Of a stretch of 64,000 bases of DNA, positions 1-64,000 are shown piece after piece (the first letter of the stretch is position 1; every line of letters begins with the position of its first letter). The notes under the pieces were generated by a model, which searched no databases, was not told the DNA's origin, and was given only the letters and a program-made list of their open reading frames with translations. Source of the DNA: Verrucomicrobiota bacterium (GTDB lineage: Bacteria > Verrucomicrobiota > Verrucomicrobiia > Chthoniobacterales > Terrimicrobiaceae); NCBI GenBank assembly GCA_026398275.1, contig JAPLTF010000098.1, positions 6,174-70,173 of the forward strand. The letters are read 5' to 3'. Made by a program: the position numbers and the translations under genes.

Positions 1-526
1 ATGCCCAGGGGGCCTGGCCGGCAGTGACCTTGTAGGTTCCCCAGCCGCCTTGTGCGTGGATTTTTTTTCCGGTGTTTGCCATTACGGCTCGGGTGCCGTT
101 CACGTAGAGGGTGCGTAGTTTTTCACCCCGGTCCAGCGCGGCTTTCCAAATGCCATCCTTGTAGGGTGTCCACCCGGTGACCGGCACGCCACCGGTGAAA
201 ACCGGGGTTTCGCCTTTGGCGGCGCGGTAGATGATGCGGTGGTCACTCAACGCCGAATCCTCGGGCTTGAAGACGATCGCCGAGCTCACCGGATAGTTGC
301 CCCCGCGGATGGTGACAGCGATGTCGCCCGTCATGCCGGGAATGGCTGCGCGGACTGCATGCCGGGCTCTTTCCAACGTTTGAAAGGGTTTGTCACTCGT
401 CCCGTCGTTGGTGTCCGATCCGGTTGGCGAAACGAAGAACTCACGGAACATAACCCGGTCTGTCTGAGCGAGCAACAGGCTGGAGGCCATACAAAGGGCG
501 GCGAAGACGGCAATGGGGTGCTTCAT
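1..526 (-). CDS. secreted right-handed parallel beta-helix (pectate-lyase fold) protein, N-terminal part; ORF runs off the left window edge
   Basis: Manual reverse-strand translation from the ATG at 526-524 gives MKHPIAVFAALCMASSLLLAQTDRVMFREFFVSPTGSDTNDG..., then continues open to position 2. A signal peptide is followed by the xSPxGxDxNxG...PFxT start typical of beta-helix glycan-active enzymes. The N-terminus resembles that of the 38698..41601 ORF. It is absent from the ORF track because no stop lies inside the window. Confidence 0.7.
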   Translation of the reverse strand, partial: MKHPIAVFAALCMASSLLLAQTDRVMFREFFVSPTGSDTNDGTSDKPFQTLERARHAVRAAIPGMTGDIAVTIRGGNYPVSSAIVFKPEDSALSDHRIIYRAAKGETPVFTGGVPVTGWTPYKDGIWKAALDRGEKLRTLYVNGTRAVMANTGKKIHAQGGWGTYKVTAGQAPWA

Positions 527-632
527 GGGTGGAATGGTTTCATTGCCCTACGATACAGATCCAAAGACAAGCACTCAATGACGGTGCTTGCCTGGATAGC
601 GACAATTCGTGCATTATTTCGCAAGGGCATGA

Positions 633-1778
633 TTGTCCTTCTTGTCCATGAACAAACGCAAACGCAAACGCATCCTGATCGTTCTGGGGTTTCTGCATCC
701 CGCCATCTTGTCAGGTTTCTCACGCTATGCGCGCGAGGCCAACTGGATTCTAAACGCCCTCCCGGTGTTCCATCATGCCGTGCCGCTGGATTGGAATGCG
801 GACGGACTTCTGACGACGAACGTTTTCCGTCAGGACTTGGTCCGGTATATCCGCAAAGCCGCCCGGCTGATTCCAACCGTTCTGCATGGTTGCGACGATT
901 TGCGCCTGATGGTTCCGAATGTGGAATGTGATGAACACTTGATCGGCCGGATGGCGGCAAAACACCTATTGGACCAGGATCACCGGCACTTCGCATATTT
1001 CCGATACTCCGACAATCTGCATGCAATACGTCGCAGGGATGGTTTCCGGGAGGCTTTGCGGGAGGCTGGCTACGATTGTGTTGATCTCAAGAAGATCTCG
1101 GAGCACGGCAACGGCGCCGGAGAGTGGTTCCGCAAACAATTGGCACAAATGCCCAAACCGCTCGGACTCTTCACAGAGGATGATCTTCTCGCCGCGAGGG
1201 CGATTGAATCGGCCACCGAAGCGGGTTGGCAAGTGCCCGAGCACCTTGCCGTGGTCGGGTGTGGAAATATCGAATTGGTTTGCGAATTTGGCCCTGTTCC
1301 CATCACCAGCATTTCCTGTCCGCACGAAGAACAGGCCTACCAGGCAGCAGCCATGCTCGACGCCCTGTTGTCAGGCAAAAAGTTCCTGGAAAAGAATGTC
1401 GTCTTTCCCCCAGGCGGGCTGTTTGCGCGACAAAGCACCAATTCAGTGGCGGCTCGATTGGACCTCGTCAAGCGAGCGCTGGCCTGCATGAGCAATAAAC
1501 AGCACGATCCGGCTCTGGACGCCCGTGCTGTGGCGGGCCACTGCGGGGTGTCATTGCGGGTGCTTTACCGGGAGTTTGAAAAAGATCTCAGGACCACACC
1601 GATGGCCTGTTTACTACGGATGCGATTGCGCATGGCAAAGGACATGCTGGTTCATGGCGGGCGGAAGATCGAGGATATCGCGGAGGCTTGCGGTTTTGGC
1701 AGCCTTCGCACTTTCCAGCGCGCGTTTCAGCGTATCGAGAACCAGTCGCCGCTCCAGTGGAAGCAAGCGCGGCGCTGA
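633..1778 (+). CDS. AraC/XylS-family transcriptional regulator with N-terminal periplasmic-binding-protein-like sugar-sensor domain (XylR type)
   Basis: 381-aa ORF. The C-terminus (HCGVSLRVLYREFEKDL...IEDIAEACGFGSLRTFQRAFQRIENQSPLQWK) is a dual-HTH AraC signature. The N-terminal ~270 aa look like a LacI/RbsB-type sugar-binding fold (ILIVLGF..., AVVGCGNIE). The start could instead be the ATG at 648 (MNKRKRKR). Confidence 0.85.
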   Translation: MSFLSMNKRKRKRILIVLGFLHPAILSGFSRYAREANWILNALPVFHHAVPLDWNADGLLTTNVFRQDLVRYIRKAARLIPTVLHGCDDLRLMVPNVECDEHLIGRMAAKHLLDQDHRHFAYFRYSDNLHAIRRRDGFREALREAGYDCVDLKKISEHGNGAGEWFRKQLAQMPKPLGLFTEDDLLAARAIESATEAGWQVPEHLAVVGCGNIELVCEFGPVPITSISCPHEEQAYQAAAMLDALLSGKKFLEKNVVFPPGGLFARQSTNSVAARLDLVKRALACMSNKQHDPALDARAVAGHCGVSLRVLYREFEKDLRTTPMACLLRMRLRMAKDMLVHGGRKIEDIAEACGFGSLRTFQRAFQRIENQSPLQWKQARR

Positions 1779-1807
1779 GGCGGAAAAAATCGACCTGATA
1801 ACGCAGC

Positions 1808-2506
1808 TCAGGAAGACGGCAGCGGCGGAAAGCCAGCCGAGCTTGAGGAACACGAGCAGGCTACAGAATCTTCTGTCTTGATCTCGGGAAGGTTGGAAAG
1901 AAAGAAGATGACCGCGAGGATCAGCGCGACCCCGCCGATCGCCGCATACGGGATCCAGAGGGTTGCGGAACCGGTGTTCGCACAGCCCGTATCTTTGCCG
2001 TAGAAAAACGCGGCTCCTGCGATCGGGCCGAAGATCCAGCCGATCCCGTTGCACGACTGCGCGAGATTGATGCGTGTGGCGGCAAATTGTTTCGGGCCGA
2101 GGACCGTGGTGTAGGGGTTCGCGACGGTCTCCAGAAAGGTGAGGCCGGAAGCGATTACGCACACGCCGAGCAGGAAGGCCGGAAAGGTGGAGATCTTGGT
2201 TGCCGGGATAAACCAGAATCCGCCGGCCGCCACGATGAGAAGGCCCGCAATGATGCCGCCTTTATAGCCGAGTTTGCTCGCCAGCCATCCGGCAGGCATC
2301 GCCATGAGGAAATATCCGAGATAGTGCGCAAACTGGACTCAGGCGGACTGGGCGAGCGTGAGGTGAAGCTCCTGCTGAAAATGCTTATCCATCACGTCAA
2401 TTATCCCGTTGCAAAACCCCCAAAGCAGAAACAGGGAGCGGACAAGGAGAAAGGGAATGAGAAGGCTCTTGCCGTTCCCCACGGTGAAAATGGATTTTTT
2501 GGTCAT
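1808..2506 (-). pseudogene. fucP: L-fucose:H+ symporter (MFS, FucP family) fragment A: N-terminal ~230 codons with in-frame TGA, C-terminal half missing
   Basis: Reverse-strand reading from the ATG at 2506 gives MTKKSIFTVGNGKSLLIPFLLVRSLFLLWGFCNGIIDVMDKHFQQELHLTLAQSA-TGA(2341-2339)-VQFAHYLGYFLMAMPAGWLASKLGYKGG...NLPEIKTED. The frame is the same before and after the stop. The series matches E. coli FucP TM1-TM6. Similarity ends after EIKTED (about 1868), and the ORF then runs 20 junk codons into the 3' end of the AraC gene region. Confidence 0.8.
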
Positions 2507-2561
2507 GGGTTTATGGCGTTTGACAATTCGAGCGAAGAGGGGGGGTCTTCTGATGACGGTG

Positions 2562-4304
2562 TCAGATGCTGAACCACACCCACAGGCTGAGCGAGCTGGC
2601 GATGGCGAGTCCAAGCCAGAGGCGGTAATTGGCATACCAGGCCATCTGTTCGTCTGCCTCGGCGAATGTGGCCCCCTGGATCGTTGTCTTGGCGAGTTGT
2701 TCGTCGCTGGATCTTTTGGTGAAAAGGCTGACGCCAACCAGAACCAGCACGCTGATGGCACCCGCCACCATGGCGCTGTGTGTGAAGGGCCTGAGGTAGG
2801 GGTTGTCCATGTAGGGAATAAAGCTGGCAGCGCCTGTCTGCATCTGGGCGCTGTTCCACATGAACACGCTCGAAACCACTGCGGAGCAGGCGACACAGGC
2901 GAGCACGCCGGCCGTCGTGACGCGCTTCCAAAAGACACCCAGAAAGAAGATCGCCGCGAAGGGGATCATCATGTAGGACTGCACCGCCTGCAGGTAATCG
3001 AACATCGACTTGGCCTTGCCGATGAGCGGAGCCCAGGCAGCGCCCAGAATAAACACGGTCAGCACGGCCCAGCGGCCGACACGGATCTGAGTGGCCGAAT
3101 CGGCCTCGGGCCTGAACTTCAGATAGATGTCGCGCGTGACAAGTGTTGAGATCGAGTTGTAGGTGGCCGAAATATGCCCCATCAGAGCGGCTGCGATGCC
3201 TGCAACCGTGAGGCCGAGAAGCCCGTGAGGCATCAGGTTGCCGAGCATCGTGGGGTAGGCGGTATCGTTGATGACCTTGCCCGCCGTGTCCAGCGGCATT
3301 GCGAGTTTTCCCTGATGGTAAAGCGCGAGGGCGATGATGCCGGGCATGACAAGAATGAACGGAGTGGTTAGCTTCAGGAATCCGCAAAAGGTGGCTCCGA
3401 GGCGGCCTTCGTTGAGGCTCTTGGCGGCAAACACGCGCTGCACCAAGACCTGGTCCATCGACCAGTAAAATGAGCCCACGAGCACGGTTGCCGTCATCAT
3501 GCCGAACCAGGGTACCGATTCATCCGTGGCGGGCTGGATCATGTTGAGATAGTCGCGGCCGGTCTTTGCCTGGGCGATGTCCAGCCCCGCCTTCATGCCG
3601 TCCCATCCGCCGACGGCCTCCATGCCCTTCCACAGCAGGATAAAACCCGCAACGAGCAGCACGGTGGATTGGAGGGAGTCCGTGACGACCACTGCCTTGA
3701 GTCCGCCTTTCATCGTGTAGATCGCGGTCATCAGGCCGATGCCCCAGATCAGGACGGTCTGGCCGCCAAAGTGGATGCCAAAGAGATCCAGCCCGTTGTC
3801 GAGCCCGAAGACCGGCATCATCACGAGCGAAGCAGCCCAGAGCGAGATCGAGACTTTCGCCAGGACGGAGAGCACGATCATGAAGAGCGAAAATGTCATG
3901 CGCACAGAAGGCCCGAAGCGGCGCTCCAAAAACTCCGGGACGGTATAGATTTTGTTCCGGATATAGAACGGCAGAAAGATCAGGATCAGCGGGGCGAGGC
4001 AGAAAACGGCCGACCATTCCCAGGCACCGATGGCGATGCCGACCGCGAACCCGCTGCCCGCCAGCGCCACAAAGTGCTCGGCGGAAATGTTGGCGGCGAA
4101 CAGGGAGGCTCCGATCATCGGCCAGCGCAGCGAGCGCCCGGCGAGGAAATAGGCCTCGCTGTTCTTCGGCTTACGGGTGACCAGCAAGCCGACGGTGACG
4201 ATGATCAGGGCGTAGAGGGCGACGATGGCCCAGTCGATTCCGGTCAGGTGGATTGCGGAGGATCCGTTCGCGGCGGCGGCGGCAAGAATGAGGTTTGGGT
4301 GCAT
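2562..4304 (-). CDS. sodium:solute symporter (SSF/SGLT family) sugar transporter
   Basis: 580-aa ORF with many hydrophobic helices. It carries SSF-like N-terminal motifs (YFLAGRSLRWPMIGASLFAANISAEHFVALAGSG, FLPFYIRNKIYTVPEFLERRFG). Confidence 0.9.
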   Translation of the reverse strand: MHPNLILAAAAANGSSAIHLTGIDWAIVALYALIIVTVGLLVTRKPKNSEAYFLAGRSLRWPMIGASLFAANISAEHFVALAGSGFAVGIAIGAWEWSAVFCLAPLILIFLPFYIRNKIYTVPEFLERRFGPSVRMTFSLFMIVLSVLAKVSISLWAASLVMMPVFGLDNGLDLFGIHFGGQTVLIWGIGLMTAIYTMKGGLKAVVVTDSLQSTVLLVAGFILLWKGMEAVGGWDGMKAGLDIAQAKTGRDYLNMIQPATDESVPWFGMMTATVLVGSFYWSMDQVLVQRVFAAKSLNEGRLGATFCGFLKLTTPFILVMPGIIALALYHQGKLAMPLDTAGKVINDTAYPTMLGNLMPHGLLGLTVAGIAAALMGHISATYNSISTLVTRDIYLKFRPEADSATQIRVGRWAVLTVFILGAAWAPLIGKAKSMFDYLQAVQSYMMIPFAAIFFLGVFWKRVTTAGVLACVACSAVVSSVFMWNSAQMQTGAASFIPYMDNPYLRPFTHSAMVAGAISVLVLVGVSLFTKRSSDEQLAKTTIQGATFAEADEQMAWYANYRLWLGLAIASSLSLWVWFSI

Positions 4305-4506
4305 ATGGAGTTATGGGATGGCAGGATTCAATGTTGATCGGGGCTTTTCAGACGGGGCGGCGTGTGGCTATTTGGGTTCGATGAGGAGATTTGTCTTGAC
4401 CCCTTCCACCAGCAGCCCGGGGAAAACAAAACGATTGTTCTCAAAGATCAGGCGTTCGCAGTGGGCATTCATGTGGCTGTGATAATGCTGCCAGCGCAGC
4501 CTATTG

Positions 4507-7047
4507 TTATCGACGCGAATACTTGAGAGCAGGCTTTGTGGCGACGGTGGCAGTCCCGGCGATGCGCAGGTTTCTGGTGATGGGTTTGCCATCGCGGTTC
4601 CGGGTCCGGAGGCTGAGGATCACCGACCAGCTCTTTTTTGCCGGGTCGTAGGAAACCTGCGGGTGCGCCTCTTCCGGGAACAGGCGGCCAATCTCCTGCC
4701 ACGGGCCGGCGTCGATCTGCTCCTCAACCCGCCAACCGTCAAAGGTGGGCAGTCCGCTGATCTCCACCGGCACGAGGCCGGTGCCTCCTTCCAGAAGAAA
4801 TTCTCCGTTCTTCAAGCCGGCGAGCGTCGTTGAGATCGGTGGCGTCAGGATCTTTGTTCCGTCGGCCAGGACGAGGCGCGGCTGATTGGCCGCCGCCTCC
4901 CATGCCGTCATCCGCCAGGTCTCAGCCCCTTGTTCGAGAGCCTGGATGAGCGCTGGATCCTTACCGTAGAACGAGGCGCTGTTCGGCGGGAACACGACAA
5001 ATTCGGCGGTGAACTCAACATGGTCGCCCTTGCGAAGCATTTTCAAATCCGGCGGAGCCACGACCTCGGCGCCGAGGGCGGGGATGTTGTGGGTGAAGGA
5101 GGAATAGCCTTCAAAATACGGGGTATCGGATGCCACGCCCCCGAGACGCGCCTCGTATCGGTGAAGGACAAGCCCGCGGGTCCCGTAGCCGTTGGGGGCG
5201 TTGGAAGCCGGCAATTTCCCGTAGAGCGAGATCCAGGGATGGTCTCCTTTTATCGGCACGCCGGGAACGACCGCTTTCCATGGCTCGGCAGCGGGGGTGT
5301 GTTCGGCCACCAGATCGGCCCCGGAGCCGAAGGCCACCGTGTCGGATGAATTCAAGTTGTAGTAGTCGGCCCCAAGCTGAAAGAAGGAGACGCGCTCAAC
5401 GGCCACATCCTCCAGCACGTCCACTCGCACGCGGAGGTAGGTTCGCATCAGGTCGTCGCTGCGGGGCAGTAAAAGATCCGTTCTCAGGGCGATCCTCCCG
5501 TCCCGGGAAACCTCCTCGATTCCGAGATGGGCGAGGTTGGGGCCGATCAGGCGGCTTTCGGTCCGCACGGTGCGCCACGGAAGATAGAGTCCCTCTGCGG
5601 TGACGACCTTCATCACGTCGCCGCCGCCGACGTTGCCGGACCAGCTCCATTTCCTGCCGTTTGTGCCGAGGACGAGAAATGGCCGCACGTCGGTGATCAG
5701 GGCGCGCCGCATCATGCGTTCGGGCTGCACGCAGAACGACTCCCCCCAGCTGCCCAGGGCAAACTGGTTCCAGTTCCCGTGGCCGCCCCAGCCGACCAGG
5801 CAGAGCTGGCCCAGAGAAGCCGCCGGAACCCCCTGCCAGCGGGCATGGACGAGGTGGTAGCCCAGCCGGGCCGTGCTGTGGGGCGGGATGCGGAACAGGG
5901 TGCTGCCATGCACCCACGGCCCGTCATAGGGCAGGCGTTTAGCGGGCAATGTGTGCCAGTTCTTGCTCACCTGCACCGGCAGGCCGGTTTGCCGCCCCTC
6001 GGCATCCACCAGCATGGGCACGACCCCGGTGAGCGGGTGGTTGGGATGGATCAATCGAAGCGGCACCACGATCTCCTCCGCGCCGGAATTCTCAACGGTC
6101 AACCCGAACTCGGTCACGCGGTCGAGCAGTGCTTCGGGATAGTCGGTTTTGTCCGGGTTGGGCCACTCCTGCCCGGGGAACACGATCTCCCACGCTCCCG
6201 AGTCCTTGGAAAAGGAAACCTGCGGCTGATTTTTTCCTGAAGCGGATGCGGCGACGGAGACGCCGGCGTGCGCGGGCAAGCCAGCGTTCACCCCGTTCCG
6301 CGCGATCTGAAAGGCCACCCGCAGTCGGGCCGGGTCGAGCAACCCGGTTAGCGCCTGCGAATCGACCACGCGGCCGCCCGCCTCGAGAGCGAATGTGGCT
6401 TCGGCGCCCTCCAACGGTGACTCCGGGACAATGCTCCACTCGATCACTGCACGATCGCCCCAGGCCCGGACACCCACGGACGTCTTGACGGGCAATCGTG
6501 CGCCCCCTTCCTCCACCAGTGAAATGTCGGCCAGCTCGACATGCTGAAACCACTGGCCGCTCTCGATCATCCGCACCGGAAGTTCCGTCCAATCATATCC
6601 TTTGAGCACCACGGGGTCGGGCGCGCCGCGATATTCCTTGCCCTGCCACTTCACGACGAGGCGCAGGGCGGACGGGCTCCATTCCTTTTCGATCGTCTTG
6701 GCGGAAATCCCAGCCGTGTCAAATCCGGCATCCGGCTTCGTGTTCAGACGGGTGATCAGCCCCGGCTGCGAACGGTCAATCACCATTCCGAAGTGCGCCC
6801 CGCGAAGAAGCAGCGCGCTGTTCTCGGGGCGGTAGGTGGCCAGCGCTTTGTCCTCGGGGCAGAAGGCATTAAGGATCGGCGCGCCATTCAGCCAGGAAAG
6901 CGCGGTCTGGTCGGAGTTCTCCGGCGGGGTGACCGGCAGCCCCGCCGGCCCGGCAGCGACCGCCCCGTGGACAATCAGACCGCAAATCGAGAGCAGGGCG
7001 GGCAGGGTGCTGCGCTTGCGGATGCGGGGGGTGGATATTGAAGTCAT
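4507..7047 (-). CDS. secreted protein of unknown function (846 aa)
   Basis: Long ORF with ordinary, non-repetitive amino-acid composition and an N-terminal signal-like segment (RKRSTLPALLSICGLIVHGAVAAGPA). It lies on the same strand immediately upstream of the SSS symporter. I recognise no catalytic family motif. Confidence 0.75.
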   Translation of the reverse strand: MTSISTPRIRKRSTLPALLSICGLIVHGAVAAGPAGLPVTPPENSDQTALSWLNGAPILNAFCPEDKALATYRPENSALLLRGAHFGMVIDRSQPGLITRLNTKPDAGFDTAGISAKTIEKEWSPSALRLVVKWQGKEYRGAPDPVVLKGYDWTELPVRMIESGQWFQHVELADISLVEEGGARLPVKTSVGVRAWGDRAVIEWSIVPESPLEGAEATFALEAGGRVVDSQALTGLLDPARLRVAFQIARNGVNAGLPAHAGVSVAASASGKNQPQVSFSKDSGAWEIVFPGQEWPNPDKTDYPEALLDRVTEFGLTVENSGAEEIVVPLRLIHPNHPLTGVVPMLVDAEGRQTGLPVQVSKNWHTLPAKRLPYDGPWVHGSTLFRIPPHSTARLGYHLVHARWQGVPAASLGQLCLVGWGGHGNWNQFALGSWGESFCVQPERMMRRALITDVRPFLVLGTNGRKWSWSGNVGGGDVMKVVTAEGLYLPWRTVRTESRLIGPNLAHLGIEEVSRDGRIALRTDLLLPRSDDLMRTYLRVRVDVLEDVAVERVSFFQLGADYYNLNSSDTVAFGSGADLVAEHTPAAEPWKAVVPGVPIKGDHPWISLYGKLPASNAPNGYGTRGLVLHRYEARLGGVASDTPYFEGYSSFTHNIPALGAEVVAPPDLKMLRKGDHVEFTAEFVVFPPNSASFYGKDPALIQALEQGAETWRMTAWEAAANQPRLVLADGTKILTPPISTTLAGLKNGEFLLEGGTGLVPVEISGLPTFDGWRVEEQIDAGPWQEIGRLFPEEAHPQVSYDPAKKSWSVILSLRTRNRDGKPITRNLRIAGTATVATKPALKYSRR

Positions 7048-7126
7048 AAGATTATTCTCATCTCAGATCTGGCTTTCGTTCCAGACGCTTTCGCTGTTCT
7101 GGCTGGCGGGCTGGAGGGTCTAAAGT

Positions 7127-7169
7127 GATTCACCCGCCCCAAGCCCCTTGCGTTCAAAGCGGGTGAATC
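7127..7169. repeat. perfect 11-bp inverted repeat GATTCACCCGC ... GCGGGTGAATC with 21-nt spacer
   Basis: Read directly: arm 1 is 7127-7137 and arm 2 is 7159-7169. It lies 80-120 bp upstream of the start of the 846-aa ORF (7047, minus strand). No T-run follows on either strand, so it is not a classical terminator. Confidence 0.6.
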
Positions 7170-7667
7170 CCCCAAAATTAAATTGCAAAAATCAATCCAT
7201 CCGGTGCCGGTGCAGGACCATGACGGTCGTCAGACTGAAGGGGAGGAGCGGCCATGTGGAGGGCTCGGGGACGGCGGGTGAACAGCACTTGCAGGACGAA
7301 TGAAGAAACTGAATTTCGTTTCTATGATTTTTTTGTTGGAGGGTTTATCGCTGAGAAGGAGTAAAAAAGTTAATACGAACATTTGAGGCGGTCAACAGAA
7401 AATTTTAGAAATATTTTTCGTGCCTCTTGTGGCTGGCCGACGGGGGGGAATGCTTGGGCTGCGGCAAGTCAATGGCCGGACCACCAAACCATCGAACAAC
7501 CTGAAGCAGCGGGAGGGCAGCGAGCCCGGCTGAGAAAAGCTGGGATTTGGTCGCCCCTGGTGGTGTATGCCCATGCGGGCGGATCCCCGATCTTCCGTTG
7601 ACAACGCGCGCCCCGCGGCTGCAGGTTCTTTGGAACGATCCGTGAAGAAGTCCTCCAACAGAACAAC

Positions 7668-8071
7668 CATGAAGACCATCGCCCGGGAGGCGGGGGGTCC
7701 AGCTTACGACCGTGTCGTGCATCCTGAACAACAAGGGCGGGAAGTATTCCGAGCAGACCCGGGCGAAGGTGCTCACCGTCGCCGAGCGGCTCAAATACCG
7801 CCCCAACGCCCTGATCCGCGGCATGCAGACCGGCCGCAGCCAGATGGCCGGAGTGATGGTGCCGGCGGAGGACTCCTTCTACAGCCGGATCGTGACCGGC
7901 ATCCATGCCGCACTCCAGGATGCAGGGGCTCTGATGCTGCTGAACTGGAACTACCGCACCGAGAAGCCGGCCAACGAAGCCAAGGAGCGCTCGATCATCC
8001 ACCGGTTGATCGAGCATCGCGTGGACGGCAACACGAATGGCTTCAGTAACCGGCCCCCGGAGCCGACGTAG
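7668..8071 (+). pseudogene. LacI-family regulator remnant (frameshifted HTH, truncated after about 130 codons)
   Basis: The ATG at 7668 gives MKTIAREAG, then the frame breaks in a G6 run (7692-7697). Removing one G restores ...AGVQLTTVSCILNNKGGKYSEQTRAKVLTVAERLKYRPNALIRGMQTGRSQMAGVMVPAEDSFYSRIVTGIHAAL.... This parallels the intact paralogs at 8272..9303 and 51619..52650. Similarity stops after IEHRVDG (about 8030) and a stop follows at 8069-8071. Confidence 0.7.
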
Positions 8072-8271
8072 CAGCAGATCGCCGCATGGCGTCCGTGCCC
8101 CCCCCCTCAGAGCCTCCCTGTGCCGCTGCGGCGGGTCTGCCCCGTGGTTTGATCATGGCGGTTCCCTCACGCTTCTGTCCGAAGGAAAATATTGAATCGC
8201 CAACCGCAGCATCTCGCTGAATCTGTGTAAATCCTGCTAATCTGCGGATTCCTCCACTTCGGGAATATGGG

Positions 8272-9303
8272 CTAAGTTCCCCGATCGATGAAGGTCGCCG
8301 CCAAGCGGACGGTTTTCGAGGGCGGAGCGCTCGATCCCGCTTTCCGTTCGATCTGCGCGAAGAGCATCTCGGAGGCGGTTCGCCCGATGAGATCCGCGTG
8401 CTGATCGAAGGTGGAGACGGGAATGAAATATCCGCCCCCTATGGCAACTGCTCCGAATCCGATGATCGAGACATCTTCGGGGATGCGGCGGCCCAGCTTC
8501 AAGAGCGCTCTGCGGCATCCGAGCGCCAGATTGTCGTTGACCGCGAAGATGCCGTCCACTTTTGCGCCCTTTTCAGTCAGGTATTCCAGGATCGCATCTT
8601 CGTTGGGACTGAAAGTCGGGAACTCCAGGGTGTCCACCGTGACCGGCCTGTTGGCCGACGCGACGGCGTCGCGGAATCCCTTCGCCCGGTCGCGGCTGGG
8701 GCTGAACCGGTCCCCGCCGGTGACCAGCAGAAAGTTCTTCAGGCCGCGGGCGAGAAGGCGCGTCCCCGCCTCCTCTCCGCCGACAACATCATCGGTGCCA
8801 ACAAAATCGCAGGCAAATTTCGGGACGTGCCGGTCAATGACCACGATCGGCACGTTGCGCTGGACGATTTCCTCAAAATAGAGGGCGGTGGCCTCGTCGT
8901 TGGCCGGGCGAAGAATGATGCCATCAACTCGCAATTCGATCAGGCGATGGAGGAGCTTTCGCTCCTCCTCGATGGCGCGTTCCCCCCAGTCGCCGTGAAC
9001 CATCGACAGCAGCAGACCCGCATCCTGTTCGGAGAGATGATCGTGGATTCCTTCGAGCACCCCGCTGTAGAAACCCAGTCCGGCGGGCATCACCACGCCG
9101 ATCAGGCCGGTGCGGCCCGTTTGCATCCCCCGCACCAGCCGGTTGGGGCGATACTGAATTCGCTCGGCAACCTCGCGAATACTCCGGGCCGTCTCAGCCG
9201 CCACCTTGCCCGTGCCGTTCATGAACCTGGAGACGGTCATGAGCGAGACACCCACCTCCCGTGCGATCACCTTCATGCTGGCGCGTTCTGTTGTGTTAGC
9301 CAT
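8272..9303 (-). CDS. LacI-family transcriptional regulator
   Basis: 343-aa ORF with an N-terminal HTH (MKVIAREVGVSLMTVSRFMNGTGKVAAETARSIREVAERIQYRPNRLVRGMQTGRTGLIGVVMP) and a periplasmic-binding-fold effector domain. It is a paralog of the ORF at 51619..52650. Confidence 0.9.
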   Translation of the reverse strand: MANTTERASMKVIAREVGVSLMTVSRFMNGTGKVAAETARSIREVAERIQYRPNRLVRGMQTGRTGLIGVVMPAGLGFYSGVLEGIHDHLSEQDAGLLLSMVHGDWGERAIEEERKLLHRLIELRVDGIILRPANDEATALYFEEIVQRNVPIVVIDRHVPKFACDFVGTDDVVGGEEAGTRLLARGLKNFLLVTGGDRFSPSRDRAKGFRDAVASANRPVTVDTLEFPTFSPNEDAILEYLTEKGAKVDGIFAVNDNLALGCRRALLKLGRRIPEDVSIIGFGAVAIGGGYFIPVSTFDQHADLIGRTASEMLFAQIERKAGSSAPPSKTVRLAATFIDRGT

Positions 9304-9503
9304 TAACTGTTAATAAACACATTCTACCGCAGACGCAAGCCCTTCTTCCGTCTGGGCGCACTGATCATACCACCTCTTGAAATCGATGTGGGCAGGGTCA
9401 GGGCAGGGTGAGTTCCGCCTTCAGCTCGATGACGGTGTCAGGCGTATGGCGTGACCCCCATTCCCCCTCTTCGTGTGGGGTGTGATTGGAAGTGGCGCCA
9501 GGC

Positions 9504-10388
9504 TCAGCGGTTCTCGCAGCCCGCTATGGCTTTGCGTCCCAACTGCTCGACGATCGCGGTCAGGTAGCTCCAATACGGCTCCTTCTCGATCGTCTCGCGC
9601 ACCGTGGCGGCAGGGAGGAATCGGCGCATTTCCTTCATGAAGTCCCCTCGTACAGGCTCGGTTTTCAGCGCGGCGATGCGTTCTTGAAGCGATGCGCAGA
9701 ACTCGGCTTCCTCGCGTTGGTGGTCGCGGATTTTTATAGGGACGAGCTTGGCGGGCAGTTCGATGCCTTGCTGGGTGAGCCAGGCGATGTCCCAGAGATC
9801 GCGGTTTTTGAAGCGGTTCTCGCGAAAGGCGAGCGCGATGACCTTGTCGGCCAGGATCTCCTCGCGGCTCTGCGCTTGAAGAATGAGTCCCGAGGTGCCG
9901 AGGTCGATGCCGTAGAGATTTCGCAGCATCATCGGGCGCGGGTCGTGACTGGGAATGGCGCAGATGTCGAGATGGATGCGCTGCGCGGGCAGGTGCCTTT
10001 TGCCGGAGCGTGTCTCGATGGTCAGCTTCCAGGTGGAGACTTGGCCGCCGGTTTTGACGGGCTCGCTGACGCTGACAGGCAGGCCGTAGCGGGCTTGCAG
10101 TCGATCCACGAGCACGCGGGCGAGTTCGGCCAGCTCACTCCGCTGGAAGTCACTGCCGCCAGTGAAGTCGAGGTCCTCGCTGAGTCGTGAGGAGCCGTAG
10201 CAGGCCCGCAGACAGGTCCCACCAATGAACGTCAGTCCGGTGAGCAAGCCGGCCCCGCTCATCTCGCGGAGGATGTCGTGATGCAGCAGTTCCTTTTCCA
10301 CCACGGGGCGCAGTGAGGTGAGTTCTGCCCGGGAACGCAGCGCCTCGTTCACCACTTGGTCAAACAAGCTCACGCGCCACCTCCTCAT
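9504..10388 (-). CDS. abiEii: AbiEii/AbiGii-family nucleotidyltransferase toxin (DUF1814), type IV TA / abortive infection
   Basis: 294-aa ORF with the family motifs FIGGTCLRACYGS, SEDLDFTG and ILADKVIALAFRENRFKNRDLWDIAWL. It overlaps the upstream antitoxin ORF by up to 29 nt. Internal GTG/TTG starts would shorten that overlap. Confidence 0.85.
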   Translation of the reverse strand: MRRWRVSLFDQVVNEALRSRAELTSLRPVVEKELLHHDILREMSGAGLLTGLTFIGGTCLRACYGSSRLSEDLDFTGGSDFQRSELAELARVLVDRLQARYGLPVSVSEPVKTGGQVSTWKLTIETRSGKRHLPAQRIHLDICAIPSHDPRPMMLRNLYGIDLGTSGLILQAQSREEILADKVIALAFRENRFKNRDLWDIAWLTQQGIELPAKLVPIKIRDHQREEAEFCASLQERIAALKTEPVRGDFMKEMRRFLPAATVRETIEKEPYWSYLTAIVEQLGRKAIAGCENR

Positions 10389-10902
10389 CCAAGAGTTCCA
10401 TGCTGCGGTGCGTGGCCTTCATGTCGCGCAGGGCCTGCCGCACGGAGGCTCGCCAGAGATGACGTTCCGGGTCATAGGTCAGCGCGTCGCTCATATCGTC
10501 AGGACGCTGGGCCGTGTGCACGAACTCGATGTGGCCGTAGTCCCCGCAGTCCACCACATGGCTGCGGCCGGAGGTCATGAGGCTGATCCAGTTCATCGGC
10601 ACCTGCGAGATCACGCCCGCATCGCTGAGAGTGGTCTCGAGGCTGATGTAATTGAACTCACCCGCCCGCAGACGTGCTGCCGCATGAAAAAGCAGATGCC
10701 CCGCCGGATAGTCTGGCACGGGGTAAAAATAAATGCCCCGGCAAACCCGATTCAGCAGCCCGGCTTTTGTGGCCCGCGACAGCAACACCGCCAACTGCCC
10801 ACATCCCGGCACCGCAGCCGCGAAGTCCGAGGGCGCAAACACACAGTGCTCCCGGTCTGCGAGTTTACGGAGTGTCTGGGCGAGTTGTTTGATGGGCTGC
10901 AC
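10360..10902 (-). CDS. abiEi: AbiEi-family antitoxin / transcriptional regulator (N-terminal winged HTH)
   Basis: 180-aa ORF directly upstream of, and overlapping, the AbiEii gene. The N-terminus (LAQTLRKLADREHCVFAPSDFAAAVPGCGQLAVLLSRATKAGLLNRVCRGIYFYP) is typical of AbiEi_4-type antitoxins. Confidence 0.8.
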   Translation of the reverse strand: MQPIKQLAQTLRKLADREHCVFAPSDFAAAVPGCGQLAVLLSRATKAGLLNRVCRGIYFYPVPDYPAGHLLFHAAARLRAGEFNYISLETTLSDAGVISQVPMNWISLMTSGRSHVVDCGDYGHIEFVHTAQRPDDMSDALTYDPERHLWRASVRQALRDMKATHRSMELLDEEVARELV

Positions 10903-10909
10903 GACTTGA

Positions 10910-10937
10910 ACTCTACAAAAGATTTCTAAAAGTGCAA
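10910..10937 (-). promoter_or_regulatory. candidate sigma70-like promoter of the abiEi-abiEii operon (TTGCAC-N16-TAGAGT on minus strand)
   Basis: The reverse complement of 10910-10937 reads TTGCAC cttttagaaatcttttg TAGAGT. The -10 ends only 7 nt before the abiEi ATG (10902), which would imply a leaderless or near-leaderless transcript. This rests on a pattern match only. Confidence 0.25.
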
Positions 10938-11065
10938 TGTTCCGCTTATCCCGTGCGGCCCGCTGCCCATGAGTTCTTTGCCATTTTTGACCAAGCAGCG
11001 CTTCGGCGATGCCTCCTCCGCAGCGAGCATCCCGGGGACGGGTGACGTTCGGCTTTTGCCGTTCG

Positions 11066-12286
11066 TTATTTGGCTTCCTGATAATCCGAACTCGCCGTCA
11101 GTGCGCCGCTGCGGGCGTTCACAAACCATGCGGTGGTTCCGGCGGGCAGCGGTGCGGTGACGATCAAATCCTCACCGCGCTTTTCGACCGTGGCGGACGA
11201 CTCGGTCCAGGTGCGATTGCCGGTGAAGCCGCTGTCGCTGGTGGTGATCAACACGGCGTGGTCCAGCGGTTTTGTGGAGGCGAATGTGACTTGGACGGAG
11301 CCGTCCTTGACCACCACGCCGGTTTGTCGGCACCACGGGGGCCCATCTCGCACGATGCTCTCGGCAAAGGCGTAGCTGTCCGGGGGATTCCATGCGGCCT
11401 GGTGCGAATGATTCATCTTGGGAATCAGGCTCACCATGCGCGGTCCGGTGGTTGCGCGGTAGGAAGCGGCTTGGCAGTCGAGCGGGAAATGGTTGTCTTG
11501 CGGCCACGAGAGCCAGAGCACGGGCGTTTTCACCCGGTCCATGCGCGTCATCGGATCCCATGCCTCGCGGTAGAGCGGGTTGTTGCCCAGGGCCTGCCCG
11601 TATTGATTCCCGGAATCAAAGAGATGCCCGCAGCCGTAGGCGGAAATCGCGAAAGCGAACCGTGGGTCAATCCCGATCACCGTGCTTGTGATGACGCCGC
11701 CCCACGAGATGCCCATGATGCCGACCTTGTTCGCATCGACCTCCGGCAGCGAGCGCAGGAGGGAATTCGCCAGCACCGCATCGGCCACGGCGTGATACAT
11801 CCACTGCTCTTCCAGCGGCAACGACGAATCGCCATAGATGCCGTCGCGCTTCGGACCGGGCCAGGCGTGCAGCTTCCATGCTTGGGGATCGGTCGGATCG
11901 CGCTCGTCGGTTTGCCCTTCGATCGCAATGCCGATGGCGGCAAAACCGCGATCATTCCACAGCTTCACCCATTCCTTGAACGCCGTGCCACCCCCGCCGT
12001 GCATAAGAACGACCGCTGGCACCTTGCCCGCGCGTTTCTCCGGCAAGCCGAGCCAGGCAAAGACCCTTGTTGGCTTCCCTTTCCATGGCAGGGCATCGTA
12101 AAAGATCGCCTTCACGCCTCCCTCGGCGGCAAAACCCTCCGCGTCTTGCACCGTTGGCGGCTCGGTGAGGCCGGCAAGAGCGAGGATTTTTTCGCGCTGC
12201 GCGGCAAAGTCGCCAGCATTGAGGTCATCCGCCCGAACGACAGAACTCGCCGCTAAAAACAACACCGTTACAATTAGTTTTATCAT
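11066..12286 (-). CDS. secreted alpha/beta-hydrolase, acetyl(xylan)-esterase-like carbohydrate esterase
   Basis: 406-aa ORF with a signal peptide (MIKLIVTVLFLAASSVVRA). It has an oxyanion-region VVLMHGGGGTAF, a nucleophile elbow GISWGG (GxSxG) and a C-terminal His region (MNHSHQAAW). Confidence 0.8.
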   Translation of the reverse strand: MIKLIVTVLFLAASSVVRADDLNAGDFAAQREKILALAGLTEPPTVQDAEGFAAEGGVKAIFYDALPWKGKPTRVFAWLGLPEKRAGKVPAVVLMHGGGGTAFKEWVKLWNDRGFAAIGIAIEGQTDERDPTDPQAWKLHAWPGPKRDGIYGDSSLPLEEQWMYHAVADAVLANSLLRSLPEVDANKVGIMGISWGGVITSTVIGIDPRFAFAISAYGCGHLFDSGNQYGQALGNNPLYREAWDPMTRMDRVKTPVLWLSWPQDNHFPLDCQAASYRATTGPRMVSLIPKMNHSHQAAWNPPDSYAFAESIVRDGPPWCRQTGVVVKDGSVQVTFASTKPLDHAVLITTSDSGFTGNRTWTESSATVEKRGEDLIVTAPLPAGTTAWFVNARSGALTASSDYQEAK

Positions 12287-13025
12287 AAGGTCTTTCTTAG
12301 AGGGCTATCCAGTCCAAGAATCCGATTTGATTCTCAATGTCCAGCCTTATTGATGCATGGACGAAGTCGCGGGTGGAAACGTAACCGGTGCGCGGTCACA
12401 TTTTCATCGCTTGGGAATTTGCGGATTTTATCCGTAGCCTGCCGGGGCGAGGGGTGGGAGAGGGGCTTGCCATTGGTTTAGACAAACAGCTTGGATCTGC
12501 CTCGGTGGGAAGAGTTGCATACCAGTCGAGCGCGAGTTTGCTGAGCGGGGCCACGATTTCCGACTGGGCCTTGGACTCATCTGCCGTTGCGTGTTCGGCG
12601 CGATTCGAACTCAAGTTATGCAACTCGACACGCTCGGCTCCGTAGGTCATGACCCAACAGGGAATTGTTCATTGGAACGCAACGAATCTCGGCCAGACCC
12701 GTCACGTGAACTGCTCTCTCGGCACGACGGCTCCGGGTTGGACGAACACAAATGGCCTCGCTTATGTCGGCTGGGTGACTGCGGGTGCCGGTAATGTGAA
12801 CATAGGTGCCACAAACCAAACAGGATGGATCAAGGACGAGTTGAGCCCCTCGTCAAGCTCATCTTTTGAGTGAGGTCTGCGCTTGCTGTCACTGCATAAA
12901 AATCCGTATCTATGCGGCCCCACCCGTGGTTGCATCTCTTTTTTAGGATAAAATCGCGGACTGAAAGCCACCACACGGAAAGGTTCTTCGGGGACGACAA
13001 AACCTGGACCCCATACTCCGGACAA

Positions 13026-13241
13026 TCAGGAATGGAAAAAGGTTTGGCGGTATTTACCGGGCCGCATGCCGTTCATTTTATAAAAAAATCTGCTAAAATA
13101 ATATTCATCGGCAAAGCGGAACTTCCGGGCGACCTCCTTGATCGGCAGGTCGGTCCCTGACATGTAATGACAGGCCTCCTGATTCAGCCGGCGGTTGAGA
13201 TAGGATTTTGGACTGAAGCCGGTATCGCGAGCGAAGGACAT
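13026..13241 (-). pseudogene. AraC-family regulator remnant (C-terminal HTH only)
   Basis: The 71-aa ORF reads SFARDTGFSPKSYLNRRLNQEACHYMSGTDLPIKEVARKFRFADEYYFSRFFYKMNGMRPGKYRQ. This is the last ~70 residues of an AraC/XylS DNA-binding domain. No sensor domain lies upstream. Confidence 0.6.
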
Positions 13242-13666
13242 GGCGGGCGGCTTTGCGGTGCCTGTTTCCCTGATCTCCTTCGTTATTTTCCATGCCGGCT
13301 ACTGGCTGGGAAGCGGGATCATGCTTCCGATCTCCACCGCCATGATGGCCGATATCTCGGAAATTCATCTCCTCCAAACCGGGGAGAACAAGGACGGCGA
13401 ATATTCTTCCGTTTTCAGCCTGGCGATGCGCCTGGCCATCTCGTTCAGCCTGATCGTCTCCGGCTACTTGCCTGAGTTGGGTCGGCTACAGGGTCTCGGA
13501 GGGGACTGAGAACGTCGCGCAGGACCCCGCAGCGATCTGGCGCGTCGGCCTGGTGACCTTCGTTGTCGGCGGCGCAGTCGGACTCGCCGCACTGTTCGCG
13601 ATCTTCAACTATCCGGTCACCAGGCGGAAGCTGGAACAACTCAGACAGGAATTCTGCGGCGTGTGA
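13240..13666 (+). pseudogene. glycoside-pentoside-hexuronide (GPH/MelB-type) cation symporter remnant, C-terminal third, frameshifted
   Basis: The frame at 13240..13509 gives ...GIMLPISTAMMADISEIHLLQTGENKDGEYSSVFSLAMRLAISFSLIVSGYL, the GPH loop and TM9-10 signature. A second frame (about 13508..13666) gives ENVAQDPAAIWRVGLVTFVVGGAVGLAALFAIFNYPVTRRKLEQLRQEF-stop, the last TM helix and tail. The N-terminal two thirds are absent. Confidence 0.6.
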
Positions 13667-13924
13667 TCCCCGAATGATAATGGGCAATGGCAAACATTTT
13701 CTTCAAAATCTGATAAAACCACAAATAGAGATGGATTTTACATGGTCGAGCAGGCCGATGGTCGAGGAATTTCCGGCATGGGCGCAGGGGAGCACCTTTG
13801 CCAGCAAGCAGTCGTATTGGTCGAAATGCCAATCGACGAGCGAGTGATAGAACCCGACTAACGCTCGCATCGAGGTTTACAGCCACTGTCCTCAGTCCGG
13901 GACTGGAGGGATCCCGCCAATGCG

Positions 13925-14599
13925 TTATGGCACAGTGAGCACCTGAAGGGCATTCAGTTGCAGTTCTTTGTCAATTGCAATCAGTGGGCGGAATGAGAAT
14001 GCCGTGTCACCGGGAGCGGGCGTAAACCGAGCGGTCACAACCAGGAACTGACCATCGGGGTAGGCGAATGCATATTCAGGCGAGTCTTGGCCGGCGATGT
14101 TGTCCGAGTATCCGTTGATCGCGACCATGCGTCCTTCGGCGTCTACCCGGGTGTCCGCAAGGACAAATTGCACCAAATATTCCTGCCCCACCGTGAAACC
14201 GCTGAGAACAAGCGTGCAGTCGATGTCAACCCCCTGTATTCTGCACCAGCTGCCTGTATTGAGAATTCCAGACCTGTCCTCCGAGTAGTAATTGCCGTAA
14301 TTACTAGCATAGGCCTCACCCGAAGTGGAAAATTTCATCGAGATCGGTGAGGCGGTGTTAGCTGACTGGCCCAGATCCGCATTCGTCGTGAGCCAGTTGA
14401 CTCCCCCGAAGGATGTCATCGGCGCTCCGCTGCCGAAGTTCATCGCCTTGACGGAGGTGGTGCCCTCCGGTCTGACCCAGCTCGTGTCGGTGTCGCTGGT
14501 TGCAGTGTAAAACGAGTAGGTGATTTTCGTCTCTGCAGGGGCCGACCCGACAAAGGCAAGAGCCGCGAAGGCGGCGAGATGTATGTGCTTTAGTTTCAT
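13925..14599 (-). CDS. secreted protein of unknown function (225 aa from the ATG at 14599)
   Basis: Signal peptide MKLKHIHLAAFAALAFVGSAPA, followed by a beta-rich sequence. It ends ...QLNALQVLTVP-stop. GC content is lower than in its neighbours. The ORF track's longer 247-aa version adds an implausible N-terminal extension. Confidence 0.6.
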   Translation of the reverse strand: MKLKHIHLAAFAALAFVGSAPAETKITYSFYTATSDTDTSWVRPEGTTSVKAMNFGSGAPMTSFGGVNWLTTNADLGQSANTASPISMKFSTSGEAYASNYGNYYSEDRSGILNTGSWCRIQGVDIDCTLVLSGFTVGQEYLVQFVLADTRVDAEGRMVAINGYSDNIAGQDSPEYAFAYPDGQFLVVTARFTPAPGDTAFSFRPLIAIDKELQLNALQVLTVP

Positions 14600-14794
14600 A
14601 TTTGGTGTTATATTTTCATTGTTGCAGTCATCGGCTAAATCTATCGCCCAGGGTGTCGTTGTCAACAATTGGGAGCTGTGTCGGTTTCACGAGTCCTTGC
14701 AGTTTGACCATGTTTATTCATTCCCTTTGGGTCTGATACCCCGAGGCTTGCTTCGGCTTTGTTTCGTGGCTCTCTGTCTTCAAATTCTTAAATG

Positions 14795-14825
14795 CCTCGG
14801 GGCTCGCCCCGGGGTTCTTTATTTT
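14795..14825 (+). terminator. orphan intrinsic-terminator-like hairpin (GC stem plus T-rich tail)
   Basis: The sequence cctcggggc tc gccccgggg is followed by ttctttatttt. The stem is about 8-9 bp allowing one G-U pair. It sits in the divergent intergenic region, and no plus-strand gene ends there. Confidence 0.3.
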
Positions 14826-15009
14826 GCTATTGACTCGGCTCGGCAACCCCAAGAAAGTTAGGTCTGACATATGGCGGATAAAAGCAGCTGCCACACTCCA
14901 TGAAGCCAGACACCATTCTTGCTGCCGGCAGCTTGTCTTGCCTTGCGCGAACCAGCAAAGAATATGGCGTGAAGCCTGATTAATGTCTGGTGAAGAAGGG
15001 CGGAATTAA

Positions 15010-16968
15010 ATGAAGAACATTATTCTTACTGGCCTGCTGGCTGGCACCATCCTCACCGACGCCACTGCACAGTGGTCGCACAAGGAAGGCGACCCAATGC
15101 CGCATCCGGCAGGCATCGTTGTGCAGCCGTTCACGCATGCCGAATGGGATGCGAGCAACTTTGCTCCCGCGAAAGACCTGCAATGGTATCGCGATGCCAG
15201 GTATGGGATGTTCATCCATTTCGGGCTGTCCACCCACAATAATGCGGATCTGTCGTGGGGCGTCTGCCAAACCCGAAAGGCGCCCGACGCCGGCAGTGGC
15301 CCGGTGCCGGATGCGGTCTGGCAGGGTTGGCCTAAGGACTTTCAGTTCGAGAAGTTTGATGCCAGGGAATGGGTCGAGATCGCCAGGGCCGGCGGCTTCA
15401 AATATATCGTCGCCATCGCCAAGCATCACGACGGGTTTCACCTCTGGGACACCGCCTTCTCGGACTTCAAGGTGACCAATACACCCTTCAAGCGCGACTA
15501 CCTCAGGGAACTCGCCGACGCCTGCCATGCCGCCGCCATGCCTTTCGGCATCTATTACTCCCAGCGTGATTGGTATCACCCCGATTACATGCCGGTTGAT
15601 CCCGCGAAGGCGAACATCAGCGGCAATCACTGGACGCTCAAACCCGGCGAGACCAGTCCGATGGGTGAACGCCACAAGAAATACAACGAGTACCAATTCA
15701 ACGTAGTCCGGGAGCTCTGCACCAAGTACGGCAAGGTGGATATCTTCTGGTGGGACGCCGCGTGGTGGGGAGGAATGTTCACGGCCGAGATCTGGGATGG
15801 CGAGAAACTCACCCGTATGGTCCGCGAGCTCCAGCCCGGCATCCTGATGAACAACCGCTGTTCCGTGCCCGGCGACTTCGACACGCCCGAACAACGCCTC
15901 GGCTTCTATCAAGACTGGCGTCCGTGGGAATCCTGCGTCTGCCTGACCCATAGCTGGAGTTACAGCGGCTCCCCGCCCAAATCCCGCGATGAGATCATCC
16001 GCATGCTCATCAGCAACGCCTGTTGCGACGGCAATCTTCTGCTTTCCTGGGGACCGCAGTGGGACGGCGAATTCGCCGCCACCGAGAAAAGCCGGCTCCT
16101 CGAAGTGGGCGCGTGGCTTAAGGACAATGGCCGCGCCATCTACGGCACACGCGGTGGTCCGTGGAAGTGGGCGGAGTGGGGCGGTTCAACCCGGCGTGAC
16201 AAAACCGTCTGGCTCCATGTCTTCAAAGGAGACACGCTCAGCCTTCCTGCGCTGCCTGAACGCACCGTGCTCTCCGCGCAATTGTTGACCGGCGAGAAGG
16301 TGGATTTCAAACAAGAGGGGGCCATGCTTACGGTCACCGTGCCGAAAGGCAACCCGTTCGCCATCGTTGAGCTTACCTTCGACAAATCCGTGGACACCCT
16401 GCCGGCTGTATCGCCCGGCGATGACCTTTCCATCTTCAACGATGCGGTGACGTACGGCAAAGTCGTTTCGCGACAAGCCACGGTGAAAGCCAGTTCCATT
16501 TTCATGGGAACACTTCAAGCGCTCGTCGCGGAAACACCCCGGTCCGGTTCAGGATGCGCGCACCGGTCACCGAAATGTCCCGGCCCAGATCAATCTCGAA
16601 CCAGGGATTCGCTTCCTCGGCGGTATGAAGTGCAAAATCGCCGGGACAGGATCGCGCGGCGACTTTGCGCATCTCGCTGTCATCGGATGGCAAGACCTGG
16701 GCGGAGGTCTGGAAGGCCGAACGGGGCGAACCGCAGTGGGAGATTCCCGTCACCGAATATAAAGCGGGCGCCCACGTGCCAGGCCGCACAGCACGCTATC
16801 TCCGGCTCGAACTCAACCCCGCAAAGGCTGAATACCTTCATCTTCGCCAAGTGGAAGTCTGGGGAAAGGAGCCGTGAACAAAATTACGGCGTTCCTTGGA
16901 CGATCACAGAGTCGCAGGCTGAGGTTCTGCGAAAGCCCGGGACAATCATTCGACAGGCTGTTGGGTAA
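15010..16968 (+). CDS. alpha-L-fucosidase, GH29, secreted; C-terminal F5/8-type-C (discoidin) domain disrupted
   Basis: Signal peptide MKNIILTGLLAGTILTDATAQ. GH29 motifs are present: YGMFIHFGLSTH, KYIVAIAKHHDGFHLWDTAFSDFKVTNTPFKRDY, GIYYSQRDWYHPDY, DIFWWDAAWW. Sensible protein sequence ends at ...ATVKASS (about 16497). The remaining ~155 codons of the as-is ORF are Arg/Pro/Ser-rich nonsense. The intact ancestral gene probably ended at 16877. Confidence 0.85.
   Translation: MKNIILTGLLAGTILTDATAQWSHKEGDPMPHPAGIVVQPFTHAEWDASNFAPAKDLQWYRDARYGMFIHFGLSTHNNADLSWGVCQTRKAPDAGSGPVPDAVWQGWPKDFQFEKFDAREWVEIARAGGFKYIVAIAKHHDGFHLWDTAFSDFKVTNTPFKRDYLRELADACHAAAMPFGIYYSQRDWYHPDYMPVDPAKANISGNHWTLKPGETSPMGERHKKYNEYQFNVVRELCTKYGKVDIFWWDAAWWGGMFTAEIWDGEKLTRMVRELQPGILMNNRCSVPGDFDTPEQRLGFYQDWRPWESCVCLTHSWSYSGSPPKSRDEIIRMLISNACCDGNLLLSWGPQWDGEFAATEKSRLLEVGAWLKDNGRAIYGTRGGPWKWAEWGGSTRRDKTVWLHVFKGDTLSLPALPERTVLSAQLLTGEKVDFKQEGAMLTVTVPKGNPFAIVELTFDKSVDTLPAVSPGDDLSIFNDAVTYGKVVSRQATVKASSIFMGTLQALVAETPRSGSGCAHRSPKCPGPDQSRTRDSLPRRYEVQNRRDRIARRLCASRCHRMARPGRRSGRPNGANRSGRFPSPNIKRAPTCQAAQHAISGSNSTPQRLNTFIFAKWKSGERSREQNYGVPWTITESQAEVLRKPGTIIRQAVG
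16508..16667. other. ~160-bp locally inverted segment encoding the first half of the F5/8-type-C domain of the GH29 gene
   Basis: The minus-strand translation of this segment reads KVAARSCPGDFALHTAEEANPWFEIDLGRDISVTGARILNRTGVFPRRALEVF, the discoidin core WFEIDLG...ILNR. The plus-strand frame 3 from 16668 continues RISLSSDGKTWAEVWKAERGEPQWEIPVT...ARYLRLELNPAKAEYLHLRQVEVWGKEP-stop (16877). Joined, the two give a canonical domain, ...RALEVF|RISLSSDGKTW.... The boundaries are ambiguous by 1 nt because of C/G microhomology. Confidence 0.75.
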
Positions 16969-16970
16969 AG

Positions 16971-17279
16971 AATTTCTCCTTCCATCTTAGCCGCAGATTT
17001 CACGAGCACTTGGAGTCCCTTGGTATCCCGCATGAACTCCACGTTGTGAACGACGTTGGACACGACACACCCGCACTGATGGGAGGACTGGCCAACTCGA
17101 AGTTCTATCGGAAGGCACTTGCACCAAAGACAGCTAAGAGCTTTGGGCCGCAGGCGAAAAGTCCGCAGTGTTACACCGGGGTGAAAACGGACCCGCTCAT
17201 CGGCAGGATGTATCCGGCGGATGACTGGGCGGGCTTGGAGAAGCGCCTTGCCCCTTCTTCGCTCAAGCGGCCGACATAA
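16971..17279 (+). pseudogene. alpha/beta-hydrolase (esterase) remnant, C-terminal ~100 codons only
   Basis: Translation NFSFHLSRRFHEHLESLGIPHELHVVNDVGHDTPALMGGL...FYRKAL matches the C-terminal catalytic-His region of esterase/CE1-like hydrolases. No N-terminal part lies upstream; the GH29 gene ends there. Confidence 0.45.
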
Positions 17280-17302
17280 TGCGCAACCGGCCCGCGTGAG
17301 CC

Positions 17303-19018
17303 TCACTTCGCGTGTTTGGCGATGAACTCGATAATCGGCGTCGAGTCTTCCAAACCATGCGGATGATGACCGATGCCTGGCTTGCGGATTAGCGTGATGC
17401 TGCCGCCGAGCGCCTTGTAGCGCTGCTCAATGAGCCCGGTGTTCTCCTCCCAGGGCACCACGTCATCCGCATCGCCAAAGACGTGCAGCAGCGGAACGCC
17501 GGCCTTGGCCAGCGGGGGGAGGCTGTCCACCGGATTGCCTTCATAGGCCAGCGCCTCGGCTTCGTCTTTGAAGCCCCAGAGCTTCAGCACAAGGCCCCAA
17601 TTCCCCGGGTCGCCCTTGCCTTTGCCCTTGCCGCCGGGCCAGCTTTTAAAATCACACACCGGCGCATCAGCATAGATGCACGAGACCTTCTCAGGATTGG
17701 CAATCGCCCAGTTGTAGCAGTACAACCCACCACGGCTCAGGCCGACCAGAGAGGGCTTTGGGCTCAGGCCGTAGCTCGTGGTTAGTTCTGCATAGCATTG
17801 GTTCCAAAGCTTCACCGCATCCGGGCAGCCGAGCATGTCATTGATCGTCATGTAGACTATATGGAAGCCTTTGCCGAGCAGGGCGATGTCAGGCGCGGGC
17901 CTGTGACCAAAGAATTCCCCATGCCAGACCCACGGGCGGCCTGGCGCCGCTGTTTTTGGGGCCACGAGAGTCACGGGCTTGCCAGCAATCGTGAGCTCAT
18001 GCTTTGCGTAGCCGTTCCACTCGCCGGTTTTGTTGGGGATCTCGATCTCCTGGGACTTCGCCAGACGACGTGCCTCGGCATCGAGAGGGGCGGTTTTGCT
18101 TTCCGCTTCGGGCAAAGGCAGACCGGGGGCCACGCCGGGGCGTTTGTGACCCGTGTGGCTGAGCCAGGCCGGGCGGAGGATGGCGTGCTTTTTCTGGATC
18201 GCGGCGAGAATGCCCGCGCCGTTGACGTGATCAGGCGTGCCATCAGGCTTCACCTTCAGCGCCCAGGCATTCAGCACCGCGCTGGCCATGATCAGATGAC
18301 CTTCAGGTCCGGGATGCACCCCATCGCTGGAGAAGGTGAACTGCGGGGCCGCTTTCCGTTTTTCGGCCAGCGCGGCATTGAAGGGGCCGTGGATGTCCAG
18401 CACCTCCCAGCCTTGCTTTCTCATGCTCAGGAGCCACTCGGTATAGGCATCCAGCACCGTGTTGTAGCCTTCGTAGGGTTGAGGGTAGGTGGCCAGACCG
18501 CCGGGTAGCACGCGGGCCTTGATCGGCACCGGGTCAAACACAGGAGGAGTGAGGTGAATGATGCGCGCACCGGTGGCCACGACCGTGTCGTGCAGCTTCT
18601 TCATGCCGTTCTTGAAGGCTTGGAAGCGCTCCTCGCCGAGTGGGAAGTAGATGCCATCGTTCATCCCGTAGCAGGCAAACACGAGCTGCGGCTTCGCCTT
18701 TTCCAGCACGCGTTCGAGACGCTCGTGGAGATCAGGCCGGGGGAACTCCCCACCCGCATGACCCTCCTCGCTCAGACCGCTCACCGTCTCACTGCTCAGG
18801 CCGAGCGGGATGATCTCTTTGTCCGAATCCGGGTGCTGGGCGATGAGCGCCGCCTCGATGAACTCCACATACCCGCCCCCCTCCGTGATGCTGTCGCCGA
18901 GGAAGACGATGCGCTGCTCCGGCGGCAGCGCTGCATGAAGTGTGAATGGAAAGAAGACGAGAAGAAGAATGGGAGTATAATACACGGCGGAGCGATTAGC
19001 AGAAGCTTGGTTGTGCAT
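17303..19018 (-). CDS. secreted bifunctional esterase: N-terminal SGNH/GDSL hydrolase fused to C-terminal alpha/beta-hydrolase (dienelactone-hydrolase-like)
   Basis: Start chosen at the ATG at 19018 (MHNQASANRSAVYYTPILLLVFFPFTLHA). SGNH block I is IVFLGDSITEGGG and block III is ACYGMNDG. The C-terminal half has GLSRGGLYCYNWA (nucleophile elbow), LLHVFGDADDVVP and GIGHHPHGL. The ORF track's 638-aa version starts 67 codons further upstream in a region without a signal peptide. Confidence 0.85.
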   Translation of the reverse strand: MHNQASANRSAVYYTPILLLVFFPFTLHAALPPEQRIVFLGDSITEGGGYVEFIEAALIAQHPDSDKEIIPLGLSSETVSGLSEEGHAGGEFPRPDLHERLERVLEKAKPQLVFACYGMNDGIYFPLGEERFQAFKNGMKKLHDTVVATGARIIHLTPPVFDPVPIKARVLPGGLATYPQPYEGYNTVLDAYTEWLLSMRKQGWEVLDIHGPFNAALAEKRKAAPQFTFSSDGVHPGPEGHLIMASAVLNAWALKVKPDGTPDHVNGAGILAAIQKKHAILRPAWLSHTGHKRPGVAPGLPLPEAESKTAPLDAEARRLAKSQEIEIPNKTGEWNGYAKHELTIAGKPVTLVAPKTAAPGRPWVWHGEFFGHRPAPDIALLGKGFHIVYMTINDMLGCPDAVKLWNQCYAELTTSYGLSPKPSLVGLSRGGLYCYNWAIANPEKVSCIYADAPVCDFKSWPGGKGKGKGDPGNWGLVLKLWGFKDEAEALAYEGNPVDSLPPLAKAGVPLLHVFGDADDVVPWEENTGLIEQRYKALGGSITLIRKPGIGHHPHGLEDSTPIIEFIAKHAK

Positions 19019-19098
19019 GGCTGTCACGACTTTCCCTCGCACTTGTAGCGCAATTTCCGTGATGAACAAGAAAAAATCATTTTTGCCGAAGATTCCCA

Positions 19099-19127
19099 TT
19101 GACTGATGGAAATGTGTCATGTATATA
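19099..19127 (+). promoter_or_regulatory. candidate sigma70-type promoter TTGACT-N17-TATATA
   Basis: Read directly: the -35 is 19099-19104 and the -10 is 19122-19127. It points toward the 19357 fragment and the 19754..37111 gene string. AT-rich hexamers are rare in this GC-rich DNA. Confidence 0.4.
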
Positions 19128-19146
19128 AAGAAGGTTATTTGAGATA

Positions 19147-19161
19147 TGATAGTATTACCAC
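19147..19161 (+). promoter_or_regulatory. extended -10-like element TGATAGTATTACCAC, near-identical to the one at 27242..27257
   Basis: TGATAGTATTA-CCAC here compares with TGATAGTATTAACCAC at 27242. The TGnTAGTAT part fits an extended -10. Both copies are intergenic and upstream of GH2 genes. Confidence 0.35.
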
Positions 19162-19207
19162 TGCCCCTTAAGCCAAGCGCTCTTCTTCCTGTCGTCAGCC
19201 TGCCCTG

Positions 19208-19221
19208 CCTTGCATGCAAGG
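19208..19221. promoter_or_regulatory. perfect 14-bp palindrome CCTTGCATGCAAGG (candidate LacI-type operator)
   Basis: Read directly; the sequence is its own reverse complement. It lies between the candidate promoter (19099) and the first downstream ORF (19357). TTGCA/TGCAA half-sites resemble LacI/GalR-family operators. Confidence 0.3.
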
Positions 19222-19356
19222 ATTGCGCCTTTGCATTGATAGCGCGCTGACGTTCAGACGATCCACGTGAACTGAGATCCGGCCCCCCAAGGTGTATCCA
19301 ATGAAGGAACCGGAAAGATTTCGTTCAACGTCCATGATCCCTTTCTTCATGCACCC

Positions 19357-19728
19357 ATGAAACCAACCATTCTCCTGCTCATCATCCTCGCCCCGCTGCT
19401 CGCGCTGCAGGCCGGCGAATCGCTGCGGAGCGTCGCCGAGCTGTGGGCCGACTTCGATCCGTGCAACGATCCGATCGAGGTCGAAGGCATCCGCGAGCGG
19501 AAGGAAAACGCCGGTGTGTTTCGGCATGTGCGGTATTTGATCGGCACCTTCAAAGGCAAGCCCGCGCGCATGACGGCCATCTATGGGTTTCCTGAGGGCA
19601 CGAAGGAAAATCTGCTCGCGGTGGTGGGTATTCAGGGCGGCGGACAGCGCGCCTTGGTCAGCCCGGACGGGAAGCAGCCGCAATGGAACCGACCGTCCGC
19701 GGAGTTCGTGCGACTGGATTGGAAATGA
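19357..19728 (+). pseudogene. acetyl-esterase-like alpha/beta-hydrolase, N-terminal 123 codons only (truncated)
   Basis: MKPTILLLIILAPLLALQA...ELWADFDPCNDPIEVEGIRERKENAGVFRHVRYLIGTFKGKPARMTAIYGFPEGTKENLLAVVGIQGGGQ parallels the N-terminus of the ORF starting at 63367 (ELWAGIDMRAEPLDVEVLKEW..VLRYRVGVFKGQKVMMAAVYGFPKGGSKLPGLVQIHGGGQ). The two diverge right after GGGQ, and this ORF stops 26 bp before the next gene. Confidence 0.55.
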
Positions 19729-19753
19729 CGGAATTTAAACAAAGGAAAAGTCT

Positions 19754-22700
19754 GTGAAAATGAATCGAATCTGCGGAGTTATTGTTGCCTGGGCAGTTCT
19801 TGCCTCCTCTTTGTCCACATTTGCGCAGGATCCTGACCTGCGGCAGGAGGTCTGTCTGAATGGGACGTGGGAGTTGCATGTGGAGGGGATCTCCCAGGCG
19901 GCAACTGTGCGCGTGCCGGGTTCTTATGCCGGACAGGATCAAATGGTCGGCAAAGAGCATTCCGATGTTTGGTCGTATCCCCCGGAGTGGCGTAACAAGG
20001 CGGTTACCTATCAGCGCTCATTCGACGTTCCGGAAAGCCTGAAAGGCCGACGTGTGTTGATCCACTTTGGTGGGGTGAGGCACAAGGTGCGTGTCGAAGT
20101 GAATGGCGTGGAAGCCGGCACATGGTGGGATTCGTATGTTCCGTTTGAGTTCGACATCACTGGCTTGGTCAAGCCGGGCAAAAACGAGTTGAAGGTGCAT
20201 GTGGGCAAAGAGGATAGCGTGCTCTTCGAGGATTGGAACGCCTGGAGGCGCGGTATTTACCGCGATGTCTTCCTGAAGATCGTGCCGGATGTGCACGTTA
20301 CTCCGGATCTTTTTGTACGCACCTCGGTGGCACGCGGGGAAATCGCCTGCGATATCCCAGTGCGTAACGACAGCGACGGCGCCCGCAAGGTGCGGCTGCG
20401 CTTCAACGTTACGGATGCGGACGGACGGACGGTCAAAGCCTGGCAGGCCCCTGCCGTTACCCTTGAGCCCGGCGCAGTGACGGTTGTCAAAAGCGTCGAA
20501 CGCTGGACGGATCCCCACCTATGGTCGCTGACTGATCCGTATCTGCAGCATCTCAACACGGAGGTCGTGGACGAGTCCGGGGTCGTGTTGGATCGTCACC
20601 GCCTGCGCTTTGGATTCCGCGAGATCACCACTGACAAGAATCGGCTTTTACTCAACGGGAACGAACTGTTCCTGCGCGGCAATGGCGATCATCCGATTGG
20701 TGATCTTGAGGGGGGCAGGGAGTTTTCCATGGCTAAAATCCGCATGCTTAAGGAAAACGGCATGGAGATCATGCGGATGCACAATCTTCCCCGGCACGCC
20801 GAGCTATACGATGCGGGCGATGAGCTGGGCTTCCTGTTCATTTCCGAGGCGTCTCATCACTTCAGACTGCCGGAACCGGAGATCGGGAAGGCGCACATGA
20901 GCAATCTCATCCGGTGGCTGCGAAACCGTCCGTCGGTGGCGCTCTGGAGTGTCTCCAACGAGTTGCACTGGCGCAAGATCGAGGAACCGAAATACCTGAT
21001 CGATCTCTGCCACGAGCTGGATCCGACACGTCCCGCCTATGCGAGCGATTTTTCCCCGTGGAGCCTGCATGGCGATGTGATTAGCAAGCACTACTCCGCC
21101 GCCACCGTCTGGGAAGAATGGTTCAAGTATGGGCCTGATAAGCCGATGATATGGGACGAATTTGCCGAAACCTGGCAACCACAACGCCCCTTCAGAACCG
21201 GTCCCGCCGGTTACGAGGTGACCTCGCAGGATGTGGGTGCCGGGACTTGGGGGGAGGGCTGGATGCAGGTGCGAGGCGACCTGAAACATTGCGCCGACGG
21301 CAAGGAGCACGACGGTCGCTTTTACCGGGTTACCGCCTGGGTCCCCTGGGAGTTCGGCTATAATTTCTTTCGCTTTCAACCGTTCAACAATTTTAATCAA
21401 ATGCCGGTCAAGCATGCCGCAATCGAGGGCGAGCGGGGAATCAAGATTGAATACGTCAATCCGTGCGCCAACACGGTGAACATCTGGGATCCGACACTTC
21501 CCTTTTATCAACCCAACCCGGGCTTCTACTGTTTTGAGGACTACCTGCGCCATGTCCGCTTCCCGGATGATCCGAAGGACCGCACCTTCTTCAGTGGTGC
21601 CACGATCGAGCAACGGGGCCGCTTGTTCTACGAAGACCACCGGCCGACGGACAAGGTGGAATTTCGCGTCGAGACAACCGACGGAAATGTTCTAACGACA
21701 AGCGGACGCGCGATCAAGCATGCGCCGGGAGCATATGTGCCTGAGTTCGTTTCGACATGGACGTTGCCAAAGGTGGACGTTCTCACGCCAGTGCGCCTGG
21801 TGCGGCAGTTCTCCTTCAATGGGGTGGTCGGATACCGTCAGGTGCGTGACGTGAAAATCTTCCCGCAGTTTGATGTTGAAGCGGCTGGCAAAACGATGGC
21901 GGTTGTTCCCTCATTGCAAAAGGCATTCAAGGGGCCTGGAGTCGATGAAGAGTCGGCCAAGGTCATTGTCACGGATTCGCTCACGCCGGAACTGAAGGAA
22001 AAGGTGAGGAAAGGAAAGCGGGTGCTGGTTTTGAATCCCCTGACGGACAAGAGCAGGAAGGTGACGCTCAGCCGGTTTTATTTACCACTGACCAGCAAGC
22101 CGGATTTGAATCTTGGACCCGAAATCTCGGTCATGAAGCCTTCGGAGACCAAGGTCAGTTTATTCGGAAAAGGCGGAACGATGGTTCAAATCAGATCTCA
22201 ATTCAATGACATGGCCATTCTCAATTCCGAACCCGGAGCCTGGGTGAAGTTTGAGTTTCCTCACGTTGTAGGTCTCGACAGCAAAAGCAGTCTGAAGTTT
22301 ACCTATAGTTTGTGGATGCCGCCGGATCCGACATACGAAGAAGGCTGGAAAAAGGTTGGCGGAGCTTCGCATTTTCAGAAGTCTGCGCGATTGTTGGTGC
22401 AGCAGGAAAATGGTCAGTGGTTGGGCAGCCAGGAAGATGCCATTCGGTTCGAAGCAAAGGGTCCTGGGGAGATGGGCGGGGAAGCCGAAGCTTGCATAGG
22501 CCGGATGACCTGGCACGAGGTGACGCTTGAGCCCGGGAAACCGTTGGTCATTGGCAAGCCGGTGACCGCGCCGGTCTTTGAAAATGTCTCCAGCTTCGGG
22601 TTTGAAATCACCCGCTCGCAAAAGAACGTGGCGCTTTGTCTGAAGGAATTTCAGATTGAAGCCAAGAAGCTGGCCTCAGCAGTGGTGCCGTCGGACGGGC

Positions 22701-24439
22701 CGCAACACCCATTGTTGACGGGCTTGGGGGCTGAGGATTTCTCCTTTTGGCGCGGGGGGAACGCCTGCTCCAAACTGGCTTTACCGCAGGCTACCGGGTT
22801 CAGGCGGATTTTGTTTGGCGATAGTGATGGTTCGGATGCCGTTCTTCAGGAGTTTGCCATTGGCCAGGGTCTGGTGCTGGAATGTTCGTTGAATGTGCTC
22901 GACACGCTGGGGCAGGAGCCCGTTGCCGGGCACATGCTCCAACGGATGCTGGAGTATCTGGGCCAATACCGGGCTGTTGATGAGGCTCCTCCGGTTGCTG
23001 TGATTGGCAGCGATTCGACCGTCCAGTACTGGCAAGGCCTTGGGCTCTCGGCGGACAAGGTCAGCGATCCCAAATCCCTGAAAGGACGCAATCTGGTGAT
23101 TGTTGAGTCGGCGGCCATCCCTGATGGCGGGGATCTGGAGGCATGGCGTGCGGCCTTGCAAGAGGTCGTCACTACGGGAGGGACGGTCTTTTGGACGTCG
23201 GTTGATGAAGCGCAACTGGCCAAGGTTCGCAAGCTTGCCGGATTGGCCACGCTTCGGCTGACAGAGCCGTTTTTCGGGAAGCGCTCTAATTGCATCAAGG
23301 CTCCGGTCAGCTGGATGCGTGAAGGCACACCGCAGCAGTGGGTTGACTATTACGAGGGCGTGCTCGTGCCTTATCCCTTCGAACGTAACTTCAGCCCGTT
23401 GCTTGCCGGCATCGCCAATCAGGACTTGCAGTGGGACGGGGTAACGATGTTGGACAAGGGCATTGAGATTGAAGGCATGAACCCTGTGACTGCCTCGGGC
23501 AAGGAGCGAATTCTCATCAGCACCTGGCATATCGGTTCGGAATCCGGCAACGGCCTCTACGACGAGTGGGTCAACGGAGTGCGCGATCTCAGGCAGAATG
23601 CCTGGTTTGTCAACCGGGATCCGGTGCTGCTGCAGGTCCAAGAAGGCAAGGGCTCGAACATTTTTTGTCAGCTCGCGCTGAGCGCCGGAGGACATAAAGC
23701 CGATCGGTTGATGACCCAGCTGTTTTCCAATATGGGTGCCCCATTCGCGGGTAGCCGCCCTCTGCGAAGCGACTTGTTCGACCCGGCACCCAGCCGCGAA
23801 CAGGCGGCGCGCTTCACAAAGTACGACACCCAGATTTCTCCGGCGGTCCGCCAATACTACGGCAAGCCGGATCCCATGCCCGATTATCTGGCCCCAACTC
23901 AAATCGACGAGGCAACGAGTGTTCAACTGCCTGTTCTTGGTCTTGTGGGCGATCCGCTTGCCGTGTCACTTGCCGCCCCCCTCGCCAAAGCGCTCGAAGG
24001 GATACAACGCCTTGACACACCGGTATCACTCTCCAGTTCCAAGGATGCTGCTGGCCCTATTCCAGATCGGAGATGGGATCGTGTGGTGCTCTCGATGGGC
24101 GCCGCCGATTTGGAGGATGCCTCTGTCACGCCCGCCCGATTCGCAGCGGATCTGGCCAAAGTCCATGAGTTTCTCCAACTGCGGGCCAGGCAGATTTTTT
24201 GGCTGCCGATTGGTCCCCAGGTTAATCCGGAGCGTCAGGCCCGGGCCGATGCCTTGAATGAAGCTGCCGCCAAGTATTTCGAAAAGCGCAACGTTTATCA
24301 GGTTCCCTTTGTTTATAATAATGCTTCAGAAGTCTTGCGAAGCCATCTGTCCGCGCCTGGGCGAGGTTACAGCGAGGAGGAGTCCCGGGCACTTGCAAAG
24401 GGACTCGCGGAAGCCGTGCAGTCATTTGGCGGACAGTAA
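19754..24439 (+). CDS. secreted multidomain GH2-family glycosidase (1561 aa) with long C-terminal extension
   Basis: Signal peptide (MNRICGVIVAWAVLASSLSTFAQ from the ATG at 19760). The GH2 layout is present: sugar-binding domain; FGFREITTDKNRLLLNGNELFLRGNGDH; acid/base region WSVSNELHW; MIWDEFAETW. About 900 further residues are of unassigned function. The last ~150 aa (RVVLSMGAADLED...IFWLPIGPQ) look SGNH-like. Confidence 0.85.
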   Translation: MKMNRICGVIVAWAVLASSLSTFAQDPDLRQEVCLNGTWELHVEGISQAATVRVPGSYAGQDQMVGKEHSDVWSYPPEWRNKAVTYQRSFDVPESLKGRRVLIHFGGVRHKVRVEVNGVEAGTWWDSYVPFEFDITGLVKPGKNELKVHVGKEDSVLFEDWNAWRRGIYRDVFLKIVPDVHVTPDLFVRTSVARGEIACDIPVRNDSDGARKVRLRFNVTDADGRTVKAWQAPAVTLEPGAVTVVKSVERWTDPHLWSLTDPYLQHLNTEVVDESGVVLDRHRLRFGFREITTDKNRLLLNGNELFLRGNGDHPIGDLEGGREFSMAKIRMLKENGMEIMRMHNLPRHAELYDAGDELGFLFISEASHHFRLPEPEIGKAHMSNLIRWLRNRPSVALWSVSNELHWRKIEEPKYLIDLCHELDPTRPAYASDFSPWSLHGDVISKHYSAATVWEEWFKYGPDKPMIWDEFAETWQPQRPFRTGPAGYEVTSQDVGAGTWGEGWMQVRGDLKHCADGKEHDGRFYRVTAWVPWEFGYNFFRFQPFNNFNQMPVKHAAIEGERGIKIEYVNPCANTVNIWDPTLPFYQPNPGFYCFEDYLRHVRFPDDPKDRTFFSGATIEQRGRLFYEDHRPTDKVEFRVETTDGNVLTTSGRAIKHAPGAYVPEFVSTWTLPKVDVLTPVRLVRQFSFNGVVGYRQVRDVKIFPQFDVEAAGKTMAVVPSLQKAFKGPGVDEESAKVIVTDSLTPELKEKVRKGKRVLVLNPLTDKSRKVTLSRFYLPLTSKPDLNLGPEISVMKPSETKVSLFGKGGTMVQIRSQFNDMAILNSEPGAWVKFEFPHVVGLDSKSSLKFTYSLWMPPDPTYEEGWKKVGGASHFQKSARLLVQQENGQWLGSQEDAIRFEAKGPGEMGGEAEACIGRMTWHEVTLEPGKPLVIGKPVTAPVFENVSSFGFEITRSQKNVALCLKEFQIEAKKLASAVVPSDGPQHPLLTGLGAEDFSFWRGGNACSKLALPQATGFRRILFGDSDGSDAVLQEFAIGQGLVLECSLNVLDTLGQEPVAGHMLQRMLEYLGQYRAVDEAPPVAVIGSDSTVQYWQGLGLSADKVSDPKSLKGRNLVIVESAAIPDGGDLEAWRAALQEVVTTGGTVFWTSVDEAQLAKVRKLAGLATLRLTEPFFGKRSNCIKAPVSWMREGTPQQWVDYYEGVLVPYPFERNFSPLLAGIANQDLQWDGVTMLDKGIEIEGMNPVTASGKERILISTWHIGSESGNGLYDEWVNGVRDLRQNAWFVNRDPVLLQVQEGKGSNIFCQLALSAGGHKADRLMTQLFSNMGAPFAGSRPLRSDLFDPAPSREQAARFTKYDTQISPAVRQYYGKPDPMPDYLAPTQIDEATSVQLPVLGLVGDPLAVSLAAPLAKALEGIQRLDTPVSLSSSKDAAGPIPDRRWDRVVLSMGAADLEDASVTPARFAADLAKVHEFLQLRARQIFWLPIGPQVNPERQARADALNEAAAKYFEKRNVYQVPFVYNNASEVLRSHLSAPGRGYSEEESRALAKGLAEAVQSFGGQ

Positions 24440-24477
24440 TCCGGCGATACGGCGGCAATGGAAGCATTTCAGACAAG

Positions 24478-27210
24478 ATGTTGGAGAAGATCATGATAAA
24501 TAAAAAGGGGTTCAGCATCGCGTGTGCTGCCTTTGTTTGTTTTGGGTTGTATACAAAAGCATCAGGGGAAATAAGTTTTGATACTCTTGACAAATACAAC
24601 GTCCGTTGGAATGCGCTCGGAACATCGTCGGCTGATTCGATGCCGCTTGGTAACGGCGACGTGGGGCTGAACGTCTGGACCGAGCAAAACGGCGATCTGG
24701 TCTTTTACATCGGCAAGAACGATGCATGGAGTGATCAAGTCGAAGGAGCGGTGGGACTGATCAAGGTGGGTCGGGTCCGGGTGTCACTCAATCCAAATCC
24801 ATTCGCCGGAGGCCAGGACGTTTCCCAAGAGCTGGTGCTGCGCGACGGTTCGATTGTTCTCCGGGCAAATGACTCCAATAAACCCTCGCAGTTGCGGATC
24901 TGGGTCGATGCGAACCGGCCTGTGATCCATGTCGAAGCCGAATGTGCGAAGCCCGTCAAGATGCGGGTGGCCATGGAATCCTGGCGCAAGGTGAAAACGG
25001 ATGCCCTCAATACGGACACGATTCTCAATGACCAGACAAACCGAATCGTCTGGTATTATCGGAACCAGAATCGGGACAATCCACATCTGCTGAATCGCAC
25101 CATCGGCGCGGGCGTGAAGGGGGAGGGCCTTGTTTCTATCGATGCTGAAACACTTGAGTCGCCGCTCCAAACAAAACATCACGTTGCGATTCATACGCTG
25201 ACGTCGCAGCCTCCGACGACCGAGGAATGGCTGGCGCAACTGGATCGGCAAATCGCCACGACACTCTCGGTTCCCATCGACCAGGCATGGCGGGAGCATC
25301 AGAAATGGTGGGAGCAGTTTTGGAACCGGAGCTGGATTTTTGCGACCACGGTTCGATCGGAGAAAGAGCCAAACATCAGCGGCATCATTCCCTCAAACAA
25401 ATTAAACTTCAGAGTTGGGATTGATTCCAGCGGTGGAAATCAATTTGTAGGAAAACTGGGGCGGGCCTCTCTGCTGAAACGAGCCTTAAGCGAAGAGGAA
25501 ATCCGGGTTTTGGCAAGCAACCGGGAGAGTATGGATGCGGAGGATAAAGACATCCTTTATAGTGCGATCCCTGAACTGTATACTGAACTTGCCGACTCTG
25601 CGGAATGGACGGATTTGCCGGAACTGACGGCCGAAATGTGGGTCAATCCAACCTTTGGCTCTGGCGACATGAGGATTCTGGACAAGGTCATACCGGGAGA
25701 TAACAACGGGGTCCTTCTCGATACAAATCCGGAAGACAGCCTGCGACTGATCATCGGTGGCAACCTTTACTCAGCTCCCCATTGTCTGAAATCCGGCCAA
25801 TGGCATCATGTCGCCGTCGTGGTGGATTCAGGAAAGGGCCGAATCGAGTTGTATCTCGACGGGAAGCGGATTGCCGGCAAACCCGGGACCGATGAAGTCG
25901 ACGAAGCTTCTGCCGTAACGGAGGGCTACCTGCTGCAGCGCTTCAAACAGGCCTGTTCCAGCCGCGGTGAATTTCCAATCAAGTTCAACGGTTCGATTTT
26001 TACTGTAGATGGTCCCAATCCATGGGCACCGAAGGGGACAGATCCAAACGACAAGGGAAAGTGGATCACTGCGGATTTCCGTTGCTGGGGCGGCATGTAT
26101 TGGTTCCAGAACACCCGGGCGATGTATTGGCCCATGCTGGCCTCGGGCGATTTCGACTTGATGCTTCCGCTATTCCGTATGTATCGCGCACAGCTTGACG
26201 GGAATCTCAAGCAGGTGCGGGAATTCTACGGGCACGGCGGGGCTTATGTTCGGGAGACAGCCCCCTTCTGGGGTGGCTTGGTGAAAATTACGGCGGAGGA
26301 TCCCGGCGACTATACCCGCCATTACTACACGCCCATTCTCGAGCTGAGCGCCATGATGCTGGACTATTATGCTTACACGCGGGACGAGGAGTTTGCCCGC
26401 CAAACGCTATTGCCCATGGCCGAGGCAGGCGTGACGTTTTATGCGGAGCATTTTCCCCGCGAGCCGAACGGGACTTTGCGCATCGAACCCTCCAATTCCA
26501 TAGAAACCTACTGGAAAGTCCGTGATCCGTTGCCAGACATTGCCGGCCTCACGCATGTGCTGCAGCGGTTGATCGCGTTACCGCCCTCACTGGCAACAGA
26601 GGAACAGCAAAAACGGTGGCAGACGCTGCTGAGCCAACTCCCGGCGGTTCCCATTGGAATCCGGAATGGAGCGAAGCAAATATTACCGTTTTCCGAAGGC
26701 CAGGAATCAAAAGTGTCAAATTCGGAAAATCCTGAGCTCTATGCCATCTATCCGTTTCGGCTCTACGGTATTGGCAAGCCCGAGCTCGAGGTTGGACAGG
26801 CCTCGTTCGCTGCCAGACGGGTAAAATCTTCGGGATGCTGGTCTCAGGATGCCGTTCAGGCCGCACTCTTGGGCGATGTGAAAAGCGCCAGAAAAGATGT
26901 CTTCAAGCATCTCACGAACAAGGATCCCAGGTCGCGGTTTCCGGCTATCTGGGTGGGGGGCTTTGATTACGTTCCGGACGAGGACAACGGTGGCAATGGC
27001 CTAAACGCTCTGCAGCTTATGTTGATGCAATGTGACGGGGACGCGATCCATCTTTTGCCTGCCTGGCCGGATGATTGGAACGCGGACTTCAAGCTGCACG
27101 CTCCCATGCAGACCACGGTCGAGGGGCGGGTGGAAGGCGGAAAGATCGTAGACCTGAAAGTCACGCCGGAGTCTCGGAAAAAAGACGTCAAAATCGGCAG
27201 GCGAAAGTAA
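24478..27210 (+). CDS. secreted DUF5703-type (GH95-like architecture) glycoside-hydrolase-like protein with inserted LamG/concanavalin-like module
   Basis: N-terminus after the signal peptide: YNVRWNALGTSSADSMPLGNGDVGLNVWTEQNGDLVFYIGKNDAWSD (DUF5703_N signature). There is an (alpha/alpha)6-like middle region. The C-terminus LLPAWPDDWNADFKLHAPMQTTVEGRVEGGKIV resembles GH95/GH65-type C-terminal beta-sandwiches. The LamG-like segment lies at about 25378-25890. Confidence 0.75.
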   Translation: MLEKIMINKKGFSIACAAFVCFGLYTKASGEISFDTLDKYNVRWNALGTSSADSMPLGNGDVGLNVWTEQNGDLVFYIGKNDAWSDQVEGAVGLIKVGRVRVSLNPNPFAGGQDVSQELVLRDGSIVLRANDSNKPSQLRIWVDANRPVIHVEAECAKPVKMRVAMESWRKVKTDALNTDTILNDQTNRIVWYYRNQNRDNPHLLNRTIGAGVKGEGLVSIDAETLESPLQTKHHVAIHTLTSQPPTTEEWLAQLDRQIATTLSVPIDQAWREHQKWWEQFWNRSWIFATTVRSEKEPNISGIIPSNKLNFRVGIDSSGGNQFVGKLGRASLLKRALSEEEIRVLASNRESMDAEDKDILYSAIPELYTELADSAEWTDLPELTAEMWVNPTFGSGDMRILDKVIPGDNNGVLLDTNPEDSLRLIIGGNLYSAPHCLKSGQWHHVAVVVDSGKGRIELYLDGKRIAGKPGTDEVDEASAVTEGYLLQRFKQACSSRGEFPIKFNGSIFTVDGPNPWAPKGTDPNDKGKWITADFRCWGGMYWFQNTRAMYWPMLASGDFDLMLPLFRMYRAQLDGNLKQVREFYGHGGAYVRETAPFWGGLVKITAEDPGDYTRHYYTPILELSAMMLDYYAYTRDEEFARQTLLPMAEAGVTFYAEHFPREPNGTLRIEPSNSIETYWKVRDPLPDIAGLTHVLQRLIALPPSLATEEQQKRWQTLLSQLPAVPIGIRNGAKQILPFSEGQESKVSNSENPELYAIYPFRLYGIGKPELEVGQASFAARRVKSSGCWSQDAVQAALLGDVKSARKDVFKHLTNKDPRSRFPAIWVGGFDYVPDEDNGGNGLNALQLMLMQCDGDAIHLLPAWPDDWNADFKLHAPMQTTVEGRVEGGKIVDLKVTPESRKKDVKIGRRK

Positions 27211-27241
27211 AAAATATTGGGATGGCAAAGACAGCTTCATG

Positions 27242-27257
27242 TGATAGTATTAACCAC
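27242..27257 (+). promoter_or_regulatory. extended -10-like element TGATAGTATTAACCAC (second copy)
   Basis: It sits in the 208-bp gap upstream of the GH2 gene at 27419. It matches the element at 19147..19161 at 15 positions with a single-base gap. Confidence 0.35.
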
Positions 27258-27418
27258 ATGGCCCCGTCAGTATCAATAGCTCGCGCCGTTTCCCTTTCGA
27301 CCCTCCTTGAGCTCTGGGGTGGGGGAGCTGGAGAAATCTCCTTTGACCATCTCAGCCTGTATCAGAGAAAGCCAGAATCCACGGGAACTCCAACCGTTCC
27401 CGCCCAGCCCGCGAAAAA

Positions 27419-30400
27419 GTGATTGTGAAATCCACGGCACTCCTGCTCCTTCAACTTTTGGTTTTCGCCGTTCTTTGCCAGGCCATGCCGCTCGACAAGC
27501 TCAGTGGGGTGGAGGACGCGGATGTTTCGCTCGATGGCACATGGCACTTCGAGATCCCCGCGCCGGAAGGCTTCTGGAACGAGCTGACGGAGCCGAAGGG
27601 CTGGAAGACCATGCCGGTGCCGGGGGATGTTTTCCGCGAGGGCCATCCGATCAAGGAGGACGAGCCGATGGCCTACAAGCGCAAGGTCTCCATCCCGGCG
27701 GATTTCGCGGGTCAAAAAATCCGCCTCCGCTTCGAGGGCGCACATGAGTTCACGCGCGTTTGGGTGAATGGAAAATTCATCACTGAGCACCAAGGCGGTT
27801 GGACGCCCTGGGATTGCGACATCACCCCGGTGGTGACGCCCGGGCAGGACGCCTGGATCGCGGTGGAAATCACCGATCTTAAAAAAGAAATTGCCTTCAA
27901 CGGAAAACGCCTCCGCGTGATCGGCGGCTTGGTGCGAAGCGTCTGGTTACAGGCGCGACCGAAGGCGTTATTCGAATTCCCGATCGTTTCGTCGCCGTTC
28001 TCCGAAGACCGCAAAACCGCTGCCCTCACCGTCACGGGACAGGTGGAAACGCCTGACCCACAGGCGACCGCTTCGTTCCGGCTGTTCGATCCGGAAGGCA
28101 AGGAAGTTCCGCTCGCCATGCCCGCTTGCAAGCTCGACCAGCCGCAGGTCACTTGGAAGGCGGAGGTCGCCTCCCCGCAAACCTGGGATGCCGAGCACCC
28201 GCGCTTGTATCGCCTGGAGGTCACGAGCAAGGCGCCGGGACAGGCCACGGCGGTTTATTCAAGGCGCATCGGTTTTCGCGACATCCGCTTCGATGGCCAA
28301 AAGAACCTGCTCATCAATGGCAAGGTGGTGAAACTCCGCGGTGCCAACCGCCACATCGTCAACCCGCTCAAGGGCATCGTCCCCGATGCTGCGGTGGACG
28401 CCCTTGATGTGGAACGTTTCAAGGAGGCGAATATGAACTTCGTCCGCACCTCGCACTACCCGCCGGGCACCGGATTCGTCGATGGATGCGACGAGCAAGG
28501 CCTCTATGTGACCCTCGAGTCGGCGGTGCTGGATTGCGGGAAAGCCAACAGGCCCTCGGTCGGCATGAACGACGATCCGCAATTCGAGCCCCTCTTTGTC
28601 AATCAACAGCGGGAGGTGCTTCTCAACTACGGCAGCCACCCTTCCATCATTCTCTGGTCGATCTGCAACGAGAGCGTCTTCGGCCGCAACTTCACGGCCG
28701 CCGCCGATGTCGCCCGCACGCTCGATGCCTCGCGCCCGATCACCGCAAGCTACCAGGTCAAAGACGACCCGGATCACAAAAGCTACGATGTGAAAAGCTG
28801 GCACTACCCGGGCTGGGACCAGAATTATGAGATGAAAGGAATGCCCGTCATCTACGACGAGTGGATGCATGTGCTCGGGCATTCCGCCGAAATGTGGTTC
28901 CATGACCCGAACGCGCGCGATTACTGGGGACGTAGTCTGGACAAGGCGTGGACCGCGCTCTTCTCCTCGAACGGAAGCGTCGGCGCCGCGATCTGGCAAT
29001 ATGCCGATGACATGACAATCTGCCCCGACCCCACCGCCCAATCCTCGAGCGGAGCGGTGCGCCGCTTCGTAAAAAACCAGGCGAAACTCCCCGTTTCTGA
29101 AAAGCTTCCCAACATTTATGGCACCGCCCGCTGGGGCATCGTCGACGAATGGCGCCGTCCGAAACCCGAATTCTGGAATGTGAAAAAAGCCTACAGCCCG
29201 GTCCGTTTGATGAAAACGCAAGTGCCGGAGTTCGAGCCCGGCAAGCCGATTTCCTTGACGGTCCAAAACCGCTTCGACCACACCTCGCTCGACCAAGTCA
29301 CGCTCCGCGTCAGCTACAATGGCAAGACGCGGGAAATACCGTGCCCGCCGATCGCGCCCCACCAGCAGGGCGCCATTGAACTTCCCGCCGCGGATTGGAA
29401 AGCCGGCACGGAAATCGCCGTATCATTCCTGGACCGCTCGAAGAAACTCATCGACGACGAACGCATCACGCTCGGCATCCCCGCAAAACCCGAAGCCCCC
29501 GCGCTTGCCGGAGTGCCGCAAGTGGTCGAAGCCGATGGCCGGATCACCATTCAGGGCACGGAATTTGGCATCGTGATCGACCGCGCCACCGGCCTCATCC
29601 AGTGCATCCAGCATGGCACGGCGAACGTTCCCCTCACCGGTCCGGTTCCGCACATTTTCAAGCTCGAGGAATTCCAAGAAAACGGCATCAACCCGGACAT
29701 CGGCCAGGTGCCCTCGATTATCGGCAAAACCACCACCTACGACAGTCCCTTGCTCGGAGCCTGGAAATTGAAAGACCTCCGCATCGAGAAAAAAGCCAGC
29801 GCCATCGGGGTCTATGTCACCGGGCAGTTCGACTCGTTCGATGTCGATTACATCTACACCATCGCCGCCAACGGCCGCTTGGACATCGACTATCAATTCA
29901 AAAACCTCCCGCCGCTCGATACGACGGGCAAAATCCCGAATTCCGGCGAGCCGTTGAATCTCGAGGTCGGCATCAAATTCCAGACCGGCGACCAGTTCGA
30001 CCGCCTCCACTGGGACAAAAAAACCTACTGGTCCTCGTATCCGGAAGGCCACCTTGGCAGCGGCAAGGGCAGCATCGAGCTTTTCAGCACCAACAAGCCG
30101 GTCTGGGCACAAAAGCCCACGCAACCCTGGAGCAAGGATGTTTGGGATTTTTACCTGATGGGCTGGCCGGCGCCCGAGGGCAAACTCCTCACCTACGAAG
30201 CCAGCGCCGCCAAGCAGGCCATCCGCACCTACACATTGGACGACAAAGAGGCGAAGCTCGCCCTCACCATCCACGGCGACGGCAAAGCCACCACCGCCCG
30301 CTACGGCCAGTTCACGGACAATAACTATTACCTCTACCTGCTCGACACCCTCGACTACCACCTCCGCTGGGGTAACTACTCCGCCAAAAACCGCCCCGCG

Positions 30401-30454
30401 CCCGGGCATCAAGGCGTCGCGAGGTTCTCACTCGCAAATTTGGACCAAAAGTGA
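27419..30454 (+). CDS. secreted GH2 beta-galactosidase (LacZ-like, with C-terminal small-chain/domain 5)
   Basis: GTG start followed by signal peptide IVKSTALLLLQLLVFAVLCQA. GH2 motifs: IGFRDIRFDGQKNLLINGKVVKLRGANRH; NFVRTSHYPP; acid/base WSICNES; nucleophile region VIYDEWMHV. The length of 1011 aa is typical of LacZ-type enzymes. Confidence 0.9.
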   Translation: MIVKSTALLLLQLLVFAVLCQAMPLDKLSGVEDADVSLDGTWHFEIPAPEGFWNELTEPKGWKTMPVPGDVFREGHPIKEDEPMAYKRKVSIPADFAGQKIRLRFEGAHEFTRVWVNGKFITEHQGGWTPWDCDITPVVTPGQDAWIAVEITDLKKEIAFNGKRLRVIGGLVRSVWLQARPKALFEFPIVSSPFSEDRKTAALTVTGQVETPDPQATASFRLFDPEGKEVPLAMPACKLDQPQVTWKAEVASPQTWDAEHPRLYRLEVTSKAPGQATAVYSRRIGFRDIRFDGQKNLLINGKVVKLRGANRHIVNPLKGIVPDAAVDALDVERFKEANMNFVRTSHYPPGTGFVDGCDEQGLYVTLESAVLDCGKANRPSVGMNDDPQFEPLFVNQQREVLLNYGSHPSIILWSICNESVFGRNFTAAADVARTLDASRPITASYQVKDDPDHKSYDVKSWHYPGWDQNYEMKGMPVIYDEWMHVLGHSAEMWFHDPNARDYWGRSLDKAWTALFSSNGSVGAAIWQYADDMTICPDPTAQSSSGAVRRFVKNQAKLPVSEKLPNIYGTARWGIVDEWRRPKPEFWNVKKAYSPVRLMKTQVPEFEPGKPISLTVQNRFDHTSLDQVTLRVSYNGKTREIPCPPIAPHQQGAIELPAADWKAGTEIAVSFLDRSKKLIDDERITLGIPAKPEAPALAGVPQVVEADGRITIQGTEFGIVIDRATGLIQCIQHGTANVPLTGPVPHIFKLEEFQENGINPDIGQVPSIIGKTTTYDSPLLGAWKLKDLRIEKKASAIGVYVTGQFDSFDVDYIYTIAANGRLDIDYQFKNLPPLDTTGKIPNSGEPLNLEVGIKFQTGDQFDRLHWDKKTYWSSYPEGHLGSGKGSIELFSTNKPVWAQKPTQPWSKDVWDFYLMGWPAPEGKLLTYEASAAKQAIRTYTLDDKEAKLALTIHGDGKATTARYGQFTDNNYYLYLLDTLDYHLRWGNYSAKNRPAPGHQGVARFSLANLDQK

Positions 30455-30502
30455 AACCCGCCCTCGCATGAGCTCCTCCTTCCTTATGAAAGCAACCCAC
30501 CT

Positions 30503-32785
30503 ATGAAAAACAAAACGACGATCAATCTATTTCGAAACCATGCATTCACCTGCGCCGCGCTGGGAGTATGCGCCATGCAGCAAGCTGGAGCGGAATATCA
30601 TGTTTCCGTGTCGGGCAATGACGCGAATGCCGGTTCCGTTGCCAGCCCTTTCAAGACGATCTCCAAGGCGGCCGATCTGGCTCAACCCGGGGAAGTCATC
30701 ACCGTTCATGAGGGAGTTTATCGCGAGCGGATCAACCCTCCCCGCGGCGGAACCTCCGATGAAAAGCGGATTGTTTACCAGGCAGCTCCCGGTGAGCAGG
30801 TGGTCATCAAGGGATCCGAACGGATCACCGACTGGAAACAGGTGGATGAAACCACTTGGACTGTCACCCTGCCGAACAGCTTTTTCGGCGGTTACAATCC
30901 GTATGGCGACCTTGTTCGTGGCGATTGGTATGAGGCCAGGCGTCCATATCATACCGGCGCGGTTTACCTCAATGGACACTGGCTCAAAGAGGCTGCGCGG
31001 AAAGACCAGGTCGTCAAAGCTGCCTCGGGGGACGCCTCGGGGGATGCCCGACCCGAGCTGATGAATCTCAAGCAGTTGGCCGGGGGCGGGAAAAACAGCG
31101 AAACCTTGCCTGCATCCAAGTATCAAACCGCCAGTGAAAAGATTCCTTCGATGGATCTGCCGGATGGTCAGAACTGCGTGGGCAGGGTGAAGGATGGTGT
31201 GGCGCTCACCTATGATATCGATTTCGGCGAGGAGGCAAGAAACATGACGCTTTTTGCCGCGTCGCCGATTGAAGGAGGTCTCGTCGAGATTCGGAAAGAC
31301 AACGCGGACGGCGAACTGCTGGGCACCTTCGATGTTTATTTTACCGCCGGGTGGACCAGCTTCCAGCCGTTTCAAGCCAACCTGAGCCTTCCCTTGAGTG
31401 GAAAACAGACCATCGCGCTGGTCTTCAAGGAGCGGCCGGCTCCCGCTTGGGTCGATGCAAACGAGGCAAAGTGGTTTGCCGAAGTCGGTGCCGAAACCAC
31501 CACCATCTGGGCACAATTCAAGGACGTGGATCCGAACAAGGAACTGGTTGAAATCAACGTCCGCCAAAGCGTGTTCTATCCGGGAAATCCCGGCATGAAC
31601 TACCTCACGGTGCGCGGGTTCACGCTGGAGCAGGCAGCCACGCCCTGGGCACCACCCACGGCGGAACAAATCGGCCTCCTCGGAACCCATTGGTCGAAAG
31701 GCTGGTTGATCGAGAACAACACGGTCCGCTACTCCACCTGCGCCGGAGTGACGCTCGGCAAGGGGCGCGACTCGTATGATAGCAAAGGAGATTACCACTC
31801 CACCATTCGCGTCTCCACCGAAAACGGTTGGAACCGGGAAACAGTCGGAAGCCATGTGGTAAGGAATAATCACATCCACGACTGCGGCCAGGCCGGCATC
31901 TGTGGCAGTCTCGGATGCTCGTTTTCCACGATCGTCGGCAACGAGATCCATGACATCAAAAAACATCATGAATACTTCGGTTGCGAAGCTGCCGGGATCA
32001 AGCTGCACGGTTTTGTCGATGGCCTCATCAAGGACAACCACATCTACCGCTGTGAGCACTGGGGCGGCCTCTGGCTCGACTGGATGGCGCAGGGCGTGCG
32101 CGTCACCGGAAACTTGATGCACGACAACAGCCAGGACATGATGTTTGAGGTGAATCACGGGCCATTCCTCGTCGATCACAACCTGCTGCTCTCCCGCACG
32201 GGTGTCACCAAGGTCAGCAGCAGCGGGGCTTATGCCCACAACCTCTGGTTCGGCAACATCCAGTTGTGGCCGACGGAGCAACGGCAGACGCCGTTTATGG
32301 AATCGCACAGCACGGAGATCGTGAATGCGGAGGCGCTAATCAACCAAAGTGACGACCGCTACTACAACAATATCTTCGTGGGTGCCAAGGGAACCTCCGC
32401 CCTGGACGAACACGGCTTCTCGCTCACTGGCACCGGCAATGTGTTTCTTGCCGGAGCCGTTCCTTCCAAGCATGAGCAGAACGCGGTTGCGGCGAAGGAG
32501 TTTGATCCGCAAATCGAACTGACAAAAGAGCCGGACGGTTGGTGGCTGAAGATGAAGGTCGATCCGGCATGGGATTCGGTCCGGCGGAATCTTGTCACCA
32601 CCGATCTCCTCGGGGTGGCCGCCGTCACAGGAGCACCCTATGAACAGGGGGATGGCAAACCCTACCTGCTGGATACCGACTATTTCGGAAACAAATGGCC
32701 GGAAAACCATCCTTCTCCAGGGGTGATTCCTTTGACCGGAGTAGAGGAGATCAGGGTCAAGGTTTGGCCTAAGAGTAAAGAGTGA
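30503..32785 (+). CDS. secreted right-handed parallel beta-helix protein with inserted CBM6/35-like module
   Basis: Signal peptide, then YHVSVSGNDANAGSVASPFKTISKAADLAQPGEVITVHEGVYRE (beta-helix N-cap). Repeated NNxIHD/GxxxxGN turns occur (VVRNNHIHDCGQAGI, IVGNEIHDI, IKDNHIYRC, VTGNLMHDN). The insert GRVKDGVALTYDIDFGEEARNMTLFAASPIEGGLVEIRKDNADGELLGTFDV resembles a CBM6-type sandwich. Confidence 0.8.
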   Translation: MKNKTTINLFRNHAFTCAALGVCAMQQAGAEYHVSVSGNDANAGSVASPFKTISKAADLAQPGEVITVHEGVYRERINPPRGGTSDEKRIVYQAAPGEQVVIKGSERITDWKQVDETTWTVTLPNSFFGGYNPYGDLVRGDWYEARRPYHTGAVYLNGHWLKEAARKDQVVKAASGDASGDARPELMNLKQLAGGGKNSETLPASKYQTASEKIPSMDLPDGQNCVGRVKDGVALTYDIDFGEEARNMTLFAASPIEGGLVEIRKDNADGELLGTFDVYFTAGWTSFQPFQANLSLPLSGKQTIALVFKERPAPAWVDANEAKWFAEVGAETTTIWAQFKDVDPNKELVEINVRQSVFYPGNPGMNYLTVRGFTLEQAATPWAPPTAEQIGLLGTHWSKGWLIENNTVRYSTCAGVTLGKGRDSYDSKGDYHSTIRVSTENGWNRETVGSHVVRNNHIHDCGQAGICGSLGCSFSTIVGNEIHDIKKHHEYFGCEAAGIKLHGFVDGLIKDNHIYRCEHWGGLWLDWMAQGVRVTGNLMHDNSQDMMFEVNHGPFLVDHNLLLSRTGVTKVSSSGAYAHNLWFGNIQLWPTEQRQTPFMESHSTEIVNAEALINQSDDRYYNNIFVGAKGTSALDEHGFSLTGTGNVFLAGAVPSKHEQNAVAAKEFDPQIELTKEPDGWWLKMKVDPAWDSVRRNLVTTDLLGVAAVTGAPYEQGDGKPYLLDTDYFGNKWPENHPSPGVIPLTGVEEIRVKVWPKSKE

Positions 32786-32810
32786 AGCACATAAAATAGA
32801 AAACAAAGAC

Positions 32811-34661
32811 ATGCCGAAAGAAGATCTCCAAGCGAAAATGGAGGATTTGTGGGGCAAGGAAATCCAGAAGCGCGACTCGATGGCAGATGCGATCCGCGAA
32901 TGGCAGGACGACGGCTTCGGGATTTTTATGCACTTTTCCCCAAGCACCGCGTTTCAGGGCCGCTACAAGGGCAAGGAATCTGAGAAGGATCTCTGGGCCG
33001 AATGGATGATGGCCCGTGCGGAGATTCCGGTGCCGGAATACGAGCAGCAGCTGCGATCATGGAATCCGGACCGGTTCGACGCCGGAAAATGGGCGGATGT
33101 GGTCGCTGCTTCGGGTTGCCGGTATTTTGTTTTCACTGCCAAGCATCATGACGGTCTCGCCATGTTCAAAAGCGAAGTGAATGGATATAACATCATCGAG
33201 CATACGGCTTTCAAAAAGGGTGATATGTTCGCTCTGCTGACGGAAGAAGTTCGCAAACGCGGCATCAAACCCGGCTTCTATTATTCCCATCATCTGGACT
33301 GGCATGAACCGGGTGGCGCGGGCGGACCGCAAAACAAGACACTTGATGAATACATGGAGGTTTTGGCGCTGCCTCATCTTGAAGAGCTGACGACAAAGTA
33401 TGGCAAACAGCATGTTGCCTGGTTTGACTGCGGACGGCCTGAGGCGCTCGCAAGAAAATGTGAAGCCGTTGTCCACAGAAACCAGCCGAATATCATGGTG
33501 TGCTCCCGGGTGGGCGGTGGACTCGGTGACTTTACCAGCGAAGGGGACTGCCAGGTGCCTCCCATCCGTGTTGATGGACCATGGGAAACCTGCATGACAT
33601 TGACCCAGCACTGGGCCTGGTTCCCGCTGGACCGCGATCATAAACCTGCCGGCGAAGTGATCCGGATGCTCGCCGCCATCCGTTCACGGGGCGGAAACCT
33701 TCTGCTCAATATTGGTCCCGATGTCCGGGGAGAGATCCCTTTGCGGGATCAAACCATCCTCAGGCAGGTGGGAGACTGGCTTAAACGCAACGGTGAATCG
33801 ATATTCGGGGTCCAGGCGACGCCATACGGGGATCTTCCCTGGGGAGTCTGCACTTATCGGGCAGGAACTTTGTATCTGCATGTTTTTAAGCTCCCTTCAT
33901 TGGACACCCTCTTCCTGCCGGGATTGAAATCAACCGCGAAAAGAGCGTGTTTCCTGGCGGATGACAGGAAGCAGACGCTGGATTTCCTGGCAGTACCCGG
34001 CGGAGTGGAAATTGATTTGACGAGCATTGTTGACTTTGCGGAATTCGCAGATGAGGACGACACGGTACTCATGGTCGAATTCGATGGCGAATTGATTGTC
34101 GATCCCCGTCCGGTCCTGGATCATGATCTTGATAACCGCTTCATTCCGGCCCTGGCTGCAGAAAAGAACGGTGTTGATCTGCGGAGTTTTCGGCGTCCGT
34201 ATTTCATCGACCACGGCACCAACGCGTATTGTCCGCATGAGGATTATGCGCATGGATTCAAAAAAGCCGGCGCGGGTCTTGGATGGCAGTTTTCGAATAG
34301 GGATGAGAACTCCTTCTTTGTGAATGTGGAATACGCAAACCTGACAGGGAGACCGGTCAAGGTGAAGTTGTCCGTCGGCGGACACGAACTGAGAGCAGAA
34401 CTGCCTGTCACTGTTCTCAACGAGAGGGATTGGCGCTGGTTCCGGACTGACATCATCGGGCAGGTAAAAGTCTCGGCAGACAATGACCAGAGCATGAGCT
34501 TTGAAGTGACCGAACCCATGAGTGAAGACAGGATGCCATCCTATCTGGCAGACGGCAAACCGGGCACGGAGCATGATGGATTTATGATCAAATCGATCAC
34601 TCTTAAATCGTTGGCTCCTCTCCCGTATCCGTTGAACGGAGAGCTGGCCCGGCAAAACTGA
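32811..34661 (+). CDS. alpha-L-fucosidase, GH29, no signal peptide (predicted cytoplasmic)
   Basis: GH29 motifs: FGIFMHFSPST, RYFVFTAKHHDGLAMFKSEVNGYNI, GFYYSHHLDWHEP, HVAWFDCG. The N-terminus MPKEDLQAKMEDLWGKE is hydrophilic. Confidence 0.9.
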   Translation: MPKEDLQAKMEDLWGKEIQKRDSMADAIREWQDDGFGIFMHFSPSTAFQGRYKGKESEKDLWAEWMMARAEIPVPEYEQQLRSWNPDRFDAGKWADVVAASGCRYFVFTAKHHDGLAMFKSEVNGYNIIEHTAFKKGDMFALLTEEVRKRGIKPGFYYSHHLDWHEPGGAGGPQNKTLDEYMEVLALPHLEELTTKYGKQHVAWFDCGRPEALARKCEAVVHRNQPNIMVCSRVGGGLGDFTSEGDCQVPPIRVDGPWETCMTLTQHWAWFPLDRDHKPAGEVIRMLAAIRSRGGNLLLNIGPDVRGEIPLRDQTILRQVGDWLKRNGESIFGVQATPYGDLPWGVCTYRAGTLYLHVFKLPSLDTLFLPGLKSTAKRACFLADDRKQTLDFLAVPGGVEIDLTSIVDFAEFADEDDTVLMVEFDGELIVDPRPVLDHDLDNRFIPALAAEKNGVDLRSFRRPYFIDHGTNAYCPHEDYAHGFKKAGAGLGWQFSNRDENSFFVNVEYANLTGRPVKVKLSVGGHELRAELPVTVLNERDWRWFRTDIIGQVKVSADNDQSMSFEVTEPMSEDRMPSYLADGKPGTEHDGFMIKSITLKSLAPLPYPLNGELARQN

Positions 34662-34684
34662 GCCCGTGAGAGTTTTTTGAACAG

Positions 34685-37111
34685 GTGCGGAAGATGAAGC
34701 GTTCGACTGATTGCTTTAACAGCGAATGGCGCTTTAGTCCGGCCTCTCTGGTTACTCATGAGATGCTTTGTTTTGGAAATCCCAACTGGATTTCCGGTGA
34801 AGTCGAAGTGTGGTCCAAAGCAGGCAATCACGGGATCTCCAATCCGGCGAACACGTTTGTGGACAAGTGGCGTACGGTCAGCCTGCCGCATGATTTTGTC
34901 CTCGAAGGTGAATTCACCTCCGACCTTCCGACGAAGAACGGAGGGTTGAGGGGGGGGCGCGCCTGGTATGTTAAGAAGTTCGTGCTCCCGGAAAATGACC
35001 GGGGCCACCGTATCTCGATTGAGTTCGACGGGGTCTACCGCGACTGCTCCGTGTTTTTCAATGGCCATTTCGTTGGTCGCCACTTGAGCGGCTATACCTC
35101 GTTTGCTTTTGATATCACGGATGTCTGCACTTTTGGCGGCACCAATGCCATCGCAGTCTATGTGGATGCGACGCTGGACGAACTGTGGAGTTACGAGGGC
35201 GGGGGGATCTATCGCGGGGTCCGCTTGGTGAAGTCGGATCTGGTGCACGTGCCGCAGTGGGGTGTCTGTGTGCGCACCGGCGGCGCGGACGACCCGGGGA
35301 AAGCCGATGCGGAGGTGACCATTCGCAATAGCACCTACGCTGATGTGTTGGCGGAAATCCATTGTCGTATTATTGATCGCGCCGGAGTCGAAGTGGCCCG
35401 GGCCCAAACCCCGGTATCGGTTCCTCTGTTGTGCGATGCCGTCAAACCCGTGGCGCTGTCGGTCAAGAGTCCCCAACTCTGGAATTTGGAGGAGCCAACG
35501 CTTTACACGATGGAGGTTAATGTGTGTGTTGACGGAAAAACCGTCGATACCTATCAGCAGGCGTTTGGCTTCCGCTTCATTCGATTTGATCCCGACACCG
35601 GATTTCATCTCAACGGCAAACCGCTAAAAATCAAGGGAACCGGATGTCATCAGGATAGCGGTTGTGTTGGGGTCGCGGTTCCTCCGGCCCTGCAGGCGTG
35701 GCGCGTTATGAAGCTGAAGAGCTTCGGTTGCAATGCCCTGCGAACAAGCATCGTCCCGGCCGACCCGGCGTTGCTTGATAGCTGCGACCGTTTGGGCATG
35801 CTGGTGATGACTGAAATTCGGTCTCCCGGCATTTCGCGGGAACAACGTGAGGACATGGCCGATCTGGTCCGGCGCGATCGGAATCACCCCTCGGTGATCC
35901 TCTGGAGTCTCGGAAATGAGGAGTTTAAACTTCAGGGCACCGAATGGGGTGTGAACATCTTCCGGCGACTGCAACACATTGCTCATCAGCTGGACCCCAC
36001 CCGTCCGACGACGTATGCCCTCGTCGGAGACTGGTTTGCGATCAGCGAATTTTATGACAGGAAAGGTTTCCGGTTTGATGTGTTTGGCGCGAACTACCGA
36101 TGCGGCGAGGGAAGTCAGTGCTACGATGATTTTCATCAGAAGTATCCAGACACGCCGATTCTTGGATCGGAAACCTGGGGAGGAACCTGCTCCCGTGGTT
36201 TGTACGGGGAGGATAACTGTCCGATAGCAAAGCGTTGGCTGGAGGATAAGTTGTCGAGGTGCTGGGGGGATGATAGACGTTACATTTCGGCCTACGCCAA
36301 CTGGACGACACCTTGGGGCTACTCCATCGAGGAAATGTGGCAGGATTGCGCGGGCCGGCCGTTCATGGCTGGAACCTTTATTTGGACGGGTTTCGATTAT
36401 CGCGGCGAGACGACTCCCTATCTCTGGCCTTCGGTCATCACGCGCTTCGGCGTAATTGATCTTTGTGGATTCTACAAGCCGGTCGCTCATTACCTGCGCT
36501 CCTGGTGGCGACCCAACGACCCGCACATTTTTGTGATGCCGCACTGGAACTGGGAAGGCAACGAAGGGAAATCCATCGACGTGCGCTGTTATGCCAATAC
36601 GGCGGAAGTGGAGCTTTTGTTGAATGGCGAAAGCTTGGGACGAAAGGCCATGCCCGTGAACGGCCGGCTCGACTGGCAGGTATCGTATGCCTCAGGCGAA
36701 TTGACTGCGGTGGGGTTTGATGCAGAAGGAAAGGAAGTCTCCCGGGTGCTCAACCGCACGGCCGGGCCTTCGGCGGCAGTGCGTCTTGAATGCGAGCGGG
36801 TGGACAACATCCTGGTCGTCAACGCTTCGATTGTTGATGCGCACGGAACGGTGTGTCCACTCGCCGACAACGAAGTGACCTTCACGTGCGATGGGGTGGC
36901 TCGATTGCTGGGCGTAGGCAACGGTAATCCCCTCAGCCATGAGCCGGATCAGGGAACCAACCGGCGGAAAGCTTACCACGGGCTCTGTCAGGCGATTTAT
37001 CAAACGGAGGGACCCGGTGACGTATCCATTCTGGGGACATCGCCGCATTTAGATTCAGGAGCAACCAAAATCTCCCTCGCCAAGAACCCCTCTGGCCTCC
37101 CCCAAAATTAA
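34685..37111 (+). CDS. GH2-family glycosidase (beta-galactosidase/beta-glucuronidase-like), no signal peptide
   Basis: GH2 motifs: FGFRFIRFDPDTGFHLNGKPLKIKGTGCHQD, GCNALRTS, acid/base WSLGNEE, nucleophile region ILGSETWGG. The likely true start is the ATG at 34694 (MKRSTD). Confidence 0.9.
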   Translation: MRKMKRSTDCFNSEWRFSPASLVTHEMLCFGNPNWISGEVEVWSKAGNHGISNPANTFVDKWRTVSLPHDFVLEGEFTSDLPTKNGGLRGGRAWYVKKFVLPENDRGHRISIEFDGVYRDCSVFFNGHFVGRHLSGYTSFAFDITDVCTFGGTNAIAVYVDATLDELWSYEGGGIYRGVRLVKSDLVHVPQWGVCVRTGGADDPGKADAEVTIRNSTYADVLAEIHCRIIDRAGVEVARAQTPVSVPLLCDAVKPVALSVKSPQLWNLEEPTLYTMEVNVCVDGKTVDTYQQAFGFRFIRFDPDTGFHLNGKPLKIKGTGCHQDSGCVGVAVPPALQAWRVMKLKSFGCNALRTSIVPADPALLDSCDRLGMLVMTEIRSPGISREQREDMADLVRRDRNHPSVILWSLGNEEFKLQGTEWGVNIFRRLQHIAHQLDPTRPTTYALVGDWFAISEFYDRKGFRFDVFGANYRCGEGSQCYDDFHQKYPDTPILGSETWGGTCSRGLYGEDNCPIAKRWLEDKLSRCWGDDRRYISAYANWTTPWGYSIEEMWQDCAGRPFMAGTFIWTGFDYRGETTPYLWPSVITRFGVIDLCGFYKPVAHYLRSWWRPNDPHIFVMPHWNWEGNEGKSIDVRCYANTAEVELLLNGESLGRKAMPVNGRLDWQVSYASGELTAVGFDAEGKEVSRVLNRTAGPSAAVRLECERVDNILVVNASIVDAHGTVCPLADNEVTFTCDGVARLLGVGNGNPLSHEPDQGTNRRKAYHGLCQAIYQTEGPGDVSILGTSPHLDSGATKISLAKNPSGLPQN

Positions 37112-37239
37112 ATGTCAACTTTTTTGAAAAAAAAGATTGCGCTGCCACCGAAAAAGTGTGATCTAAAGTGAATACTAACTCAAATCATATGCAAAAGTAT
37201 CCCCACCCAGCCGCCAACCTCCCAAAAATAACCAAATCC

Positions 37240-37911
37240 ATGAAAACCAACCTCATCATCGCAACGACATGCTTCGTGCTTGCAGGCGCCGCCATCCCTT
37301 CCCACGCGGCGGTTGTCACTGATATCCAATTCAATGGCGGCAACGTGCTTCCAAGTCCGATCATTGCAATATCGACGGATTTGTTGCAAACGAGCGTTTC
37401 CAGTGCCGATAACGAACTTACAGCTGCGAATCTCCGGAACGGACAAACCGGCCTCCCCTTTAATTTCGCTGAACCAAATCCGGCCATCGTCATGCCCTCT
37501 AGTCCTTTCACCACAACCTATAATCTTGACATCTCGACGAACACTTTGGGTTATGACATTACCGAGTTTCGTTTGTTCAGCGGCTGGATCGACGATCGTG
37601 CCGGCCAAACATACACCATTGAGTATTCTCTCGTCGGCAATGCTACTTTCACTAACCTCGCCTCCGTGAACAGCCTCCAAAATGGTGGTTCGTTACTCAC
37701 TCGGACTTATGACACCACGTCTGTGCCGTTGATTTCGGGAGTGGACGCCGTTCGCTTCACCTTTTCTTTTCCGAGCGGAATATCCTCCCATAGCACTGTG
37801 TATCGGGAGATTGACGTCCTTGGAACAGCAACCATTCCCGAGCCCTCCACAGTGCTGCTCGGCGGTTTGGGCTTGGGACTGCTCACGCTGCTGCGTCGCC
37901 GCCGCGCATGA
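37240..37911 (+). CDS. PEP-CTERM-anchored secreted protein of unknown function
   Basis: Signal peptide MKTNLIIATTCFVLAGAAIPSHA. The C-terminus IPEPSTVLLGGLGLGLLTLLRRRRA is a PEP motif plus TM helix plus Arg cluster. GC content is lower than in the neighbours. Confidence 0.8.
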   Translation: MKTNLIIATTCFVLAGAAIPSHAAVVTDIQFNGGNVLPSPIIAISTDLLQTSVSSADNELTAANLRNGQTGLPFNFAEPNPAIVMPSSPFTTTYNLDISTNTLGYDITEFRLFSGWIDDRAGQTYTIEYSLVGNATFTNLASVNSLQNGGSLLTRTYDTTSVPLISGVDAVRFTFSFPSGISSHSTVYREIDVLGTATIPEPSTVLLGGLGLGLLTLLRRRRA

Positions 37912-38087
37912 TCGTGGACGGGGTTTCAGAGCTTCGCTTCTAAGAGCCAGTCCCGAAACCCTCCACCCGCCGCTTGTCTCTATGGATTTGGTGGAGGCAA
38001 TGTAGTGACACGGAGTTATGCTCGAGTCCGATGATATAAGCCATTAGAAGAATCCTAATTAGCACCCGCCGGGGTGCCGCTCCTGAC

Positions 38088-38234
38088 ACACGCAGCGGCT
38101 GGCTGGAGGTTGACCTCGGCACGGACGAACAGGTCGGGCGGGCCGAGATTCTTGAAGCGAGCTATCCCCGCACCGGGGAGTTCGCCTTCGGGTATAAAGT
38201 TGGCGAAAAATGGAACAAGTCCTCAGCAAAATAG
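38088..38234 (+). pseudogene. isolated fragment of an F5/8-type-C / fucosidase C-terminal domain
   Basis: A frame bounded by stops translates to TRSGWLEVDLGTDEQVGRAEILEASYPRTGEFAFGYKVGEKWNKSSAK. WLEVDLG...F.F.YKVGEKW is the central discoidin pattern. There is no start codon and no upstream catalytic domain. It overlaps the start of the 38210 ORF in another frame. Confidence 0.4.
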
Positions 38235-38701
38235 TCTCTAGTGTCATGCTATTGGCAAGTCTTCCGTCAGCATCTGCCGTCGAGTCTTGGAAGCTTTCCG
38301 ACGAGAAAATCAACACGCTGCGCGCCGGCGACGTTTGCGAAAAGATCGGCCTCAAGGAATGGGCTATTGATAGGAAGCGTCTGAGCGTTCAGAACTGGAC
38401 AAAGCCGGAGCAGGTCTTTAGTTGGCCGGTCAAGGCGATGGATAGTGGTTCCTGCGAGGTGACACTTCTGGTGAAGACGCCACAGGCGGGGACCGTCCTG
38501 ATCCTTTCCAGCAATGGCGACCGGGTAGAGATCAAAAGCCCGGAGGGGGGTTGGCAGCGCATCACGGCGAATCTGAACGTGGCCACGGACGACACCATCA
38601 AACTCCAGCTTCAGAATGAGCTCCCCGGCGGCGAACGGGCGGCAGAGATAATCAGCCTCGAAGTGATCACGCCCAAACACTTTTTCACTTACCACCTATG
38701 A
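38210..38701 (+). CDS. small secreted carbohydrate-binding-module-like protein (163 aa)
   Basis: Signal-like N-terminus ending SASA|VESW. The beta-sandwich-like sequence NWTKPEQVFSWPVKAMDSGSCEVTLLVKTPQAGTVLILSSNGDRVEIKSPEGGWQRITANL resembles CBM-like modules found on glycosidases. An ATGA stop/start overlap with the next gene suggests translational coupling. Confidence 0.6.
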   Translation: MEQVLSKIVSSVMLLASLPSASAVESWKLSDEKINTLRAGDVCEKIGLKEWAIDRKRLSVQNWTKPEQVFSWPVKAMDSGSCEVTLLVKTPQAGTVLILSSNGDRVEIKSPEGGWQRITANLNVATDDTIKLQLQNELPGGERAAEIISLEVITPKHFFTYHL

Positions 38702-41601
38702 ACGACCTATTCCGCAACACCGCCCACATCCTGACCTGCTGCACGCTCACCACTGCCACCTGGGCCGCCGAGCTTTACATCTCGCCCACCGGCCAGGACA
38801 AAAACCCCGGCACGCAGGCAGCACCCTTTCAACACCTCGCCGCCGCCCGTGATGCCGCCCGCCAATTCGCGGGAAAGGAGGCGGTCACCATTCACGTTGC
38901 GGATGGCGTCTACTATCTGCCGGAAACCCTGGTCTTCACCCCGGCCGACTCGGGGTCGGAGAAATTTCCCGTCATCTATCGAGCTGACAACGAAGGCAAA
39001 GCCGTGCTCAGTGGCGGCTTGAAGCTCGACCTGAAATGGGAAGCTCAGGCTGATGGCATCTTCAAAGCCAGCACTCCGCCGGACCTCGTCATCGACCAAC
39101 TCTTCGTCGACGGCAAACGCCAACGCATGGCGCGCTATCCGAACTTCGATCCGACAAAAACCACCGACGCCTATCAGGGATTCTCTGCGGATGCCTTTTC
39201 CAATGAACGCGCCGCGAAGTGGGCTGATCCAGCGGGCGGCTATATCCACGCCGTGCATGCCCAGCGCTGGGGCGGATACCACTACCGCATCACCGGCAAG
39301 AATCCCGATGGCAGCGTCGCCTACGAAGGCGGCTGGCAGAACAACCGCCAGATGGGCATGCACAAGGACTTTCGCATGGTGGAGAACATCTTTGAAGAAC
39401 TCGATGCTCCCGGCGAATGGTTCCATAACGCAAAAACCAACACGTTGTATTTCAAACCCGAGCACGGCACCGATCTGACCAAGGCTCAGGTCGAAATCGT
39501 CCGTCTCCGCCACCTCGTCGAGTTCCAAGGCACGTCCGACCAACCCGTGAAGCACATCACCCTGATGGGCTTCACCTTCCGCCACGCGGCCCGCACGTTC
39601 ATGGACACCAAGGAATCGCTTCTGCGCTCCGACTGGACGATCTATCGCGGCGGGGCGGTGCTACTGACCGGCACGGAAAATATTAGCATCCTCGACAGCG
39701 AGCTCGACCAGCTGGGCGGCAACGCCATCTTCGTCAATAAATACAATCGCCGCACCCTCATCAAGGGTTGCCACATTCACGACGCCGGGGCGAGCGGCGT
39801 CTGCTTTGTCGGCGATCCCAACGCCGTGCGCAACCCGCTTTTTGAATACTCGCAAACCAACGACCTCAGCGCCATTGACCTGACGCCCGGCCCTAAGACC
39901 GATAACTATCCCGCCGATTCAGCAGTCGAAGATTGTCTGATCCACGGCATCGGCCGCGTGGAGCGTCAGCCCGCCGGCGTGGAGATTTCCATGGCCAGCA
40001 ACATCACCGTGAGGGACACGTCCATCTACGACTGTGCCCGCGCCGGCATCAACATCAGCGAAGGCACCTGGGGCGGTCACCTCATCGAGCGCTGCGATGT
40101 TTTCGACACCGTGCTCGAAACCCATGACCACGGCTCCTTCAATTCCTGGGGCCGCGACCGCTACTGGGTTCCCAGCCACAGAGCGGTTTCAGAACCGGCC
40201 GTCAAGGCCAACCCCAAGCTCCCTTTCCTCGACGCGATCAAAACCAATGTGATCCGAGACAGCCGCTGGCGCTGCGACCACGGCTGGGACATTGACCTCG
40301 ACGACGGTTCGTCGAACTACGAAATCTACAATAACCTCATGCTCGCCGGTGGACTGAAGTTTCGCGAAGGCTATAGCCGGAAGGCCTATAACAACATCCT
40401 CATCAACAGCGGCTTCCACCCGCACGTTTGGTTCGACGACAGCGATAGCGCGTTTTATCAAAACATCGTGATGTCCAGCCACGCCGACATCGGCCAACCG
40501 GAAGGCTGGGGCAAGCTGATCGACCGTAACCTTTTCATGACCGAGGCGGACCGCGTGAAAAAAATCGACTCCGGCAGTGATGCCAACTCACTCGCAGGCG
40601 ACCCGCAATTCCTTGACCCGGTGAGCGGCGATTTCCGGGTGGCGGAGGGTTCTCCGGCGCTGAAGATCGGATTTAAGAATTTTCCGATGGACCAGTTCGG
40701 CGTTAAAAAAGCTTCTCTCAAGGCCATCGCCAAGACTCCGGGAATCTCCGCCTTGAGAATGCCCGCTGGCATTACCCAAGCGCAAACAACCCTGCCCTTG
40801 TTCTGGCTGGGGGCACCGCTGCACAATCTGTCCGGCGAGGAGTTTTCTGCCTTCGGAGTCAGCAAAGAGGACGCGGGAGTCCAGCTTGTCAAAGTCCCCC
40901 CCGGCTCGGCGGCCGCGAAGGCAGGTTTGCTCGAGAATGACCTTATCCAAGCCATAGATGATCAAAAGGTGTCCAATACGAGTCAACTCCTCGCCGCACT
41001 CAATACCGTCAGCAGCGAATCTCTGAAGCTTCGCGTGATACGCAATCAAAAACCCCTGAAAATCTCCCTGCTTGGCATTCCCTTCGTCACCGCTGAAACA
41101 TCCAACAGAGAGCAGGCCTCCCCCGGGATGATTCCCACGGTGAACGATGACGCAATCGTCACGTCCAACCCTCCAGTCGACAACGAACCTTTGGAAATCC
41201 TCACCGACGGAGTTCTCACGGCGGGATACGGTCCTGTTTTTGTGAATGGTGTCCAACTTGGAATTTACAAGATGGATCTCCGTAAATCGATTCCTGTCTC
41301 AGCAGTGAATTCCTGCTCGTATAACCAGAACGGCAACCGCGTCAGGCAGTTCGTCACAATTTATGGGAGCAATTCCGAGAACGATCCCGGGTGGAATGTC
41401 TCGGACGCGAAGATGTTCACCCCACTGGGCAGCATCGACACGGCCTCCCTGCCTGCCTCGACATTCGCCGCCGCCTCCTTGCGAGCCGCCGCTGGCCATT
41501 CGCTGGGCACCTTCCGTTGGATCGTTTGGCAAACATTTCCCGTTACCTCCGAGGGTGAAAACACCGCCTGGCAAGAATTCTCTATAGAGTCGACCCGCTG
41601 A
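38698..41601 (+). CDS. secreted right-handed parallel beta-helix protein (GH141-like N-cap) with C-terminal PDZ domain and terminal beta-sandwich
   Basis: Signal peptide, then ELYISPTGQDKNPGTQAAPFQHLAAARDAARQFAGKEAVTIHVADGVYYLPETLVFTPADSGSEKFPVIYRADNEGKAVLSGG. Beta-helix turns are present (IKGCHIHDAGASGV, VEDCLIHGIG, VRDTSIYDCARAGI). The PDZ signature is GVQLVKVPPGSAAAKAGLLENDLIQAIDDQKVSNTSQLLAALNTVSSESLKLRVIRNQKPLKISL (about 40876-41071). Confidence 0.85.
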   Translation: MNDLFRNTAHILTCCTLTTATWAAELYISPTGQDKNPGTQAAPFQHLAAARDAARQFAGKEAVTIHVADGVYYLPETLVFTPADSGSEKFPVIYRADNEGKAVLSGGLKLDLKWEAQADGIFKASTPPDLVIDQLFVDGKRQRMARYPNFDPTKTTDAYQGFSADAFSNERAAKWADPAGGYIHAVHAQRWGGYHYRITGKNPDGSVAYEGGWQNNRQMGMHKDFRMVENIFEELDAPGEWFHNAKTNTLYFKPEHGTDLTKAQVEIVRLRHLVEFQGTSDQPVKHITLMGFTFRHAARTFMDTKESLLRSDWTIYRGGAVLLTGTENISILDSELDQLGGNAIFVNKYNRRTLIKGCHIHDAGASGVCFVGDPNAVRNPLFEYSQTNDLSAIDLTPGPKTDNYPADSAVEDCLIHGIGRVERQPAGVEISMASNITVRDTSIYDCARAGINISEGTWGGHLIERCDVFDTVLETHDHGSFNSWGRDRYWVPSHRAVSEPAVKANPKLPFLDAIKTNVIRDSRWRCDHGWDIDLDDGSSNYEIYNNLMLAGGLKFREGYSRKAYNNILINSGFHPHVWFDDSDSAFYQNIVMSSHADIGQPEGWGKLIDRNLFMTEADRVKKIDSGSDANSLAGDPQFLDPVSGDFRVAEGSPALKIGFKNFPMDQFGVKKASLKAIAKTPGISALRMPAGITQAQTTLPLFWLGAPLHNLSGEEFSAFGVSKEDAGVQLVKVPPGSAAAKAGLLENDLIQAIDDQKVSNTSQLLAALNTVSSESLKLRVIRNQKPLKISLLGIPFVTAETSNREQASPGMIPTVNDDAIVTSNPPVDNEPLEILTDGVLTAGYGPVFVNGVQLGIYKMDLRKSIPVSAVNSCSYNQNGNRVRQFVTIYGSNSENDPGWNVSDAKMFTPLGSIDTASLPASTFAAASLRAAAGHSLGTFRWIVWQTFPVTSEGENTAWQEFSIESTR

Positions 41602-41620
41602 GGGTCTTATGAATAGAACC

Positions 41621-41640
41621 TCCCTCGGCCTCCCTCGGCC
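41621..41640 (+). repeat. tandem 10-mer CTCCCTCGGC x2
   Basis: Read directly, 20 bp after the stop of the 967-aa ORF. Confidence 0.6.
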
Positions 41641-41743
41641 CGGCGCTTTCGCTACAGCACTCGTCTCTCATGTGGACGCAGCGCAGCATTTATTTTTGGC
41701 AACTGTTCAGGTCGTCTGGCCTGATTCTGGAAGGTTCACTCGC

Positions 41744-41763
41744 TTCAGGTCACTGGACCTGAA
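41744..41763. repeat. perfect 8-bp-stem hairpin TTCAGGTC-actg-GACCTGAA
   Basis: Read directly. A third copy of TTCAGGTC occurs at 41706-41713. It lies about 80 bp upstream of the point where fucP homology begins (41846). No T-tail follows. Confidence 0.5.
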
Positions 41764-41845
41764 CCGTTACATGAATTTCGACCTCAGACTTCCCGCCATT
41801 GCTCCCTTGCGGTGCCATTTCCCTAACCCATGAACAATAAATCCA

Positions 41846-42681
41846 TACAAGGGAGGCATCATTGCGGGCCTTCTCATCGTGGCGGTCGGAGGATTCTGGT
41901 TCATCCCGGCGACAAAAATCGCCACCTTCCCGGCCTTCCTGCTCGGCGTCTGCGTGATCGCTTCCGGCCTCACTTTTCTGGAAACCGTCGCCAACCCTTA
42001 CACCACGGTCCTCGGCCCCAAACAATTTGCCGCCACGCGCATCAATCTCGCGCAGTCCTGCAACGGGATCGGATGGATCTTCGGCCCGATCGCAGGAGCC
42101 GCGTTTTTCTACGGCAAAGATACGAGTGGTGCGAACACCGGTTCCGAAACCCTGTGGATTCCGTATGCGGCGATCGGCGGGGTAGTGCTGGTCCTCGCGG
42201 TGATCTTCTTTTTTTCCAACCTCCCCGAGATCAAGACCGAAGATGAATTCCACCTCGACGACTCCGATGCCGCGCCAACCACCGCGCCCGTGGCCAACCG
42301 GGGCGTCGCCCTCCTCCTTCTGTGGCTGAACATCGCCGTGCTCTCGGTCGCCGTCGGGATGATCATCTCGGCGATCGTAGCGATCCCCTCGGTCGGGGCG
42401 AAGCTGGGGATGAGCGAAAGCCAGGCGCTCCTGTATTCCTCAGGAACCCTCTTTGCCATTGGCACCGTGGTCTTCCTGCTGAACCAAAGCCGGATCACCA
42501 ACCACAGCATCTGGAGCCACCCCCACTGCTCATGGGCCACATTGCCGACGTGCATGGGATGTCGGCCGGATTTGCCGTCCCGATGGTCTGCTTCGTCGTC
42601 GTCGCCGGCTACGCCTGCTTCTGGTCGAAGCTGAGCGGAGCATCCGGCGTCGTGGGAATGGCCGCCACCAAAGGCCACTGA
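41846..42681 (+). pseudogene. fucP: L-fucose:H+ symporter (FucP family) fragment B: lacks N-terminal ~75 codons, internal ~150-170-codon deletion with frameshift
   Basis: The frame opens after the TGA at 41831. Homology starts at YKGGIIAGLLIVAVGGFWFIPATK and runs through NLPEIKTEDEFHLDDSD... to ...FLLNQSRITNHSIWSHPH (about 42530). The reading then has to switch frame to LLMGHIADVHGMSAGFAVPMVCFVVVAGYACFWSKLSG...KGH-stop (42681), which is the FucP C-terminus. TM7-TM11 are missing. Confidence 0.8.
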
Positions 42682-42749
42682 GGATATCTGGAGAGCCTGG
42701 CCTTGCCTGCCGGGTTTTTCGGACTCGATTTCGCTCGACACAATTGTTG

Positions 42750-42781
42750 TTGACGTTGTAGGGTAGCGGGTTAATATTAAC
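42750..42781 (+). promoter_or_regulatory. candidate promoter TTGACG-N16-TAATAT overlapping perfect 12-bp palindrome GTTAATATTAAC
   Basis: The -35 is 42750-42755, the -10 is 42772-42777 and the palindrome is 42770-42781. It lies 55 bp upstream of the GH95 TTG start (42836). Confidence 0.4.
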
Positions 42782-42835
42782 AACTAGCCGATATGCCTCC
42801 GAAATGTATGGGGAGGCATCGACATTATCAAACCC

Positions 42836-45217
42836 TTGAAAAATTCTCTTCTACTGAAATATCCGGCCTCTTGGTGGGGGGCGATGTGGCGCGAGGCGCT
42901 TCCCTCTGGGAACGGACCCATCGGGGCGGCGGTTTACGGCGCGGTTCATGATGAGACGGTTTTGCTGACGCACGAAGATTTGTGGCACGGGGTGAAGACG
43001 CAGGAGATGCCCGACGTGAGCGGTAAGTTGCCGGAAGTGCGTGAGCTTCTTTTCAGCGGAAATCCACGGGCGGCTGACCGTATCCTCGCCGATGAATTGA
43101 ATCGCCTGGGTTACGGTCCGAATATCGGAAGTCCGCTGCCGCTGGGCGATTTGAAAATTCGAATGCCTGTGCAGAAGGGGTTCAGGAAGTATCGCCGATC
43201 TCTCAATATGGAGACCGGCGAGGTGTCTGTGTGCTGGGAGGACAATGGCGTTGCCTATGCCAGAAAGCTATTTGTTTCGCGCACGGAGGATTTGGTGGTG
43301 ATGGAGATCACCAGCGATGGAGGGCCGTTGACGGTCGAAGTGGCGCTGGATTTGCATGACCGATCAGACGCGCGGTCGTGGCTCACGGGCAATGCCACGT
43401 TGCCTCAAGAGATGGAGAGACGTGCTGAAGATTCGGGGATCATCCGCTATGCCGCCCGCAATGACGATGGGGCTGATTTTGGCGCTGTCGCCTGGGTTGT
43501 TTCCGGCGAGGGACTCTCCACGGCCGACTCCGGCGGCATTCGGGTGTTTGGCGGGGAGCGGGTTTTGGTGGTCGTGAAGCTTTTTGTGAAGGAAGACCGC
43601 CAGCTCGCGTGGGCGCGACTTGAGAACGAACTTGCCGACACGGCGATGGATTACAATGCGTTTCTGGCGCCGCATGCTGCCGCGCACGGCAGGCTTTTCA
43701 ACCGCGTGAAGCTTGACCTTGGAGGTTCGTCGGGAGACCGCCGGCTCTCCAATGAGGAACTCCTGCTTGAAGCTTATCAAGGGGAGGCTCCGACGGCCAT
43801 GGTGGAAAAGATGTGGGCCTATGGGCGTTATCTGCTGATCTCGTGTTCCCGCGAGGGCGGGCAGCCCTGCCACTTGCTGGGCAACTGGTGCGGCGAGTAT
43901 CGCGGGTTCTGGGCGTTCAACATGGCAAACGAAAATCTGCAGATGATTTACTGGCAGGCGCTCGCGGGTCACCTTCCTGAAGCGACCCTGCCGGTGTTCG
44001 ACTACTTCGACCGGATGCTTGGGGACTTCAGGGAAAATGCGCTCAAGCTCTTCGGCTGCCGGGGGATCTATGTTCCGGCCGTGACGACCCCGCCCTCGGG
44101 GCTCTTGAAGACGGTCATGCCGCACATCATCCACTGGACGGGTGCGGCGGCGTGGATCGCGCAGCACTACTACGATTATTTCCTCTACACCGGGGACGAA
44201 CGGTTTCTGCGCGAACGCGCACTGCCGTTTCTGCGCGAAACGGCACTTTTTTATGAGGATTTCTTCACGGTGGGGGAGGATGGTTTTTTTGTTAGTGCGC
44301 CGTCGAATTCCCCCGAGAACACGCCAGGCAATTTCTGGGATGGCCAAGGCATGGGTGCCGCGATGGAGACGACGATCAACGCGACGATGGATTTCGCGCT
44401 CGCCAAGGAGGTGCTTGCGCATCTCATCGAAGGGGCCAGGCTGACCGGCCAATTTTCGAACGAGCTGGAAAAATGGGAGCAGATGCTGACGCGGATTCCG
44501 CCTTACCAGATCAATGAGCACGGCGCGGTCAAGGAGTGGATGCATGCGTTTTTCAAGGACAACTACCACCACCGCCACCAGTCTCACATCTACCCGGTTT
44601 TTCCCGGCAATGAAGTGACAAGGGAATCGGATCCGGAGTTATTCCACGCGTTTGAGGTCGCGATTCGCATGCGCCAGGTCATCGGGCTGGGCGAGCAGAC
44701 CGGCTGGTCGCTGGCGCACATGGCAGGTGTCTATGCGCGGATGCAGGATGGTGATCGCGCCCTTGAGTGCCTCGATCTGCTCTCGCGATCCTGCGTGATG
44801 AACAATTTTTACACGACGCATAACGACTGGCGGCATATGGGAGTCGGGCTGGAAATGGAATGGGCACCGTTCCAGATTGACGCCAACATGGGTTGGTCGT
44901 CGGCGGTGCAGCAGATGCTCCTGGCGTCCTCTCCGGAGCGGATTGTGATCCTGCCGGCCTTGCCCGCCAGATGGAGGAAGGGGTCGATTACCGGCTTAAT
45001 GGCATGCGGAGGTGTCGAGGTGTCGATTTCGTGGGATTCGGACGCGCAAACCGCCCAAGTGCAGATTCTCTCCGCAGGCAAGGATCAGGTCGTCAGAATG
45101 GTGCCGCCTTTCAGCGAAGGAGATCCCGTCGTGGTGGAATTGCTCGCGGACCAACCTTGCTCGATCTCATTTCCAGGCAAACAGGCCGGTGCTCCGCGAG
45201 AGCTTGCTCCGGCATAA
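42836..45217 (+). CDS. GH95 alpha-L-fucosidase (1,2-alpha-L-fucosidase family), no signal peptide
   Basis: GH95 N-terminal signature LKYPASWWGAMWREALPSGNGPIGAAVYGAVHDETVLLTHEDLWHG. C-terminal signature APFQIDANMGWSSAVQQMLLAS...ILPALPARWRKGSITGLMACGGVEVSISW. The TTG start is the first in-frame start; the nearby ATGs are out of frame. Confidence 0.9.
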   Translation: MKNSLLLKYPASWWGAMWREALPSGNGPIGAAVYGAVHDETVLLTHEDLWHGVKTQEMPDVSGKLPEVRELLFSGNPRAADRILADELNRLGYGPNIGSPLPLGDLKIRMPVQKGFRKYRRSLNMETGEVSVCWEDNGVAYARKLFVSRTEDLVVMEITSDGGPLTVEVALDLHDRSDARSWLTGNATLPQEMERRAEDSGIIRYAARNDDGADFGAVAWVVSGEGLSTADSGGIRVFGGERVLVVVKLFVKEDRQLAWARLENELADTAMDYNAFLAPHAAAHGRLFNRVKLDLGGSSGDRRLSNEELLLEAYQGEAPTAMVEKMWAYGRYLLISCSREGGQPCHLLGNWCGEYRGFWAFNMANENLQMIYWQALAGHLPEATLPVFDYFDRMLGDFRENALKLFGCRGIYVPAVTTPPSGLLKTVMPHIIHWTGAAAWIAQHYYDYFLYTGDERFLRERALPFLRETALFYEDFFTVGEDGFFVSAPSNSPENTPGNFWDGQGMGAAMETTINATMDFALAKEVLAHLIEGARLTGQFSNELEKWEQMLTRIPPYQINEHGAVKEWMHAFFKDNYHHRHQSHIYPVFPGNEVTRESDPELFHAFEVAIRMRQVIGLGEQTGWSLAHMAGVYARMQDGDRALECLDLLSRSCVMNNFYTTHNDWRHMGVGLEMEWAPFQIDANMGWSSAVQQMLLASSPERIVILPALPARWRKGSITGLMACGGVEVSISWDSDAQTAQVQILSAGKDQVVRMVPPFSEGDPVVVELLADQPCSISFPGKQAGAPRELAPA

Positions 45218-45366
45218 TTCTCCCTAAACTCACGACCTCCCCCCGCCATGTATCACCGTCTCCAGACAAATATCCCGCCTGGCACCGAACCGGCTCCCGC
45301 TCGGGCAAGGCGGGCTGATCCTCAGGCTTCACATCCGTGGCCGGAATGCCCGGACACAAGACGGCC

Positions 45367-47055
45367 ATGAAACCTAAAGAGAAGGTATTTTTGGCGCTGG
45401 TGGCCGTGGCCGTGGTCCTTGTGCTTTCTCTCATTCCGACAAATCCGAAGTCCCAAGCGATGCTTTCCAAGCCGAGCCCCGTGGACTGGGAGAATGTGCG
45501 GGACGATCCGGAGCGGAAGCTGTCCGTGAGCTGGCAGGGTATCATCGGCCAGACCGGGGCCATGGAGGGATCCTGGATCGAGCAAAATCTGGAGAAGCGA
45601 TTCAACCTCGATCTGTCACCGGTGTTCATGGATGCCAATGCCTACCAGAAACGGCGGCCGCTGATGCTCATCGGGGGAGATGTTCCAGACGTCATGTGGT
45701 CTGGCGATCCGCTGGCCGTGAGGGCCAACCTGCGCAACGGTTTCATCATGGAGGTTCCTTATGAGGTGATCCTCAAGCACTGCCCGACCTATGTCAAAAT
45801 GGTCAACAAATTCGGCAAGGAGGCATGGATTTACGCGCAGTATCAGGGACGGAACTACGGTCTGCCAACGGTCAGTGCTGGAGCCGACCGCCCACGCATC
45901 GGCTCTTGGCGCATGGACTGGCTCAGGAAGGTCGGTATCGACAAGGTGCCCGGGACGGTGGAGGAAATGCACGAGGCGCTCCGCCGGATTCGTTATAATG
46001 ATCCGGATGGCAACGGCCGGCAGGACACCTATGGATGGTGCCCGAACATCAGCCACTGGTCGCTGGCTTTTGCGGAGGTCTTCGCTGCCTATGACGTTCT
46101 GCCCTTCGACCTGATGGAGCGCGAGGGAAAGGTCGTCTGGGGGGGGCTCCTGCCGGAAACCAAGGAGGCGCTGCGCGAGCTGCGGAAGTGGTATCAGGAG
46201 GGGCTCCTGGATCCGGATTTTCCTCTTGATACCCAGGGGCGTAACGTCGAGAGCGTCTTTACCAACGGCAAGGTCGGGTATGTTTATCCGATCGACTTTC
46301 CGTGGTATTATCAACCGGACGAGAAGGATTCGTTTTACGGGAGACTTCGCGCCTTTGATCCGGGCGCCGAACTGGCGCCGGGGCCACCGCTCCACGACCG
46401 GAATGGCCAGCGGCGCGGCCGGAGCTGGGGGGGAGGTGCCCACATCATGCAATTCGGCAAGCACCTCGAGCACCAGCCCGAGAAGGTGGTCCGAGTGCTC
46501 AAAATGATGGAGGCCATTGCGGTCAACGAGGAGCTTTATCTCGAGACGCGCAACGGAAAGCGCGGTTTGCATTGGGACTACAATCCCGCGGCCTATTTGA
46601 AGCCCGGTGGAAAAGTGCAAAAGGAGGGCATCAACCTCCTGCCGCCCTACGATGACGATAACCGCGGGCGGGAAAACTCCGCCGAGCTGCTCGGGGGCAA
46701 TAACATATTCTTTTTTCCCAGCTCGTTCGAGCCCGTCTACGACGAGCAGCTCATGTCCGCCGCTGACCGCGAGTGGCTCCATCGGAACCGGCGTAAGGAA
46801 TGGGGCATGACAAATGCGCTGGGGAAATCCGATGTCGTTCCTTCGTCCGGCCGCTATCTGGGGGACCTCGTCAACTACCAGATGACCACGTTCATCGAAA
46901 TGGTGATCGGCAAGCGCGACGTCGAGGAGTTCGACTCCTTCGTCAAGGAATGGCGGCGCCGCGGCGGCGACGTGATTCTCGAACAGTCCAATGAAATGTC
47001 CCGGCAGATCCGGACGATCTATGATCTTGTGGGCGTCAAGAAGGAGGGGGAATGA
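45367..47055 (+). CDS. ABC transporter extracellular solute-binding protein (large LplA-type, CUT1 family), membrane-anchored
   Basis: MKPKEKVFLALVAVAVVLVLSLIP anchor, then a ~540-aa soluble domain. It is immediately followed, with an ATGA overlap, by two CUT1 permease genes. The ORF also opens at the GTG at 45337. Confidence 0.85.
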   Translation: MKPKEKVFLALVAVAVVLVLSLIPTNPKSQAMLSKPSPVDWENVRDDPERKLSVSWQGIIGQTGAMEGSWIEQNLEKRFNLDLSPVFMDANAYQKRRPLMLIGGDVPDVMWSGDPLAVRANLRNGFIMEVPYEVILKHCPTYVKMVNKFGKEAWIYAQYQGRNYGLPTVSAGADRPRIGSWRMDWLRKVGIDKVPGTVEEMHEALRRIRYNDPDGNGRQDTYGWCPNISHWSLAFAEVFAAYDVLPFDLMEREGKVVWGGLLPETKEALRELRKWYQEGLLDPDFPLDTQGRNVESVFTNGKVGYVYPIDFPWYYQPDEKDSFYGRLRAFDPGAELAPGPPLHDRNGQRRGRSWGGGAHIMQFGKHLEHQPEKVVRVLKMMEAIAVNEELYLETRNGKRGLHWDYNPAAYLKPGGKVQKEGINLLPPYDDDNRGRENSAELLGGNNIFFFPSSFEPVYDEQLMSAADREWLHRNRRKEWGMTNALGKSDVVPSSGRYLGDLVNYQMTTFIEMVIGKRDVEEFDSFVKEWRRRGGDVILEQSNEMSRQIRTIYDLVGVKKEGE

Positions 47056-47975
47056 GTGATAAAGCAGATCGTCCAGCAAGGGGAATTCAATACAGACGGA
47101 ATCTCGGGCTCATCTCCATGGCCCTGCCGCTGGTTGGTTTTTTTCTTCTCTTCCACTACGTCCCCATGCTGGGGCTGGTCATCGCGTTCAAGGACTACGT
47201 CATCAGCGACGGCCTATTCGGAAGCGCTTGGGTCGGATGGGATAACTTTGCGCGGCTGTTCAGCAGTGAGGACTTTCCAAAAGCCGTCCGGAATACGCTT
47301 ATGATCAGCGTCCTGCGCCTTGTCTGCGGATTTTTTACCCCGGTGATCCTTGCCCTGCTGCTGAACGAGGTGCGAATGGCCGGCTACAAGCGTTCGATTC
47401 AGACCCTGACCTACCTGCCGCACTTCTTTTCGTGGGTCATTCTGGGCGGCATCTTTCTCATGATCTTCGGAGGAGGAGGACCGGTCAATTCTGCGGTCAA
47501 GCTGTTCGGGGTGGAGCCGGTCTCTTTCCTCACCGATGATGCCGCCTTCATCGCGATCCTGATCGTGACCGGGATCTGGCAGGGAGCGGGTTGGGGGGCA
47601 ATCATCTATCTGGCTTCCCTCTCCGGGATCAGTCCGGATCTCTATGAGGCCGCGGTCATCGACGGGGCCAACCGCTGGAAGCAGACCCTGCACATCACCC
47701 TTCCCAGCCTGGTGCCGACGATGATAACGCTCTTCATCCTGTCACTGGGGGGCATTATGACGGCAGGCTTCGACCAGATCTACAACATGTATAATCCGCT
47801 GGTTTTTAACGTTGCCGATATTATCGACACCTACGTGCTTCGGCGCCTGATGGGGCTCGACCTGAGTCTCGCAACCGCCGCGGGAATGTTTCAAGGCATT
47901 GTCGGCATGGTGCTGATTGTCGGGGCTAATATCTTTGCGCGAAAGATCAGCAAAGGGGAGCAGGGGGTATGGTGA
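47052..47975 (+). CDS. carbohydrate ABC transporter permease (MalF/LplB-like)
   Basis: 307 aa with six hydrophobic segments. The EAA-loop motif is LYEAAVIDGANRWKQTLHITLPSL. Confidence 0.9.
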   Translation: MSDKADRPARGIQYRRNLGLISMALPLVGFFLLFHYVPMLGLVIAFKDYVISDGLFGSAWVGWDNFARLFSSEDFPKAVRNTLMISVLRLVCGFFTPVILALLLNEVRMAGYKRSIQTLTYLPHFFSWVILGGIFLMIFGGGGPVNSAVKLFGVEPVSFLTDDAAFIAILIVTGIWQGAGWGAIIYLASLSGISPDLYEAAVIDGANRWKQTLHITLPSLVPTMITLFILSLGGIMTAGFDQIYNMYNPLVFNVADIIDTYVLRRLMGLDLSLATAAGMFQGIVGMVLIVGANIFARKISKGEQGVW

Positions 47976-48015
47976 AGCGCTCTTTGAACATCGTTCGTAA
48001 CGGAGGTCCCCGGGC

Positions 48016-48888
48016 ATGAAACAAAGCAGAGGCGAGAAGCTGTTTAATGTGGCCAACATCGTGGTGCTGGGCGGGATCGCCCTGCTCTGCCTCTACCCGT
48101 TTCTCTACACCCTCTCGCTGAGCCTGAGTTCGGCCAAGGAGGCCAGCCGCGACGGGCTGCATCTCTACCCGGCGGAGCTATCGCTGACCAGCTACCAGAT
48201 GGTGCTGACGAATCCGAATATCCTCACCGGCTACATCAATACCATTGTCCGGACGCTCCTCGGCACGACCCTCACCCTGCTGGCCACCTGCGTTGCCGCC
48301 TATCCGCTTTCCCGGCGCGAGATGCCGCACCGCTCCCTGATCACCTTTCTCATCGTGTTCACCATGCTCTTCGGTGGCGGGATGGTTCCGAGCTACCTGC
48401 TCATGAAGAACCTCGGACTCATCAATACGATCTGGGTCCTCGTCGTCCCCGGGATGCTGAGCGCATTCAATATCATCATCGTAAAAAACTATTTTCAGTC
48501 GCTGCCTGAATCGCTCACCGAGTCCGCGCGCATCGACGGTGCCGGCGAATGGAGGATCCTGTTCCAAATCTATCTTCCGCTCTCCAAGCCGGTGCTCGCC
48601 ACCGTTGCTCTCTGGTCCGCCGTCGGGCACTGGAATTCGTGGTTTGATGCTCTGTTATATATCACGGAGGACCGGAAGCAGGTTCTCCAGACGTTCCTGC
48701 AGAGGATCGTGATCGAGAGCAGCACGCAGATGATGGAGCTGGGGATTACCGATGCCCAGATGCAGTTCACCTCGGAGACGATCAAAGCCGCCACGATTAT
48801 CATCACGATCCTGCCGATTATTATGGTGTATCCGTTCATCCAAAGGCACTTCGTCAAGGGCATCATGCTCGGAGGTGTGAAAGAGTAG
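48016..48888 (+). CDS. carbohydrate ABC transporter permease (MalG/LplC-like)
   Basis: 290 aa. The EAA-loop motif is LTESARIDGAGEWRILFQIYLPLSKP. Confidence 0.9.
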   Translation: MKQSRGEKLFNVANIVVLGGIALLCLYPFLYTLSLSLSSAKEASRDGLHLYPAELSLTSYQMVLTNPNILTGYINTIVRTLLGTTLTLLATCVAAYPLSRREMPHRSLITFLIVFTMLFGGGMVPSYLLMKNLGLINTIWVLVVPGMLSAFNIIIVKNYFQSLPESLTESARIDGAGEWRILFQIYLPLSKPVLATVALWSAVGHWNSWFDALLYITEDRKQVLQTFLQRIVIESSTQMMELGITDAQMQFTSETIKAATIIITILPIIMVYPFIQRHFVKGIMLGGVKE

Positions 48889-48996
48889 GATGGTTTCGTT
48901 CCCGAGAGAAACCACTATCGCTGAATCTGAACAGACACCTTTTCACCGTGGCCCACTTGCCAGTCTAATTTCTGTTGAATCGGGACTTTCCCACCC

Positions 48997-50637
48997 ATGA
49001 ACCGTATCCAGCCCAACCTTCTCTTCATCATTTGCGACGATCTCGCTTACGGGGATCTTTCCGCGCACGGAAACCCGATCTGCCGCACTCCGCATCTCGA
49101 CGGCATCGCCAGGGACGGGGTCTCCGCTCAGCGCCATCTCAGCGGCCCGCTCTGCTCCCCGGCGCGGGGCTGCCTCCTGACCGGTCGCTACCATTACCGG
49201 AGCCGGGTGGTTGATACCTACTGTGGCCGGAGCATCATGGACGCAGCGGAAGTCACCCTTGCGGACTATTTGCGCGCCTCCGGCTACCGGACCGGTTGTT
49301 TTGGCAAATGGCACTTGGGCGACACGTATCCCTTTCGTCCGGAGGACCGCGGGTTTGACGAAACTGTCTGGCACCTTGGCGGCGGCATCGGGCAGCCGGG
49401 CGACCATCCCGGCAACTATGGGCGCGAGAGCTATTTCGATCCCGTGCTCTGCCGCAACGGACAATTCGAAAGCTTCGAAGGCTATTGCACGGACATTTTC
49501 AGTAGTGAGGCGATGGGCTTTATCCGCCGCAATAAGGAGCGTCCGTGGTTCGCCTACCTGGCCTTCAACGCGCCGCACGGGCCTTTGCAGGTCGATCCTG
49601 TCGCAGCATCTGCCATGGCCACGCGTGGCGCCACCGGAGATCTGCCGGCGCTCTACGCCATGGTGGAGAATATCGACGCGAATGTCGGAAGGCTGCTCGC
49701 CGCGCTGGACGAGGCGGGACTGAGTGACAACACGGTGGTCGTCTTCACCAGCGACCATGGACCTTGTCCCTCGGTTCGCGACGGAGATGGGCGGCCGCGC
49801 TTCAATGCCGGCTTGCGAGGGGAGAAGGGATCCGTTTACGAGGGGGGAGTCCGCGTCCCCTGCCTCTGGCGGGGGCCGGGGCTGCCAAGCGGGAGCTTGG
49901 TGACCGAGCCGACCCACGCCATCGACATCCTTCCGACTTTCCTCTCGCTGGCGGGAGGTGCGGTTCAGCCGGATAGCCCGCCGCTCGACGGCAAAAACAT
50001 TCTGCCCCTGCTGGATGCCACATGCCCTCCGGATGCCTGGCCTGATCGGCCGCTCTTCCTGCAATGGCACCGCGGGGATCAACCGACGGCTTTCCGCAAT
50101 GCGATGGTCGTGACCCGCGACCGCAAATGGATTTCCGTTTCTGCGGCGGGTCCCGAGGAAATTTACGACGTCGCAAACGACCCTGGGGAAACGCACGATC
50201 TGGCGGCGGCCGAGCCGGAGCAAACCGCCCGGATGCGGGCGGCCTACGAAGATTGGTTCCGCGAGGTGTCAGGAAACCACCGATTCGCTCCCGTGTCCCT
50301 ACCGTTGGCCGCCGCAGGCTTGCCTTTGCGCCTCACGCGCCAGGATTGGCGTGTTTGCGGCGAGGACGGTTGGAGCCCGCAGACCAAGGCGCGATGGGTG
50401 CTGGCGATCGAGGAGGCCGGGACTTACGAGTTCAGGATCCAGTTCGACTCCGCGCCGGGCGAACGGGGTGCCGTCTTTCTGAGGGTGGGGGATGTTTCCG
50501 CCGTGGCGTCCGCTGTCGCCGATGTGGCGGTCTATCGCTTCACCGTGCAGTTGGCTGCCGGACCAGCGGAGCTCCAAGCCGGATGGCAGACGCTCTACCA
50601 CGAAGGGTCCCCCTTTGCCGTGGAGATCGACCGCTGA
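48997..50637 (+). CDS. formylglycine-dependent sulfatase (arylsulfatase family S1), no signal peptide
   Basis: MNRIQPNLLFIICDDLAYGDLSAHGNP... carries the metal-binding DD. LCSPARGCLLTGR is the C-x-P-x-R formylglycine motif. GKWHLGD, AFNAPHGP and VVVFTSDHGP are also present. The N-terminus has no hydrophobic h-region. Confidence 0.9.
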   Translation: MNRIQPNLLFIICDDLAYGDLSAHGNPICRTPHLDGIARDGVSAQRHLSGPLCSPARGCLLTGRYHYRSRVVDTYCGRSIMDAAEVTLADYLRASGYRTGCFGKWHLGDTYPFRPEDRGFDETVWHLGGGIGQPGDHPGNYGRESYFDPVLCRNGQFESFEGYCTDIFSSEAMGFIRRNKERPWFAYLAFNAPHGPLQVDPVAASAMATRGATGDLPALYAMVENIDANVGRLLAALDEAGLSDNTVVVFTSDHGPCPSVRDGDGRPRFNAGLRGEKGSVYEGGVRVPCLWRGPGLPSGSLVTEPTHAIDILPTFLSLAGGAVQPDSPPLDGKNILPLLDATCPPDAWPDRPLFLQWHRGDQPTAFRNAMVVTRDRKWISVSAAGPEEIYDVANDPGETHDLAAAEPEQTARMRAAYEDWFREVSGNHRFAPVSLPLAAAGLPLRLTRQDWRVCGEDGWSPQTKARWVLAIEEAGTYEFRIQFDSAPGERGAVFLRVGDVSAVASAVADVAVYRFTVQLAAGPAELQAGWQTLYHEGSPFAVEIDR

Positions 50638-50639
50638 AT

Positions 50640-51446
50640 TTACTTCACTTCGAGGACCACGCCCGGCTCGTTTTCCAGCAGTTTCGCGTTTCCCGCAGCA
50701 AAGCCCACCAGATCCACCTTGAAGCTGGCCGCCAGCGGCTTGTCGGCCTTGATAAGCGTGAATTTCCCCGGCTTTGTCCCCGGCCCACCGGCTTCCACCG
50801 TGAGCGCGGCGCCTGACTCGATGGTGATGTCAGCGGCACTTGCATTTACCGTTGGAAAACCGGCGTTGCCGCCCGTGAAGCGAAGCGCGCCCTGGCTGCC
50901 GATCACCAGCTTTTGGCGGACTGTCACGACCTCGCCGGTTCCCATCATATTGAGATTTCCCGGGCCCGCCATCCCCGCTTTTAAGGTGTCTGTTTCCAGC
51001 TTTCCTCCGTTCAGATCGTAGGTGGCATCAATCGCCTCCGGGATCAGGCTCGCAAGGCTGAGTTCCGTGACAGAAACGACACCTGCACTTTGCTCGACTC
51101 TGCCGGAGGTTTGCGTATGGACTGCTACCGCGAGGTGTTTTACTCGAAAATCGGCATTGATGGTCAAGGTGCCGTCTGGCGGTTCGGAAGTGCCATTGCT
51201 GACCTGAACGGAGATCGGCGCTTCGAATGCCTGATCCACGATGCCGGAGTGTCCCCCATTAATAATTGCCATTGCGTTCTCTTCACTCGGTATCGCACCG
51301 TTTTGCCAGCTGCTCGCATCGTTCCAGTCGGCATTCTTTTTTATGATACAGTCAAAAAGGGTTTCTTGAGCAAGGCACGCCGGGGCGAAAATACCCAACG
51401 TGACGGAAACTGCGATAAGTGGCGATTTGAAGAGGGGGAGGTTCAT
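50640..51446 (-). CDS. secreted protein of unknown function (268 aa)
   Basis: Signal peptide MNLPLFKSPLIAVSVTLGIFAPACLA, followed by a Gly/Thr/Ala-rich beta-strand-like sequence. It is divergent from the LacI gene. Confidence 0.65.
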   Translation of the reverse strand: MNLPLFKSPLIAVSVTLGIFAPACLAQETLFDCIIKKNADWNDASSWQNGAIPSEENAMAIINGGHSGIVDQAFEAPISVQVSNGTSEPPDGTLTINADFRVKHLAVAVHTQTSGRVEQSAGVVSVTELSLASLIPEAIDATYDLNGGKLETDTLKAGMAGPGNLNMMGTGEVVTVRQKLVIGSQGALRFTGGNAGFPTVNASAADITIESGAALTVEAGGPGTKPGKFTLIKADKPLAASFKVDLVGFAAGNAKLLENEPGVVLEVK

Positions 51447-51618
51447 AGGAATGATGATAATAACATATTATTGATCAGTTGCACCGATGCGGGAGTCAAG
51501 CCTTTTCCGAGCGCTGGCTTGACGGAGTTTTCGATTCCGATACGATACGCATAACATATATCGACCGGCTCAGGTGACTTTAAGCGGGTTGACTAACTTA
51601 AATAGAGACGGAAATCCG

Positions 51619-52650
51619 ATGCGAAAGCCAGTGGAACGAGCCAGTATGAAAGTGATCGCCGACGAAGTCGGCTTGTCGATGATGACTGTGTCGCGGGTTC
51701 TCAGCGGAAATGGTGTGGTGGCCCCGGCGACAGCCCAAAAGATCCAGAAGGTTGCCGAGCGGTTGAAATATCGCCCCAATCGCCTTGTCCGGGCGGTGAA
51801 AACCGGCCGCTCCGGGCTGATTGGTGTTGTGATGCCCTCCGGGCTCGGCAGTTTTTATGGCGGCGTGCTGAGCGGAATTCACGACTATTTTGCCGGGCAG
51901 GACACCAGCATCCTGCTCTCGCAGGTTCACGGGGACCAAGGGGAGGGGGCCATCGAGGACGAGTTGAAAGCCCTTCACCGGCTGATTGAGATGCGCGTGG
52001 ATGGGATTATTTTGCGTCCGGCCAACGATGAGGCGACCCCCCACTATTTTGAGGAGATCCTCGACCGGGGGATGCCTCTGGTGGTGATCGACCGCTATCT
52101 CCCGAGTTTTCCGTGCGATTTCGTTGGCACCGATGATGTTGGCGGTGGGGAAGAGGCGGCGTCACGCTTGCTCGCCCGCGGCTTGAAAAACCTGCTCCTC
52201 ATCACGGCTGGCGATATGGTCGGCACCAGCCGTGACCGGGCGATGGGATTCCGGAATCACCTGAAAAGCAGCGGGGCTGATGTCACGCTCGACAGCTTGG
52301 CTTGCCCGAGTTTCAGCCCGAATGAAGACCTCATCCTCAAGCACCTCCGCGCCTCAGGCAAACCCGTGGACGGGATCTTCGCGATTAGCGACAGCCTGGG
52401 CCTCGGCTGCTTCCGGGCGCTGCGGAAGCTGAACCGGCGCATCCCGGAGGATGTGGCGCTCGTCGGGTTTGGTGCCGTGGGCGCGAGCGATGGGTATACA
52501 TTTCCGTTCTCCACCTTCGATCAGCACCCAGAGATTATCGGGAAAAGCTCCGGGGAACTCCTCGACAAACGGATCGCCAATAACGGATCCAGGGTCTTGC
52601 CAAAGCAAACGGTCCGACTCCAGGCCTCCTTCATCGACCGGGGGACGTGA
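51619..52650 (+). CDS. LacI-family transcriptional regulator
   Basis: MRKPVERASMKVIADEVGLSMMTVSRVLSGNGVVAPATAQKIQKVAERLKYRPNRLVRAVKTGRSGLIGVVMP is the HTH. The remainder is collinear with the 8272..9303 paralog. The ORF track opens at 51574 with a non-ATG start. Confidence 0.9.
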   Translation: MRKPVERASMKVIADEVGLSMMTVSRVLSGNGVVAPATAQKIQKVAERLKYRPNRLVRAVKTGRSGLIGVVMPSGLGSFYGGVLSGIHDYFAGQDTSILLSQVHGDQGEGAIEDELKALHRLIEMRVDGIILRPANDEATPHYFEEILDRGMPLVVIDRYLPSFPCDFVGTDDVGGGEEAASRLLARGLKNLLLITAGDMVGTSRDRAMGFRNHLKSSGADVTLDSLACPSFSPNEDLILKHLRASGKPVDGIFAISDSLGLGCFRALRKLNRRIPEDVALVGFGAVGASDGYTFPFSTFDQHPEIIGKSSGELLDKRIANNGSRVLPKQTVRLQASFIDRGT

Positions 52651-52732
52651 CAGGCTGCGGATCGAAACGCCGCACAACTTTTTCGAGGTAATTCCCCCTT
52701 GTTTCTTACCGTAAAAAAAATGAATAAAACCC

Positions 52733-52759
52733 TTGACGGATGGGAATGTTTAACTTAAC
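52733..52759 (+). promoter_or_regulatory. TTGACG followed by AT-rich element GTTTAACTTAAC
   Basis: TTGACG is at 52733-52738 and GTTTAACTTAAC at 52748-52759. It lies 60 bp upstream of the adhesin ATG (52819). The element is related to those at 42770, 56280 and 61297. Confidence 0.3.
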
Positions 52760-52818
52760 AATTTGGAAACTAGCAATTTCTTCCCCGCCAAAACAGCCCC
52801 CTACCACAAGCATCTCCT

Positions 52819-55800
52819 ATGAAAATCCGATCCCTCATCTCCATGAATAAACTCACACTCTCCGCGCTGGCGGCCCTGGCGCTCACTGCCATGCCGGCCC
52901 GCGCGGGAAACCTGTATTGGAACGGTGTCGGAGCCTCACCGGATGCTGGAGGCGGCAACGGCACCTGGAATGCCGCCCTCACGAATTGGCAAAACGCGCC
53001 AACCGGCGGATCCGCCACGGCATGGGTCAACGCAAACAACGACACCGCCTTCTTCGGCAACACGGCCGGCACGGTTTCGCTCGGCACCGGCATCACCGTC
53101 GGGGGCTTGCAGTTTGATACCGCGGGTTACGTCGTTCAGTCGAACACGCTGACCTTCGGCGTTTCCGGCAATATCGTCACAAACACGGATGCGACGATCA
53201 ACTCAGCCCTCGCCGCCACCAGCCTCCTGACGATCACCAAGACCGGCAACGGCACGCTGACGCTGGGTGGTGCAAATGGTTACGCTGGCAACACCACGGT
53301 CAGTTCAGGCACGCTCAAGGCGGGCAGCACCACGGCGCTTAGCGCCAACAGCACATTCAGCATCGCCACTGGCGCCACGCTGGACCTTGGCGGCTTCAAC
53401 AACACCATCAAGTCCCCGACCACCAACACCGGCACCATCACCAACAGCACCGGCAACGCCACGCTGACGCTCACGAATGTTTTCGGTGGCGGGACCAGTC
53501 AGTTGTTCACCGGTAGTTTGGCTCTGAAATGGAATGGGACTCAGGGCTACAGCAGCGTCCTCACCAATGCCAGCAACACCTTTTCAGGCGGAATTACCAT
53601 CGGTGGAGGCACGGGGAACACCCGTTTCCTTGTGTCAGGCACGATCGGCTCGGGCACCCCGGGAGCATTGACCAGCGGCATTTGGGGCACAGGGGCGCTC
53701 ACCCTTGGCGTCACTGCCGCTGACTATGCGCAGATCTTGTTCGCGGGTGGGACCACGATCAATAACGCCATCGTGGTGAACAGCGCGCTTGGAAACAGCG
53801 ATGCCGCCGGGACTTTCCGGGTGGACTCCACCGGCAATGTCTTCAACGGCACGCTCACCGCCAACTTGGCGAACGCAACCTTCCGCAACAACGGCGGCTT
53901 GGGCGCGGTCACGGTGAACGGCGCGATTTCCGGAGCATCGGGCCTGATGCTCTCAGCCAGCGCCGGCAGCGGCCTCACCATTACCCTCGCCAACACCGGG
54001 ACCGCAAACAGCTACGTGGGCGACACCACCATCAGCAGCGTCAAGGAAACCCTGACCCTCGGTGCGGCCAACCAGCTTCCCAACGGCACAGGCAAAGGCA
54101 ACCTCATCGTCACCGGCGGCACCTTCAACATGGGCGGCTTCAGTGAAACCATCAATGGCCTCTCCGGCACCGGCACCGTGGATGGTGTCAGCGGCACGCC
54201 GACCCTGACAGTCGGCGACAACGACGCGACTGGCGCTTCCAACACCTTCTCGGGCAGCATCAAAAACACCGCCGGCACGCTGGCGCTGACCAAGACCGGC
54301 AGCGGCACGCTCACCCTCTCCGGAAACAACACCTACGGCGGCGCGACGACGGTCAGCGTCGGCACGCTCAAGGCCGGCAGCACCACCGGACTCAGCGCCA
54401 ACAGCTCGTTCAGCGTCGGGACTGGTGCCACGCTCGATCTCGGCGGTTTCAACAACTCCATCAAGAGCCTCTCCACCGCCACCGGCACCATCACCGACAG
54501 CTCCGGCTCCGGCCTTGGCGGCACGCTGAAAATCGCGACCGCCATGCCTGGCGGCACGAGCGCACAGCTATTCACCGGTAGCATGGGGCTCCAGATCTTC
54601 GGCGGCAACACGGTCGATACCATTCTGAGCAACACCGCCAACACCTACTCCGGCGGAACGATCCTGGGCGACGGCAGCGGCGGCGGCCCCAACACCCGCA
54701 TCTTGTTAGGTGCCGGAACGCTCGGCGCGGGCGCTCCCGGCGCGGTGACCAGCGGTATCTTCGGGACGGGGGCAATCAGCATCGGTGCCGCTGCCGGGGA
54801 CAAGTCGCAGCTTTATTTCCAGCTTGCGATCACCATCAATAACGCCATCGTGGTGAACACCGAGGCCGGAACGGACCAGCCCGGGGCTTTCCGGGTCGAA
54901 AACAATGGCAGCATCCTCGCTGGTGCGCTCAACGCCAACCTGGCGGACGCAAGGTTCCACTCATTCGGTAGCGGCACGATCAGCGTGACCGGTGCGATCT
55001 CCGGTAATTCGGGTCTGGCGCTTAGTACAACGTTCGGCACTCTTGGCGTCACCCTGAACAACGCGGGGATCGCCAACAGCTATGCGGGCAACACGACCAT
55101 TGGCACGGCAAACTCCTCCTTAACGCTTGGCCGAGCTGACCAGATTTCCAACGGCGTCGGCAAGGGCAATTTGATCATCACCGGAGGCACCTTCAACATG
55201 GGCGGCTTCAGTGAAACCATCAACGGCCTCTCTGGCAACGGCACTGTGGACGGGATCAGCGGCACACCGACCCTGACCGTCGGCGACAACAATGCGACGA
55301 GCACCTTCTCCGGCGTGATCAAGAACACCGCCGGCGCTCTGGCTTTGACCAAGACCGGCAACGGAACCCTCACGCTCTCCAACACGAACACCTACTCCGG
55401 TGCCACCTTGGTCAGCACCGGCACACTGCTCGTCAACGGAAGCACATCCGCCAGCAGCGCGGTCAATGTCTCTTCGGGAGCCAGACTCGGTGGTAACGGA
55501 ACGGTCGGAGGGTCGCTGACTGTAGCATCCGGAGCGACACTGGCTCCCGGCAACAGCCCCGGCATCCTGAGCAGCGGCAATCTCAGCCTCTCCGGTATCC
55601 TTTCGATGGAAATCAACGGAGTCACAGTCGGAACGCAGTATGACCAGGTCAACGTGACCGGAACGGTGAGTCTGGTCAGCGGCAATACCCTGACGCTTTC
55701 GCTGGGCTACACGCCCACGAACGGAACCAACTTCTTCCTCATTAACAATGATTTTTCGGATGCCATTGTCGGCACCTTGAACGGATTCGCTCAAAACGCA

Positions 55801-55980
55801 ACGTTCACCCTGGCCAGCCAGTTGTGGAAGATCAGCTACACCGGTGATTCTGGAACAAACAGCTTTTCCGGAAGCGGCAACGACCTCGTGATCCAAGCCA
55901 TCCCCGAGCCCGCCACCTGGGCACTCTTGGCCTTCAGCCTCACGACCGTTATGGTCCTCCGTCGCCGCCGGCAGTCGTAG
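52819..55980 (+). CDS. autotransporter-associated beta-strand-repeat surface protein with PEP-CTERM anchor (1053 aa)
   Basis: Signal peptide ...ALALTAMPARA. The sequence NLYWNG..GGGNGTWN..TNWQN is followed by many copies of the pattern LTKTGxGTLTLSGxNTYxGxTTVxxGTL. The C-terminus IPEPATWALLAFSLTTVMVLRRRRQS is a PEP-CTERM anchor. Confidence 0.9.
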   Translation: MKIRSLISMNKLTLSALAALALTAMPARAGNLYWNGVGASPDAGGGNGTWNAALTNWQNAPTGGSATAWVNANNDTAFFGNTAGTVSLGTGITVGGLQFDTAGYVVQSNTLTFGVSGNIVTNTDATINSALAATSLLTITKTGNGTLTLGGANGYAGNTTVSSGTLKAGSTTALSANSTFSIATGATLDLGGFNNTIKSPTTNTGTITNSTGNATLTLTNVFGGGTSQLFTGSLALKWNGTQGYSSVLTNASNTFSGGITIGGGTGNTRFLVSGTIGSGTPGALTSGIWGTGALTLGVTAADYAQILFAGGTTINNAIVVNSALGNSDAAGTFRVDSTGNVFNGTLTANLANATFRNNGGLGAVTVNGAISGASGLMLSASAGSGLTITLANTGTANSYVGDTTISSVKETLTLGAANQLPNGTGKGNLIVTGGTFNMGGFSETINGLSGTGTVDGVSGTPTLTVGDNDATGASNTFSGSIKNTAGTLALTKTGSGTLTLSGNNTYGGATTVSVGTLKAGSTTGLSANSSFSVGTGATLDLGGFNNSIKSLSTATGTITDSSGSGLGGTLKIATAMPGGTSAQLFTGSMGLQIFGGNTVDTILSNTANTYSGGTILGDGSGGGPNTRILLGAGTLGAGAPGAVTSGIFGTGAISIGAAAGDKSQLYFQLAITINNAIVVNTEAGTDQPGAFRVENNGSILAGALNANLADARFHSFGSGTISVTGAISGNSGLALSTTFGTLGVTLNNAGIANSYAGNTTIGTANSSLTLGRADQISNGVGKGNLIITGGTFNMGGFSETINGLSGNGTVDGISGTPTLTVGDNNATSTFSGVIKNTAGALALTKTGNGTLTLSNTNTYSGATLVSTGTLLVNGSTSASSAVNVSSGARLGGNGTVGGSLTVASGATLAPGNSPGILSSGNLSLSGILSMEINGVTVGTQYDQVNVTGTVSLVSGNTLTLSLGYTPTNGTNFFLINNDFSDAIVGTLNGFAQNATFTLASQLWKISYTGDSGTNSFSGSGNDLVIQAIPEPATWALLAFSLTTVMVLRRRRQS
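53224..55440 (+). repeat. intragenic tandem duplication, unit about 1,057 bp, roughly 2.1 copies
   Basis: Unit starts were read at 53224, 54281 and 55339 (ctg..g..accaagaccggc.gcgg.ac.ctc). Landmark strings recur: acgctcaagg.gggcagcaccac at 53311/54364, and accttcaacatgggcggcttcagtgaaaccatcaa at 54121/55189. The copies are diverged, with small indels. Confidence 0.8.
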
Positions 55981-56011
55981 CCCTTCATACTTCAGCCTTC
56001 CTACTTCAAAC

Positions 56012-56028
56012 TTTTTTTTGGGGGGGGG
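56012..56028. repeat. abutting homopolymers T8 G9
   Basis: Read directly: c-tttttttt-ggggggggg-t. It lies 32 bp after the adhesin stop codon, in the 420-bp gap before the pilin-like gene. Confidence 0.7.
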
Positions 56029-56269
56029 TGAACTGGCGGTCGTTTTCATGCCACCAGTTCGAAAAACGCTCCGCCGGCAACTGGGGTTCCGGCGGGGCAT
56101 TTTCCTCAGACATCCTGCCGCGGAAGAAAGTGAGGTGAGCCGAGAATTCTTCGGAGGTGCGACATTCCTGTCGCACGCTGCATGGTGTACAGAAATGTCC
56201 ACCCTGCGGGAAGCGGTTCTCCGCTCGAGAGTTTTGGGGTAGAAAAGAAATCAAAACAACCTCTTGATT

Positions 56270-56297
56270 TTGACAAATTGTTTATATTAACTATATC
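56270..56297 (+). promoter_or_regulatory. candidate promoter TTGACA-N16-TATATC containing element GTTTATATTAAC
   Basis: The -35 is 56270-56275, the AT-rich element is 56280-56291 and the -10 is 56292-56297. It lies about 110 bp upstream of the pilin-like ATG (56406). Confidence 0.4.
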
Positions 56298-56405
56298 CAG
56301 TAGCTTTCGCGCTTGAAGTCCCTGCCCCGGAATCATGAATCTCCACTTTACACCCCAGAGGTCTTGCGAGTATCGCCGTAGCGTGGAAGTCAGAACCTTG
56401 TGACC

Positions 56406-57173
56406 ATGCGCCAAATCCTTCCAAGCCGAACAGCGCCAGGGGCATCGGAAAAACCACCTTTCCCGCAGCTGCTGAGACCCGTTCGAATCGGCTTTACCCT
56501 GGTCGAACTCCTGGTCGTCATTGCGATCATTGCGCTGCTTGTGGCCCTGCTTTTCCCCTGGTTGGAAAATGCCACCGATGCAGCTCAATCCTCCAAGTGC
56601 GTTTCAAACCTCAGACAGCTCGGCGTGGCAACGCAGCTGTTGGTCAACGAGAACGGATACTACCCTCCCTTCGTAAGCCAAACGACCAAGAGCAACGGCT
56701 CCATCCTGAATAACGGGAACAACTTTTACGGAGTTATCGAAGCCTCACCGGCCAACAAGGGAATAACAATATGTCCATCGGCGACATACCACGGCTATAT
56801 TAACAGCCGTCCCCAGGAGGGTTATAGTGGGAATCCCAATGTGTTGATCTCCTACAAGGCGGACGAGACGAATCCCTCAGGCGCGTCGACACTTGTTACG
56901 CCCGCGATGATCGCGAGGCCCTCGGAAGTTATTCTTCTCACTGACGGGTTTCAAAACCCTGCAAACGGCCTGGCGTTTGAATGGTTTACCTTGCTGGCAT
57001 CCCCAACTGCCGATCCGGCGTCTGCCACCAATCCGCTGACGAATTTAAATCCCAATTTTCGAGTGGTGTTTCGCCACAAAGGCCGGGCAAATATCCTGTT
57101 CTGCGACGGCCATGTCATTTCCATCGGATCAATCAGCGAGCTTCAGCAAAAAAACCTGTATCGGAATTACTAA
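56406..57173 (+). CDS. prepilin-type N-terminal cleavage/methylation domain protein with H-X9-DG C-terminal motif (DUF1559-like pseudopilin)
   Basis: [25 protein letters not shown] is a class III signal (G|FTLxE). The C-terminus [19 protein letters not shown] is the H-X9-DG motif. Confidence 0.9.
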
Positions 57174-57294
57174 CGAATAGTGCATGCCAAACTTATTGAA
57201 CTCTTCGCAACACAACATCCGTTGCCTCCCGATCCGCACTGCGAAAACGATATCCGGACTGGCTTTCTTTATTTTGTTTAACGGGAGGATTTGA

Positions 57295-58638
57295 ATGATG
57301 AAAAGCGATCAAAGCATGAAGTGGTGGGTCGATGGGAAGTTCGGGTTGTTTATCCACTGGGGCCCCTCGAGCGTGGGGGGTGTGGAAATCGGCTGGGGCC
57401 GGATGAGCCATCCTCATGATCACCCCGGGCATCCCCAGGTTTCCGACGCGGAGTATGATGCCTACTATCATCGCTTCGACCCCGTGGATTTTGACGCCGA
57501 CTTTATCGTGCGCACCGCGAAGCAGGCCGGGATGAAGTATATTGTTTTTACGACCAAGCACCACGACGGCTTTTCCAACTGGCACACGCAATTTTCGGAT
57601 TACAGTATCGCCCACACGCCGTTCAAGCGGGATATCTGCCGCGAGCTGGCCGACGCCGTGCATCGGCACGGTCTGAAGTTGGGCTGGTATTACTCGACGC
57701 GCGACTGGTTTCACCCGGATTACCTGGTGGGGGACAACAGCAAATACAACGATTTCTACCACGGTCAGATTCGTGAGCTTCTCACGCAATATGGCGAAGT
57801 GTCGCTGCTGTGGTTCGACCATGTGGCCGGCACATGGGCGGATTACCGATTTCGCGAGCTCTTTGAAATGATTCACGAGCTCCAGCCCGGGATTCTTGTG
57901 AACAACCGCGCCGCCCGTTTCGTTTTCGGGCACAAAGCAGGACAGCCCGACCCGGAAATTGCCGAGCTGACGAAAGGTGACTTCGACACCCCGGAAGGAA
58001 GGATCGGGGTGTTCCAGGCAGACTATCCCTGGGAAAGCTGCATCCACATGTCCGTGCATGCGGAACCGGGGGGCTGGTCGTATCGTCCCGACGCTGTCAC
58101 CAGCAGTTTTTCCGAATGCGTAAAAATGCTCGCCGCGTGCGTGACGGGATGCGGCAATCTTCTGCTGAATATCGGCCCGATGGCAAACGGCCGGCTTCGT
58201 CCGGAAGAACTGGAAAATCTGCAGCTGTTTGCGCCATGGATCGAGACCTACGGAGAGAGCCTCTACAACACGAAGGGCGGCCCCTACATCAATGGAGAAT
58301 GGGGCGGCGCGACGATGTGCGGGGATGATCTCTATCTTCATGTTTTTCAATGGACCGAAGGCCACTTGAAGCTTCCGCCGCTTCCTCGAACCGTAATGAG
58401 TTGCACGGAACTGGGAGGCGAAAATGTGACATGCGAGCAGCTTCAGAGGGATCTGGTTCTGACCCTCAACAGCGCAAAGAAGAGCGGCGTTCATTCGGTC
58501 GTGAAACTTCAGCTTGAACCCGGTTCTCCGGTTCCCTTCATCGCCGTGGACGGCAGCCTGGCGGAGGAACTGGGCCGTGCGCAGTATGCCGCATTGGAGA
58601 ACCCCATGGAACTCCCGGGCGACCAATCGCGCGACTAA
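57295..58638 (+). CDS. alpha-L-fucosidase, GH29, no signal peptide
   Basis: GH29 motifs: KFGLFIHWGPSSVGGVEIGWG, KYIVFTTKHHDGFSNWHTQFSDYSIAHTPFKRDI, GWYYSTRDWFHPDY, SLLWFDHVAG. Confidence 0.9.
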   Translation: MMKSDQSMKWWVDGKFGLFIHWGPSSVGGVEIGWGRMSHPHDHPGHPQVSDAEYDAYYHRFDPVDFDADFIVRTAKQAGMKYIVFTTKHHDGFSNWHTQFSDYSIAHTPFKRDICRELADAVHRHGLKLGWYYSTRDWFHPDYLVGDNSKYNDFYHGQIRELLTQYGEVSLLWFDHVAGTWADYRFRELFEMIHELQPGILVNNRAARFVFGHKAGQPDPEIAELTKGDFDTPEGRIGVFQADYPWESCIHMSVHAEPGGWSYRPDAVTSSFSECVKMLAACVTGCGNLLLNIGPMANGRLRPEELENLQLFAPWIETYGESLYNTKGGPYINGEWGGATMCGDDLYLHVFQWTEGHLKLPPLPRTVMSCTELGGENVTCEQLQRDLVLTLNSAKKSGVHSVVKLQLEPGSPVPFIAVDGSLAEELGRAQYAALENPMELPGDQSRD

Positions 58639-58652
58639 GCAGGGTTTTAAAA

Positions 58653-61115
58653 ATGCGCAAACAGCATTCTCCCCGCACTATCTGTTGTTGTCTGGTCGCA
58701 TCCGCTGGCCTTTCGTTTCTCTCATCCGCTTCCGCGGAAAACGGGCAAAGCGCGACACCTCCCCCCAGACCCGTGCGGGTCCTTGTGCGGGATGATTTTG
58801 AACAGGGAATCGTTAAGACGGAAACGCACAACGCAGTCGGCGATAAAACCGGGTATTTTCTGAATGGCCCTGCCCCCCGATTGAGGGCGCATGTGGCTGG
58901 AGTCGATCCGGCGAACCGTTCCGGAATCTTTCTCGAAACCGGGAGCGCCGCGTCCGGGGAAAACTCGATCCGGCTTCAGAAAGCAACGGGCATGAATTTG
59001 GGGCATCTGCCGACGCTTTCCTGGTGGCTCTACAATGAGGATATTATCCGGAGCGGAACCCTTAACATTGGCTTTGATGTGAAGATTCCAACCGCAAACG
59101 GAAATGACCTAATGCTTCTTGCGCGCCGTTTCGAAGGTCCGACGCCCTATCACACCACGAAGAAAGAAGCCATTTCCTTGCAATTGACCACAAACCGGGT
59201 GTCCTTTTTCAACCAGTCGCTGGCGGTTTCTTTGGCAAACTGGACCCGCATCGAGTTGTCAATTCCTGTCGGGGTTGCCAGCGGCCGGGCTTCCCTGAAG
59301 GTGAAAAATGCCGAGATCGGGGAGCGCGTGCTGGAGGCGTCTGCGGATGGGACGGAACCCGGGATCGACTGGATCGGTATTCTTATGCCGGGATCAAAGG
59401 ATGCCGAGCTGTTTCTTGATAACATCGAGATCGTTGTGACTGACGAAAAACCACTTGCCAAAATGGCCGCGAAGAAGGTCGAACCGGATCCAGCCTATTG
59501 GGCGGCCGCTCCGGCCGCGTTGCTGGACGTCTTTCCACCGTCCACTGTCCACCTCCCGGGAAAAGAGGGCAAGACGGTCCGGACATCCGGCTACTATCCG
59601 AGCGGCAGCACATGGCAGAAAGACCTCGATGAACGGTGGGTGTTTCACCGCGAACTCAAGCACGTTCAGGATAAAAACAACTCCTTCGCTTTGCGGGTTG
59701 GGAGAGGCGGACAGATCTATTCCCTGCGCGGTCCGTTTGGCGAAAGTCTCCCGCCCTCCTGGCGCCCCGACGGTCCTTCCTCTCCGTGGAATGACGAAGT
59801 GTGGCAGTTTGTTGCGATCTGCGAAAAATACAACGACACACTGTTTAAGCGCGGCAAAATCTCCGACGAGGTGAAACAGCGCATTGAAAAAACCGGGTTT
59901 CCCCGCCTTCACCAATTCATTCATAACTCAGGAGCCTACATGGAGGGGGATCTCGATGGCATGGACAACCTGTATTGTCCGATGCTCGCGGCCGACGCTC
60001 CTGCTGACGGACGCACCTATCGGACCGTCAACTGGGGGCTGGTGCCCTGGAATACCCCGCACCGCTCGCCCCTTCTATATTACGTCCAAACCCGGGACGT
60101 GGGGGACGGGGTCATCGAGCTGACGTGGGTGGTGCATAATTTCAGCGTCAGGGAGGACATGGTGTTTGACTGGCTGAATGCCCCGTGGGGCGGCACCCGT
60201 CTCACCAACCTTCCGTATCATTATGTCAGCACGCCGGAGGGCCGGCTCATGGACCGCAAGGAAGTTCACGAGACGAAGGATATGTGGAATAAACCCGTCA
60301 ATGTGCGGGAAACTGGAGGATGGAATCTGAGTTGTGCGAATGAGAACCCGGACAGCCCGAGCCTGGCCCTGGTCTTCGGACGTGACCGGCATTTGGAAGA
60401 GGAGTTGAAAAAGGTCGCCAACAAGCAGCCTCATTGTCAGTTTGCCAATTCCATTTACCGCGACTCCAGCACGCTGGGCAAGGCGGAGTTTCGCGAGCAG
60501 GACTGGCGCGAATGCCCGGAAAATGCCCAGCGAAATTACGACGTGGCGGTCGTCATTCCCAAGTTCCGGTTGGCACCGGGCACAACGATCTGGTATCGCA
60601 GCTTTCTGGTGGTCAACAGCAAGGACCGGGCCATCGAGCTGGCCAAGTCTCTCGTTGACAGTGTGGACTACGGATTGCTCACATTCGACCCGGCATCAAC
60701 ACCTCTCGTTCCGGTTTTCATTCGTGATGGCCGGGTCACGGAAAACGGCGGATCCGGTTCCCCGGCGTTTGAACTCTTTGCCAGACCCGTGCCAGGCACC
60801 ATGCCGGTCTTCCTCGTCGAAAACCTCACCACCGGCCAGGAGATCATCACGACCGATATGTATGCCTTCTTCGACAAGGAGAAGCTGAATTGGGAAATTC
60901 CGCCGGAGCATCCGGATGCGGACTATTACAATAATGGCTATGCCTATCGGCTGGAAAAACATAACAGCAAATGGAAGCGCCTGCTCGGATACGGTTATGT
61001 CAAACGTCCGGATGGCGGTTCGTATCGAAAACTTTCCGATTTACTCAAGCCCGCCATGTTTCCCCCGGCAAACACGTATCATCTGGACCTCTGGGTCAAA
61101 GCCGGGAGGGAATAA
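58653..61115 (+). CDS. secreted protein of unknown function (820 aa)
   Basis: Signal peptide MRKQHSPRTICCCLVASAGLSFLSSASA. The composition is ordinary and globular. It starts 14 bp after the GH29 stop, so it is probably co-transcribed. I recognise no family motif. Confidence 0.75.
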   Translation: MRKQHSPRTICCCLVASAGLSFLSSASAENGQSATPPPRPVRVLVRDDFEQGIVKTETHNAVGDKTGYFLNGPAPRLRAHVAGVDPANRSGIFLETGSAASGENSIRLQKATGMNLGHLPTLSWWLYNEDIIRSGTLNIGFDVKIPTANGNDLMLLARRFEGPTPYHTTKKEAISLQLTTNRVSFFNQSLAVSLANWTRIELSIPVGVASGRASLKVKNAEIGERVLEASADGTEPGIDWIGILMPGSKDAELFLDNIEIVVTDEKPLAKMAAKKVEPDPAYWAAAPAALLDVFPPSTVHLPGKEGKTVRTSGYYPSGSTWQKDLDERWVFHRELKHVQDKNNSFALRVGRGGQIYSLRGPFGESLPPSWRPDGPSSPWNDEVWQFVAICEKYNDTLFKRGKISDEVKQRIEKTGFPRLHQFIHNSGAYMEGDLDGMDNLYCPMLAADAPADGRTYRTVNWGLVPWNTPHRSPLLYYVQTRDVGDGVIELTWVVHNFSVREDMVFDWLNAPWGGTRLTNLPYHYVSTPEGRLMDRKEVHETKDMWNKPVNVRETGGWNLSCANENPDSPSLALVFGRDRHLEEELKKVANKQPHCQFANSIYRDSSTLGKAEFREQDWRECPENAQRNYDVAVVIPKFRLAPGTTIWYRSFLVVNSKDRAIELAKSLVDSVDYGLLTFDPASTPLVPVFIRDGRVTENGGSGSPAFELFARPVPGTMPVFLVENLTTGQEIITTDMYAFFDKEKLNWEIPPEHPDADYYNNGYAYRLEKHNSKWKRLLGYGYVKRPDGGSYRKLSDLLKPAMFPPANTYHLDLWVKAGRE

Positions 61116-61271
61116 TCCTCTTTTTATGAAACCGGAAACGGAGAAGACACCAAACCAAAGAATCGAAGGCATGAGCACCGGCAGGGAGGATCATGGACAG
61201 CCCCGGGATACTCGCGGTGCCGCTCGCAATCCCCGGCGGACGAGGCTCCTCGCGACTTTGTTGATTGCCTC

Positions 61272-61308
61272 TTGACTCCCATTTTTATCAGCTTAGGTTA
61301 ATAATAAC
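61272..61308 (+). promoter_or_regulatory. TTGACT followed by AT-rich element GTTAATAATAAC
   Basis: TTGACT is at 61272-61277 and the element at 61297-61308, 10 bp upstream of the GTG start at 61318. The 9-mer TAATAACAT also occurs in the 51447-51573 divergent promoter region. Confidence 0.3.
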
Positions 61309-61317
61309 ATTCGCCCT

Positions 61318-63243
61318 GTGAAATTCCACCTTTTCGCGATTTTGACCTCTGCCCTGACCCTATTAACCGGATGCGACCAGTCCAAGCAGACGCTATCTCC
61401 ACCGGAGCCAAAGGGGCAGGTCCATGCCCAGGACATTTTCAAGAAGCGCATGGGTCTTTTCATCCATTGGGTCGGCTCGACCCCGGAACACGGCAGCGGA
61501 ATTCTTTTCTCAAACGGCCAGACTTCAAAAACCCCCGACGAGTTTGCTGATGCGGTCGACGTGAACAAGGTGTGCGACGAGGTGGCCGCCCTCGGGTTCG
61601 AATACGTCGTGCTGACGGACTTTCACGGGTTCGGCACGATGCTGCATCCGAGCGCAGCCAGCGACAAGTGGCGCGGACCCGGATACACGGCAAAACGTGA
61701 TCTCGTCGGAGAGATGATCGCAGGACTGAAAGCCAGGGGCATTGATGTGATCCTGTTCACGCATCCGCTTGACGGGCATGACTACGGCGCCGAGCAAAAG
61801 AAGCTTCTGGGCTGGAACGATCCCGAGGGCGGTTACAAGAAGTGGAATGACTTTGTGAATGACATTCACGCCGAGCTGACGGAGCGCTATGGGAAAGACA
61901 TCTTGGGAATTGGTTTTGACAGCGAGTTTTCGCTTTCCACCAACGAGGAGTGGAAGGGCAAGCTGGACCGGGAGCGACTGCGCGAGACAATTCTTTCGCG
62001 GCAGCCGGATCTGAGCCTGATCGCCTTGACGGGACCGAACGAGACTTGCGAGCTGGCCATGAAGGAGGTCTGGCGCCCGTCTTGGCTTGATCCCTGGATG
62101 ACACGCTCCGAGGAGGATTGGGATATTGAGACGTGGCCTGCCTATAAGAGATCTATTGGTATTGTGCAGGGTCACCACTGGGCGACAATCATACCACCGG
62201 AAGGGGGGAAGGCCCGGTTGACCGCGGAGCAGATGTATCGCTATACGGTGCTTCAGGCCGGCACGGCCACCGAGGGGGCCGGCACCTGCTGGGCCGCCAG
62301 TCCCTATACCGACGGGCTCTGGGAGAAGGGAGTGCGCGAGGCCTTCACCAAACTGGCCGCCTACATGGCCCCGGTCCGCGAATCTCTGCGCGATGTGTAT
62401 GCGAGCCGTTCGTATCCGACAGCCGAGGGATCGACCCTGGCCGGATTGCCGCATGGCGTGGTCGCCACGCGTCAGACCGACGACACGGTGGAATACCTTC
62501 ATGTTCTCAATCCTCCGGAGGGCCGCACCCTGGCCCTGCCCACGCCAGCGGACGGCAAGCTTTTTACAGCGGCAACGCTTCTTGCCGACGGTTCCGCCGT
62601 CAAGTTGCAGCAAAATGCGGACGGCTTGCAACTGACCCTGCCCGAGGGGATAAACTGGCAGCCCTTGAACACAGTCATCCGGCTCCAGGTGGACCCGGCG
62701 ACGATTGCGCCGCGAAACCTCGCACTGCACTGCCCCGTCTTTGCGTCGACATCGATCGAGCGCGATCCGGCCTGGCCGCCGCGTTCGGATTCCGGACGGA
62801 TTCGCTTGGTGGACGGGGAGACGCGTGCTCTCCCGAGGGTGAACCTCGACAAGGAAGGGCGAGGGTATCCGCACGATTGGTCCACCGGCAACCTGGGGTG
62901 GTCGAGCGCCAGGTCGGAGCAGAGCTCCGAGCAATATGTCGGCGTTGATCTGGGCGATGCCCTCACGATCGGCGAGGTGCTCCTCTACCCGCGCGACGAC
63001 GGAAAAAATGCGGGTCAGGGCTTTCCCGTGGATTTCCAGATTCAGGTTTCCCAGGACGGCGAGGCATGGACCACTCTCATCTCGCAGAAAGATTATCCTC
63101 TGCCGAACGGGGTTCAGCGCTTCGCCTTGCAGCCGCAGAAAGCCCGCTATGTGCGGGTGCTGGCCACCCGCCTCCGGCCGAATCCCTCCGACAAGGGCCT
63201 CCACAGCTTTCAGCTCGCGGAGCTCGCGGTCCTGGCACCTTAA
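61318..63243 (+). CDS. lipoprotein, divergent GH29-like TIM-barrel glycosidase with C-terminal F5/8-type-C domain
   Basis: Lipobox LTLLTG|C. MGLFIHWVGSTPEHG resembles the GH29 start, but the HHDG motif is replaced (VVLTDFHGFGTMLHP). The C-terminal discoidin reads YVGVDLGDALTIGEVLLYPRDD...FQIQVSQDGEAWTTL...ARYVRVLATRL...FQLAELAVL. Confidence 0.75.
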   Translation: MKFHLFAILTSALTLLTGCDQSKQTLSPPEPKGQVHAQDIFKKRMGLFIHWVGSTPEHGSGILFSNGQTSKTPDEFADAVDVNKVCDEVAALGFEYVVLTDFHGFGTMLHPSAASDKWRGPGYTAKRDLVGEMIAGLKARGIDVILFTHPLDGHDYGAEQKKLLGWNDPEGGYKKWNDFVNDIHAELTERYGKDILGIGFDSEFSLSTNEEWKGKLDRERLRETILSRQPDLSLIALTGPNETCELAMKEVWRPSWLDPWMTRSEEDWDIETWPAYKRSIGIVQGHHWATIIPPEGGKARLTAEQMYRYTVLQAGTATEGAGTCWAASPYTDGLWEKGVREAFTKLAAYMAPVRESLRDVYASRSYPTAEGSTLAGLPHGVVATRQTDDTVEYLHVLNPPEGRTLALPTPADGKLFTAATLLADGSAVKLQQNADGLQLTLPEGINWQPLNTVIRLQVDPATIAPRNLALHCPVFASTSIERDPAWPPRSDSGRIRLVDGETRALPRVNLDKEGRGYPHDWSTGNLGWSSARSEQSSEQYVGVDLGDALTIGEVLLYPRDDGKNAGQGFPVDFQIQVSQDGEAWTTLISQKDYPLPNGVQRFALQPQKARYVRVLATRLRPNPSDKGLHSFQLAELAVLAP

Positions 63244-63366
63244 ACCGCCGATCCAATAACTCCCTCGCGCCTTCGCCCGCACCACTCCCTGAGAATCACG
63301 ATGTCAAAAATGACCGGAGAGTGATTAAAACAGACTCACAATTGTCAGCAATCCTCAACATCACAA

Positions 63367-64000
63367 ATGAAACCAAGCCTTCCCAGTTCCCAGATCTTCA
63401 TTCTGTCTTTTCTGGCTCTATCTGTTTTGAACACCATGGCACAGACTCCCCCCATTCCAGCCACTTCCTACGGTGATGCGCTCTCGGCCAACCCGCCGCA
63501 AACCCGGGAGGAACTCTGGGCCGGCATCGATATGCGGGCGGAGCCTCTGGATGTTGAAGTCCTGAAAGAGTGGGAAGAGGACGGCGTGGTTCTGAAGGTG
63601 CTGCGGTATCGTGTGGGAGTCTTCAAAGGCCAAAAAGTGATGATGGCTGCGGTCTATGGATTCCCCAAGGGCGGAAGCAAACTTCCCGGGTTGGTGCAGA
63701 TTCACGGCGGCGGCCAGTTTGCCCAATCCGAAGCCGTCCTGACAAATGCCAAGCGTGGCTACGCTACGATCTCGATCGCCTGGGCGGGAAGGATCGCCGC
63801 GCCCGGTTACCATGTCAATCCGGAGCGGGTGAAGCTTTTCTGGGATGGTAAAGTCGATGACCCGAACTACAAAGTCACCACCGACTGGGGTGTGCTGGAT
63901 GCCTACCTGGATGCCTACCACTCCCCCTGCCGGAATCCCGCCGCTGACTTCACGGGCGTCAAACCGGCGGCATGGACTCTGGATACGGTGGAATCGCCAC
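63367..64000 (+). CDS. secreted acetyl-esterase-like alpha/beta-hydrolase, N-terminal part; ORF runs off the right window edge
   Basis: Manual translation from the ATG at 63367 gives MKPSLPSSQIFILSFLALSVLNTMAQTPPIPATSYGD...VLRYRVGVFKGQKVMMAAVYGFPKGGSKLPGLVQIHGGGQFAQSEAVLTNAKRGYATISIAWAG.... There is no stop before 64000. It is a paralog of the truncated 19357 ORF. It is absent from the ORF track because it is open-ended. Confidence 0.75.
   Translation, partial: MKPSLPSSQIFILSFLALSVLNTMAQTPPIPATSYGDALSANPPQTREELWAGIDMRAEPLDVEVLKEWEEDGVVLKVLRYRVGVFKGQKVMMAAVYGFPKGGSKLPGLVQIHGGGQFAQSEAVLTNAKRGYATISIAWAGRIAAPGYHVNPERVKLFWDGKVDDPNYKVTTDWGVLDAYLDAYHSPCRNPAADFTGVKPAAWTLDTVESP

Follow-up and report, generated by a model that had tools for sequence, protein, structure and literature searches.

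Template switching at quasi-palindromes in bacteria has reportedly been described by Lovett, and short template switches are said to have been studied by Löytynoja and Goldman. Microinversions at short inverted repeats have established models, based on template switching or MMBIR (PMC8755829, PMC8604942). In the model discussed in PMC8755829, a single template switch produces a reverse-complement copy of an inner segment. Microinversions between human and chimpanzee measure 17-33 nt (PMC8755829), and inversions of the spacers between inverted repeats in yeast coding DNA concern spacers of a few nt (PMC8604942). Another kind of small inversion is the intragenic inverton. Gut Bacteroidota and other bacteria carry intragenic invertons through which proteins are recoded or truncated (10.1101/2023.03.11.532203). 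In that study, reverse-orientation reads had to occur in at least three samples. The inverted repeat of the thiC inverton is 11 nt long, and PhaVa depends on repeat pairs that can be detected by einverted (10.1101/2023.03.11.532203).

The lesion described here lies in a GH29 alpha-L-fucosidase gene from the metagenome-assembled genome (MAG) of an uncultured member of the Verrucomicrobiota, within a stretch of 64,000 nucleotides that was analysed as a whole (the window). It is probably a recent, fixed and non-programmed micro-inversion with base loss that arose via a template switch or microhomology-mediated repair. As such, it adds a well-resolved case to a known class of mutations and reveals no new regulatory or recombination system.

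The fucosidase gene and the extent of its inverted block

The open reading frame as it stands (15010..16968, plus strand) encodes a product of 652 amino acids that is annotated in the public record as an ordinary alpha-L-fucosidase. A Pfam scan of this product found the GH29 domain PF01120 as its sole domain, with 235.5 bits (cutoff 25.2) over amino acids 49-374, and gave no match to an F5/8 type C domain. The catalytic domain is intact, as the earlier note had concluded; of the 205 columns conserved to at least 90% in homologues, only three deviate, each conservatively. The intact collinear part of the gene (15010..16539, plus strand) comprises 510 codons and ends with ...KASSIFMGTLQALVAETP. 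It runs from a signal-peptide-like N-terminus through PF01120 and a beta-sandwich region into the discoidin domain, of which it includes the first ~25 residues. Between 15067 and 16539, it showed 86% amino acid identity to the homologous locus L005 in the sense frame (tblastx). The remainder of the reading frame (16540..16968, plus strand) is an out-of-frame tail of 142 Arg-rich residues that overruns the original stop codon (16875-16877) by 91 nt. No Pfam family was matched by the 156 residues from 16498 onwards, which include this whole stretch. The earlier note had named conservation of the frame-1 tail as a possibility to be checked, and it is not conserved in homologues: each of the 51 full-length homologues in the comparison is collinear. 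The inverted state is therefore derived.

In the alignment, coding is collinear with the closest intact homologues as far as 16539 and becomes so once more at about 16643. The reverse-complemented part is confined to about 16540..16642 (103 nt), and each boundary is ambiguous by 5 nt. This inverted core encodes GDFALHTAEEANPWFEIDLGRDISVTGARILNRT on the minus strand, 34 amino acids of the central F5/8 type C domain. After reverse-complementation it aligned in place and without gaps to the DNA of the loci L005, L006 and L007; positions 1769-1843 of L005 matched 16609-16535 of the window at 84% (tblastx). The remainder of the discoidin domain (16644..16877, plus strand, frame 3; GQDRAATLRISLSSDGKTW...LHLRQVEVWGKEP) still ends with the original stop codon and is cut off from the gene's reading frame. 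None of its 20 conserved columns deviates, and 80% amino acid identity to L005 was found for 16641-16868 (tblastx). When the corrected domain was searched against the window with tblastn, it was recovered in three pieces, namely, residues 1-40 at 16420-16539 in frame +1 (100%), residues 38-75 at 16651-16538 on the minus strand and the rest in plus frame 3.

An inversion that splits the F5/8 type C domain over both strands, with one piece on the minus strand and the end in plus frame 3, had been proposed in the earlier note and was found. Its extent had been overestimated, however, with a block at 16508-16667. The minus-strand peptides KVAARSCP and VFPRRALEVF(P), which had been assigned to the domain, are antisense readings of genuine plus-strand coding. 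Homologous proteins and DNA identify both the plus-frame peptide IFMGTLQALVAETP (16498-16539) and the frame-3 peptide GQDRAATL (16644-16667) as genuine collinear coding, and the seemingly seamless right junction, at which ...RALEVF would be joined to RISLSS, is no real junction.

Relative to the homologues, 16 nt are absent at the junctions, aligned as gaps of 3 and 13 nt, and not the single nucleotide that had been thought necessary at the left junction. By comparison with these homologues, an ancestral stretch of ~119 nt was replaced by its inner 103 nt in reverse complement, so that the net change is an inversion, a loss of 16 nt and a move of the coding from frame 1 into frame 3. Because the ancestor was deduced from ~80%-identical homologues, it is uncertain how the lost bases are split (3 + 13 or 0 + 16) and exactly where the switches took place. 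On their short contigs, synteny of these loci with the window is not conserved, and they are thus termed closest homologues and not proven orthologues.

Joining of the three pieces gave a complete F5/8 type C domain. The corrected reconstruction reached 38.5 bits with PF00754 and 40.6 bits with PF22633 (cutoffs 28.2 and 27.8), which is similar to the scores of the intact homologue P0005 (42.8 and 40.9 bits). A plain flip-back resulted in a frameshifted product of 652 amino acids and a domain score of 17.8 bits, below the cutoff; the frame is not restored because 16 nt are missing. As inversion leaves the length unchanged, no pure inversion can restore the frame, and an exhaustive search with left ends at 16480-16580 and right ends at 16600-16700 found none with a continuous reading frame to WGKEP. 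The repair suggested earlier, a flip of 16508..16667 with insertion of 1 nt, did recover the domain above the Pfam cutoff (31-34 bits), but the corrected model scores higher. This candidate was rejected, since the homologues show 16508-16539 and 16644-16667 to be collinear. In a protein search with the repaired product, the self-match P0001 spanned just 80% of the query.

The closest intact homologues share 72-87% amino acid identity with the product and all consist of GH29 and F5/8 type C domains. Stops are absent from all three domain pieces, and one out of 38 conserved discoidin columns deviates, which is comparable to intact homologues. The ratio of discoidin to catalytic identity is 0.93, versus 0.94 for intact pairs. 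Given that the broken domain shows no stops and no extra divergence, the lesion looks recent. No collinear allele of the same organism was found among 5.8 billion proteins, and a protein search with the domain only returned nothing above 72% identity. An exact 24-mer of the core had zero matches in JGI metagenome contigs and GTDB representative genomes; the organism is therefore absent from these sets, and they hold no information on orientation.

Breakpoints and origin of the inversion

The left breakpoint carries the microhomology CCCGG (16538..16542), which contains the palindrome CCGG and is the inverse complement of CCGGG at the right breakpoint (16641..16645). An inverted run of 5 bp at the breakpoints is reached by about 0.6% of random 103-nt blocks from this window (P about 0.006). 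The earlier statement that convincing flanking inverted repeats are lacking is correct for long repeats, but not for this pair, which is located exactly at the breakpoints. In DNA with 58% GC, a 5-bp microhomology centred on CCGG is suggestive of the mechanism and does not prove it.

A former hairpin arm, CCGGTTCAGGATGCGCGC (16544..16561), is today a direct quasi-repeat of 16641-16659 (repeat family D4). In the ancestral orientation it reads GCGCGCATCCTGAACCGG and is located immediately upstream of the 13 missing nt. Its partner arm in the ancestral quasi-palindrome is CCGGGACAGGATCGCGCGG in the right flank (16641..16659), and the predicted ancestral hairpin is GCGCGCATCCTGAACCGG...CCGGGACAGGATCGCGCG. 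The reconstructed ancestral 60-mer, with 13 loop nucleotides borrowed from L005, gave a DNA fold of -18.3 kcal/mol (z = -3.66), and none of 200 shuffled sequences was as good. The 13 lost nt sit in the loop of this reconstructed hairpin. The same hairpin is weaker in L005 (z = -2.0) and absent in L006 and L007.

During replication, the nascent strand may have switched to the complementary strand and back, guided by short inverted microhomology (a few bases) around CCGG. Alternatively, a break could have undergone microhomology-mediated repair. The hairpin-prone quasi-palindrome, whose loop corresponds to the 13 nt lost at one end, is a possible trigger. What now stands at the locus is the ancestral segment in reverse complement, and no other donor was found in the window. 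We infer that inversion and base loss took place in a single step.

A sequence of two or more independent mutations appears unlikely. It would comprise a clean microinversion (or a DSB with inverted end-joining, e.g. between two CCGG sites) and later small deletions in the dead domain. Two separate gaps relative to the homologues (3 nt and 13 nt) do exist, palindromic CCGG is present at both junctions and further indels in a broken domain would be neutral. However, each gap lies exactly at a breakpoint, and elsewhere the broken domain is free of indels, stops and excess substitutions, so that later deletions at just these two spots are hardly to be expected. Moreover, the inversion and the losses are jointly explained by a single template switch.

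Two further-reaching versions of the event are speculative and together given little weight. Instead of being neutral debris, the lesion could be an adaptive, hairpin-triggered knock-out of the CBM that spread with one strain across several of the sampled communities, given its identity in at least four runs. Or the block could flip at low frequency at the 5-bp microhomology, independently of a recombinase, and the population would then contain both orientations; the flipping version is the less likely one. If the adaptive knock-out were true, the loss of a CBM by template switching, remodelling a fucosidase, would have been caught in the act.

It is very improbable that the lesion is a programmed, reversible inverton, in which an invertase would alternately give a fucosidase that has the CBM and one that lacks it. 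Such a switch has precedent in the intragenic invertons of bacteria (10.1101/2023.03.11.532203), and the position of the block resembles a domain boundary and spares the catalytic domain. The inverted repeat has just 5 bp, however, compared to 11 nt in the thiC inverton, and with 16 nt missing, an intact domain is encoded by neither orientation. A single orientation was observed in all assemblies and databases searched. No recombinase family was matched in 20 large ORFs scanned (~10 kb on either side and ten beyond 27.4 kb), several of which had no Pfam match at all; an invertase could be encoded elsewhere. The lesion falls outside the definition of a recombinase-driven intragenic inverton, as a flanking inverted repeat of about 10 nt or more that is detectable by einverted is absent. 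The judgement of the earlier note that a recombinase-driven switch is unsupported is upheld by the 5-bp repeat, the frameshift on flip-back and the one orientation on record. The on/off or domain-shuffling event that it also considered is unsupported in view of the 16 lost nt and the single orientation.

The same very low probability is assigned to an assembly, chimera or amplification artefact in a genome that is truly collinear, for instance an MDA inverted chimera or a mis-join. A small inversion within a MAG invites this suspicion, and MDA typically yields inverted chimeras with deletions in between. The exact 652-residue product is encoded on Logan contigs of ERR15302196, ERR15302169, ERR15302204 and SRR20698641. 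From 14747 on, the DNA of these contigs matches the window at 100% identity over 2.9-4.4 kb. The junctions are present in at least four separately assembled runs with two accession prefixes (ERR and SRR), one of which may share raw data with the MAG. Only the inverted orientation is on record in these assemblies, the MAG and the databases searched, at the level of contigs, where minor un-inverted alleles are possible. The flanking inverted identity of only 5 bp is far shorter than any assembler k-mer, the locus has no repeat of assembler k-mer length and a near-identical collinear allele is absent from the protein set searched. Because identical contigs were obtained in at least four independent run assemblies, an artefact, which the earlier note had left as an alternative, is effectively excluded. 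Its alternative of a fixed micro-inversion is supported. All Logan contigs begin at 14747, and no internal repeat was found behind this shared start. The product of the upstream ORF was not found on record with either of two starts, and literature searches for the run and protein accessions returned nothing.

The least credible explanation is that a paralogous discoidin domain in the opposite orientation donated the block by gene conversion or patch transfer: the window has a second gene with GH29 and F5/8 type C domains (61318-63243) and glycosidases are numerous, but a second copy of the core is absent from the window (best matches elsewhere 15 nt for DNA and 24-27% identity for tblastn), and the flipped core is as close to the homologues (84%) as the flanks are (80-86%).

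The altered enzyme and comparison with known systems

In the micro-inversion with base loss favoured here, the predicted product keeps the GH29 catalytic and beta-sandwich part intact and continues with 142 nonsense residues where the carbohydrate-binding module should be. Judged by its domains, the enzyme has probably kept its hydrolytic ability and lost the CBM-mediated targeting to its substrate, or it may be destabilised. According to Pfam, the window encodes four GH29 enzymes, three besides the present one, and two of the GH95 type. The loss of the CBM is apparently tolerated and the module dispensable in this highly redundant glycosidase island, because these further GH29 and GH95-type genes are available at the locus and relatives without the module occur naturally. 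P0060, P0070 and P0080 are such GH29-only relatives, and in P0056 the domain was removed by an in-frame deletion.

The locus offers a clean natural bacterial microinversion of ~100 bp with base loss, for which the sequence itself discloses the ancestry, the breakpoints, with a margin of 5 nt, and a plausible trigger in the form of a hairpin. It is useful for annotation and as a worked bacterial case of template-switch/MMBIR mutagenesis. It also illustrates that, where DNA is GC-rich, antisense read-through can exaggerate the apparent size of an inverted block.

Compared to fucosidases with GH29 and a C-terminal F5/8 type C (CBM32-like) domain, the catalytic domain and the architecture are the same at 72-87% amino acid identity. 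The C-terminal module has been lost repeatedly in the GH29 family, as in the four relatives named above. While these have lost it by clean truncation or deletion, the module was lost here via inversion and frameshift, with all coding pieces still recognisable and a nonsense tail of 142 residues.

With the intragenic invertons of Chanin et al. (10.1101/2023.03.11.532203), the lesion shares its location wholly within a gene and an altered C-terminal product with an intact N-terminal domain. It differs in that a recognisable pair of inverted repeats and an invertase among the scanned ORFs are lacking, one orientation was observed and the function is irreversibly changed owing to the 16-nt loss.

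The block of 103 nt exceeds the 17-33 nt of the microinversions in PMC8755829 and the spacers of a few nt in PMC8604942. The flanking inverted identity is 5 bp, whereas the cases in these two studies have perfect or near-perfect inverted repeats, or arms of >9 bp. In addition, the lesion affects coding DNA of a bacterium, and its effect is plainly disruptive instead of neutral or recoding. As in template-switch/MMBIR microinversions, a short segment is replaced by its exact reverse complement with breakpoints in short inverted microhomology, in association with a hairpin-capable quasi-palindrome and with no need for a recombinase. In this class, inversion and the loss of a few bases can come from one event.

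The fucosidase gene and the extent of the inverted block

The GH29 α-L-fucosidase ORF (15010..16968, plus strand) encodes a product of 652 aa with its catalytic domain at aa 49-374 (PF01120, 235 bits). Pfam detected no carbohydrate-binding domain in the product as it stands and no family match for its last 142 residues, which are Arg-rich. The ORF overruns the original stop codon, located by the homologues at 16875-16877, by 91 nt. In public databases, the exact product is MCX6972435.1, titled 'MAG: alpha-L-fucosidase [Verrucomicrobia bacterium]', from a contig of 71,427 bp. Two long antisense ORFs of 95 aa (16502-16789, minus strand) and 323 aa (14980-15951, minus strand) overlap the gene, as antisense frames remain open in GC-rich coding DNA.

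P0002-P0010 (596-634 aa), the closest of the intact homologues, all combine GH29 with an F5/8 type C (discoidin) domain (PF00754/PF22633) and are 72-82% identical to the window protein as a whole and 76-87% in the catalytic part. At the domain they read '...KASSxxxGTLQALVAExPAADFAFHT...ILNRTSCGQPGQDRAATLRLSVSSDGKTW...'. Therefore, the plus-frame 'IFMGTLQALVAETP' (to 16539) and the frame-3 'GQDRAATLRISLSSDGKTW' (from 16644) are true collinear coding, and the opposite-strand text is limited to 'GDFALHTAEEANPWFEIDLGRDISVTGARILNRT'. The earlier note had described a discoidin domain split over both strands by an inversion of 16508-16667. The minus-strand piece and the domain end in plus frame 3 were confirmed, but these boundaries do not agree with the homologues. 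Its residues 'KVAARSCP' and 'VFPRRALEVF' are antisense readings of collinear parts, open by chance in GC-rich DNA, and the extent was overestimated because the 95-aa antisense ORF stays open. Thus, the inversion is genuine but had been mis-delimited.

In DNA alignments with three homologous loci (L005, L006 and L007), the core 16540..16642 (103 nt) aligned gap-free once flipped, leaving gaps of 3 nt at one junction and 13 nt at the other. The forward, reverse, forward layout of the discoidin pieces was obtained independently by tblastn and tblastx. The loss of 16 nt (16 = 1 mod 3) means that frame 1 cannot be joined to frame 3 by inversion alone; plain flip-back of the core gave a 652-aa product that was still frameshifted and without a domain match in Pfam. 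After frame repair, the domain matched PF00754 with 38.5 bits and PF22633 with 40.6 bits, close to the intact homologue P0005 (42.8 and 40.9) and higher than the reconstruction of the earlier note (34.4 and 36.3).

Authenticity and age of the lesion

The exact 652-aa product was found on contigs assembled separately (Logan) from at least four runs (ERR15302196, ERR15302169, ERR15302204 and SRR20698641). Of the five Logan contigs read, four are listed here by run; these matched the window at 100% identity from position 14747 on, over 2.9-4.4 kb, both junctions included. Inverted identity at the junctions is limited to 5 bp, and a k-mer assembler could therefore not create the flip. An assembly or chimera artefact is excluded for practical purposes, with the proviso that the MAG may share raw data with one Logan run.

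The four independent Logan contigs with the gene all share one starting base, 14747, which is intergenic and lies 263 nt before the fucosidase start codon. Within the window, neither a repeated 31-mer nor a repeated 14-mer was found that would explain a graph break at this base, and the exact product of the upstream ORF (13925..14668, minus strand) was not on record with either plausible start. Strain-level variation, or a repeat elsewhere in the genome, is the probable cause of the shared contig start.

None of the three discoidin pieces is interrupted by a stop codon. The comparison with 51 homologues used columns conserved in at least 90% of them; deviations were seen at 1 of 38 such columns in the reconstructed discoidin region (most intact homologues: 0-1 of 38) and at 3 of 205 in the catalytic part. 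The ratio of discoidin to catalytic identity was 0.93 (0.90-0.96) for window-homologue pairs compared to 0.94 (0.85-1.01) for intact pairs. Together, the lack of stops, the few deviations and the unchanged ratio indicate that the domain was under purifying selection until recently. Judged from these sequence comparisons, the lesion is recent relative to the divergence of the gene.

Module loss in the family and genomic surroundings

Relatives lacking the carbohydrate-binding module are common in the family; P0060, P0070 and P0080 stop after the beta-sandwich. In P0056 (472 aa, Pfam match to GH29 only), an in-frame deletion has removed nearly all of the discoidin domain (...FSDA|ALRQVQVYGKE) and spared the last ~10 residues; here the same module was lost independently, through a different mutation. 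Loss of the module thus appears to be tolerated, and the catalytic part of the predicted tail-scrambled fucosidase probably still works. P0065 (591 aa, from a Kiritimatiellia MAG) and P0087 (365 aa) both lose the frame close to the conserved 'AIYGTRGGPW' and have the alternative-frame text 'VLGLGRLDAPR' in common. Another lineage of the family thus carries a frameshift, real or a sequencing error, at roughly the same place.

The window holds a dense glycoside-hydrolase island (~19700-63300) that looks like a locus for degradation of fucosylated or sulfated glycans. There are four GH29 genes in the window, the others at 32811-34661, 57295-58638 and, with an intact F5/8 type C domain, 61318-63243. 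Two genes are GH95-type (24478-27210, with DUF5703 and laminin-G domain; 42836-45217) and several are GH2 (19754-24439, 27419-30454 and 34685-37111), accompanied by a GH120+CBM6 beta-helix protein (30503-32785), a PATR-repeat protein (52819-55980) and a GDSL esterase. An AbiEii-family nucleotidyltransferase toxin gene of the type IV toxin-antitoxin/abortive infection kind (9504-10388, minus strand; PF08843, 100 bits) adjoins a LacI-type regulator gene (8272-9303, minus strand).

Breakpoints, mechanism and known systems

A 5-bp inverted microhomology, CCCGG (16538-42) and CCGGG (16641-45), marks the breakpoints and is centred on the palindrome CCGG; an inverted run of this length is present at 0.6% of random same-size blocks in the window. 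The right flank, at 16641-59 (CCGGGACAGGATCGCGCGG), has a direct quasi-repeat within the inverted block, at 16544-61 (CCGGTTCAGGATGCGCGC) next to the left junction. In the ancestral orientation, both would have been arms of a quasi-palindrome around 13 nt now missing. The reconstructed ancestral 60-mer, with loop bases borrowed from L005, folded into a DNA hairpin at -18.3 kcal/mol (z = -3.66; none of 200 shuffles as good). The same hairpin was weaker in L005 itself, the closest homologue (z = -2.0), and absent from L006 and L007.

There are two established non-enzymatic routes to microinversion: a pair of template switches at short inverted repeats in the course of replication, and microhomology-mediated break-induced replication (MMBIR) after a break (PMC8755829; PMC8604942, both citing Lovett 2017 and Löytynoja & Goldman 2017). 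The microhomology and the putative ancestral quasi-palindrome are consistent with these routes. A single event in which ~119 ancestral nt gave way to their inner 103 nt in reverse-complement form would explain the inversion and both base losses together; it may have been either template switching or break repair, and the 16 nt may be divided between the junctions in more than one way. Later independent deletions could account for the missing nt as well, but no other indel occurs anywhere in the broken domain, which argues against them.

A collinear allele of the organism was not found among 5.8 billion proteins, where the next best full-length match was 79-82% identical; a domain-only search gave nothing above 72% identity, and neither the JGI contigs nor the GTDB representative genomes contain the organism. 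Every Logan contig passes through the inverted block unbroken; these are contig-level data, and opposite orientations may occur at low frequency in the population. Intragenic invertons, as defined by Chanin et al. (10.1101/2023.03.11.532203), require a pair of inverted repeats recognised by a recombinase, with 11 nt in the thiC inverton, and reads in both orientations. In contrast, the fucosidase block has a 5-bp repeat, one orientation on record and a re-inversion that restores no coding state, and Pfam matched no recombinase family in the 20 large window ORFs that were scanned. These results support a fixed micro-inversion, one of the alternatives in the earlier note, and agree with its reading that a recombinase-driven switch is not supported. 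The lesion belongs to the known class of template-switch or MMBIR microinversions with base loss; it is unusually well resolved for an uncultured bacterium and, with a block of 103 nt, unusually long for this class.
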